Shown: positions 1-32,000 of the stretch, one piece after another
Layout: the number at the start of each line of letters is the position of its first letter
Numbering within the stretch: the stretch's first letter is position 1
DNA from: Nitrosopumilus maritimus SCM1
GTDB taxonomy: Archaea > Thermoproteota > Nitrososphaeria > Nitrososphaerales > Nitrosopumilaceae
NCBI RefSeq assembly: GCF_000018465.1
Contig: NC_010085.1
Location: 1,110,001 to 1,142,000 of the forward strand
Direction of reading: 5' to 3'
DNA length: 32,000 nt
Position numbers and translations under genes: made by a program
Notes under the pieces: model-generated
The model's input: only the letters and a program-made list of their open reading frames with translations
The model's database searches: none
What the model was told of the DNA's origin: nothing

Positions 1-718
1 CATGGTGTTGATATACTTGAGCATGCATTAGATAGCGTCCCAATCGATAGTTTTCAATTGAGTCTTTTCCTTTATCCTGAATGCAAATTCTTTGTTCGTC
101 TGTTTCAGTACTAGTTATAGTGTGGATTATTCTTGCTAAATCAAATTGTCCGTAAGCAACACCAATATGATATGAATCTCTTCGTAGATAATCCATCTTA
201 TCTACATCTAATGCACTTGAAATAACATCACTTGCCAGAGTACTCAATCCTGAATCCCAATCAGAAACAGGTTTGTGGTCTAACAGTTGGATTATTTTTT
301 GAGATTTATCACCTAAAATACTTTGAAGTTCAGGGTTTTTTGAAATGATCAACATAGAAATCCATTCATGATCAATTTTGTTTTCATTAACATTTGAGAT
401 TACGGATTCAAATAGATGAGAATAGGGTCCATGTCCAACATCATGAAGTAATGCAGCCAGTCTTACAATTTCTTTAGTAGTATCATCAAAATTCAATTGA
501 TCACATACTTTACCTGCAAGATGCGTAGCCCCAAGAGAGTGTTCAAATCTAGTATGAATTGCAGTTGGATAAACAACAAATGCATGAGATAGTTGTTTTA
601 TGTTCAACAATCGACGGAAGGGTGAAGAGTCAATCACCTGTTGTTCAGTTTTTGAAATATCTATAAAGCCATACAGAGGATCTCTAATGGATTTATACTT
701 AAAATCAATTTTTGACAA
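1..718 (-). CDS. HD-domain phosphohydrolase, SAMHD1/dGTPase-like (COG1078-type). About 239 N-terminal codons are in the window; the C-terminus lies beyond the window start
   Basis: Absent from the ORF track because it runs off the window. My minus-strand translation from TTG at 718 reads (M)SKIDFKYKSIRDPLYGFIDISKTEQQVIDSSPFRRLLNIKQLSHAFVVYPTAIHTRFEHSLGATHLAGKV..LAALLHDVGHGPYSHLFE..DVDKMDYLRRDSYHIGVAYGQFD..YQHH. It has the H...HD metal-binding motif and the D-x-D..YL-x-RD motif typical of this family. In-frame TAG and TGA codons immediately upstream force the TTG start, which overlaps the upstream gene by 14 nt. Confidence 0.8.
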   Translation of the reverse strand, partial: MSKIDFKYKSIRDPLYGFIDISKTEQQVIDSSPFRRLLNIKQLSHAFVVYPTAIHTRFEHSLGATHLAGKVCDQLNFDDTTKEIVRLAALLHDVGHGPYSHLFESVISNVNENKIDHEWISMLIISKNPELQSILGDKSQKIIQLLDHKPVSDWDSGLSTLASDVISSALDVDKMDYLRRDSYHIGVAYGQFDLARIIHTITSTETDEQRICIQDKGKDSIENYRLGRYLMHAQVYQHH

Positions 719-1259
719 TATTCACTAATTTTAATTCTTTAAGAAGTCCTACACCTTGAGATACATCATCAGGAGTAAGCTCCCAACCAAGTTTTTCTGC
801 AGTTTTTATTGCATCATCATAATCCATTACTTTTTCTTTATCAGGATTGTTTTCCAACATAAAATACATTTTTGCAGCATATGAAAGAGGTGCAGTTTTT
901 AATTTACAAAATTTATCACATGTAGATACCAAATATTTAATTTTTTGATATTCTGTAGGAAATGTAGATTTTACATGATTTGCCATATCTTGCCCATCAG
1001 GGGTTAAACGATACTTATAGCCCTCATGCATTTTTCCAGGAATTTTAATTTCATCAATAAAAGAATAGGTAACCATTTTTTCTAAAGCTAAACTAAGTTC
1101 TGGACTGTAAGGACCATAATAGTGAGGTTTGTAAACAGGGAGTGTAAGTCCTTCAATAGTTTTGTTTGAAAGGTATACTAGTTTATGGATCGCTGTTCGT
1201 CCAACAATTTCACCATTGTTTGAATCAAGTATTGATTCAACAGTTTCATAAACATCCAC
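705..1259 (-). CDS. Small partner protein of the HD hydrolase. Winged-helix-like, possibly DUF4065/SocA-Panacea-like or YwgA-like (tentative)
   Basis: 184-aa ORF with a GTG start, the first start codon after an in-frame TGA. The pattern GRTAIHKLVYLS..YYGPYSPEL..GYKYRLTPDG recalls DUF4065/Panacea-type proteins plus a wHTH wing; this assignment is from memory only. The 3' end overlaps the HD gene start, indicating an operon. Confidence 0.55.
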   Translation of the reverse strand: MDVYETVESILDSNNGEIVGRTAIHKLVYLSNKTIEGLTLPVYKPHYYGPYSPELSLALEKMVTYSFIDEIKIPGKMHEGYKYRLTPDGQDMANHVKSTFPTEYQKIKYLVSTCDKFCKLKTAPLSYAAKMYFMLENNPDKEKVMDYDDAIKTAEKLGWELTPDDVSQGVGLLKELKLVNIVKN

Positions 1260-1484
1260 AATACAACACCAACAAATTAATCAAATGTTCCACGTATATG
1301 ACATTTTTAAAAATATCTCAGATCTAAGTTGATTTGTTAATGATTTTAACTTGACACTTTCCAAAAACAAATTATTCAAGAGATAAAATTATCTGGAAAT
1401 AAATAAAACATGAGGTTATTATGGTATTACCTTTTAAGAATCAACTTTTTAGGAAGAAGTCTCCAACAGATAGGGATCTAAAAA

Positions 1485-2732
1485 TTGTATAAATTTGCAC
1501 ATGTTTCAGATATTCACCTAGGATTTCAAGACAAAAAAGAACTTCAAAAAATAGAACAAGAGGTATTTGAAGAAGTGGTTTGCACATGCATAAAACAAAA
1601 AGTAGATTTTGTGTTGATTACAGGTGATTTATTTCATAGAAACCTTCCAGAAATGAGAGTTCAAAGATTTGCATTTAAAAATTTCAAAAAACTTTATGAT
1701 GCAAAAATTCCAATTTATGTAGTATATGGCAGCCATGATTTTAGCCCTATAGAATACTCAGTGATAGATCTACTAACAGATGTGGGATACTTAACCAAAG
1801 TTTCAAAGGAACACACAAACAATGAAAAAACAGAATTAGATTTTACTGAAGACCCAAAAACAAAAGTGAAATTAGTAGGAATTTCAGGCAGAACAGCAGG
1901 AATAGATAAAGAAAATTATGAAAATTTGGAACTACCAGTACTAGATAATAGCTTTAAGATATTTTTGTTTCATATTGGTATTGATGAACTAAACTCTAGT
2001 TCAGAAATCGATACTAATTCAATACCCATAGAATCATTGCCAAAAGGATTCGACTATTATGCAGGAGGACATGTACATGTTTTCTCACACAAACAGGTTA
2101 AGAATTTAGGAGAAATATGTTATCCAGGAACCCCATTTGCAGGATATCATAGTGATTTAGAAGAAAACGCCAAGCAAGTTAAAAGAGGATTTGTAATAGT
2201 TGAGTTTGACAATAAAATTAAAAATGTAAAATTTTGTGAAATAAAAAAAACAGATTATGAGTTATTAGAATTTAATGCAAATGGAAAAACCGCAAATGCA
2301 TTAAACATAGAGATTTTAAAAAAAATATCACAAATCATACCCGAAAATAAAATAATATTATTAAAAGTACAAGGAGAATTGAAATCTGGAAAAACAACCG
2401 AAGTGAATTTTATAGAATTTAAAGAAAAATTATTACAGTCAGGAGCAAGAGAAGTTAATGTAAATAGAATTAATTTATTCTCAAAAAAATACCATATTGA
2501 AAAAATTGAAGCAGGGAAAAAAGAAGAGTTAGAAAATAAAATTTTTGAGGAAAATATTAAAAAAATCAAAACTGAGCAACCAGAACTAAGTGGCGAAAAA
2601 GGAATTCTTTTTGCAAAAGAATTACTCCAATTTTTAAAAGAACCAATAAACACAAATGAAAAGAAAATAGATTATCAAAAAAGAATTAGTGCAGCAGTTT
2701 TAGCAATGATGGGAATTGAAATGGAAAAATGA
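1485..2732 (+). CDS. Mre11/SbcD-like metallophosphoesterase nuclease, island-borne paralogue
   Basis: 415-aa ORF. The TTG start is forced by an in-frame TAA at 1479-1481. Calcineurin-type motifs occur in Mre11 order: HVSDIHLG (I), ITGDLFH (II), GSHD (III), LFHIG (IV), GGHVH (V). By eye it aligns with the canonical Mre11 at 30342 (VDFV..GD.FH). An ATGA stop/start overlap joins it to the next gene. Confidence 0.85.
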   Translation: MYKFAHVSDIHLGFQDKKELQKIEQEVFEEVVCTCIKQKVDFVLITGDLFHRNLPEMRVQRFAFKNFKKLYDAKIPIYVVYGSHDFSPIEYSVIDLLTDVGYLTKVSKEHTNNEKTELDFTEDPKTKVKLVGISGRTAGIDKENYENLELPVLDNSFKIFLFHIGIDELNSSSEIDTNSIPIESLPKGFDYYAGGHVHVFSHKQVKNLGEICYPGTPFAGYHSDLEENAKQVKRGFVIVEFDNKIKNVKFCEIKKTDYELLEFNANGKTANALNIEILKKISQIIPENKIILLKVQGELKSGKTTEVNFIEFKEKLLQSGAREVNVNRINLFSKKYHIEKIEAGKKEELENKIFEENIKKIKTEQPELSGEKGILFAKELLQFLKEPINTNEKKIDYQKRISAAVLAMMGIEMEK

Positions 2733-5149
2733 TTCTAAAGTCTATTCAATTAAACAATATCAGAAGTTACACTAATGAAATTATAGAATTTCCTCTTGGA
2801 ATTACACTATTTGAAGGGGATATTGGTTCAGGAAAATCCACAATTTTAATGGCAATCGAATTTAGTCTCTTTGGAATAGGCAACAACAAAGGAAACTCGT
2901 TATTAAAGACTAATGAAGATGAAGGATTTACTAAATTAGAATTTAGTGTAGAGGGTAAAAAATATGAAATATGTAGAAAATTAAAAAGAAAAAACAAATC
3001 AATAAGTCAGAATAGTGGATACATAATTGAAAATGAAAAAAAGACAACACTCTCAGCAACAGAATTAAAAAAACGCATTATTCAAATTTTAAAATTCAAT
3101 GAATCAAGTGAAAGTAGAGCACATAGCAGAATATTTCGATATGCAGTATATACACCACAAGAAGAAATGAAAATGATACTATCAGATTCAGAAAAACGTT
3201 TGGAAACAATTCGAAAGGCATTTGAAATGGATGCATACAAAAATGCAATTTTAAATTCAGATTTAATCGCCAATATTTTAGATAAAATTTCTGTAAGCCT
3301 AGAAACCACAGTACAAAACCTACAGAAAAAAGAAAAAGAATATTTTGAAACTCAAAAAGCTATTGCAAACGCACATAGGGATCAAAATGAATTATCAATG
3401 GAAATAAAAAATTTAGAAAAGAGGAAAGAATTCGTTGAAGAGAATTTAAATCAGTTAAAAAATAAAGAGAAAGATCTCATAAAATTTTATGAAGAGCAAA
3501 AACACATTATAGAAAAAATTAAAAAAACAGAAAAAGAAATCAAAGAAAAAAATGATGAAATTATAAAATATGAGAAAAAAATTGCATTGAATAAAAACAA
3601 TATTTCTAAATTAAAATCAATAAAAAAACCCACAACCATGTCAATAAAACAAATCGATACGAAAATAGAAAAATATCGAAGAGATGAAGATTTGTTAACA
3701 AATATAAAAATCAAAATAGAAAAAATGAATTCCAGATTAGATACGTTGTCAAAAATTCTTGGAAAAAATGAGAAAAATACGCCTAAAAAATTAGAACAGA
3801 GTATAAAAAATTTAGAAGAAAGTATAGAGATTGAAAAAAATCAATTAAAAAATATGGAAAAAAATAAGAATGAATTACTAAAAATTGAAACTCAATTAGA
3901 AGTACAAACAGAAGAAATTGAAAAAAGACTGAAAAAAATTTCAAAATTAGATTTTAAATGTCCCACTTGTGAGCAAATAATTGAAGAAAAATATGTTAAA
4001 AAAATTCAAAATGAAAATAAAAACCAATTATTAAAAAATAAAAAAATGATAGAAGAAATCATTAGTAAAAATAAATTTAATGAAGATTCGATTCTTGAAT
4101 TACAATCAAAAATTAGCAAAATTGAAGAATTATTAAAAAAATCAGTTTCACAAAGACCATACTTAGTAGAATATTTACAAATAAAAGAAAATCACAATGA
4201 AGAAATAATTCTAAAAAAGAAGTTAGAGAGAAAAATACAGCAAGAAAATAAATCTGAATTTAATGATCCTATAAAATATTATTTAGAACTTAATAATAAA
4301 TTACAAAATTATGAAAAAGCCAAAGAAGATATAAAAAAAATTACAGAGGAAAGTAGAGAATTTAGAATTAAAATTCTTACTTTAGAAAAAAATTTACGTA
4401 ATTCCAATAAAAAATTAGAAATTGATACAAGACGTCAAGATGAACTAAATAAGGAAATTTTATCTTTCAAAAATATTCAAAACGATATAAAAAAATATTC
4501 AAAATATGTAACTGAAGTTAATGACAAATATCTTCTAATAAATAAAAAAAGTGCGTCAATTGAAACTAGAAAAAAATTTCTTGACGATGAACTTCAAAAG
4601 ATAAAGATTGAAATAGAAAATTCAGAAATCGCGAAGAAAAAATACGACCGATGTAATAATTTTCATGAGTGGTTAAAAGGATTTTTCGTTCCAATTGTAG
4701 ATATAATGGAAGCAAAAATAATGCAATATCTTCAATATGATTTTAACAACATATATCAAAACTGGTATTCTATTTTGGTAGAAGATCCATCTAAAGAATC
4801 TAGAATAGATGATGATTTTACACCAATTGTAGAGCAAGAAGGGTATGAAATGGAAATACACCATTTAAGCGGAGGAGAAAAAACAAGTATTGCATTAGCA
4901 TATAGATTAACTTTAAACAGTATGTTAAGAAGAGAAACTGAAAGTTTAAAATCCAATTTATTGATTTTGGATGAACCAACATACGGGTTTAGCAAATCTC
5001 AGCTTTCAAAAGTCAAATCCATTCTAACAGAATTAAAATCAGAACAAATAATCCTAGTATCTCATGAAAAAGAATTAGAAGGATACGCACAAAATATTTT
5101 TCAAGTTACAAAAGAAAACGGAATATCTAAGATTTCTAGACTAAGTTAA
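2729..5149 (+). CDS. Rad50/SbcC-like SMC-family ATPase with a central zinc hook, island-borne paralogue
   Basis: 806 aa. Motifs: Walker A GDIGSGKST (aa 30-38), Q-loop YTPQEE, CPTC zinc hook at aa 411-414 (nt 3959-3970) in the middle of a long K/E/N-rich coiled coil, signature LSGGEKTS, Walker B LLILDEPT, H-loop VSHEKE. Confidence 0.88.
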   Translation: MILKSIQLNNIRSYTNEIIEFPLGITLFEGDIGSGKSTILMAIEFSLFGIGNNKGNSLLKTNEDEGFTKLEFSVEGKKYEICRKLKRKNKSISQNSGYIIENEKKTTLSATELKKRIIQILKFNESSESRAHSRIFRYAVYTPQEEMKMILSDSEKRLETIRKAFEMDAYKNAILNSDLIANILDKISVSLETTVQNLQKKEKEYFETQKAIANAHRDQNELSMEIKNLEKRKEFVEENLNQLKNKEKDLIKFYEEQKHIIEKIKKTEKEIKEKNDEIIKYEKKIALNKNNISKLKSIKKPTTMSIKQIDTKIEKYRRDEDLLTNIKIKIEKMNSRLDTLSKILGKNEKNTPKKLEQSIKNLEESIEIEKNQLKNMEKNKNELLKIETQLEVQTEEIEKRLKKISKLDFKCPTCEQIIEEKYVKKIQNENKNQLLKNKKMIEEIISKNKFNEDSILELQSKISKIEELLKKSVSQRPYLVEYLQIKENHNEEIILKKKLERKIQQENKSEFNDPIKYYLELNNKLQNYEKAKEDIKKITEESREFRIKILTLEKNLRNSNKKLEIDTRRQDELNKEILSFKNIQNDIKKYSKYVTEVNDKYLLINKKSASIETRKKFLDDELQKIKIEIENSEIAKKKYDRCNNFHEWLKGFFVPIVDIMEAKIMQYLQYDFNNIYQNWYSILVEDPSKESRIDDDFTPIVEQEGYEMEIHHLSGGEKTSIALAYRLTLNSMLRRETESLKSNLLILDEPTYGFSKSQLSKVKSILTELKSEQIILVSHEKELEGYAQNIFQVTKENGISKISRLS

Positions 5150-5219
5150 CAAAAGTGGAAAAAAAATTTAGAAAATAAATATCAATAAATGTTACAATGG
5201 AGATTTTTCACATATTTTT
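5150..5219. terminator. Convergent intergenic region with oligo-T runs on both strands; putative archaeal terminators
   Basis: Lies between the convergent rad50-like (+) and parA-like (-) genes. The plus strand has ATTTTTC and TATTTTTC near 5203-5219. The minus strand has a T8 run (complement of GGAAAAAAAATTT at ~5158-5170). Archaeal termination uses oligo-T tracts. Confidence 0.35.
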
Positions 5220-6212
5220 CTAGATGTTAGCGATGATTTTTTTTGCCAATTTTTCAAAATCAGCTTTACATTTAAGAGAATTCTCTTTATGAATTCCTAC
5301 GATTCCAGGTCCACTTAATTCAAAAATAGGTTTTTTCATTTGTTGAGATTTAGGAGCTAAACTGTGATAACTTTTAAAATTCCCTAATTTGTACGATCCA
5401 TTATTCAAATCAAGGACCATATTTTCATCAATTTCTCTTAATTTAGAAATGAGTTTTTCTTCTATAATTTGAGGTACTTGAGCAGACCAATGTTTCCATG
5501 CTTTGGTTTCAACGCCACGATAAATATTGAATTGTTGGTTGATGTAACCTGCAAAAACAGGTTTACCATCTTGAAGATCAATTGTCAATGATTCATTATT
5601 TTGAATAAATCGATTTTTTGCATTTGTCCAATCATCAATCCATTTTTTAAAAGTTATACCAATATTTTCTAATCCTCGAAGAGAAAATAAATCAGGTACA
5701 AGAGGTACAAAGAAATAATCACAAGATAACAACACAGAACGATTCAAACTTCCTAAGTTAGGTCCAACATCAACTAAAACATAGTCTATATCATTTGCAT
5801 TAGCAATTTTTTTGATCAACCTATAAATTGAAGACGTTCGTCTAAAACCAATTTCGTTACCTGCAAGAGTGTCAGTCCAAGCAGAAGAAAGTAATTCTTC
5901 AAAACCACTAAGAAGTAGATCACCTGCAATTAGACGTATTTCTCTATCTTTAACTTTGTATGGTTTAATATCAGCAATATCACCAGTACCTTTGATTAAA
6001 GGTTCAACTGCATAAAATACACTGTTTTGTGTTTTCCACAATGTATCAAGTTCATCATCAGTACAAATACACGACGTTAGATTACACTGTGGATCTAAAT
6101 CCACAAATAAAATTTTCTTCCCCATTTTCTCTAAGGCATAACCTAAATGAAACAAAAAAGTAGTTTTTCCAACACCGCCTTTATTATTGAATAAGACGAT
6201 ATTTTGAGCCAT
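5220..6212 (-). CDS. ParA/Soj-family ATPase with an extended C-terminal region
   Basis: 330 aa. Has the deviant Walker A NNKGGVGKTT, then VDLDPQCN, then Walker B-like DYVLVDVGPNLG. Roughly 100 aa follow the core ATPase. No ParB-like gene is adjacent. Confidence 0.85.
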   Translation of the reverse strand: MAQNIVLFNNKGGVGKTTFLFHLGYALEKMGKKILFVDLDPQCNLTSCICTDDELDTLWKTQNSVFYAVEPLIKGTGDIADIKPYKVKDREIRLIAGDLLLSGFEELLSSAWTDTLAGNEIGFRRTSSIYRLIKKIANANDIDYVLVDVGPNLGSLNRSVLLSCDYFFVPLVPDLFSLRGLENIGITFKKWIDDWTNAKNRFIQNNESLTIDLQDGKPVFAGYINQQFNIYRGVETKAWKHWSAQVPQIIEEKLISKLREIDENMVLDLNNGSYKLGNFKSYHSLAPKSQQMKKPIFELSGPGIVGIHKENSLKCKADFEKLAKKIIANI

Positions 6213-6445
6213 AAGACAGGTATTGTTATGAAACTAAAAGTTAAATCTGTTTGCCATAATACTATAAGAAAAACTATAGAATTCATACACATTAAAAATT
6301 AGATAGTGGGTTTGATTTTCTATATAAACAAAATTGATATAAATTGAGAAAACAAACAAAAATTAGAAAATAGACTATGTATTGACTGGAGTTCTACATA
6401 AAATACACACAAAGCATCTAATACAAATTTTGCACAAAATTCCAT

Positions 6446-6604
6446 ATGAGAGTTGATTCGTGCCGTAATTGTGGATATGTGTTAAATGTTCTAAAATACT
6501 GCAATGTATGTGCACAGCCTCTCCAGCTAAAGTGTTCACACTGCCTGAAATATGCCGATGATCCAATTCACTCTGTATGTGCTTCCAAGATTGCATTGTG
6601 CTAA
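6446..6604 (+). CDS. Small zinc-ribbon protein (52 aa), not listed in the ORF track
   Basis: My plus-strand translation is MRVDSCRNCGYVLNVLKYCNVCAQPLQLKCSHCLKYADDPIHSVCASKIALC*. It has three evenly spaced CxxC pairs (C6/C9, C19/C22, C30/C33) plus H42, C45 and C52. It is preceded by an AT-rich region shared divergently with parA. It competes with the listed 73-aa minus-strand ORF, which has no regular motif. Confidence 0.45.
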   Translation: MRVDSCRNCGYVLNVLKYCNVCAQPLQLKCSHCLKYADDPIHSVCASKIALC

Positions 6605-6611
6605 TTTTGCA

Positions 6612-7013
6612 TCATTTCAGCATATTCAGGCACGACTTGAAACCAGATTTACGGTTACGTCGTAGCAATTTCAGGACAGTATCAAATTTGGCAGAATCAA
6701 GGAATTTTTGAATTATACGAAGATCAGCAAAAGTGGTACGACCAGCATGAGAATTTATCTCATTAAACGACTTTGCAAACGAACCTGATTTGTAACGCCC
6801 TCTAGATTTTTTAAAAGCTGAAACTATTGCAACGCCAGCCAAACTACCACAAATAGATACAGTGTCATGAGATTCGATTTTAGAAAAGGATTCAGAAATT
6901 ACTTCTTTAGAGATTCTGTGAAATGCGTCACCATTGTTTTTTCTAGCAGAAATAATTTCAGAATAAATCACATCCACATATTCCAGTGAGCTATAAAACA
7001 ATCTGTCATTCAT
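6612..7013 (-). CDS. Hypothetical protein (133 aa), last gene of a three-gene overlapping operon
   Basis: The ORF start overlaps the end of the 500-aa gene by 8 nt. I recognise no motif. Confidence 0.6.
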   Translation of the reverse strand: MNDRLFYSSLEYVDVIYSEIISARKNNGDAFHRISKEVISESFSKIESHDTVSICGSLAGVAIVSAFKKSRGRYKSGSFAKSFNEINSHAGRTTFADLRIIQKFLDSAKFDTVLKLLRRNRKSGFKSCLNMLK

Positions 7014-8508
7014 GGCTGATTACTTTCAACAGGTTTTCTCGCAGTCGTTTTATGTCATAGGATATGGAATGTTTGTCAAATTCAGTTCCCTTTATTCCAA
7101 CATATATCTTGTCAAGGAGGGTTATGATTTGACCAATACTGGCAATGGGATCAAACTTTCCGTTGACAAGATCAAAGAGAGGTTTGAGAGATTCTAACTT
7201 TCCCAAAGTATGCTCTATTTTGTGTGAATGTTTCAGATGAGTTTCAAATGTATGAATTAATTCTTGCAGATATTCTTCATGTTGTTTTTGAATATGGTCA
7301 GCCTGAATCTTGTTTTGTTTTACAAGTTTGTTAATCTTATCTTCAGTATGAGATACGACAGAATTTAGTTCAGATTTTGCATGTTTTGAAATATCATTTA
7401 GATTGTTTTTTGCAAACTCTGTACCGTTTGAAATTTCTAATTTTATTTCATCATTGTGAGATTCAAGCCATAATTTTTTCTTCTCCAAAGACTCATTTTC
7501 TTTTTTGAGTTTAGAGTTAACAGAGTTGAGTTTCCTGAAGAGTTTTTTTGCATTTCCTGCCTTTTCCAGTTCTTCGAGAAATTCCTTAGGAGCCATCTCA
7601 AAACTATCAAAAATTTTCTGCCAAGAAATCAAGTCTTGTTCCAAAACGCCACTTTTCGTCAAATTTTCTACTGAGGAAATAGATTCAGCCATAGATTTGT
7701 GCCTAAGAAGTAGATTTTCGTGCTTAAGAGACAATTCCTTATACTTTTTTTCCAGATTTCCAGTCTTTTTCTCAACTTCATCTAGCTTTGACTGTTTCTC
7801 ATTCAATCTCAAATCGACTGATTCATCCTTACTCAGATAAGAAATGATCTTGGCAATATCATACTCTTGAGATTTTACATTCTGCAACACATTACATACA
7901 GAATCTGCATCAGACAAATCAAATCCAGATTTTTCTAGAAATTCTAAGGTTTGTGTTATTTTTTCAACCTGCTGTTCAGTAAGTTTGTTTTTCTTTAGTA
8001 ATGCAGACAGATTGTTTTGTGATTGTTTGTGTTGATCGGAGAGTTTGTCAATTGATAATTCCAATTCATTTTTGGTTTTTACTAGTTCTGTACAATGGTT
8101 TTCAATTTCATGTAACGGTACATCAGATTTTGATTGAATTTTAGAAATAGTATTGCATAATCCTACAAGATGTTCTGGAGAAAGTTCATTTTGTTTTGCC
8201 ATAGACAACACAGATTCTACAAACGAATGGATTTGTTTTGGATCAAGGTTGTGTTTTAAAAGTATTGAAAATACGACATGCCCATAAAATGCATCCTTTG
8301 GTTGCATTCCATTTTTTCTAATAATTTTAAAAAAGTCATGTATTGCATCAATTGTTTTTCTTTCAATCTTTGATGTAAAATCATTGATGTATTCAGATAT
8401 GGAACCAGTACTAACGCCAGTACTATCATGAATCTCTCGGACAGATTCACCCAAGAGGTATTTTTCAACTATATCATTACGGGTTTCATCAGAATATGGC
8501 TTTCTCAT
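7006..8508 (-). CDS. HTH-domain protein with a long coiled-coil region (500 aa), function unknown
   Basis: The N-terminus YSDETRNDIVEKYLLGESVREIHDSTGVSTGSISEYIN resembles a resolvase/transposase-type HTH. Residues ~130-440 are heptad-like and K/E/L/N-rich. An ATGA-type 4-nt overlap joins it to the upstream small gene. Confidence 0.75.
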   Translation of the reverse strand: MRKPYSDETRNDIVEKYLLGESVREIHDSTGVSTGSISEYINDFTSKIERKTIDAIHDFFKIIRKNGMQPKDAFYGHVVFSILLKHNLDPKQIHSFVESVLSMAKQNELSPEHLVGLCNTISKIQSKSDVPLHEIENHCTELVKTKNELELSIDKLSDQHKQSQNNLSALLKKNKLTEQQVEKITQTLEFLEKSGFDLSDADSVCNVLQNVKSQEYDIAKIISYLSKDESVDLRLNEKQSKLDEVEKKTGNLEKKYKELSLKHENLLLRHKSMAESISSVENLTKSGVLEQDLISWQKIFDSFEMAPKEFLEELEKAGNAKKLFRKLNSVNSKLKKENESLEKKKLWLESHNDEIKLEISNGTEFAKNNLNDISKHAKSELNSVVSHTEDKINKLVKQNKIQADHIQKQHEEYLQELIHTFETHLKHSHKIEHTLGKLESLKPLFDLVNGKFDPIASIGQIITLLDKIYVGIKGTEFDKHSISYDIKRLRENLLKVISHE

Positions 8509-8792
8509 AGGACAAATCCCCCACGTTCATTATCCTGTTCATTTTGTATAGTATGTTCATTGAAATTTTCAGAAAAGCCAGATGATTCATCAGAAATTCC
8601 AGATTGTTCATTTTGAAAATTTTTTTTATTATTTTCTATAATCTGCCTTCTAATGATGTATTTTGAAAAGCATTCTTTTTTGATACATACTGAACATACA
8701 TGATAGTCCTTTTCTGAACCAGATACGGAATAAGTGACAAGATAATCAGGTGTTTTTGAACAGCACTGAAGTTTTTGAACCATACATACCAT
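8505..8792 (-). CDS. Small Cys-rich, putative zinc-binding protein with an acidic/polar tail
   Basis: The track ORF starts at TTG 8816. I prefer ATG 8792 (MVCMVQKLQCCSKTPDYLV..HVCSVCIKKE) because a TATATTTA element on the minus strand (8826-8833) lies ~35 nt upstream of it. CC..CxxC cysteines are present. Confidence 0.55.
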   Translation of the reverse strand: MVCMVQKLQCCSKTPDYLVTYSVSGSEKDYHVCSVCIKKECFSKYIIRRQIIENNKKNFQNEQSGISDESSGFSENFNEHTIQNEQDNERGGFVL

Positions 8793-8836
8793 AAGGAACA
8801 GAAGGTTTATAGACAAACTGTGAACTAAATATAGGT

Positions 8837-9916
8837 ATGATTTCTACAGATAATTTAATTTCTGAACTAAATATAGTAAAAAGATCTTCTAGAAAAACCT
8901 TGCTTCCAAAAGAAGAGGACATAGTTGAAGAGGCAATACTAAACACATTATCCAGAGAAGGCACATTATCATTAACAAAACTAGTGAAAACCATAGAAAA
9001 CTATGGAGACTGGGAGGCCAAACGAAATTCAATCAAAAGAAGAATTGACGGACAAGAAAAATATCTGAGCTTACTTGATTATGAATTCATAAAAGAGAGA
9101 AAACCTGAAAAAAGAAGACCAGGTAAATATGGCAAAGAGTATTGTCTAACAACAAAAGGATTTTTGGCATCACTTGCAACAAAACACATATCATTTGATA
9201 GAACATACCTGTTCAAAAAATACATTACATTTCTTGATAACTACTTGGATGATAAAATAAAAAATGTTGGAGAAGAAGCTGGTTTTGATTCTACATTAGA
9301 TATTGAGACAAAAAACATGTTACTTGATGTTATTACTAATTACATAAAGAGTCAGATAACAGTTTTCTTGATTTGGCATGAGGCAAATGAAACATCAATT
9401 AGAATGAGAAAAAGTATGAAAGAGTATATTGAAGATTTCATCTTAACACATAGTGAATACATTCATCAAGAATTTCCGATGATGCTTGATAAAAAACGAG
9501 AAGAAGAATATCGTCAGGCATTAAGGAAATACTTTGAATATTCCAAAATACTACACTCGTTAATGGAATCACCAGTAGAAGACATACATTCAAAAAAAAT
9601 CAACATTAAATTAAATATGATCAGTTCATTTGTATTCAAATGGCATTTGTATTTTGATGAATTACAAATGAAAAATCCTATTGGTAATGATTATGACATT
9701 TGGAATACACATGCAGGGGTTTTATCGCGTCCAGAATATGGAATTGACATAGAATACGAAGGAACATTTGGACATAAAAGAAAAATTCAGCCAGATCTTA
9801 AATCAGAAACAGAAAAGAAAATACAACAAATTCTAAAAAAGAAAATTCCAATTACGGATATTTGGAGAAAACGAATGAGGAGAGAAGAGATAGGTAATGA
9901 CTGGCTTTATGCATGA
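8837..9916 (+). CDS. Hypothetical protein (359 aa), possible N-terminal winged helix
   Basis: Long ORF with an ATG start. The N-terminal segment EEAILNTLSREGTLSLTKLVKTIENYG is wHTH-like. I recognise no catalytic motif. The 3' end overlaps the integrase 3' end by 10 nt in convergent orientation. Confidence 0.7.
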   Translation: MISTDNLISELNIVKRSSRKTLLPKEEDIVEEAILNTLSREGTLSLTKLVKTIENYGDWEAKRNSIKRRIDGQEKYLSLLDYEFIKERKPEKRRPGKYGKEYCLTTKGFLASLATKHISFDRTYLFKKYITFLDNYLDDKIKNVGEEAGFDSTLDIETKNMLLDVITNYIKSQITVFLIWHEANETSIRMRKSMKEYIEDFILTHSEYIHQEFPMMLDKKREEEYRQALRKYFEYSKILHSLMESPVEDIHSKKINIKLNMISSFVFKWHLYFDELQMKNPIGNDYDIWNTHAGVLSRPEYGIDIEYEGTFGHKRKIQPDLKSETEKKIQQILKKKIPITDIWRKRMRREEIGNDWLYA

Positions 9917-10962
9917 TTTAGTTGCACATGCTCCATTCTGAGCTTGTCCTGCCACAACTCGTCTACCTTGGTTCTATAGTGCTCAAGTTCTGACTTTTCT
10001 CGCTCTAGTTGCTTGATTTTGAGCCTCTGGCGCTCTGAATCATCAATCATCAGTTCCACTATTGCCTTGCGAAACTCTGCAAAGCACTGTTCGCGCGTTG
10101 GCTTTAGGTACACGCCATCAAGTCCGTTCTTGTGTCCAAGTAGTTTTTCTGCAACATTAGAGTTTACGCTGTTTTTGAGTTTGAGTATGGTATTGAATCG
10201 CTTTCTAAAGCCATGATCCATCTGAGTATCAAAGTGATGATTTACTTTGGTTCGCTCCAATCCTGCGTTGTTAATCACCCTATACATGACAGAAATCACT
10301 CCGCTTCTCTGCATCGGAAGTACTTTTTTTCCGCGAGAATAGTCTCGTCGGAATACTGGAGAATTATCAGTGAGTTCCTCACCCTTTTGTCTTCGTTCCT
10401 CATGGTATTCATCTAGTGCCTGTGTTGCCTCTGGAGTCAGAAACGCCCAGTATTCCTCGTTGTCATTAGGATACAACAGTACGGCCTTGCATCCTTCTGG
10501 CATGTCATGAATGTACTTTAGAGTAAAGTTGCCATCAATTACTCCGATTCTTGCACCAGTTGATGCCAAGAAATGAATTATTGCACGATTCCTCTTTGAA
10601 GTAGTTGCTGCAAGCATCTTTTGGATTTTCTCTGTAGTCCAAGGCTTGAATCCGGCAGACTTTATCTTTGGAGGATACATCTTGCGGATAATATCCCAGT
10701 AGAGTGGAATCCTGTTCATTACAAAAAAGTGCCTTACACCAAGAAATAGAATTGGAATGGAATTTGGATGTCTGTTCTCTTTAAGATGGATTAGATAGTC
10801 TTCAACTAGTGTCTGGATTTCCTCAACTGGCTTTGCAATCAATCCATCAAAGGAATCAAACTCTGCAAAGTTTCTAAAGTTTTTTAGGTGGTCGCGGTAA
10901 TTGTTTAGCGTCTGACGAGATTTTATTCCCTGCTCAAATCGTAGAATTGACCTTTCTTTCAT
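9907..10962 (-). CDS. Tyrosine recombinase/integrase (XerC/D-like, apparently intact) with a C-terminal coiled-coil tail
   Basis: 351 aa. The catalytic signature is in the expected order: STGARIG (Arg), HGFRKRF (His-x-x-Arg), LLGHKNG (His), DGVYLKP (Tyr). The N-terminus has a SAM-like core-binding region. The tail ERQRLKIKQLEREKSELEHYRTKVDELW looks like coiled coil. Confidence 0.88.
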   Translation of the reverse strand: MKERSILRFEQGIKSRQTLNNYRDHLKNFRNFAEFDSFDGLIAKPVEEIQTLVEDYLIHLKENRHPNSIPILFLGVRHFFVMNRIPLYWDIIRKMYPPKIKSAGFKPWTTEKIQKMLAATTSKRNRAIIHFLASTGARIGVIDGNFTLKYIHDMPEGCKAVLLYPNDNEEYWAFLTPEATQALDEYHEERRQKGEELTDNSPVFRRDYSRGKKVLPMQRSGVISVMYRVINNAGLERTKVNHHFDTQMDHGFRKRFNTILKLKNSVNSNVAEKLLGHKNGLDGVYLKPTREQCFAEFRKAIVELMIDDSERQRLKIKQLEREKSELEHYRTKVDELWQDKLRMEHVQLNHA

Positions 10963-11004
10963 GATTAGTATAGGAATGAATCAACTATATCCCCTTCGTG
11001 CACT

Positions 11005-11027
11005 AAATAATTGAATTAAATAATTGA
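11005..11027 (+). repeat. Tandem direct repeat AAATAATTGA-att-AAATAATTGA in the island/core junction and ggr promoter region
   Basis: Exact 10-mer at 11005-11014 and again at 11018-11027, lying 17-39 nt upstream of the GTG start at 11044. Confidence 0.9.
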
Positions 11028-11043
11028 CAAAGAAACAAAAACT

Positions 11044-12180
11044 GTGTACTACGATGTAGTTGTTGCAGGGGGTAGTGTTGCAGGATTACTTTGTGCAAGA
11101 GAGATTGCTGCAGATGGTTTTTCAGTATTAGTTATAGAAGAAGATTATGAAATAGGCACACCAGAACATTGCGGTGGTTTAGTTAGTATTTCAGGACTAC
11201 AAGAGTTAGGAGTAATTCCATTTAGAAAGACATTTGATCATATGATAGAATCAGCTGAAATAACTGCTCCTAACGGAAAAAGTTTTTCGATAAACTCAAA
11301 AAATCAAAAGGTCATAGAAATTAGTAGAAGAGAACTGGACAAACAAATTGCTTTTCAAGCCCAAAAAAATGGAGCTACAATCAAAGTCAGAACTAGTTTT
11401 CAAGAGATGACCAATACGGGAGTTAGAACAAATGAAGAAAATATAGATTGTAAAATTTTTGTTGATGCAAGAGGAGTATCATCTTTAATTCATAAAGACA
11501 GAACAGGGATTTTATCATCTGCACAATACGAAATCTATGCAGACTGGATAAAAAAAGGAAAAGTAGAAGTGATCTTTGATCAAGACAAATATCCAGGTTT
11601 CTTTGCATGGATAATTCCATCAAATGAAGGGAAGGGAAAGATTGGTGTTGCAGGAAAAGGCATCAATGTTTCAGAAACAATGGACAAAATTCTTGCAGAG
11701 AAAGGCAAGCATTCTACAATAAGAAAGATTTTTGCGCCAATTTGGGTAAAAGGACCAATTGAAAAATTTGTAGAAGGAAATACCGTAATTGTAGGAGATG
11801 CTGCAGGACAAGCAAAACCAACTACTGCAGGAGGTATTTTTACTAGCGGTATGGGAGGAGTTTATGCAGGACAAGCAATATCAGAATTTCTAAAAACAGA
11901 TGAAAAATCAAAACTAGAAGTATATCAAACTAGATGGACAGATAGATTTGGGAAAGAGTTTGAAAAACAAATTTTTGCAAGAAAAATTTTAGAAAGACTA
12001 GACAATAACACAATCAACAAATTATTTGAATCAATAACACCTGAAATCCTAAAAGATATTTCAGAAAAAGATGATTTTGATTTTCATACAGGTTCAATTG
12101 TAAAACTATTAGGATTAAAGGGATCAATCAAAACAGCTCAAACACTAATCGGTGGAGAATTCAAAAAACTACTTCGATAA
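11044..12180 (+). CDS. Geranylgeranyl reductase family FAD-dependent oxidoreductase (archaeal lipid saturation)
   Basis: 378 aa with a GTG start. N-terminal dinucleotide-binding motif YDVVVAGGSVAG, then EHCGG, then VGDAAGQAKPTTAGGI, typical of the GGR family. Confidence 0.88.
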   Translation: MYYDVVVAGGSVAGLLCAREIAADGFSVLVIEEDYEIGTPEHCGGLVSISGLQELGVIPFRKTFDHMIESAEITAPNGKSFSINSKNQKVIEISRRELDKQIAFQAQKNGATIKVRTSFQEMTNTGVRTNEENIDCKIFVDARGVSSLIHKDRTGILSSAQYEIYADWIKKGKVEVIFDQDKYPGFFAWIIPSNEGKGKIGVAGKGINVSETMDKILAEKGKHSTIRKIFAPIWVKGPIEKFVEGNTVIVGDAAGQAKPTTAGGIFTSGMGGVYAGQAISEFLKTDEKSKLEVYQTRWTDRFGKEFEKQIFARKILERLDNNTINKLFESITPEILKDISEKDDFDFHTGSIVKLLGLKGSIKTAQTLIGGEFKKLLR

Positions 12181-12210
12181 AAACACGCCTAAATTTCAAG
12201 GAAGGTATAA

Positions 12211-12703
<493 letters not shown>

Positions 12704-12711
12704 GTGATTTT

Positions 12712-14880
12712 TTGGTGCGCAAAGAAGAACCTTTGCAGATGCGAATTGGAGAAGCAAAACAACGAGACGTAGGTAAAAAACGAGCTCGAATTGGTCCTGA
12801 AGCAATGGACTTTCTAAAAGTGACTCCAGGAGACATAGTTGAAGTTATGGGCTCAAGAACTAGTTGTGCAGTAATTTGGCCAGTAGACGAAGACGAAAAG
12901 TTCCCAGACATCATAAGAGTTGACGGTCAAACAAGAAAAAACGTTGGTGCGTCACTAAATGACATTGTGAAGATTAGAAAAGTAACATCAAAGATTGCAA
13001 AATCTGTTTCTTTAACTCCAGTTAATGATTCAGTCACAGTTGATAAAGAATTCACAGATTTTGTAAAAAATAGACTAAAAGGATTGCCAATTACACATGG
13101 TGATGAAATTTCAGTAATGATTCTAGGAAATTCAATGGACTTTAAAATTACAAAGACAACACCAAAAGGAGTAGTAAAGATTGACCGTTCCACTACACTT
13201 AACATTTCAACTGAAACTGCAGTAGATAGAAAAGTCAGAGTGACATATGAAGAAGTTGGAGGTTTAGGAGAAAAAGTCAAAGCAATGAGAGAGATTGTAG
13301 AACTTCCACTAAGACATCCAGAGTTATTCTCCAGATTAGGAATTGAACCACATAGTGGAATTTTACTTTATGGACCACCAGGATGTGGAAAGACTTTGCT
13401 TGCAAAAGTTATGGCAAGTGAATCAGAAGCTAACATGTTCCCAATTAATGGTCCAGAAATAATGAACAAGTATTATGGTGAAACAGAAGCAAAGTTAAGA
13501 GACATTTTCAAAGAAGCAAAAGACAATTCTCCAAGTATAATCTTTATTGACGAAATAGATGCTATCGCACCAAAAAGAGAAGAGGCTTACGGAGATGTTG
13601 AGAAAAGAGTTGTTGCACAACTTTTGGCTTTAATGGATGGTCTTAATGATAGAGGAAATGTAATTGTTCTTGGAGCTACAAATAGACCAGATAGTGTTGA
13701 TCCTGCACTTAGAAGACCAGGTAGATTCGACAGAGAGTTTGAGATTTCAGTTCCAAATGAGGATGGAAGAATAGAGATTCTTCAAATTCATACAAGAGGC
13801 ATGCCAATTGATGAGGATATTGATCTAAAAGACTTAGCATCAGAATTACACGGATACACTGGTGCAGATATCAAATCATTATGTAGAGAAGCTGCAATGA
13901 AATCAATTAGAAGATATCTACCAGAAATAGATCTTGAAACAGAAAAAATTCCTTCTGAAGTACTACAATCAATGAAGATCAAACTAATCGACTTTTACGA
14001 TGCAATGCACGAGGTTGTACCTACTGCAATGAGAGAGGTCTATGTAGAACGACCCAAAGTTTGGTGGCAAGATGTAGGAGGATTAGATGAAATTAAAAAA
14101 TCATTGACAGACAATCTGATTTTAGCAATGAATGAACCAGGTAAATTTACCAAAATGGGAATTAAACCTCCAAAGGGCGCATTAATTTATGGACCTCCAG
14201 GGTGTGGAAAAACTTTGCTTGGAAGAGCACTAGCAACAGAAACAGGTGCAAATATGATTTTAGTCAGAGGGCCCGAAATTCTCTCAAAATGGGTAGGAGA
14301 GTCTGAAAAAGCTGTTAGAGAAATTTTCAGAAAAGCAAAAGCATCATCTCCATGCGTAGTTATTTTTGATGAATTGGATTCACTAGCACGTAGTAAATCA
14401 GGTGAAGGAGGAGTTGGTGAAAACATTCTCAGTCAATTATTAACAGAGATTGAAGATGGAGTTTCTTCACGAGTGGTAGTAATAGGAATTACAAACAGAC
14501 CAGATGTTGTAGACAATTCATTGCTTAGAACAGGAAGATTAGATTTAGTCTTGTATGTTGAACCTCCAGATGAAAAAGGACGATTAGAAATTATCAAAAT
14601 TTTGACTAAGAAAATGCCATTAACCAGTGATGTGAAATTGCAAGAAATTGCCGTAGCAACTCAAAACTATACAGGGGCAGATTTAGCTGCATTATGTAGA
14701 GAAGCAGCAGTACAAGCTATGCAAAATAATGCCACAAAGATATCCAGTCAAGACTTTGCAAACAGTTTGAAACATGTTAGACCTTCAATTACAAAAGAAG
14801 TGGATCAATGGTACAAATCAGTTAAGGAAAGTATATCTAACGTGGTACCAAAAACAGGAGATAAAACATTCTACGGATAA
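12712..14880 (+). CDS. cdc48: CDC48/VCP-type AAA+ ATPase (two AAA domains)
   Basis: 722 aa. The N-domain ([18 protein letters not shown]) is followed by two Walker A motifs GPPGCGKT and Walker B motifs IIFIDEID and VVIFDELD. The start is uncertain: TTG 12712, GTG 12715 or ATG 12739. Confidence 0.95.
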
Positions 14881-14882
14881 AA

Positions 14883-15179
14883 ATGGCAGTTCCAATAAGA
14901 AATACAGTATTTGACAAAATTAGAGATGCAGGTTCATTAACGGATGTTGATCTTTACAAAATTTTGACAAAAGAAGGATTTACCATGGCAGAAGCCAAAT
15001 TCAACAAAATACTTTTGGATTTAGAGATTCTTGGACTCATCAAAGTGTCTTGGATTACAAAAGATGAGAGAAGAATAGAGGTTTTCGTAGAAAAAGAAGA
15101 AGTGGACGAAGTAGATGAACAAAACAAGGAAATGATGGAAAAAGACTACGAAGCAAGTTTCCCAGGTTTTGAAAAATAA
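14883..15179 (+). CDS. Hypothetical small protein (98 aa), wHTH-like with an acidic tail
   Basis: The ORF starts 2 nt after the cdc48 stop. The segment LLDLEILGLIKVSWITKDERRIEVF resembles a winged-helix wing. No firm family assignment. Confidence 0.6.
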   Translation: MAVPIRNTVFDKIRDAGSLTDVDLYKILTKEGFTMAEAKFNKILLDLEILGLIKVSWITKDERRIEVFVEKEEVDEVDEQNKEMMEKDYEASFPGFEK

Positions 15180-15182
15180 TTC

Positions 15183-16076
15183 CTAGAACAACGGAATATG
15201 AAATGCTGCATCTAATGCTACTGCAACAAAAATTATTGTAAGATAAGGCGCAGTAACTTTGTATGCCTTCCAAGCAAATTCAGATGTAGGAGTCTTTGTT
15301 AGTTTGTAATGATATGCCAACATTAATCCACCTGACACTGCTGCAATTATGGTATACACAACTCCCATTCCGTCAGGGATGAAAGACAGTATCAAAGAAT
15401 AAGGAAGAAGAATTATTGTATTTCCTAAAATATACTTTGAAGTTTTTTGCATTCCAATTACAACAGGCAACATTGGAACTTCAGCTTGTGCATATTCATC
15501 TTTGATTTTCATTGCAAGACACCAAAAGTGTGATGGAGTCCAAACAAAAACTAAGAATCCAACTAAGAATCCTAAAAGATCCATGCTTCCAGTAGCTGCG
15601 GACCAACCAGCCCATGCAGCTGCACTACCTGCAATACCACCAATCACAATGTTTGAGGTGTTTAGTCGTTTAAGCCAAGCAGTATAGATTATGACATAAG
15701 AGAATATTCCAACTGCAATAAAGAATGCAGAAACTGGATTTAATGCAAAGTATCCGTAAATAACAGAAATACAACTAACTGCTAAACCATAAATCAAAAC
15801 ATGAGATGCAGCCATTCTTCCAGAAGGAATAGGTCTTTTGCTTGTTCTCTCCATTTTTGGATCAATATCTTTGTCATAATAGTGATTCAAAGCACTAGAA
15901 CCAGCTGATGCCAATGCTCCGGCTATAATGATGTGCAAATAAGCCCAATAATCAAGCTCAGGAGTACCTGGAACAAGCTTGCTTGCAGCATACATTGATG
16001 TAACTGCAGTTATCACTAGAAGAACGACTATCCTTGGTTTGGATATCTCCATTATTTCATTAAATCCCAATCTCAC
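15183..16076 (-). CDS. ctaB: Protoheme IX farnesyltransferase (heme O synthase), UbiA family
   Basis: 297-aa polytopic membrane protein. The motif NHYYDKDIDPKMERTSKRPIPSG is the CtaB/CyoE-type Asp-rich prenyltransferase motif. Confidence 0.9.
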   Translation of the reverse strand: MRLGFNEIMEISKPRIVVLLVITAVTSMYAASKLVPGTPELDYWAYLHIIIAGALASAGSSALNHYYDKDIDPKMERTSKRPIPSGRMAASHVLIYGLAVSCISVIYGYFALNPVSAFFIAVGIFSYVIIYTAWLKRLNTSNIVIGGIAGSAAAWAGWSAATGSMDLLGFLVGFLVFVWTPSHFWCLAMKIKDEYAQAEVPMLPVVIGMQKTSKYILGNTIILLPYSLILSFIPDGMGVVYTIIAAVSGGLMLAYHYKLTKTPTSEFAWKAYKVTAPYLTIIFVAVALDAAFHIPLF

Positions 16077-16166
16077 TCTATCCTAGTCCAAAGCCATTTA
16101 ATTTCTTCGTCTAGATCTGTGCCATTTCAAAAGGAATAAGTATCTCAGTCCTACCAGCTACGTTAA

Positions 16167-17261
16167 ATGAGTAATTGGGACCTCATGATGCCGGGAATGG
16201 GACTCACATCCATAGGATTGGCAGGAGTCGTCATATCATATTCCAACATAGCACATACATTCATCGACGGAATGCATGCCTTGACTGGCCTTACCATGTT
16301 CGTAGGACTGATCTTCTTGGCAGCAGGTATCTTAGATGGAGGAGTCTCAACCAGTAATAGAGCAAAAGCCACAGTTTTGGTAATTGCTTCAATATCACTA
16401 GGATTTGGAATGTTTGCATTCACAATGAATACTTCAGCTTATACTGTTACAATAGCTGGAATTTTGATGGCAGTAGCATTCCCAGCAATCATCATAGCAT
16501 ATCTTGCAATGAAGCATCCACAATACTTGAAACCAGTAGGTTCCATAGTAGGAATGGCATCAGCTGCAGGAATTATTGCATGGATTGCGTTTGGATTTGT
16601 TAGTCCAGATCAATACATGATTCCACAAGAAGTGGAAGTAGAAGAACCAAGTGCAGAAGAAGTTGCACCAACAGGTCCAGTCACTACAATTGAAATGCTA
16701 GAAGGTTCAGCTGAAGAAGGAAATCCAGATTATGCACCAGATGCAGCAGTTGTTCAACAAGGGCATGTTGTAGAATGGGTTAATGTAGATTCAGCAGCAC
16801 ATACTGCAACTAGTTCTGCAGACTTTGGAGAAACATTTGATACAGGATTATTAGGTCCAGGAGAATCATTTACACTTGATACAACTAATTTAGAAATTGG
16901 TGAATACGAATACTTTTGTATTGTACATCCTTGGATGGTTGCAACATTAACTATTGAAGGTGCAAAAGAACCAATCAAAGTAGTAATGCCAGAAGGTGCA
17001 GCACTTCCAGAAGAAGGTCAAATCTATTACGATCCTGAAGTAATCACAGTATCTGTTGGCGACACTGTTCTATGGGACAATGCAGATACTACAGTACACA
17101 CAGTAACATCAGGTGTGCCACCTACAGATACAACAGGAGTATTTGATTCTGAAATGATGATGGCAGGAGATAGTTTTGAATTTACATTTACAGAAGCAGG
17201 AACTTATGATTATTACTGTACATTCCATCCATGGATGGTAGGAACTGTTAACGTAGAATAG
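16167..17261 (+). CDS. Membrane-anchored blue copper protein with two plastocyanin-like (cupredoxin) domains
   Basis: 364 aa. About 5 N-terminal TM helices and an acidic linker precede two type-1 Cu ligand sets: AAHTATS..FCIVHPWM and TVHTVTS..YCTFHPWM (His, Cys, His, Met). Confidence 0.88.
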   Translation: MSNWDLMMPGMGLTSIGLAGVVISYSNIAHTFIDGMHALTGLTMFVGLIFLAAGILDGGVSTSNRAKATVLVIASISLGFGMFAFTMNTSAYTVTIAGILMAVAFPAIIIAYLAMKHPQYLKPVGSIVGMASAAGIIAWIAFGFVSPDQYMIPQEVEVEEPSAEEVAPTGPVTTIEMLEGSAEEGNPDYAPDAAVVQQGHVVEWVNVDSAAHTATSSADFGETFDTGLLGPGESFTLDTTNLEIGEYEYFCIVHPWMVATLTIEGAKEPIKVVMPEGAALPEEGQIYYDPEVITVSVGDTVLWDNADTTVHTVTSGVPPTDTTGVFDSEMMMAGDSFEFTFTEAGTYDYYCTFHPWMVGTVNVE

Positions 17262-17263
17262 AT

Positions 17264-17656
17264 TTGCAGAAAATTATCTTATCAAATTCAGATAAAAAAA
17301 TTCTAACACAACATGCTGAAAATGAAAAACCAAATGAATCATGTGCAATACTGTTTGGGAAGGATAATACAGTGTCAGAGGTATTTTTAACAAAAAATAT
17401 CGAAGAATCACCAGTAAATTTTACCATTTCAAATGAGCAGTTAATTGAAGGATACAAGATTGCCGAAGAAAAAAAGATAGACGTGATAGGGATTTTTCAT
17501 TCACATCCAAATTCTGAGGCATATCCATCAAATACAGATAAAAAATTCATGAAGAGCAACCCTGTTGCATGGGTAATCTATTCTGGAGTAAACAAAGATT
17601 TTAGAGCATATTTCTTAGAATCCGAAATCAAAGAAATCCCAATTGAAGAAAGATAA
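17264..17656 (+). CDS. JAMM/MPN+ family metalloprotease
   Basis: 130 aa with a TTG start. JAMM motif E(SCAILFG)...HSHPNSEAYPSNTD (HxHx7Sx2D). Confidence 0.85.
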   Translation: MQKIILSNSDKKILTQHAENEKPNESCAILFGKDNTVSEVFLTKNIEESPVNFTISNEQLIEGYKIAEEKKIDVIGIFHSHPNSEAYPSNTDKKFMKSNPVAWVIYSGVNKDFRAYFLESEIKEIPIEER

Positions 17657-18040
17657 TCATGCCTTCCTAAAGGTAGCCTTTGTTCCATCAACCATACTAA
17701 GAATTGATTTGTCAGGAGACACTACTTTGCCAATTACATTCACAGGTGATGCAGGAGTTATCTCTCCAGGATTTCCAATTGGAGTGGGACCATAAAATAA
17801 GCAAATAGCTTTTCCTGTTGGCCAATAGGCAACATCATTTAGTTCTACAGGAGACTTTGCATTTTCTTCAGGCTGAGTAATGGGAGATTTTGAGGAATAG
17901 ATTTCATCACCCCAAACATTAAGATCTACTGTAAAGGGTAATTTTTCAACAAATTCATTTACAGTTTTTGGAGAATAAGTGTCATCTAACTTTAAGATTA
18001 TTTTTGAAGATTCGACATCAATGTGAATTTTATGTTTCAT
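17657..18040 (-). CDS. Cyclophilin-like superfamily protein (PF04126-type, function unknown)
   Basis: 127 aa. WGDEIY..NDVAYWPTGKAICLFYGPTP..PVNVIGKVV matches my recollection of the cyclophilin-like domain family. Its stop abuts the JAMM gene stop with 0 nt between them. Confidence 0.6.
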   Translation of the reverse strand: MKHKIHIDVESSKIILKLDDTYSPKTVNEFVEKLPFTVDLNVWGDEIYSSKSPITQPEENAKSPVELNDVAYWPTGKAICLFYGPTPIGNPGEITPASPVNVIGKVVSPDKSILSMVDGTKATFRKA

Positions 18041-18089
18041 GCTTTAGAACATCATTTTGAATTAAATATGCCTTTTTTTGATTAAATTC

Positions 18090-18347
18090 ATGGAAATTCA
18101 CGTATACGACACTTATGTCAAAGCAGCAGACGGTCACACTATGCACTTTGATGTAATTACTGGTGAAAAAGACCACGACAAAGCCATCTCATATGGTAAA
18201 GAGTGGTTGAAATCCATTGGAGAAGAAAATGCAACAATGACACAAAACGAATGTCAATTTTGTCACTCCCAAGGTGCACCAGAGCCTGTTGAACAGGCAA
18301 TTAAGGAAAACGGCTACTTTATCCAAAAAATGGAAGGCTGTCCTTAA
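18090..18347 (+). CDS. DUF2024-family small protein
   Basis: MEIHVYDTYVKAADGHTMHFDVITGEKDH.. matches the recalled DUF2024 N-terminal pattern. The track ORF begins at TTG 18078; I prefer ATG 18090. Confidence 0.6.
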   Translation: MEIHVYDTYVKAADGHTMHFDVITGEKDHDKAISYGKEWLKSIGEENATMTQNECQFCHSQGAPEPVEQAIKENGYFIQKMEGCP

Positions 18348-18405
18348 ACATTTTTTCCTTTTTCTACAAGACACATTTTTTAGATTAACAACATTACATG
18401 CTTGT

Positions 18406-18594
18406 ATGGTCGAACACAAATATTCAAAATGGACAGTAGAAGGAGATAAAAAAACTGAATGGATATGTGGATGTTTTCAAACTGCAGATAATTTTTTCAA
18501 GTTTTGCGAGATGCATGAAGATACTTTGAAAAAAGCTATTCAAGCACAAGTCGACGAATTAGATATGACACAAGTAGTTGAGGAAAAAGCTTAG
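18406..18594 (+). CDS. Hypothetical small protein (62 aa from the internal ATG)
   Basis: The track ORF 18274-18594 overlaps the 3' end of the DUF2024 gene. ATG 18406 (MVEHKYSKWTVEGDKKTEWICGCFQTADNFFKFCEMHED..) is the first non-overlapping start. The 3' end overlaps hppA by 4 nt in convergent orientation. Confidence 0.4.
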   Translation: MVEHKYSKWTVEGDKKTEWICGCFQTADNFFKFCEMHEDTLKKAIQAQVDELDMTQVVEEKA

Positions 18595-20630
18595 ATTGCA
18601 AGTATTGCTACAAATGCAGATACAAACACTATTGCAATTGTATTAAGTAGTTTGATTACTGTGTTAAGAGCTGGACCTGCAGTGTCTTTGTATGGGTCAC
18701 CAATGATATCACCAACGACTGCTACTTTGTGTACTTCAGAACCTTTCTCACCTTTCATTTCAACAAGTTTCTTTGCGTTATCCCATGCACCACCAGTGTT
18801 AGCCAAGTGATAAGCAAGGAGAATGCCAGTTACAACAGAACCCATAAGTAATCCAGCCACGGCAGTTGGACCTAATATTATACCAAGAATAATTGGAGCT
18901 ATAATTGCAACAATTGCTGGTTTCCAAAGTTCACGGATAGAAGCAACAGTTGCAATATCTACACACTTTGCATAATCAGGTTTTGATTTACCAGTTAAAA
19001 TTTCAGGATCAGATTTGAATTGACGTCTAACCTCATCTACCATCTTTCCAGCAGCACGAGATACACCGTTAATTAACTGACCAGTGATGATGAATGGAAT
19101 TAATCCACCCACCAAAAGACCAACAATGATTGCAGGATTTGTTAAACTATAATCTAAATCTAATACGCCTTCAAAGATATGTGCTGCTTCAAATTGGAAT
19201 GCTTGAATCATTGCTAATGCAGCTAATGCAGCACTGGCAATAGCAAATCCTTTTGTAACTGCTTTAGTTGTATTTCCAACAGCATCAATTTCATCTGTAA
19301 CTTTACGATTTTCTTCTCCCATTCCAGTCATCTCAACAATACCGCCTGCATTATCAGCAATTGGACCAAATGCATCTATACTTAGAACAATTCCTGCAAG
19401 ACTCAACATTGCCATAGCAGTTAGAGAAGTTCCAAATATGCCATATAGTACTGGGTCTGCACCTTCAGGAGCTGCTGCAGCTGCGATGCTATAAGATATG
19501 ATAATTGCAACAACTAATGCAATCATGAATGGCCCAGTTGATTGCATGCCTTTGATAATTCCCATCAAGGTTAATGATGCATATCCCCATTTTGCAGAGT
19601 CTGCAATTTCATTAACAGGACCGTGTTGGTAACTAGTATATCTATCAGTAATTTTTTGAATCACAGGAACCAAAATTACTCCAATTACGGTAGTTCCAAA
19701 CAAAGCATATGCTGCTTGGTTTTGTTCAATGAATTGAGTGATAAACACATAGTTTAATGCGATTGCAATTGCTGCTGAAACATAAAACGAACGATTAAGC
19801 GGTTTCATTACATCCGTAACACCTTTTGAACCTACAATAACAACACCAATGATTGATGCAATCATTCCAGATGAACCGACTAAGATTGGATAAAGGAAAT
19901 AGTTTGGTGCACCAATTAATGCTGCAATTAGTAATGCTGCCAAAATTGTAACAATATAAGATTCGTAAACATCAGAACCCATTCCAGCTGCATCTCCAAC
20001 GTTATCTCCTACGTTGTCTGCAATAGTTGCAGGGTTTCTAGGATCATCTTCAGGAATATTTGCTTCAACTTTTCCTACCAAGTCTGCTCCCATATCCGCA
20101 GCTTTTGTGAAGATACCACCACCAATTCTGATAAATAATGCAATAAGACTTGCTCCAATTCCAACACCTGCAATTGTAATTGGGTCTGGATAAATTACAT
20201 ACAAACCAGCAATTGCCATTAATGCCATTGCAGGTACTGCAAGACCAACGGTTGCACCGCCTCTAAAGGCCATGGCAAATGTTTTTCCTAGTCCGTCATT
20301 GCTTAGATGTGCAGCTCTTACTGCTGCTTTTACTGTAATTTTTAATGAGATAATTCCTGCAACAGCCGATAATGCTGCGCCAACTGCAAATGCAAGACCG
20401 TTTGAAGGAGTAAGGAATGCTCCAATAATTACAGTTAATGCAATTGCAACAGGAATGATAATTTTCATCTCTCTTTTCAGAAATGCTGCAGCGCCAACTT
20501 TGACAGCATTTGAGATATCCATCATCTCTTTTGTTCCAGCAGGTTGCTTTGAAATCCAAGCAACTAATCCACCAGCAACTAAAAATGATGCAATTCCTGC
20601 GATAAATGGCAGAATCTCAGAGATTTCCAT
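18591..20630 (-). CDS. hppA: Membrane-bound H+-translocating pyrophosphatase, predicted K+-independent type
   Basis: Motifs GGGIFTKAADMGADLVGKVE, DNVGDNVGDAAGMGSD and GNTTKAVTKGFAI. The Lys in GNTTKA is the published determinant of K+ independence. I prefer the start at ATG 20630 (MEISEILPFIAG) over the upstream TTG 20669. Confidence 0.93.
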   Translation of the reverse strand: MEISEILPFIAGIASFLVAGGLVAWISKQPAGTKEMMDISNAVKVGAAAFLKREMKIIIPVAIALTVIIGAFLTPSNGLAFAVGAALSAVAGIISLKITVKAAVRAAHLSNDGLGKTFAMAFRGGATVGLAVPAMALMAIAGLYVIYPDPITIAGVGIGASLIALFIRIGGGIFTKAADMGADLVGKVEANIPEDDPRNPATIADNVGDNVGDAAGMGSDVYESYIVTILAALLIAALIGAPNYFLYPILVGSSGMIASIIGVVIVGSKGVTDVMKPLNRSFYVSAAIAIALNYVFITQFIEQNQAAYALFGTTVIGVILVPVIQKITDRYTSYQHGPVNEIADSAKWGYASLTLMGIIKGMQSTGPFMIALVVAIIISYSIAAAAAPEGADPVLYGIFGTSLTAMAMLSLAGIVLSIDAFGPIADNAGGIVEMTGMGEENRKVTDEIDAVGNTTKAVTKGFAIASAALAALAMIQAFQFEAAHIFEGVLDLDYSLTNPAIIVGLLVGGLIPFIITGQLINGVSRAAGKMVDEVRRQFKSDPEILTGKSKPDYAKCVDIATVASIRELWKPAIVAIIAPIILGIILGPTAVAGLLMGSVVTGILLAYHLANTGGAWDNAKKLVEMKGEKGSEVHKVAVVGDIIGDPYKDTAGPALNTVIKLLNTIAIVFVSAFVAILAI

Positions 20631-20665
20631 GTTATACTCGCATGCCCAAGTCTGGGAAATATAAA

Positions 20666-21043
20666 TCAAATAGCGTGGGCTTTGGTTCTTTTTCTATATG
20701 GCAAAAATGATTTGCCACGCAAGCCCTGTCTTACTAGCTTGTTGAATCTCTTACCATGTGCAAGGTAAGGGAATCGCATATGGATCAACTCATGAACAAT
20801 TGTATTCTCAAGAGTTTTCTCATCAGGGATCTTTCTAACATTTATGAAAACTAGATTATGTTGAAGATAAGATACACCATAGTACTTGTAAGCAGAAGTA
20901 CGTCTTCCTTCAGTCATCTCTTTTGGGGCATCAAGAACTTCTTTTGTTGTTAATAGAATGGTTGGTTCGGGTATTGAGAATCGATTAGAGTAGATTCCAA
21001 CTTTTTCTAGAATTTGTAATTTCAGTTCAGGGTCAAGCTTCAC
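20666..21043 (-). CDS. Small zinc metallopeptidase-fold protein (SprT/DUF45-like)
   Basis: 125 aa with a GTG start. The HExxH motif sits in TIVHELIHMRFPYLAHGKRFNKL, resembling the HELxH..H..F arrangement of DUF45/SprT-like proteins. Confidence 0.6.
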   Translation of the reverse strand: MKLDPELKLQILEKVGIYSNRFSIPEPTILLTTKEVLDAPKEMTEGRRTSAYKYYGVSYLQHNLVFINVRKIPDEKTLENTIVHELIHMRFPYLAHGKRFNKLVRQGLRGKSFLPYRKRTKAHAI

Positions 21044-21135
21044 ACAATCCAGTCTTGTAATCTGTGTTTATCTTGGAATGTCAATTCTTGTAAGAAATTT
21101 GGTTGATTTTCATTCTTCAAAATTAGGAATTAATA

Positions 21136-21193
21136 GGGTCAGAGGTTTTAGTAGTGTAATCATTAGTCATACAGCCACCGTCTCATCATACCC
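21136..21193 (-). ncRNA. Candidate C/D box sRNA (58 nt)
   Basis: The minus strand reads GGGU-AUGAUGA-GACGGUGGCUGU-AUGA-CUA-AUGAUUA-CACUACUAAAACCU-CUGA-CCC. It has a consensus C box (RUGAUGA) and D box (CUGA), a GGG/CCC terminal stem, and degenerate D'/C' boxes with a 12-nt first spacer. It begins 2 nt after the stop of the upstream gene. Weakness: the second spacer is 14 nt, not 12. Confidence 0.55.
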
Positions 21194-21194
21194 T

Positions 21195-21689
21195 TTATTC
21201 CATTAAATCAAGTAGACTTTGTACTTTATTTCTAATTTCTGAGGTAATTTTGACTATTACTAGTCCTTCATTAGGTTGACCATACATCACAACAGAATTT
21301 TCAGGTGCATGTATGCATACAGGCAATACCAAGAGGTCTTCTTCACCAGTAACAAGAATTCTTACTGGAGATTCCATCGAGAATGCCTTTTTGATAACAT
21401 CAATGCTTTGGGAAGTGATTTCTGCAGGAGGGTTGTCAACTGTAATCTCAGTTGTGTTTACAAGTTTTGGAGGTTCTCTCTTTTCTCTTTTTTCAATACC
21501 ATCTACGATTTGTAGTGATGGAATCAAGTCAAAATCAATCATCTTTTCAGTAGTTCTATCACCAACTGTAATGATGTAGGAGTTTTCTTCAAGATGTTTT
21601 AGAATATTTTCTTTGTCTGCCTGATTTTCAGACAAAAGAATGCCCAAAGGGATTTTCATTTGTTCCCTAAGAGAATCAGGTAACTTCAC
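21195..21689 (-). CDS. DUF359 protein; archaeal GTP-dependent dephospho-CoA kinase family
   Basis: 164 aa. ITVGDRTT..LQIVDGIEKR..VTGEEDLLVLP..VMYGQPNEGLVIV matches the DUF359/COG1909 pattern. That family was shown to be dephospho-CoA kinase in Thermococcus kodakarensis. Confidence 0.75.
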   Translation of the reverse strand: MKLPDSLREQMKIPLGILLSENQADKENILKHLEENSYIITVGDRTTEKMIDFDLIPSLQIVDGIEKREKREPPKLVNTTEITVDNPPAEITSQSIDVIKKAFSMESPVRILVTGEEDLLVLPVCIHAPENSVVMYGQPNEGLVIVKITSEIRNKVQSLLDLME

Positions 21690-21700
21690 AAAAATCGATT

Positions 21701-22813
21701 CTAGTTTGTACTTGCCTCTGGAGCAGATTCTTCATTAGAGCCTTCAGACTCCATCTCTTCTTGAAGTTTTGCTGCAAGAATACTACATTGTGCTGCAATG
21801 TTTTTGGCAGCAATTCTAAATGCATCAGCACTTGGAGAATCAGGATTTGTAATCATGATTGGTTTTCCTATATCAGAACCAGACATGATTCCAGAGTTTA
21901 ATGGAATTTCACCTAAGAAAGGCATGTTGTGTTGTTCACTAATTTTCTTTGCACCACCATCACCAAAGATGTAATGTCTTTCATCACAATTTGGACATAT
22001 GAAATGACTCATGTTTTCAACAACACCAATGATTGGAACGTTTAGTTTTTCAAACATGCCGATTGCTTTTACTGCGACATTACTTGCAACATCTTGAGGA
22101 GTAGTAACTACTAGAATTCCAGTAATAGGAATTGTTTGTGCAAGAGTTAATGGAATATCACCAGTTCCTGGAGGAAGATCTACAATAAGATAATCCAAAT
22201 CAGACCAGTTTGTGTCAACTAAGAATTGTTTTAGAATACCAGATATAATTGGGCCACGGTAAATTGCGGCTTGGTGTGCTTGTTCTGCAAAGAAACCAAA
22301 TGAAACAACTTTGAGACCATTTGATTCTGCTGGTTGAAGTTTGTTATCTTCAACTTCCATAAATCCATCTTTCATTCCAAGCATTAACGGAATACTTGGG
22401 CCATAGATATCAGCATCAAGTAATCCAACTTTTGCACCTGTTTGTTGTAGTGCCAAAGCTAAATTGAGAGATACTGTTGATTTGCCTACACCACCTTTTC
22501 CACTTGCGACACCAATAATATTTTTGACTGTAGCCATTCCAGTGTCTGCATCAAGTGAGCGTCCCTCCATTACCTTTGCAGTTACATTCATGTCAAAGTT
22601 TTTCAATTCAGTAAGTTCGCCAATTGCTTTTCTTACATCATCTTCAATTTCGACATTGAAAGGACACGCAGGAGTAGTTAATTCTAGTGTAAATTTCAAG
22701 TTGTTATCATTAAGTTCTAAATCTTTGATCATTCCCATTGATACAATGTCTTTTTTCAAGTCAGGATCAATTACTGTACTAAGTTTTTCAAGGACTTGAT
22801 CTATGCCAACCAT
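21701..22813 (-). CDS. Mrp/ApbC/NBP35-type Fe-S cluster carrier ATPase with an N-terminal DUF59 domain
   Basis: DUF59-like N-terminus (VIDPDLKKDIVSMGMI), deviant Walker A SGKGGVGKST, and CPNC in HFICPNCDERHYIFG. I prefer ATG 22813 over TTG 22861 because a TTTAAATA element lies 23 nt upstream of it. Confidence 0.92.
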   Translation of the reverse strand: MVGIDQVLEKLSTVIDPDLKKDIVSMGMIKDLELNDNNLKFTLELTTPACPFNVEIEDDVRKAIGELTELKNFDMNVTAKVMEGRSLDADTGMATVKNIIGVASGKGGVGKSTVSLNLALALQQTGAKVGLLDADIYGPSIPLMLGMKDGFMEVEDNKLQPAESNGLKVVSFGFFAEQAHQAAIYRGPIISGILKQFLVDTNWSDLDYLIVDLPPGTGDIPLTLAQTIPITGILVVTTPQDVASNVAVKAIGMFEKLNVPIIGVVENMSHFICPNCDERHYIFGDGGAKKISEQHNMPFLGEIPLNSGIMSGSDIGKPIMITNPDSPSADAFRIAAKNIAAQCSILAAKLQEEMESEGSNEESAPEASTN

Positions 22814-22836
22814 TGCGTCAAAAAGCCCTTCTACAT

Positions 22837-22844
22837 TATTTAAA
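22837..22844 (-). promoter_or_regulatory. TATA-box-like element for the mrp/apbC gene (leaderless-type spacing)
   Basis: Minus strand TTTAAATA, 23 nt upstream of ATG 22813. This is consistent with an archaeal TATA at about -26 and a transcript starting at or near the ATG. Confidence 0.4.
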
Positions 22845-22930
22845 CATAAGTTGGGGACCAAAAGAAATTGGCATTATTTTCTAAAATTAGTAAAATCTTT
22901 GGAAAAATGTGCCTAAATTACCCAAAGATT

Positions 22931-22938
22931 CATAAATT
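22931..22938 (+). promoter_or_regulatory. TATA-box-like element for rpo7
   Basis: CATAAATT, 23 nt upstream of the forced TTG start at 22962. Confidence 0.35.
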
Positions 22939-22961
22939 GAAATTCAAGAAAAACAGCACAG

Positions 22962-23558
22962 TTGTTTTCTATATCTACTCTAGTTGATGTTGTCAGGATT
23001 CCTCCAAGCTTGTTTGGAACCACACTCAAAAAGGCAGCAGTAAACATTCTCAAAGAAAAGTACGAGAGTATGATTAATGCAGATTTAGGTTACATCATTA
23101 TGATTTTAGATGCTAAAGTTGATGAAATGGGAAAGATGATTGCCGGAGACGGAGGAACATTCCACAGAGTTCAATTTGAAGCATTAACATTTTATCCAAA
23201 ATTACAAGAAATTGTACAAGGAGAAATTGTAGACATTACTGACTTTGGTGCATTTGTAAGAATTGGTCCTACAGATGCATTACTTCACTTGTCACAAGTT
23301 ATGGATGATTATCTAAAGAGTGATGTAAAATCTGGAATGATTTTAGCTAATCAAAGTGGAAGAACATTAAAAGTTGGTTCAACACTTCGTGCAAGAATCA
23401 CTGCAGTTTCATTAGGTAAAGCAGCTGCAATGGGAAAGATTGGAATTACATGCAGACAGCCATTCCTAGGTGCAGATGAATGGATTGAAGAAGAGATTAA
23501 GAAATCTTCTGGCGGTGCAGAAGAACCAGCAAAAGAAGCTAAAGTAGAGGCAAGTTAA
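22962..23558 (+). CDS. rpo7: DNA-directed RNA polymerase subunit E' (Rpo7/RpoE1) with S1 domain
   Basis: 198 aa. The TTG start is forced by an in-frame TGA at 22938-22940. It has an Rpb7-like N-terminus (VDVVRIPPSLFG) and an S1 fold (GEIVDITDFGAFVRIGPTDALLHLSQV). The spt4 gene follows 1 nt later, the conserved archaeal pairing. Confidence 0.9.
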   Translation: MFSISTLVDVVRIPPSLFGTTLKKAAVNILKEKYESMINADLGYIIMILDAKVDEMGKMIAGDGGTFHRVQFEALTFYPKLQEIVQGEIVDITDFGAFVRIGPTDALLHLSQVMDDYLKSDVKSGMILANQSGRTLKVGSTLRARITAVSLGKAAAMGKIGITCRQPFLGADEWIEEEIKKSSGGAEEPAKEAKVEAS

Positions 23559-23559
23559 G

Positions 23560-23748
23560 ATGGCACGAGAAATGGCATGCAGAAAATGCAAGTATGTAAC
23601 TGTTGGAAAAGTTTGTCCAGTATGCAAATCATCAGATTTAACACCAGATTGGAGTGGAGTTGTATTAGTGGTAGATCCAACAAACTCTGAGATTTCAAAA
23701 ACTCTTGGAATTACTCAGAAAGGCAAGTATGCAATTAAAGTAACATAA
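23560..23748 (+). CDS. spt4: Transcription elongation factor Spt4 (RpoE'')
   Basis: 62 aa. Zinc ribbon CRKC..CPVC followed by DWSGVVLVVDP..SEISKTLGI. Confidence 0.9.
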   Translation: MAREMACRKCKYVTVGKVCPVCKSSDLTPDWSGVVLVVDPTNSEISKTLGITQKGKYAIKVT

Positions 23749-23757
23749 AATTTCTAA

Positions 23758-23767
23758 ATATTTAAAA
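23758..23767 (+). promoter_or_regulatory. TATA-box-like element for nadC
   Basis: ATATTTAAAA, ending 20 nt upstream of ATG 23788. Confidence 0.35.
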
Positions 23768-23787
23768 TCAAACTTCGTTTTATCATA

Positions 23788-24606
23788 ATGTTGTCATTTA
23801 ATTCTAAAAAGCAGTTGTCACAATTTCTAGCTGAAGATATTGGTAAAGGAGACATTACAAGTGCATTATTACCTAAAAAGAAAATTACAGTTAGGATAAT
23901 TTCAAGAGAAAGTGCAATAGTAGGTGGAGCTGCACATGCAAGACAGATTTTCAAAATTAAAGGATGTAATGCAAGAATATTGAAGAAAGATGGTTCGAAG
24001 GTACGTCCAAATGAAACAATAATGACCATTTCGGGGGATGCAGGAAAGATTTTGACATGTGAAAGAACTGCACTTAATCTTTTAACAAGAATGAGTGGAA
24101 TTGCAACGCAGACAAACGAACTTGTAAAAAAAATTCCAAAGAAAACTAAACTCTATGCTACAAGAAAAACTGCACCAGGATTACGATACTTTGACAAAGA
24201 AGCAGTGGAGATAGGAGGAGGTAAAAAACACAGATTACGACTAGATGAAATGGTCATGATAAAAGATAATCACATTGCAGTAGGTAGTTCACTTGAATCA
24301 TTAATCAAAAAAGCAAAAAAGAAACATAGAAAGTTTGAAGTTGAAGTTGAAAATACACCTGATGCAGTTCTTGCTGCAAAAGAAGGTGCAACAATTATCA
24401 TGTTAGATAATTTTACTCCGAATCAAATTAGAAAAACAATCGCAGTTCTTAAGAATCAAAAATTACGAAAAAAAGTTTTGCTTGAAGCATCAGGGGGGAT
24501 TAATTCAAAAAATATTTCCAAATACGGACAAACAGGAGTAGACATTATTTCAGTGGGAAGTATTACAAATTCCGTAAAAGGAATTGATGTAAGTTTAGAA
24601 ATTTAG
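23788..24606 (+). CDS. nadC: Nicotinate-nucleotide pyrophosphorylase (quinolinate phosphoribosyltransferase)
   Basis: 272 aa. EDIGKGDITS, ERTALNLL..SGIAT, TRKTAPGLR, HR..L.D..MIKDNH and a C-terminal SVGS.T match the NadC pattern. Confidence 0.92.
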   Translation: MLSFNSKKQLSQFLAEDIGKGDITSALLPKKKITVRIISRESAIVGGAAHARQIFKIKGCNARILKKDGSKVRPNETIMTISGDAGKILTCERTALNLLTRMSGIATQTNELVKKIPKKTKLYATRKTAPGLRYFDKEAVEIGGGKKHRLRLDEMVMIKDNHIAVGSSLESLIKKAKKKHRKFEVEVENTPDAVLAAKEGATIIMLDNFTPNQIRKTIAVLKNQKLRKKVLLEASGGINSKNISKYGQTGVDIISVGSITNSVKGIDVSLEI

Positions 24607-25004
24607 GAATTTAATTGAGATAATAATTCAGAAGCTGCTTTATTTTTAGGATCTACTTCTTGGATTTTTTCACAACATTGAATTGCACGTTTGTTTTCAC
24701 CTAGTTTTTGATGTGAATATGCTTTCAAAAGTAAGACATCAACATCATACGAACCAATTTCAAGTGCTTGATCAAAATGAGAAATAGCAGTTTTGTATTT
24801 TTTCTTCAGATAATAGATTCCGCCTACAGTAAACAAGGCATCGTGGTTGTTTGGAACCATCCTAAGATATTCTGTACCTAATTTTAGAGCATCATCATAC
24901 TTTTTTTGCTTGGCAAGTTTCTTGAATTCTTTGAATTTTTCTTGATTTCTTTTTTGATTAGGATCTTTTGGAGTTCTACTAAATAATCCAACCAAAACAG
25001 TCAC
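24603..25004 (-). CDS. TPR-repeat protein (133 aa)
   Basis: Contains repeated TPR-like units (A..Y...L...P.N..AL...G..Y...K.Y..A...F..AL). It is inserted between nadA and nadC, and its 3' end overlaps nadC by 4 nt. Confidence 0.75.
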   Translation of the reverse strand: MTVLVGLFSRTPKDPNQKRNQEKFKEFKKLAKQKKYDDALKLGTEYLRMVPNNHDALFTVGGIYYLKKKYKTAISHFDQALEIGSYDVDVLLLKAYSHQKLGENKRAIQCCEKIQEVDPKNKAASELLSQLNS

Positions 25005-25008
25005 ACAA

Positions 25009-25965
25009 TTAGCTTATTGCAAGCATTCTATCAATTGCTAAACGTGCCTTGTCTGCAATATCTTTTGGAACTGTCACGATATTTTTTTCATTTACGAGTG
25101 CATCGTGTACTTTTTCAAGTGTAATCATTTTCATGTATTGACATTCAGCTTTTTCTGAAGCTGGGATGAATTTCTTATCAGGATTTTGTTGTCGCATTCT
25201 ATACAAAATTCCAGTTTCAGTTGCTACAACAAAGTTTTTAGCTTTTGATTCTTTAACATGATTTAACATTCCTTCAGTTGAAAGAATTGAAACTTTTTGG
25301 TTATCAAAACTTCCATCAGCAACATCATACATCATGGGAGTAGTACAACTACATTCAGGATGAATTACAAATTCTGCATCTTTCATTGAATCTAGTTTTT
25401 TAGTAACATCTTCAGGAGTGATTCCTGCATGGACATGACATTCACCTGCCCATATGTGCATATTTTTTCTACCAGTCATTTTTGCAACATAAGAACCCAA
25501 GAACATGTCTGGTAAAAACAAAATTTCCTTGTCTTCAGGAATTGCTTTAACAACATTTACTGCATTTGATGATGTACAACAATAATCAAGTTCTGCTTTT
25601 ATTTCTGCAGTGGTGTTAACATATCCAACTGCAATTGCTCCAGGATGTTGTTTTTTCCAATTTCTTAATTCATCAACAGTGATTGAATCAGATAGTGAGC
25701 ATCCTGCTTCCAAGTCAGGTAAAATTACCTTTTTTTGAGGACTGATAATTGCAGCAGTTTCAGCCATAAAGTTCACACCACAAAAAAGAATTGTCTTTTG
25801 TGGAACTTTGGCTGCTTGTCTTGATAATCCTAATGAATCACCTGTAAAATCTGCCACATCTTGAACTTCAGGAATTTGATAATTATGTGCAAGTATAACC
25901 ACGTCTTTTTCCTTCTTGAGACGTTCAATCTCTTCTTTGAGTTTTGAGGTTTGTTGTACGAGCAT
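25009..25965 (-). CDS. nadA: Quinolinate synthase A
   Basis: 318 aa. ILAHNYQIPEVQDVADFTGDSLGLS, and the cysteines of the Fe-S site (CGVNFM, HPEC, AECQYM), fit the NadA pattern. Confidence 0.93.
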   Translation of the reverse strand: MLVQQTSKLKEEIERLKKEKDVVILAHNYQIPEVQDVADFTGDSLGLSRQAAKVPQKTILFCGVNFMAETAAIISPQKKVILPDLEAGCSLSDSITVDELRNWKKQHPGAIAVGYVNTTAEIKAELDYCCTSSNAVNVVKAIPEDKEILFLPDMFLGSYVAKMTGRKNMHIWAGECHVHAGITPEDVTKKLDSMKDAEFVIHPECSCTTPMMYDVADGSFDNQKVSILSTEGMLNHVKESKAKNFVVATETGILYRMRQQNPDKKFIPASEKAECQYMKMITLEKVHDALVNEKNIVTVPKDIADKARLAIDRMLAIS

Positions 25966-25992
25966 AAACCATAGAAAATTTGAGTGGTGGGG

Positions 25993-25999
25993 ATTTAAA
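25993..25999 (-). promoter_or_regulatory. TATA-box-like element for nadA
   Basis: Minus strand TTTAAAT, 27 nt upstream of ATG 25965. This suggests nadA has its own promoter despite lying 93 nt downstream of nadX. Confidence 0.4.
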
Positions 26000-26058
26000 G
26001 AATGGGATCGCGCCTAGAATTTTCACATATGTTGGCAATAGTGGCAATTATTGCCATG

Positions 26059-26877
26059 TTATGTGCCAATTTGAATATCATCTGAACAGTATTTTTTCAG
26101 AGTTTCAATTGCAGACAAGATTGCCAATCTACTTGTCTTTGGATTATTTGAATCAGGAACATTTTCTATTGTAAAGGTCATCGTTCCGAACTTTCCTGAA
26201 GCCTCAATGTGGTGTGTGTTCTTGTCAGTATTTGGATCTGCAACAATTGTTACACTAGTTTTTTCACTACCAATTCCAGTTAGTGACAATAGTGCTGCAA
26301 CGTTGATGTTTGCAGGAAATAGTGTAACAGCTTCTTTTGCAGTTCCTTTATACACGACAGTTGAAGAAGTAATTTCATCCAAGTTAATGTCAGAAGTCTC
26401 AAAGAATTTTGCACCTTTCAGAGAACGTGGATGTTTTGTTGTTGTGATAGATATGGATTCAAGTTCGTCTTTGACTGATTTTAATCCATCCAATCCTGCA
26501 ATTGCACCAGAAGGAAGATAGATTGTTTTTTTAAAATCATTACATGCATCAGATAAAATATCATAAATTGATTCATCAAGTAACGCACCAACACTCATTA
26601 TCATCAAGTCTTTTTTGTTTTGTATAACACTTAGTGCAACATCTTTTACTGCATTTTGTGATGCCGCCTCTACAACAATATCGATTGGTTGAGAAGATAA
26701 GAGATGAGAATTTTCAACGATTTCTGGTTTGTTTTTTAGTTTTTGAGTAAGGGAGAAGGATGCATCTTTTGATTCATCATATACATGGGTAAGAGTAGCA
26801 GGGAAATTTTCTGAATCAATTGCAAGAGCAATTTGAGTTCCCATTGAACCGCATCCAAGAAGAGCTATTCGTTTCAA
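26059..26877 (-). CDS. nadX: L-aspartate dehydrogenase
   Basis: 272 aa. N-terminal Rossmann motif IALLGCGSMG, then SGAIAGLDGLK, HP.SLKG and the C-terminal NPKTSRLAILSAIETL, characteristic of TM1643-type aspartate dehydrogenase. It is clustered with nadA and nadC. Confidence 0.85.
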   Translation of the reverse strand: MKRIALLGCGSMGTQIALAIDSENFPATLTHVYDESKDASFSLTQKLKNKPEIVENSHLLSSQPIDIVVEAASQNAVKDVALSVIQNKKDLMIMSVGALLDESIYDILSDACNDFKKTIYLPSGAIAGLDGLKSVKDELESISITTTKHPRSLKGAKFFETSDINLDEITSSTVVYKGTAKEAVTLFPANINVAALLSLTGIGSEKTSVTIVADPNTDKNTHHIEASGKFGTMTFTIENVPDSNNPKTSRLAILSAIETLKKYCSDDIQIGT

Positions 26878-26957
26878 ACAGATTATCTAGGAATCATCAC
26901 TTAATTAATTCTAGGCAAACTAGTTCCAAAAGAGAATAATTCATCATCAAGTTATTT

Positions 26958-27911
26958 ATGCAAAGAAACTCAAAAAAACCCATGAAATTATTTCAAGTTT
27001 TGATAATTTTTACAGTATTTTTAGTTGCTATTCAACCAGCATTAGCAGATATAGAATCACCAAAAAAACAAATGAAATTAGGGGTATTGCCTGAAAAAAT
27101 CACTTGTAATGAAGGATTAGTTTTGATGTTAAAAACATCAGGAATGCCTGCATGTGTAAAATCAGCTACGGCTGAAAAATTAGAAGAAAGAGGTTGGAAA
27201 CAAATCATTCAAAAGTTTGAGAAAGCAGAAAAAGAGATTGAGACCATACCTGCATCCCAAAGTACCACAGTGAATTTTTACATTTCAGACGATGATCTGA
27301 ATACAAGCCATAGTGGTGTTGATGTCGTAAATATAGAAGATCTTTTTGAGTTCACAATAAACGGAGTTCCAATACAAGGACCAGAGACAATGATAGAAAC
27401 AGGCACAGATACAGGGAAATTTTATTTGAAATTAGATTTGCCTGATACAGTCAAACAAGATGATGTTGTTTTAATCAGATATCTAGATCAATCAGATTAT
27501 TCAGGAGAGAAGAGAGTATTAACAAAATCAATTGCATTAACCAAAACATTTGCCAAAGTAGAAACATCTGGAGAAAATTCTAGAATAGGTCATGAATTTA
27601 CATTAAGAATCTATGAACCTGATGCAAATAGGGATTCAAAAGATGAGGATAAAATATCTCTCAGTTCATTTGAATATAGGGGAGATGGAGGGATTAGAAC
27701 CACCTTAGCCAATCCAAAATTTGATGCAAATTCTTGGGCATTAATTGAAACAGGCCCAAACACAAGTACGTTTGAAGTAAAGATCAAAATTCCAAGAGAA
27801 TTGGATGGAAAAACAATCCACATTGGAGACAAGTATGAAATTAGATACATTGACAGAAGCACACCATCAGAAACAGAAGAGAAAATAATTTTCAAAGGCA
27901 GGATTGGATGA
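26958..27911 (+). CDS. Secreted or membrane-anchored protein with an internal domain duplication, function unknown
   Basis: 317 aa. Signal-peptide-like N-terminus (KKPMKLFQVLIIFTVFLVAIQPALA). Two copies of the pattern D.D.N...(ETG.(D/N)T..F..K..(L/I)P)...IRY.D.S occur. Confidence 0.75.
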   Translation: MQRNSKKPMKLFQVLIIFTVFLVAIQPALADIESPKKQMKLGVLPEKITCNEGLVLMLKTSGMPACVKSATAEKLEERGWKQIIQKFEKAEKEIETIPASQSTTVNFYISDDDLNTSHSGVDVVNIEDLFEFTINGVPIQGPETMIETGTDTGKFYLKLDLPDTVKQDDVVLIRYLDQSDYSGEKRVLTKSIALTKTFAKVETSGENSRIGHEFTLRIYEPDANRDSKDEDKISLSSFEYRGDGGIRTTLANPKFDANSWALIETGPNTSTFEVKIKIPRELDGKTIHIGDKYEIRYIDRSTPSETEEKIIFKGRIG

Positions 27912-27976
27912 ATGGATCAGTTTTGTCAAGGTTCAGTATAACCTAAAGATTTTATTCAAACCAACGAACTAGTGTT

Positions 27977-28813
27977 GTGCTCAATACAGTATACAAAGAT
28001 GCCATAATCAATAGAGACAAAATGTTGTCTATTCTAAAGGGCCCAAAATTTGAACAAATAATACAAAAAGCAAGAGAAAATTGGGTAGAATTTACGCCTG
28101 TAAAAGAAGAAGTCGTTACTGCAGGCATTGATTCAAGTTTTAACAACACAAAATTCCAAGGAATTGAGCTTTGGGCAACTACAGCAGTATCCATCAAGGC
28201 AGATGGAGAAGTGTTAGTTGATTTACATGAATCAGGATTAGGCTCAGATACTGATCTTTCACGAATTGCAAGTAAGATGGAAATTGACGCGTGTGAGAAA
28301 ACAGTGGATCAAGTAGATTTGGTACTGATGGATGGGTCTTTGCATTCTCAGTTTATGACAAGACAATCAGCTTTGGATGCACAGGTAGTCAGAACAATGA
28401 AAAAAAGAGACAATGTGATTTTTATTGCAAAAACATCAAACACAAAAAAACAATTTGAGAAATTAGGTTCACTTGCTGGAGATATTTTTTACTATAATCA
28501 TGTAACAAATAATCCAGGATTTAGTAAATTATTTGTAGAAAAAAAATATGGTTCAGATAAGGTCATTTCATCTACATTTGTAAGATTAAGTGATTCAACT
28601 CCAATTATCAAATTAGAATTTCTTGGAGAACAACATGGTGAAGGTGACATAAAGTCAGTCATGAACAAATTATACAAAACAAGTATTGGTGGATATCCAT
28701 ATGCACTAAAGCTTGCACATAATAACTGTAAAATATCTGATAAAGAACTTGCAAAAATGGTTAGTTTGTTAGGTCTAAGTAATGAGATCGGTTCACGTGA
28801 GGTATTAGGTTGA
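27977..28813 (+). CDS. nurA: NurA 5'-3' nuclease
   Basis: 278 aa with a GTG start (ATG 28021 is an alternative). It has a GIDSSF Asp motif and LVLMDGSL, matching the NurA-domain pattern, and it is the first gene of the herA-mre11-rad50 operon. Confidence 0.8.
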   Translation: MLNTVYKDAIINRDKMLSILKGPKFEQIIQKARENWVEFTPVKEEVVTAGIDSSFNNTKFQGIELWATTAVSIKADGEVLVDLHESGLGSDTDLSRIASKMEIDACEKTVDQVDLVLMDGSLHSQFMTRQSALDAQVVRTMKKRDNVIFIAKTSNTKKQFEKLGSLAGDIFYYNHVTNNPGFSKLFVEKKYGSDKVISSTFVRLSDSTPIIKLEFLGEQHGEGDIKSVMNKLYKTSIGGYPYALKLAHNNCKISDKELAKMVSLLGLSNEIGSREVLG

Positions 28814-30342
28814 GTTTAGGATTTGTAATTGGTGAATCAAAACCAACATTTGTCACTGCAATAACATCAAGAGCTTTGTCTGTTGGAGAATACATCAAGA
28901 TTGGTTCTGATGAAGGAGAGATATTAGGACTGGTTGAAAAATCATCAGTTACAAGTGCAGCATTTACAGATGTTAGGAATTTTGATGAAGCAGCTGAAAG
29001 TACAGAGATAGCAGAGTTAAACAAGAGAGATAAGACGTTTACTGCACATATTGGAATTTTGGGGTTTTTAGAAAATTTGAGAAAAGGTCAGTCAATTATT
29101 CCTGCAATTCCTCCCATTCCAGGCACGGAAATCACTCAACCAAGCAAACAAGACCTTGAGGAAATCTTTAGTCCCAAAAATGATGGATGGGTAAAGATTG
29201 GAAATCTTTTGAGAAACAAGACAATTGATGCTAAAGTGAATTTGGATAAAATTGTCTCAAGACATTTAGGAATTTTAGCAATGACTGGTATGGGTAAAAG
29301 TAATCTTGTATCACTAGTTACAAAACAAATTTCAAAATTAAAAGGGACTGTAATAATTTTTGATTATCACAATGACTACACAACATTAAACATTCCAAGA
29401 ATTAATGTGGTTGACGCAAAAATTAATCCAAGATTACTTGACGCAGATCAACTTTCAGAAGTTCTAGAAATCAGGGACGGTGCAAATGTTCAACAAAGAG
29501 TACTAAGAATGGCATTTACAAAACATGTCAAAGAATCAAAAGAATTTTGGAGTAAATTAGAAAATGAAATTGATTTTATTGTGAATTCAGAAGATAAAAA
29601 ACTAAAAGAGATTAGAACATCAGCATATAGAGTTCAAGATATAATAGAAGAAGCTCAAAAAAGATTTGAAGATATTTTAGATCCTGATATGGGAGATCCA
29701 ATTAGTTTTATCAAAGAAGGTCGTACCAATGTTCTCAATATTTCAGAATTGTCTGAAAAACAAGCAAATGTTGCAGTTGCATTTTACTTGCAACAACTAC
29801 TCAAAGACAGAAAAGATGCAAGTATTGCAAGACACGGTAAAAGTAAGAGAGAAAGAAACTATAGATTCAATTCTCCTATTTTTGTAATTATTGAAGAAGC
29901 ACATGTTTTCATTCCAAAAGACCACGATACTAGTGCAAAATATTGGGCAGCAAAGATTGCCAGAGAAGGAAGAAAGTTTGGATTGGGATTAGGAGTTGTA
30001 TCTCAGAGACCTCGAAGTGTAGATCTTAATGTTCTCAGTCAGATGGGCTCTTTTGCAATAATGAAGATAATTCAAGAAGATGATCAGCGCCAAATAGCCT
30101 CAGCAACAGAGTCAACTAGCCGTGAATTGATTGCTCAGTTGACCTCACTGAATGTGGGTGATGCAGTTCTAGTAGGACAATGGACAAATTTGCCATCACT
30201 AGTACATGTTGAAGAAGTAAAAGAAAAAATCATGGGAGCAGACCAAAGTGCAGTAAATGCTTGGGCCAATGCAGAAAAGATGAAAGAAGTTGCAGTAGAA
30301 TCAACACAAGGACTCGTTCAAAAAGATTTGTTATTAGACTGA
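28810..30342 (+). CDS. herA: HerA hexameric DNA helicase/translocase
   Basis: 510 aa. The TTG start is forced by an in-frame TGA at 28798-28800 and overlaps the nurA stop (TTGA). Walker A is AMTGMGKSN and Walker B is IFVIIEEAH, followed by GRKFGLGLGVVSQRP. Confidence 0.92.
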   Translation: MSLGFVIGESKPTFVTAITSRALSVGEYIKIGSDEGEILGLVEKSSVTSAAFTDVRNFDEAAESTEIAELNKRDKTFTAHIGILGFLENLRKGQSIIPAIPPIPGTEITQPSKQDLEEIFSPKNDGWVKIGNLLRNKTIDAKVNLDKIVSRHLGILAMTGMGKSNLVSLVTKQISKLKGTVIIFDYHNDYTTLNIPRINVVDAKINPRLLDADQLSEVLEIRDGANVQQRVLRMAFTKHVKESKEFWSKLENEIDFIVNSEDKKLKEIRTSAYRVQDIIEEAQKRFEDILDPDMGDPISFIKEGRTNVLNISELSEKQANVAVAFYLQQLLKDRKDASIARHGKSKRERNYRFNSPIFVIIEEAHVFIPKDHDTSAKYWAAKIAREGRKFGLGLGVVSQRPRSVDLNVLSQMGSFAIMKIIQEDDQRQIASATESTSRELIAQLTSLNVGDAVLVGQWTNLPSLVHVEEVKEKIMGADQSAVNAWANAEKMKEVAVESTQGLVQKDLLLD

Positions 30343-31484
30343 TGCAGTTTTCACATATTTCAGATACTCATTTAGGATTAGTACAGTATGGTTCAGAAGA
30401 ACGTGCACAAGATGTCTATGATGTGTTTAACCAAGCAATTGACACGTCAATTAAAGATCATGTTGATTTTGTAATATTTGCAGGGGACATTTTTCATGTT
30501 CCAAATCCAAACGGCACTGCAATTGTACAGATGGCAAATGGGTTAAAGCGATTAAAACAAAACAACATAGATTCATTTTTCATTTTAGGAGAACATGATA
30601 TTAGTAGAATTAGAACAACACCCATTCCCTATGTATACCACAATTTAGAATTCTCAAAGTATATTGGTCAAGGAAAACCAATAGAGTACAAAGGAGTTCT
30701 TCTTGCAGGTTTTGATAAGATAAGAAAAACAGAAATTCCTCAATACGAAGAAAAGTTTGCAGAAGTAGACAAAGCTGCTCAAAACTTTTCAGGACATAAA
30801 ATTTTAGTTTTACATCAAGGCATAACAGAGTTTAACAAATTTGCAGGAGAGTTGCAATCAACTGATCTTCCAAAAAATTTTACATATTATGCAATGGGGC
30901 ATCTTCATGATACAGATGTTAAAAAATTCAATCATCTAAATGGACCAATTGCATATCCGGGTTCAATTGAACTTACAACAAGTGAAGGAATCAAAGAAAC
31001 AAAGAAAGGATTCTTCGAAGTAGATATTTCAGGACAAGAAGCAAATCCAAACTGGATTGAACTTGATACAAGACCACAGTTTTCATTCAAGACAGATTAT
31101 CAAGAGATATCAAAGACCATAGATGAAATTTCAGAGAAAATTACTAGTCTTTCAAAAAAGCCTATCGTGGAGGTCAACATTCAAGGTGAAAACATAGAGA
31201 CGGACCACATCCAGGCACAAATTGCCAGGCTCAACTCCATAGTTTTGAGATGTTTTTGGCGAATCAGTACAAAGCAAGTTTCAGATTCATCAGTATTCCT
31301 AGACAAACCAAACATCATAGATGATGAGATGTTTAGACTTTCAGTTGATGCATTAGGCTCAGAGCAGGCTGCCAATCTTGCCATCAAGGAACTTCTACCA
31401 GTTTTATCATCAGGACAAATTCAAGAAGCATCGCAGATAATCATTGAAAATTTTGAAAAATTCAAAAAGGAGAGAAAACAATGA
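30342..31484 (+). CDS. mre11: Mre11 nuclease (canonical archaeal copy)
   Basis: The start at ATG 30342 (MQFSHISDTHLG) overlaps the herA stop by 1 nt; the upstream extension of the track ORF (30261) is rejected. Motifs: HISDTHLG, AGDIFH, GEHD, LHQG, MGHLH. Confidence 0.92.
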   Translation: MQFSHISDTHLGLVQYGSEERAQDVYDVFNQAIDTSIKDHVDFVIFAGDIFHVPNPNGTAIVQMANGLKRLKQNNIDSFFILGEHDISRIRTTPIPYVYHNLEFSKYIGQGKPIEYKGVLLAGFDKIRKTEIPQYEEKFAEVDKAAQNFSGHKILVLHQGITEFNKFAGELQSTDLPKNFTYYAMGHLHDTDVKKFNHLNGPIAYPGSIELTTSEGIKETKKGFFEVDISGQEANPNWIELDTRPQFSFKTDYQEISKTIDEISEKITSLSKKPIVEVNIQGENIETDHIQAQIARLNSIVLRCFWRISTKQVSDSSVFLDKPNIIDDEMFRLSVDALGSEQAANLAIKELLPVLSSGQIQEASQIIIENFEKFKKERKQ

Positions 31485-32000
31485 TCACATCAATTGAATT
31501 GGGGGATTTTTTAGCACATTCAGATACAAAACTAGAGTTTGATAACGGGGTAACTGTTTTTGTAGGACATAACGGTGCAGGAAAATCAAGTATTATTGAT
31601 GCAATTACATTTGCATTGTTTGGACAACATACAAGAAAATCAAACAAAGGGTTAATCAAACGTGGTGCAAATCAAGGATATTCCAAAGTAAATTTTTCAG
31701 TTAATGGAAAATCCTTTGAAGCTGTAAGAAAGATTGACAGTAAAGGAACTCTTTCAGCAAAATTCACTGAAATTGTAGGAGATGAAAAAATAGAGATTGC
31801 AGCAGGTGAACGAAAACAGTTTGGGGAATCAATGACTCAAGAAGTTGAAAAAGCAATTGGATTAGACTTTGAAAAATTAAAAGTTGCATCAATTGTACAA
31901 CAAGGAGAATTAAATGCAATAATCAATGCAAAACCAAAAGAGTTCAAAGAATTGCTGAATGCAATCATAGGGATTGACAAGCTTGATGTTGCTTCTGAAT
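31481..32000 (+). CDS. rad50: Rad50 ATPase (canonical copy), N-terminal 173 codons only; truncated by the window end
   Basis: ATGA overlap with the mre11 stop. My translation is MITSIELGDFLAHSDTKLEFDNGVTVFVGHNGAGKSSIIDAITFALFG..QQGELNAII, with Walker A and a Q-loop. Confidence 0.9.
   Translation, partial: MITSIELGDFLAHSDTKLEFDNGVTVFVGHNGAGKSSIIDAITFALFGQHTRKSNKGLIKRGANQGYSKVNFSVNGKSFEAVRKIDSKGTLSAKFTEIVGDEKIEIAAGERKQFGESMTQEVEKAIGLDFEKLKVASIVQQGELNAIINAKPKEFKELLNAIIGIDKLDVASE

What the first reader, a model, noticed from the sequence alone, without database searches (positions are those of the whole stretch)
1..1259. Overlapping two-gene module: small winged-helix partner plus SAMHD1/dGTPase-like HD hydrolase
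A 184-aa protein (705-1259) is followed by an HD phosphohydrolase. The HD gene's only possible start (TTG 718, forced by in-frame TAG/TGA) lies 14 nt inside the upstream gene, implying tight co-translation. The HD protein carries the full SAMHD1/dGTPase-type signature (RFEHSLG, LLHDVGHGPYSH, DKMDYLRRDS). dNTP-depleting dGTPases and SAMHD1 are established antiviral effectors. The upstream partner has a pattern (HKLVYLS..YYGPYSPEL) that I recall from DUF4065/SocA-Panacea antitoxin-like domains and from YwgA-type partners of bacterial HD proteins. An upstream regulator or antitoxin-like protein followed by a nucleotide-hydrolysing effector, on an integrase-bounded island, fits a nucleotide-depletion defence or a toxin-antitoxin-like module.
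Basis: partly seen in the sequence, partly recalled or inferred. Interest (0 to 1): 0.66.

Follow-up and report, generated by a model that had tools for sequence, protein, structure and literature searches.

The report
YwgA-like partner plus SAMHD1-type HD hydrolase
A Nitrosopumilus genome carries a translationally coupled gene pair, widely conserved in archaea and bacteria: a SAMHD1-like nucleotide-degrading enzyme and a small protein whose fold matches an antitoxin domain and which probably keeps the enzyme in check, though this has never been tested.

Summary
On the minus strand, a 184-aa gene (705-1259) overlaps by 14 nt the TTG start (718) of an HD gene. The HD gene runs off the window; its full length is 434 aa, recovered from an identical contig.

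- **HD protein:** a SAMHD1/EF1143-type (COG1078, YwfO/YdhJ) enzyme with all catalytic motifs.
- **Partner:** belongs to the uncharacterised "YwgA" family and has no Pfam model. By profile, HH-suite and Foldseek it is homologous to the toxin-binding C-terminal domain of DarG, the superfamily that includes Panacea/DUF4065.
- **Linkage:** near-obligate. Of 72 informative genome loci chosen by the partner alone, 66 have the HD gene adjacent and 3 more carry HD remnants. The order is partner→HD in archaea and HD→partner in bacteria, usually overlapping.
- **Reciprocal test:** all 17 close full-length HD relatives carry the partner. A more distant HD clade (about 48 loci) has none.
- **Decay pattern:** the HD gene is often damaged (IS insertions, truncations) while the partner stays intact.

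Defence or toxin-antitoxin function is plausible but unproven. In Bacillaceae the pair (ywfO-ywgA) sits in core synteny. The "integrase-bounded island" could not be delimited. Kurata et al. 2022 already list PanA+YdhJ pairs as untested candidates. I file this as a new member of a known, uncharacterised kind.

The parts
705..1259 (-). Partner gene, 184 aa, GTG start. YwgA-family protein: an N-terminal winged-helix-like module, a helical bundle and a small C-terminal HTH. It is homologous to the DarG C-terminal (toxin-binding) domain, i.e. the Panacea superfamily.
   Evidence: ORF. AF2 model has pLDDT 92.9 and pTM 0.90. The A1 profile against PDB hits 7yk3_B at 6.9e-7. hhalign gives probability 96.2%, E 2.4e-9. 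Foldseek PDB top hits are 7yk3_B/D with probability 1.0 and TM 0.63. PADLOC DarG gives 7e-8 and NCBIfam DarG 6e-6, both restricted to the C-terminal part of the model. There is no Pfam hit. Homologues are named 'YwgA' by JGI.
1..718 (-). 5' part (first 239 of 434 codons) of the HD gene: a SAMHD1/EF1143-type (COG1078, YwfO/YdhJ) predicted dNTP triphosphohydrolase. It has a TTG start, and the gene continues beyond the window start.
   Evidence: Translation. Full gene from identical contig L001:10542-11846. Pfam HD 8.5e-13 plus HD_assoc_2. PDB phmmer: 2hek 4.4e-47, 2q14 7.9e-41, SAMHD1 about 4e-35, EF1143 (2o6i) 9.9e-33.
705..718 (-). 14-nt overlap between the partner's 3' end (stop codon 705-707) and the HD start (TTG 718-716). 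This is a translational-coupling arrangement.
   Evidence: for the in-frame stop and start map. The same overlap is called on L001-L006. Comparable overlaps occur in related loci.

Best explanation
This is an ancient two-gene module.

The downstream gene encodes a SAMHD1/EF1143-type HD enzyme, most likely a dNTP triphosphohydrolase. This is inferred from homology and an intact catalytic site.

The upstream gene encodes a YwgA-family protein of the DarG-C-terminal-domain/Panacea superfamily, a fold whose characterised members work by binding a cognate enzyme. The most likely mechanism is as follows:
1. The two proteins are made in fixed proportion from one transcript through translational coupling. 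The gene arrangement is shown; coupling is inferred.
2. The partner binds the HD enzyme directly and restrains or gates its activity, in the manner of an antitoxin (inferred).
3. Loss, titration or degradation of the partner then unleashes dNTP hydrolysis and stalls DNA synthesis of the cell or of an invading virus (inferred).

Whether a given lineage uses this for antiviral defence, for growth control or for routine dNTP-pool homeostasis is open. The pair is in variable, IS-rich or defence-gene contexts in archaea but in core synteny in Bacillaceae.

Confidence is about 0.9 for the identity of both components and their obligate linkage. It is about 0.5 for the inhibitory, protein-binding mechanism, and that is the figure given.
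For: Identity of the components: HD; partner similar to the DarG C-terminal domain; PMC13621843 (DUF4065 proteins are homologous to the DarG C-terminal inhibitor domain).

Linkage, starting from the partner:
- 80 genome loci were picked by the partner alone, and 72 are informative.
- 66 have an adjacent HD gene and 3 more have HD C-terminal remnants.
- No third conserved gene exists.

Linkage, starting from the HD gene:
- Among HD-picked metagenome loci, all 17 full-length close relatives carry the partner.
- About 48 loci of a more distant HD clade carry none.

TA-like features:
- Tight overlaps occur in both gene orders.
- The HD gene is damaged with the partner intact in about 13 of 72 loci. 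These include IS4 and IS66 insertions and truncations to about 30 codons.
- No HD gene without a partner was found among the 17 close relatives (Fisher p=0.066).
- Some genomes carry two copies (L013+L026, L037+L057).
- Flanking synteny is absent among Nitrosopumilaceae.
- In Methanoperedens-type loci the pair sits inside a DUF499/DUF1156-methylase/SNF2 cluster.

Against DNA binding: the helix at the 'recognition helix' position is hydrophobic or acidic with no conserved basic residues, and the protein is mildly acidic (pI 5.85).

Precedents: Kurata et al. list PanA plus a YdhJ HD protein as candidate TA family T34, untested. In Clover, a dNTPase is restrained by its operon partner (PMC12265719).
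Against: - No physical interaction, toxicity or enzymatic activity has been shown for any member. I found no paper on YwgA function.
- The partner fails Pfam's Panacea model, so the antitoxin analogy rests on superfamily-level homology.
- In Priestia/Bacillus the pair lies between rsfA/ywzC and ywhB/ywhC/ponA/speE in a core chromosomal region. This fits a housekeeping regulator as well as it fits an inhibitor.
- The pair is essentially absent from phages and plasmids. The single plasmid hit looks chromosomal.
- The decay asymmetry is not statistically significant and relies partly on MAGs, where frameshifts may be assembly errors.
- Thaumarchaeal HD proteins have lost two SAMHD1 allosteric-site residues, so their regulation may differ in unknown ways.
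Confidence: 0.5

Rival explanations
1. Housekeeping dNTP-pool enzyme with a non-inhibitory accessory subunit. The partner would activate, stabilise, oligomerise or localise the HD dNTPase, for example to DNA or the replisome, as part of normal nucleotide homeostasis. There would be no toxin-antitoxin or defence logic.
For: The pair has a core syntenic position in Bacillaceae. COG1078 enzymes are regarded as dNTP-pool regulators (PMC3190883 abstract), and a YwfO homologue is retained in the minimal genome Syn3.0 (PMC4993169). The pair shows broad, largely lineage-consistent gene order, with archaea one way and bacteria the other. It is absent from phages.
Against: The distribution is patchy: 235 matches among 185,579 species genomes with the motif used. 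Flanking synteny is absent in Nitrosopumilaceae. Some genomes carry multiple copies. The HD gene decays repeatedly while the partner is kept. The partner's only characterised relatives are inhibitors or adaptors of toxins.
Confidence: 0.25
2. The partner is a winged-helix DNA-binding transcription factor that autoregulates the operon. The linkage would reflect regulation at the DNA level rather than protein-protein binding.
For: The AF2 model contains a wHTH-like module. Weaker Foldseek hits are MarR/PadR/HucR repressors (E 0.1-0.6). Weak Pfam hits to HARE-HTH, HTH_12 and MCM_C wHTH occur in the C-terminal part of relatives. Many type II antitoxins also autoregulate, so this role could coexist with inhibition.
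Against: The helix at the recognition-helix position lacks conserved basic residues, and the protein is acidic to neutral. TM-scores to MarR/PadR are only 0.2-0.37, against 0.63 for the DarG C-terminal domain. In the published structure title cited in PMC13621843, the DarG C-terminal domain acts as an ssDNA mimic that binds protein rather than as a DNA binder. In bacteria the partner is the downstream gene, overlapping the HD stop, which is atypical for a dedicated repressor.
Confidence: 0.12
3. The HD enzyme acts on something other than dNTPs, such as nucleic-acid ends, NTPs, modified nucleotides or a signalling nucleotide. The partner would then deliver or mimic a nucleic-acid substrate.
For: The closest solved relatives (2hek, 2q14, 9mr6) are structural-genomics entries without an assigned activity. 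SAMHD1 itself binds oligonucleotides at its allosteric sites (PMC7854603 abstract). The thaumarchaeal proteins have altered allosteric-site-1 residues. Danchin proposed that YwfO acts on modified triphosphates or RNA 5' ends (PMC4993169).
Against: All SAMHD1 catalytic and substrate-pocket motifs are conserved: RFEH, HD..H....H, D..DY..RD and YQH. EF1143, at E 1e-32, is a proven dNTPase (PMC3190883).
Confidence: 0.08

Closest known systems
Bacillus ywfO-ywgA gene pair (COG1078 HD protein plus 'uncharacterized protein YwgA')
   Same: Same two protein families, adjacent and co-directional. The Priestia YwgA homologue aligns over 90% of the query (28% identity, E 2e-9) next to an HD gene. JGI names archaeal homologues YwgA.
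   Different: Gene order is reversed: HD→partner in bacteria, partner→HD here. In Bacillaceae the pair is in core synteny, whereas here it is in a non-syntenic, low-GC neighbourhood. Neither version has been characterised.
PanAT (Panacea/DUF4065 antitoxin plus diverse toxins), specifically the untested candidate pT33/T34 'YdhJ HD domain-containing protein' in Kurata et al. 2022 (PMC8832971, Dataset)
   Same: A small non-enzymatic protein of the same superfamily, paired and overlapping with a COG1078 HD protein. PanA antitoxins neutralise their toxins by complex formation.
   Different: This partner and its relatives do not reach Pfam PF13274. The best sub-threshold hit is E 2.6e-4, in 4 of 29 relatives. 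The listed examples are Clostridia in T|A order, and none was tested. The HD enzyme is much larger (434 aa) than typical TA toxins.
DarG antitoxin C-terminal domain (PDB 7YK3, M. tuberculosis DarTG)
   Same: Best sequence-profile and structural match: 6.9e-7, HH probability 96%, Foldseek probability 1.0, TM 0.63. The QKLxY and YGPYS motifs are shared. That domain binds and inhibits its cognate enzyme.
   Different: There is no macrodomain, and the neighbour is an HD hydrolase rather than the DarT ADP-ribosyltransferase. Identity is only 16-20%.
SAMHD1 / EF1143 dNTP triphosphohydrolases
   Same: The catalytic HD quartet and substrate-pocket motifs are conserved. E-values are 1e-35 to 1e-32 over most of the length.
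   Different: There is no SAM domain. The allosteric-site-1 residues Q142 and R145 are replaced by R and L in this Nitrosopumilaceae clade. Those enzymes have no dedicated protein partner.
Clover (CloA dNTPase plus CloB) and single-gene anti-phage dGTPases
   Same: Nucleotide-depleting HD effectors. In Clover an operon partner restrains the dNTPase in uninfected cells (PMC12265719).
   Different: CloB is a nucleotidyltransferase that makes an inhibitory nucleotide, whereas the partner here has no enzymatic motifs. The HD protein scores far below the curated anti-phage dGTPase models (24 vs 400 bits).

Membership tests
SAMHD1/EF1143-type HD dNTP triphosphohydrolase (COG1078, YwfO/YdhJ; Pfam HD + HD_assoc_2) | Metal-binding H...HD...D quartet and the flanking motifs RFEHS, HDxGHxPxSH and DxDKxDYxxRD | tested here: met
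   RFEHSLG, LLHDVGHGPYSH and DVDKMDYLRRDS are present in the window translation. They align column for column with SAMHD1, 2hek and 2q14.
SAMHD1/EF1143-type HD dNTP triphosphohydrolase (COG1078, YwfO/YdhJ; Pfam HD + HD_assoc_2) | Significant similarity to solved members beyond the HD core, including the HD-associated region | tested here: met
   2hek 4.4e-47, 2q14 7.9e-41, SAMHD1 about 4e-35 and EF1143 9.9e-33 over residues 9-347. PF19276 HD_assoc_2 is recorded for the full product. In the window fragment alone it scores 21.3 bits, below the 23.1 cut-off, because the gene is truncated.
SAMHD1/EF1143-type HD dNTP triphosphohydrolase (COG1078, YwfO/YdhJ; Pfam HD + HD_assoc_2) | Guanine-nucleotide allosteric site 1 residues (SAMHD1 D137, Q142, R145) | tested here: not met
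   D is kept but Q142→R and R145→L (VIDSSPFRRLLNIKQL). This change is confined to the Nitrosopumilaceae clade; other partner-linked and partner-free HD proteins keep QRLR.
SAMHD1/EF1143-type HD dNTP triphosphohydrolase (COG1078, YwfO/YdhJ; Pfam HD + HD_assoc_2) | Hydrolysis of dNTP to deoxynucleoside plus triphosphate | not testable with these tools
   This needs a biochemical assay.
Pfam SocA_Panacea (PF13274, DUF4065) / PanA antitoxins | Match to the Pfam model at its gathering threshold | tested here: not met
   The window protein gives no hit even at E≤10. Of 29 relatives, 4 give weak hits, best E 2.6e-4. None of 10 further bacterial and archaeal relatives hits at E<0.1. The precomputed Pfam column is empty for the 120 listed homologues.
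Pfam SocA_Panacea (PF13274, DUF4065) / PanA antitoxins | Superfamily-level homology (shared fold with the DarG C-terminal domain, which DUF4065 proteins also match) | tested here: met
   hmmsearch A1 against 7yk3_B gives 6.9e-7. hhalign gives 96.2%. Foldseek gives probability 1.0 and TM 0.63. PMC13621843 states that DUF4065 proteins are homologous to that domain.
Pfam SocA_Panacea (PF13274, DUF4065) / PanA antitoxins | Conserved bicistronic, usually overlapping arrangement with a cognate effector gene | tested here: met
   66 of 72 informative loci have the HD gene adjacent and 3 more have remnants. Overlaps or gaps of ≤13 nt are typical.
Pfam SocA_Panacea (PF13274, DUF4065) / PanA antitoxins | Neutralises the toxicity of the neighbouring gene product by complex formation | not testable with these tools
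   This needs toxicity and rescue assays and pull-down.
DarG antitoxin (DarTG) | N-terminal macrodomain (ADP-ribosyl glycohydrolase) | tested here: not met
   The protein is 184 aa. Matches cover only positions 173-302/329 and 183-315/338 of the DarG models. The score is 25.8 bits against a cut-off of 250.
DarG antitoxin (DarTG) | Adjacent DarT ADP-ribosyltransferase | tested here: not met
   The neighbour is an HD hydrolase.
YwgA family (COG name used by JGI/IMG) | Homology to Bacillus-type YwgA encoded next to ywfO | tested here: met
   tblastn to Priestia megaterium gives 28% identity, 90% coverage and E 2e-9. The matched gene is a 169-aa hypothetical protein directly after an HD gene in the ywf/ywh region. 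JGI labels many homologues 'uncharacterized protein YwgA'.
Anti-phage dGTPase (Dgt-type; NCBIfam NF041026, PADLOC dGTPase) | Score above the curated family cut-off | tested here: not met
   NF041026 scores 24 bits against a cut-off of 400. The TIGR01353 dGTP_triPase model scores 37.7 against 152. The PADLOC dGTPase match (7e-12) covers the HD core only, residues 25-110. These figures are for the 239-aa fragment; the full protein was not rescanned.

The most novel reading that the evidence does not exclude
The YwgA-HD pair is a large family of protein-gated nucleotide-depletion modules shared by archaea and bacteria (over 3,400 clusters at 50% identity). In this reading, a Panacea-like protein holds a SAMHD1-type dNTPase inactive until infection or stress removes it. 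That would make it a toxin-antitoxin or abortive-infection system with an unusually large enzymatic 'toxin'. It would also be, as far as I know, an early example of a nucleotide-depletion defence in ammonia-oxidising archaea. Partner-like proteins in archaeal viruses, such as SSV4 A8TKI0, would then be candidate counter-defences.
Probability: 0.3. Interest if true: 0.7.

Novelty: new member of a known kind. Interest (0 to 1): 0.45.

Why it matters
How prokaryotic SAMHD1 homologues are kept from depleting the cell's own dNTPs is largely unknown outside a few systems, such as allosteric nucleotides and CloB in Clover.

This analysis shows that one whole subfamily of COG1078 enzymes, from Nitrosopumilus to Bacillus, is tied almost without exception to a small protein of the DarG-CTD/Panacea fold. 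That gives a concrete, testable candidate for a protein regulator.

If the partner is an inhibitor, the pair links toxin-antitoxin biology, dNTP homeostasis and antiviral nucleotide depletion. It would also assign a function to the YwgA family, which currently has no Pfam model and is annotated as hypothetical. If it is only a housekeeping accessory subunit, the finding is of modest annotation value.

Tried and rejected
1. Pfam, NCBIfam and PDB searches with the single partner sequence gave no Pfam or PDB hit and only weak, far-below-cut-off matches to the C-terminal part of DarG models. A family profile was needed.
2. A search for att-type direct repeats around the integrase and the pair found only short chance-like repeats. 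Look-ups of the flanking geranylgeranyl reductase returned only the same strain context, so there is no empty site and the island ends are undefined.
3. I tested whether partner-linked HD proteins are marked by loss of the SAMHD1 allosteric residues Q142/R145. This is rejected: the change is limited to Nitrosopumilaceae.
4. I tested whether a special C-terminal domain marks partner-linked HD proteins as a docking site. A C-terminal HMM separated the groups, but by eye the partner-free proteins have a similar C-terminal segment. The result is not reliable and was dropped.
5. A search for a third conserved gene found none. The next 'family' is an antisense ORF artefact inside the HD gene.
6. On mobile elements: phages gave no hit. 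The only plasmid hit is a 410-kb Priestia replicon with chromosomal ywf/ywh synteny. IMG/VR gave 4 weak loci, 3 of them with an HD gene.
7. The weak PADLOC LmuC hit and the adjacent Rad50-like gene raised the idea that the partner serves the neighbouring SMC-like protein. This is rejected because the partner is linked to the HD gene, not to Rad50, in all other genomes.
8. Literature searches for YwgA, YwfO and COG1078 found no functional study.
Full report
**Observation**

The two genes are on the minus strand. The partner ORF is 705..1259(-), 184 aa, with a GTG start. In the HD reading frame there are stops at 751, 733, 727 (TAG) and 724 (TGA), then TTG at 718. The next in-frame start is GTG at 637, which would remove the conserved RDPLYGFIDIS N-terminus. 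The TTG start and the 14-nt overlap with the partner's stop (705-707) are therefore real.

The window holds only the first 239 codons of the HD gene. A contig identical to window 1-1484 (0 mismatches) gives the whole 434-aa gene (L001:10542-11846).

**The HD protein**

- Pfam HD scores 8.5e-13, and HD_assoc_2 is also found.
- phmmer against PDB gives 2hek 4.4e-47, 2q14 7.9e-41, 9mr6 7e-36, human and other SAMHD1 about 4e-35, and EF1143 (2o6i) 9.9e-33.
- The alignments show conservation of RFEH, HDxGHGPxSH, DVDKxDYxxRD and YQH.
- It is therefore a COG1078 (YwfO/YdhJ) SAMHD1/EF1143-type enzyme. dNTP triphosphohydrolase activity is inferred, not shown.
- It scores far below the curated Dgt-type anti-phage dGTPase models (24 vs 400 bits).
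- In this Nitrosopumilaceae clade the SAMHD1 allosteric-site-1 residues Q142 and R145 are replaced by R and L/H/Q. Other HD proteins examined keep QRLR.

**The partner protein**

On its own the sequence hits nothing in Pfam, even at E≤10, and nothing meaningful in PDB. Two libraries gave weak hits to the C-terminal part of DarG models: NCBIfam at 6e-6 and PADLOC at 7e-8.

A database search found 42 homologues, all about 180 aa. A 29-sequence alignment (A1) shows invariant K25, Y28, H45, Y47, G48, P49, L84 and T85. With the A1 profile:

- The profile hits PDB 7yk3_B, the C-terminal DarT-binding domain of M. tuberculosis DarG, at 6.9e-7.
- hhalign gives 96.2% probability, E 2.4e-9.
- The AF2 model is confident (pLDDT 92.9, pTM 0.90). 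Its only strong Foldseek PDB matches are 7yk3_B/D (probability 1.0, TM 0.63).
- MarR/PadR-type winged-helix repressors follow at E 0.1-0.6 and TM 0.2-0.37.

PMC13621843 states that DUF4065 proteins are homologous to this DarG inhibitor domain. The partner therefore belongs to the DarG-CTD/Panacea superfamily.

It is not a member of Pfam SocA_Panacea. Only 4 of 29 relatives give sub-threshold hits, best 2.6e-4. Ten further relatives give none, and the precomputed Pfam column is empty for the 120 homologues listed.

It is the 'YwgA' family. JGI uses that name for many homologues. A tblastn hit in Priestia megaterium (28% identity, 90% coverage, 2e-9) is the 169-aa hypothetical gene directly after an HD gene in the classical ywf/ywh region: rsfA, ywzC-like, HD, YwgA-like, ywhB-like tautomerase, site-2 protease, YwhD, PBP1A, speE, speB.

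The family is large. A full HMMER scan found 3,467 clusters at 50% identity with E≤1e-3 and 1,144 with E≤1e-10, nearly all 170-200 aa.

**Linkage, starting from the partner**

A scan of one genome per species with a partner motif gave 235 confirmed stretches, and 80 loci were kept. tblastn with the HD protein plus ORF mapping showed two arrangements:

- **Archaea** (Nitrosopumilaceae, Methanomicrobiales, Methanoperedens, Methanosarcinales, Bathyarchaeia): partner→HD, with overlaps of 1-29 nt or gaps of 3-13 nt.
- **Bacteria** (Planctomycetota, Verrucomicrobiota, Acidobacteriota, Bacillota, Ignavibacteria and others): HD→partner, mostly with a 4-nt ATGA overlap.

Eight loci are uninformative because the partner lies at a contig edge. 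Of the 72 informative loci:

- 66 have the HD gene adjacent.
- L058, L059 and L084 carry recognisable C-terminal remnants of an HD gene just upstream.
- L007, L015 and L029 (Nitrosopumilaceae) have none.

No third gene is conserved. After the partner (80 loci) and HD (68 loci), the next cluster is an antisense artefact.

**Linkage, starting from the HD gene**

Of 80 metagenome loci picked by the HD protein, all 17 whose HD protein aligns over its full length (32-69% identity) carry the partner, as do several weaker ones. About 48 loci of a more distant clade, which aligns over residues 10-236 only, have none. The partner therefore defines a subfamily of COG1078 enzymes.

**Signals bearing on function**

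1. The HD gene is often damaged while the partner ORF is intact.
   - It is truncated to about 30 codons in L008 and L016.
   - It is split by an IS4-type transposase in L018 and by an IS66-type transposase in L026.
   - It is frameshifted or split in L014, L048 and L076.
   - Only remnants are left in L058, L059 and L084.
   - It is absent in L007, L015 and L029; in L007 the partner also carries an internal stop.
   - This amounts to about 13 of 72 loci, against 0 of 17 HD genes without a partner. The difference is suggestive only (Fisher p=0.066), and MAG errors may inflate the frameshift cases.
2. Some genomes carry two copies (OZ241884.1: L013+L026; a Methanoperedens bin: L037+L057).
3. 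Nitrosopumilaceae loci share no flanking synteny with the window.
4. In Methanoperedens-type loci the pair sits between DUF499/DUF7680 and a DUF1156 methylase plus an SNF2 helicase, which is a restriction-modification-like defence cluster.
5. The helix at the recognition-helix position is hydrophobic or acidic with no conserved basic residue, and the protein is mildly acidic (pI 5.85, family median 6.2). This argues against a classical DNA-binding repressor.
6. Against a purely mobile or defence reading:
   - There is no hit in 50,697 phage records.
   - The only 'plasmid' hit has chromosomal synteny.
   - In Bacillaceae the pair is core.

**Context in the window**

Upstream of the partner, and divergently transcribed, lie a Mre11-like gene and a Rad50-like gene.

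- Both score far below the curated cut-offs (95 vs 600 and 129 vs 700 bits).
- The Rad50-like protein hits PADLOC LmuB at 5.8e-21.
- GC content there is 21-26%.

Next come a ParA gene, several unknown ORFs and a XerA-like integrase (9907-10962, minus strand). Core genes follow: geranylgeranyl reductase and CDC48.

This looks like an integrated element. However, no att repeat was found, and only same-strain contexts were recovered. Whether the pair belongs to the element cannot be decided, so 'integrase-bounded' is not established.

**Literature**

I found no functional work on YwgA or YwfO. Kurata et al. 2022 (PMC8832971) list, in a supplementary dataset, PanA paired with 'HD domain-containing protein / YdhJ' as candidate family pT33/T34. 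The listed examples are Clostridia in T|A order with overlaps of -4, 0 and -17, and they are marked 'notest'.

The idea of a Panacea-type partner for this HD family is therefore already on record as an untested prediction. Clover (PMC12265719) shows that a dNTPase effector can be restrained by its operon partner, there through an inhibitory nucleotide.

**Interpretation**

- **Shown:** the identities of the two families, their near-obligate and translationally coupled linkage across two domains of life, and the decay pattern.
- **Inferred:** the HD enzyme is a dNTPase. The partner binds it directly and restrains it, by analogy with the DarG C-terminal domain and PanA. Release of the partner causes dNTP depletion.

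I put about 0.5 on the inhibitory-binding mechanism. I put 0.25 on a non-inhibitory housekeeping accessory subunit, 0.12 on a DNA-binding autoregulator and 0.08 on a non-dNTP substrate. A dedicated antiviral or TA role gets about 0.3.

**Verdict**

This is a new member of a known but experimentally uncharacterised kind: the ywfO-ywgA pair, equivalent to the PanAT candidate T34. Interest is moderate (0.45). The main value is a concrete, testable candidate for a protein regulator of prokaryotic SAMHD1 homologues.

Noticed in passing
window 1485-5149 (+), with 5220-10962: A Mre11-like gene (415 aa) and a Rad50-like gene (806 aa, CPTC zinc hook) score far below the curated archaeal Mre11/Rad50 cut-offs. 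The Rad50-like protein hits PADLOC LmuB (5.8e-21) and mad3. GC is only 21-26% against about 34-39% in the flanks. With the ParA gene, four unknown ORFs and a XerA-like integrase this looks like an integrated element, but its ends were not found.
   Followed up: partly
window 604-654 (-), HD residues about 22-38; loci L009-L018, L092-L094: Nitrosopumilaceae HD proteins replace the SAMHD1 allosteric-site-1 residues Q142 and R145 (motif FRRL[L/H/Q] instead of FQRLR). All other partner-linked and partner-free HD proteins examined keep QRLR. Nucleotide activation may therefore differ in this clade.
   Followed up: partly
L018:7335-8492 and L026:7180-8607: In two Nitrosopumilaceae genomes the HD gene is interrupted by an IS4-type and an IS66-type transposase respectively, while the upstream partner ORF is intact. 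In L008 and L016 only about 30 HD codons remain after an intact partner.
   Followed up: yes
L037, L052, L057, L062 (Methanoperedens-type loci): The partner-HD pair is embedded between DUF499 and DUF7680 genes on one side and a DUF1156 N6-adenine methylase plus an SNF2 helicase on the other. This is a restriction-modification-like defence gene cluster.
   Followed up: partly
partner model m33b5ebbaf9f8 vs BFVD: The best viral structural match is an uncharacterised protein of Sulfolobus spindle-shaped virus 4 (A8TKI0, 159 aa; probability 1.0, TM 0.53/0.60, rmsd 2.9 Å, 23% identity). It could be a virus-borne orphan partner-like protein.
   Followed up: no
L029:5998-6543 and 8429-8848; OZ241884.1 (L013 + L026); Methanoperedens MFD12032 bin13 (L037 + L057): Some genomes carry two copies of the partner or of the whole pair. 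In the Cenarchaeum locus L029, two partner copies flank a 523-aa ORF and no HD gene is left.
   Followed up: partly
L014, L062, L076, L082: Gene order and similarity disagree with the taxonomic label of the MAG. There is an archaeal-type partner→HD pair in contigs labelled Gammaproteobacteria, Ignavibacteria and Planctomycetia, and a bacterial-type HD→partner pair in a Methanoperedens contig. The cause is either horizontal transfer or mis-binning.
   Followed up: no
window 1304-1313: An A/T palindrome, TTTTTAAAAA, lies 45-54 nt upstream of the partner's GTG start in the 225-nt divergent intergenic region shared with the Mre11-like gene. It is a possible TATA box or operator, read by eye only.
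   Followed up: no

Follow-up and report, generated by a model that had tools for sequence, protein, structure and literature searches.

The window examined here, a 32,000 nucleotide stretch of the Nitrosopumilus maritimus SCM1 genome, encodes two complete Mre11/Rad50-type (MR) nuclease/ATPase pairs, as an earlier note on this DNA had claimed (Table 1). One belongs to the core nurA-herA-mre11-rad50 operon at the right-hand end. The other, comprising Nmar_1212 and Nmar_1213 and referred to below as the island pair, is found without herA or nurA in a variable region that is absent from the corresponding site in the related genome AAA799-P11.

Table 1. Features of the SCM1 window (positions are those of the window)
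Feature	Position	Strand	Remarks
Nmar_1210, SAMHD1-family HD dNTP triphosphohydrolase	1-718	-	3' two-thirds in window; start at 718
Nmar_1211, Panacea/SocA-like antitoxin-type protein	705-1259	-	184 aa; UniProt name
Divergent intergenic region, Panacea-HD pair vs mre11-rad50 pair	1260-1484	.	Compared with L097 spacer
Nmar_1212, Mre11-family nuclease	1485-2732	+	415 aa, TTG start, open frame
Nmar_1213, Rad50-family ABC ATPase	2729-5149	+	806 aa, ATG start, open frame, long coiled coil
Nmar_1214, ParA-family ATPase	5220-6212	-	Convergent with rad50; Pfam AAA_31 1.5e-28; PHROG ParA-like 1.1e-38
73-aa ORF upstream of parA	6375-6596	-	Last gene ahead of AAA799-P11 similarity breakpoint
Conserved 'integrase block'	6612-10962	- (359-aa ORF +)	Profile matches; comparison with AAA799-P11
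Tyrosine integrase Nmar_1219	9907-10962	-	G+C 0.417 vs 0.30-0.33 in neighbours
Core type A nurA-herA-mre11-rad50 operon	27977-32000+	+	Pfam NurA, DUF87, Metallophos, AAA_23; rad50 cut by window end

Given the local base composition, the odds of the two island reading frames staying open by chance are ~1e-18 (Nmar_1212) and ~1e-37 (Nmar_1213). Nmar_1212 comprises a phosphoesterase domain, a capping domain and a C-terminal helical Rad50-binding region. Its motifs (DIH at residue 9, GD at 47, GSHD at 82, LFH at 161 and GHVH at 195) map by HMMER alignment to D8/H10/D49/N84-H85/H173/H206/H208 of Pyrococcus furiosus Mre11. The sole departure from the P. furiosus catalytic residues is Asn84 to Ser, a change that is invariant in the entire type B family described below and therefore no defect specific to Nmar_1212. 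The protein matches Pfam Metallophos (7.6e-16) and the NCBIfam archaeal Mre11 model (4.5e-27, well short of the equivalog cut-off), its top PDB matches are the Mre11 proteins of P. furiosus and M. jannaschii, and archaeal Mre11 structures also lead the Foldseek matches of its AlphaFold model (pLDDT 82.7). TTG is the sole possible start because of an in-frame TAA at 1479-1481.

The partner ATPase possesses Walker A (GDIGSGKS, residue 30), Q-loop (YTPQ, 141), signature (SGGE, 714), Walker B (LLILDE, 744) and H-loop (ILVSH, 775) motifs, and its zinc hook, CPTC, spans residues 411-414 of 806. It matches Pfam AAA_23 (4.4e-20) and the NCBIfam archaeal Rad50 model (1.4e-37, again well short of the equivalog cut-off), and its top PDB matches are P. 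furiosus and M. jannaschii Rad50. An ATGA overlap at 2729-2732 couples Nmar_1213 to Nmar_1212; an identical overlap is found at the core mre11/rad50 junction (31481-31484). The pair is intact, with motifs, hook, overlap and forced TTG start all as first described.

The core operon of SCM1 belongs to a lineage, type A, whose Mre11 shows 87-100% identity among Nitrosopumilus species, and it occupies the aspDH-nadA-nadC slot. In most Nitrosopumilaceae (~25 genomes, several genera), the operon that adjoins aspDH-nadA-nadC is a nurA-herA-mre11-rad50 operon of a distinct lineage, type B; identity between types A and B is 24-30%. Whilst the island Mre11 is just 27% identical to that of the SCM1 type A operon, the island pair shares 48-54% (Mre11) and ~40-44% (Rad50) identity with type B operon genes. 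In the Nitrosopumilus zosterae operon (NZNM25_09000 and adjacent genes), for example, the two proteins are of the same families and of matching length (418 aa compared with 415 aa for Mre11, 806 aa in both cases for Rad50), with 40% identity over the full length of Rad50. Common to the island pair and type B are the GSHD variant of motif III, the habit of starting at TTG, the mre11/rad50 overlap and the mid-protein CxxC hook. The TTG start, previously singled out as a peculiarity of the pair, is indeed forced but usual for mre11 genes of this lineage. Unlike type B, the island pair lacks herA and nurA, lies away from the aspDH-nadA-nadC slot, sits on a longer branch and is linked, in variable regions, to genes for a Panacea-like protein and a SAMHD1-like dNTPase.

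Mre11 and Rad50 trees were built by neighbour-joining on corrected p-distances with 60 bootstraps. The island clade is recovered as monophyletic in 60/60 bootstraps and lies nested within the Nitrosopumilales type B radiation, whereas the core copies form a clade excluding the island pair in 2/60 (Rad50) and 0/60 (Mre11). These trees show the island pair to be, as judged from sequence, a descendant of the type B operon that has apparently shed herA and nurA and been acquired horizontally. With ~50% and 40% identity to type B proteins of equal length, and a place inside the type B clade, 'highly divergent' overstates the case, and so does the statement that no system of this composition has been described, given the type B operon of most Nitrosopumilaceae. 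The island pair is a genuine accessory gene pair, of a kind of system that is already known.

The extreme AT-richness noted earlier is real (10 G+C in the 60 nucleotides at 3481-3540) but results from amino acid composition, specifically a coiled coil rich in K, E, I, L and N, and codon usage is not foreign, the GC3 of the pair (0.16-0.17) matching that of host core genes (0.17-0.25).

The genes flanking the island pair were also correctly identified at the outset: an HD gene running off the left end, a 184-aa gene, a ParA gene and an integrase. Nmar_1210 (434 aa in full; complete at 4134-5438 of locus L001) matches Pfam HD (1.1e-12) and HD_assoc_2 (2.2e-13), with PDB matches to human SAMHD1 (~1e-35), Enterococcus faecalis EF1143 (2o6i, 1e-32) and 2hek (4e-47). 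Nmar_1211 overlaps the Nmar_1210 start by 14 nt, forming a bicistronic pair. UniProt names its product 'Antitoxin SocA-like Panacea domain-containing protein'; a Pfam search returned no match at E<=0.1, and the protein resembles the C-terminal region of DarG (PADLOC 7e-08, NCBIfam 6e-06). A small Panacea-annotated gene that overlaps and precedes an enzymatic gene in the toxin position recalls the Panacea (PanA/SocA) toxin–antitoxin systems, making this a putative toxin–antitoxin-like pair; a literature search did not find a dNTPase described as a Panacea partner, nor its linkage to MR genes. Together, the Panacea-like and dNTPase genes and the divergent mre11-rad50 pair make up a four-gene block.

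With the ParA gene and the small ORF beyond it, this block constitutes the SCM1-specific segment. Nmar_1214 itself lies outside the conserved block, and no ParA homologue was seen in L005, L006 or L082, the loci screened with it; this neighbour fits an element-maintenance role equally well. Similarity to AAA799-P11 (L103) starts at window position 6618 (L001 11338), placing the breakpoint at ~6600. Beyond it are a 133-aa ORF, a 500-aa coiled-coil/HTH protein, a ~95-103-aa ORF, the 359-aa ORF and the tyrosine integrase. In AAA799-P11 this integrase block is found at the same site, by a GGR-like gene, at 82-89% nucleotide identity and with MR genes absent. The simple assignment of the pair to the integrase's element thus fails.

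The island lineage is rare. At >=90% identity, clusters hold SCM1 and its sequencing runs alone, and no close relatives turned up in a metagenome scan. A full-text literature search on Nmar_1210-1213 returned zero matches, and thus no experiment or expression data. Instead of a conserved syntenic core locus, which the earlier note had linked to an ordinary housekeeping role, the 78%- and 57%-identical relatives occupy unrelated settings rich in IS, casposon or defence genes. In L005, L006 and L097 the block has rve/DDE transposases on its flanks, together with either nSTAND3 or a giant glycosyltransferase. The copies at L096-L099, all from one IS-rich sample and several of them perhaps copies of one mobile unit, are surrounded by ThsB-TIR, GmrSD, HEPN, nSTAND3, DUF5677 and an AAA_5 protein. 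The genomic context has changed at least three times, with block order and overlaps kept. The SCM1 and L097 spacers are ~70% conserved, including an A/T-rich TATA-like stretch; the context of the mre11 TTG start is conserved, and a 182-188-aa Panacea-like gene precedes the HD homologues in L097-L102.

Such settings raise the possibility, unlikely but to be taken seriously, that the island pair serves a mobile element, in recombination-dependent replication, end protection/processing or repair of an integrated plasmid- or casposon-like replicon, with Panacea-HD as addiction module and ParA as partition function. T4 gp46/gp47 and T5 D12/D13 perform such tasks for their phages and are likewise MR pairs that lack HerA/NurA and are encoded by mobile or accessory genomes. 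The make-up of the SCM1-specific segment is consistent with this, as is the L082 block, which lies directly beside a casposon remnant consisting of a protein-primed PolB and a Cas1 fragment. MR capture by element-like regions also recurs: Nitrosopumilus sp. OZ244651.1, which keeps a whole operon at the nad slot (L069), encodes an independent herA/nurA-less MR pair (L044) with two DNA methyltransferases and an additional PCNA on its flanks. However, the conserved block has no virion genes and no replication initiator, primase or polymerase, neither ParA nor the integrase block is conserved with it, and the flanks of L096-L099 comprise IS and defence-type genes, not a coherent replicon. IMG/VR viral contigs yielded no relatives; unlike the T4 and T5 pairs, the island pair appears to derive from host archaeal genes, not a viral lineage.

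The MR genes are not retained everywhere. In L096 and L098 they are cut by IS elements down to Metallophos stubs of 157-171 aa, in L099 they are absent with Panacea-HD intact, and mre11 is frameshifted in L082. Panacea-HD pairs standing alone are common (L099-L102). The MR genes are therefore dispensable for persistence of the block and sometimes decaying. It is conceivable, though unlikely, that the island pair merely hitch-hikes as a redundant or near-neutral back-up end-processing paralogue (possibly working with the type A HerA-NurA) that is linked to a selfish Panacea-HD and gradually lost; the rarity of the lineage would fit, as would the behaviour of Rad50, the fastest-evolving block gene (60% identity to L097, compared with 77-81% for the other three; 78% for Mre11). 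Against this, dN/dS relative to the L097 pair is 0.13 for Nmar_1212 and 0.24 for Nmar_1213, which shows that both genes have been under long-term purifying selection, across a saturated dS of ~1.1. Catalytic residues are all intact in SCM1 and L097, and in the L082 Rad50, and the conserved block order and overlaps also speak against neutrality.

All four block genes have a dS of ~1.0-1.2 between SCM1 and L097 and have therefore co-diverged. This, together with a divergent arrangement kept in three contexts, could reflect a single coupled defence system in which MR senses foreign DNA ends, in the manner of LmuB/LmuC in Lamassu, and frees or activates the SAMHD1-like dNTPase from a Panacea-type inhibitor, starving the invader of dNTPs. 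A cytidine/dCMP deaminase adjoining the block or HD homologues in L082, L101 and L102 suggests a nucleotide-pool theme, and Lamassu (LmuA/LmuB/LmuC) has been proposed to derive from SbcCD by such effector recruitment (PMC12663957). Nevertheless, we consider a coupled system improbable: Panacea-HD is widespread without MR and outlives its loss, the association goes back to one clade and hence to one capture event, the two pairs are divergently transcribed and not one operon, and any interaction of MR with the dNTPase or Panacea protein is purely hypothetical.

The island pair does share with Lamassu a Rad50/SbcC-like CxxC ATPase near defence genes, as well as the notion of recruiting a sensor of DNA ends to immunity. 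PADLOC, which has no model specific to the island pair, reports LmuB for Nmar_1213 (5.8e-21), with weak JetC and, for the 184-aa neighbour, weak LmuC (1.5e-05) matches. That LmuB match was rejected as generic Rad50 similarity: the N. zosterae operon Rad50 scores better (3.4e-32), and a 173-aa fragment of type A Rad50 also matches the model. The analogy drawn earlier with Lamassu and Wadjet is thus left without specific support. A complete Mre11 nuclease and full-length coiled coil are present, and LmuA and JetA/B/D are absent, so that a known SMC-type defence system is scarcely credible; the same applies to an ordinary conserved housekeeping paralogue, which fails on distribution (SCM1-only clusters, absence at the AAA799-P11 site, the metagenome scan).

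The reading that we favour, though we stop somewhat short of calling it probable, is that the island pair encodes a functional type B-derived MR complex that works as a stand-alone end nuclease and is accessory cargo acting on non-chromosomal DNA. By analogy with the family, the proteins would form an M2R2 complex joined at the zinc hook, in which the Rad50 heads, by binding and hydrolysing ATP, would clamp DNA ends and so bring the di-metal nuclease of Mre11 into position for cleaving ends that are free, capped by a hairpin or blocked by protein. With no dedicated HerA-NurA resection motor, the complex would be expected to behave as an SbcCD-like end/hairpin nuclease, not a full recombination-resection machine. 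The likeness to bacterial SbcCD lies in this two-gene, motorless organisation and the activity expected of it; PHROG SbcC/SbcD-like and TIGR sbcd/sbcc models match only weakly, and the pair is archaeal by sequence, its best NCBIfam and PDB matches coming from Pyrococcus, Sulfolobus and Methanocaldococcus, with Escherichia coli SbcD 48th by fold for the island Mre11. Least certain is the defensive role, suggested by the neighbourhood at a handful of loci: most plausibly, invading replicons of linear, hairpin or protein-primed type would be attacked at their ends. The variable regions between which the four-gene block appears to move abound in IS, mobile elements and defence-type genes, and alongside the MR pair lies a putative nucleotide-depleting toxin–antitoxin-like module that may be coordinated with it.

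SCM1 is already equipped with a complete type A repair operon, a redundancy that we counted towards an accessory role.

Nmar_1212 and Nmar_1213 encode an intact, selectively maintained Mre11–Rad50 pair that lacks HerA and NurA, lies in a mobile four-gene block and descends from type B, the nurA-herA-mre11-rad50 operon lineage of most Nitrosopumilaceae (type A being that of the SCM1 core operon). Nmar_1212 is an Mre11 protein of the archaeal/eukaryotic Mre11, SbcD superfamily. It matches Pfam Metallophos (7.6e-16) and possesses the two-metal-binding phosphoesterase motifs I–V: in a HMMER alignment its DIH9, GD47, GSHD82, H163 and GHVH195 correspond to D8/H10/D49/N84-H85/H173/H206/H208 of P. furiosus Mre11, with all metal ligands and the catalytic histidine kept and Asn84 to Ser (GSHD) as the sole change. 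In a 16-sequence alignment of the lineage, this motif III serine is invariant across the type B family, which identifies it as a lineage trait and not damage. The NCBIfam archaeal Mre11 models match Nmar_1212 with E-values of 4.5e-27 and 3.4e-26, at scores far below the equivalog cut-offs (95, 92 and 53 bits vs 600, 500 and 550 for Mre11_Pyroc, Mre11_Sulfo and Mre11_Halo); the SCM1 core Mre11 likewise falls short (203 bits vs 500), indicating that these models do not cover thaumarchaeal sequences. The closest PDB sequence matches are the P. furiosus and M. jannaschii Mre11 proteins. An AlphaFold2 model (pLDDT 82.7, pTM 0.73) comprises a nuclease domain, a capping domain and three C-terminal helices (346-358, 370-384 and 394-408), with a beta-rich domain at 235-333, and Foldseek places M. 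jannaschii Mre11 of the Mre11–Rad50 complex first (3av0_A, E 9e-19, 429 aligned columns) and P. furiosus Mre11 next. On this model, Nmar_1212 carries both the capping domain and the helices predicted to bind the base of the Rad50 coiled coil.

By sequence, Nmar_1213 is a Rad50/SbcC-type split ABC ATPase with a predicted long antiparallel coiled coil and a putative central CxxC zinc hook. Walker A is found at residue 30, the Q-loop at 141, the signature at 714, Walker B at 744 and the H-loop at 775; the protein matches AAA_23 (4.4e-20) and the NCBIfam Rad50 model PRK03918 (1.4e-37, under its cut-off), and each lobe of the head has matches in the M. jannaschii and P. furiosus Rad50 structures. 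The sequence between the lobes is rich in K/E/I/L/N, with CPTC at residues 411-414 of 806, and the protein aligns end to end (40% identity) with the type B Rad50 of N. zosterae, which is also 806 aa long and shares the CPTC. The profile searches, in which Metallophos, AAA_23 and the NCBIfam Mre11 and Rad50 families all matched, together with the motif positions and alignments, bear out the catalytic hallmarks and mid-protein CPTC that an earlier note had read from the DNA.

Coordinates and properties of the features discussed (window positions unless a locus, contig or genome is named; dN/dS for SCM1 vs L097)
Feature	Coordinates	Strand	Description	dN/dS
Nmar_1210			HD protein, 14-nt overlap with Nmar_1211; matches human SAMHD1 (~1e-35) and E. 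faecalis dNTPase EF1143 (1e-32)	0.10
Nmar_1211			184 aa; upstream of and divergent from mre11; UniProt "Antitoxin SocA-like Panacea domain"	0.16
Nmar_1212	1485-2732	+	415-aa Mre11, open frame	0.13
Nmar_1213	2729-5149	+	806-aa Rad50, open frame	0.24
Panacea/SocA-like gene overlapping HD dNTPase gene	1-1259; L100 6454-8326; L101 6445-8314; L096-L099 8400-10245		182-188-aa Panacea/SocA-like protein
Integrase block	6612-10962		Tyrosine integrase Nmar_1219 and neighbouring ORFs
Upstream neighbour of type A nurA	26958-27911		317-aa ORF, no Pfam match
Operon slot	26958-32000; L104 7319-13667; L106 422-6007		Between aspDH-nadA-nadC and Kazal/cupredoxin gene
Casposon remnant	L082 277-5810		928-aa PolB, HxlR-like wHTH gene, 152-aa Cas1 C-terminal fragment
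Palindrome	L082 12392-12517		56 nt, near-perfect, downstream of block; 18-nt arm inverted at 17209-17226
Second mre11-rad50 pair	L044 5936-12631		Nitrosopumilus sp. OZ244651.1
Csa3/CARF-like regulator gene	L002 13827-14570		HFX_2341_N + winged helix

Stop-free stretches of these lengths would arise by chance, at the local base composition, with probabilities of ~1e-18 (415-aa ORF) and ~1e-37 (806-aa ORF). The island proteins match GenBank ABX13106-ABX13110 and ABX13115 exactly, corresponding to Nmar_1210-1214 and Nmar_1219, all on the 1,645,259-bp chromosome; the records name Nmar_1210 and Nmar_1211 directly and the remaining numbers were deduced from consecutive accessions. As described in the earlier note, the TTG start of mre11 is forced, a TAA at 1479-1481 leaving the TTG at 1485 as the sole possible start; the ATGA overlap is present in the island pair (2729-2732) and likewise between core mre11 and rad50 (31481-31484); and there are 10 G+C in 3481-3540. 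The low G+C stems from a coiled coil rich in Lys/Glu/Ile/Leu/Asn; foreign codon usage was rejected as its source, GC3 being equal to that of host genes (0.16-0.17 for the pair vs 0.17-0.25 in host core genes). Type B mre11 likewise has TTG at its start position in 23 loci, and L097, a locus with a related pair, keeps it, so the TTG start is an inherited trait.

Against a collection of 5.8 billion proteins, the island Mre11 has two relatives at 78% identity and then hundreds at 48-54%, almost all 413-421 aa long and belonging to Nitrosopumilus, Nitrosarchaeum, Nitrosotalea and others. In N. zosterae the homologue comes third in a nurA-herA-mre11-rad50 operon, followed by a Rad50 of exactly 806 aa. 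By comparison, the SCM1 core Mre11 is only 27-28% identical to either the island or the N. zosterae Mre11, and the HerA proteins of the SCM1 core and N. zosterae operons share 25% identity, distances that led us to distinguish the two operon lineages. In a survey of one genome per GTDB species (80 loci, with ORFs called and classified by phmmer), a full type B operon was found in about 60 loci, its carriers including Nitrosopumilus, Nitrosarchaeum, Nitrosotenuis, Nitrosotalea, Cenarchaeum and Nitrosopelagicus; remoter versions occur in Bathyarchaeia, Methanobacteriaceae and Thermoplasmata, and Nitrososphaerales loci have mre11 and rad50 alone. About 25 Nitrosopumilaceae genomes have their type B operon next to aspDH-nadA-nadC, the slot held by type A in SCM1 (window 23788-32000). 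Type A Mre11 shows 87-100% identity across N. maritimus, N. piranensis, N. koreensis, N. adriaticus and related genomes (the core Mre11 of the window being 100% identical to the N. maritimus protein). The island pair thus belongs to the family's usual syntenic operon lineage and it is the supposedly canonical SCM1 copy that represents the other one. The asparagine of the canonical GNHD motif is absent from both thaumarchaeal Mre11 lineages, with GSHD in type B and the island (window 1725-1736, residues 81-84) and GEHD in type A (residue 83, seen in L106, a type A locus).

Phylogenetic comparison with other archaeal copies, as the earlier note had advised, was made by neighbour-joining with Kimura-corrected distances and 60 bootstraps for each protein. 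The island clade (SCM1 with L097/L005/L006/P0002/P0003 and, for Rad50, L082) is monophyletic in 60/60. Together with all Nitrosopumilales type B copies it separates from other archaeal copies in 58/60 (Rad50) and 60/60 (Mre11), and operon copies form a clade without it in just 2/60 and 0/60, respectively, a pattern that nests the island clade, on a somewhat longer branch, within the Nitrosopumilales radiation. On the simplest history, mre11-rad50 would have been captured out of the core operon of a thaumarchaeon, and herA and nurA lost. We rejected the idea that the pair is what remains of a type B operon displaced in SCM1 itself: purifying selection acts on the island clade, and other genomes contribute copies to it that share the Panacea-HD context. 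What the earlier note recorded in the sequence was confirmed in full. Its interpretation fared less evenly: the pair is indeed accessory and uncoupled from HerA/NurA; the high divergence proposed for it did not hold at 48-54% (Mre11) and 40% (Rad50) identity to type B relatives, nor are its odd features peculiar to it, the TTG start being found within the type B lineage, and the defence analogy is taken up below. A second mre11-rad50 pair without herA or nurA was seen in Nitrosopumilus sp. OZ244651.1 (locus L044), close in sequence to that genome's own core copy and flanked by N6/N4 and D12-class DNA methyltransferases and then an extra PCNA gene, the full operon being kept elsewhere in the genome (L069); this appears to be an independent capture by an element-like region.

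The arrangement of an HD gene, a 182-184-aa gene and divergent mre11-rad50 recurs with unrelated flanks. At L005, L006 and L097 these comprise rve/DDE/IS66 transposases, a 1,760-aa glycosyltransferase, nSTAND3, GmrSD and an AAA_5 protein. At L082 (Nitrosopumilus sp. OFTM383) the block adjoins a 928-aa PolB of the protein-primed type and a C-terminal fragment of Cas1, with a cytidine/dCMP deaminase downstream; the PolB and Cas1 fragment, together with an HxlR-like gene, form a casposon remnant, and a palindrome also lies downstream. Nmar_1211 resembles the C-terminal region of DarG, with no Pfam match at E<=0.1 and no significant sequence match in the structure database, and the bicistronic overlap of the Panacea-like and HD genes is conserved in L097-L102. 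Between SCM1 and L097, dS is ~1.0-1.2 in all four genes; equal dS and low dN/dS indicate that the four have co-diverged under purifying selection.

The HD family is large (4,876 matches) and linkage to the MR (mre11-rad50) genes is limited to one HD subclade, which argues for a single capture. The Panacea-like and HD genes occur without MR in L100 (Nitrososphaera, near TIR and SIR2), in L101/L102 (with a Prok-E2/ThiF cluster and a deaminase) and in L099. In L096 and L098 the MR genes are reduced to Metallophos stubs of 157 and 171 aa, cut by IS66/IS240 elements, and in L082 mre11 has one frameshift, rad50 being intact (48% identity). The Panacea-HD pair can thus do without its MR neighbours. 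The stubs and the frameshift are what would be expected if the pair were a hitch-hiker or a back-up to the core system, a reading that sits beside the low dN/dS of the intact copies and that we consider unlikely, placing it third. Loci L096-L099 are four contigs (140-423 kb) of one IS-rich sample (ENA ERZ26694896) with four copies of an identical Panacea-like and HD pair in different flanks, one with a full MR pair, two with stubs and one without MR: a snapshot of the block under duplication and erosion. More broadly, a Panacea/SocA-like gene overlapping a SAMHD1-family HD dNTPase gene is widespread in Nitrososphaerota, in the company of defence-type genes (TIR, SIR2, GmrSD, HEPN, nSTAND3 and Prok-E2/ThiF) and with a deaminase directly adjoining in L082, L101 and L102; it may be a nucleotide-depletion toxin–antitoxin or abortive-infection module.

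At >=90% identity, the four left-hand island proteins are confined to SCM1 and to read-archive assemblies that presumably derive from SCM1 too, and JGI metagenomes yielded no close relatives of the pair (one irrelevant match at 21% identity). In the single-cell genome AAA799-P11, the GGR-like, integrase, 360-, 92-, 500- and 133-aa genes are shared at 82-89% nucleotide identity, but the similarity ends at window position ~6600, and the site lacks ParA, Rad50, Mre11, the 184-aa gene and HD. We therefore regard the MR genes as strain-specific cargo beside a separately conserved integrase block. This weakens assignment of the pair to the integrase's element. No convincing att sites or direct repeats bound the island in the SCM1 locus, nor do terminal inverted repeats bound the L082 block, and no tRNA gene lies in the window or the SCM1 locus. 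A role in maintaining a mobile element would be consistent with the ParA in SCM1, the casposon remnant in L082 and the L044 pair with its two methylases and PCNA in a genome retaining the full operon; with the integrase block kept in AAA799-P11 without MR genes, we rank it second and regard it as possible but doubtful. The tyrosine integrase has a G+C of 0.417 (GC3 0.418) vs 0.30-0.33 for its neighbours, and the 359-aa ORF of the block is much more diverged in AAA799-P11 (~41% at the protein level); one possibility is that the block is a cryptic element fixed long ago.

How does the pair compare with known systems? The HerA–NurA–Mre11–Rad50 resection system differs in its motor: no HerA or NurA homologue is found within the island, as the earlier note had observed, and none is linked to the pairs at L005, L006, L082 and L097. 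The PADLOC LmuB model matches the island Rad50 at 5.8e-21, the housekeeping N. zosterae Rad50 at 3.4e-32 and a 173-aa type A Rad50 fragment at 5.7e-14. Since a housekeeping Rad50 outscores the island protein, the match reflects generic Rad50 similarity, which fits the proposal that LmuB descends from SbcC (PMC12663957). Lamassu combines a LmuB-specific SMC with an LmuA effector bearing a characteristic C-terminal domain and, usually, LmuC, and has no Mre11 nuclease domain, whereas the island encodes a full Mre11. No LmuA match is present near the pair, and the LmuC match of Nmar_1211 is marginal (1.5e-05 over 57 residues), scoring lower than its similarity to the DarG C-terminal region. Wadjet consists of a MukB-like JetC, the kleisin JetA, the KITE protein JetB and the Toprim nuclease JetD; the island Rad50 has only P-loop-level JetC matches (4.9e-05 over 48 residues) and its neighbours include no JetA, JetB or JetD. 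Membership of Lamassu or Wadjet was rejected on these grounds, leaving the analogy with these systems unproven. The reading that places the pair in a known SMC defence system, or makes it a core housekeeping paralogue, is contradicted by the control with the N. zosterae Rad50 and by the distribution data; it ranks last and is very improbable.

A viral origin, of the T4 gp46/47 type, was also rejected: a scan of IMG/VR with the family alignment found no viral relatives, and the island's PHROG matches are to generic SbcC/SbcD families and ParA families only. The island holds no structural or packaging genes. None of the full texts searched names Nmar_1210-1214 or Nmar_1219, and a survey of thaumarchaeal integrated elements (PMC6563490) mentions neither Mre11/Rad50/SbcC cargo nor an SCM1 element. 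The suggestion that no system of this composition had been described did not survive as a claim of a new system, the pair belonging to the known Mre11–Rad50 kind.

By analogy with the family, the proteins would form an M2R2 complex linked through the zinc hook, in which ATP-driven engagement of the Rad50 heads would clamp DNA ends and Mre11 would cut free, hairpin or protein-blocked ends. As the pair lacks its own HerA–NurA motor, SbcCD-like behaviour is expected. Most tentatively, the gene context suggests an accessory role aimed at non-chromosomal DNA. A defence-type role is the reading that we put first, with some hesitation; behind it are the defence-type gene company and the fact that SCM1 already holds a complete type A system. 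If the pair does act on foreign or element DNA, this would be an archaeal case of core DNA-repair machinery captured and reused as accessory cargo, in the best-studied marine ammonia oxidiser and open to genetic and biochemical tests.

A more elaborate possibility is that the four genes work as one system, an undescribed archaeal immune cassette in which a complete Mre11–Rad50 end sensor/nuclease is coupled to a Panacea-controlled SAMHD1-like dNTPase. Co-divergence of the genes and the conserved block arrangement speak for it, and the Panacea-HD pairs that do without MR genes have to be set beside them; we rank it fourth and think it improbable. Were it true, the cassette would be a living intermediate on the proposed route from SbcCD-type repair to Lamassu-type defence. 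SAMHD1 and MRE11 act in partnership in human cells, and the cassette would also be a prokaryotic parallel of this.

Even on a conservative reading, end-processing genes are unusually fluid in Nitrosopumilaceae: mre11-rad50 have escaped to join a toxin–antitoxin-like dNTPase module, MR pairs have been captured independently beside PCNA/methylase or casposon genes, and one slot is filled, in near-identical genomes, by either of two very different nurA-herA-mre11-rad50 operons. Such fluidity is a hint of diversifying pressure on the repair machinery itself, with viruses or mobile elements as possible sources. In two Red Sea single-cell assemblies, one with type B (L104) and one with type A (L106), the 6,035 bp of downstream flank is common at 99.4% nucleotide identity; the four operon proteins are only 24-30% identical, and the two Rad50 proteins differ in length (693 vs 806 aa). 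It looks as if a whole DNA-repair operon has been replaced within a population at the nad slot. Assembly GCA_000746745.1 contains both versions, on separate contigs. The 317-aa ORF directly upstream of type A nurA in SCM1 has orthologues (up to 558 bits) in the equivalent position before type B nurA in at least eight other genomes; for both operon types it may be a conserved neighbour or a partner that has gone unrecognised. A gene for a Csa3/CARF-like regulator lies within a few kb of the type B operons of L002, L018, L020, L021, L037, L061, L074 and L095, and those of L092 and L095 are found away from the nad slot, among Mrr, methyltransferase/helicase and transposase genes.
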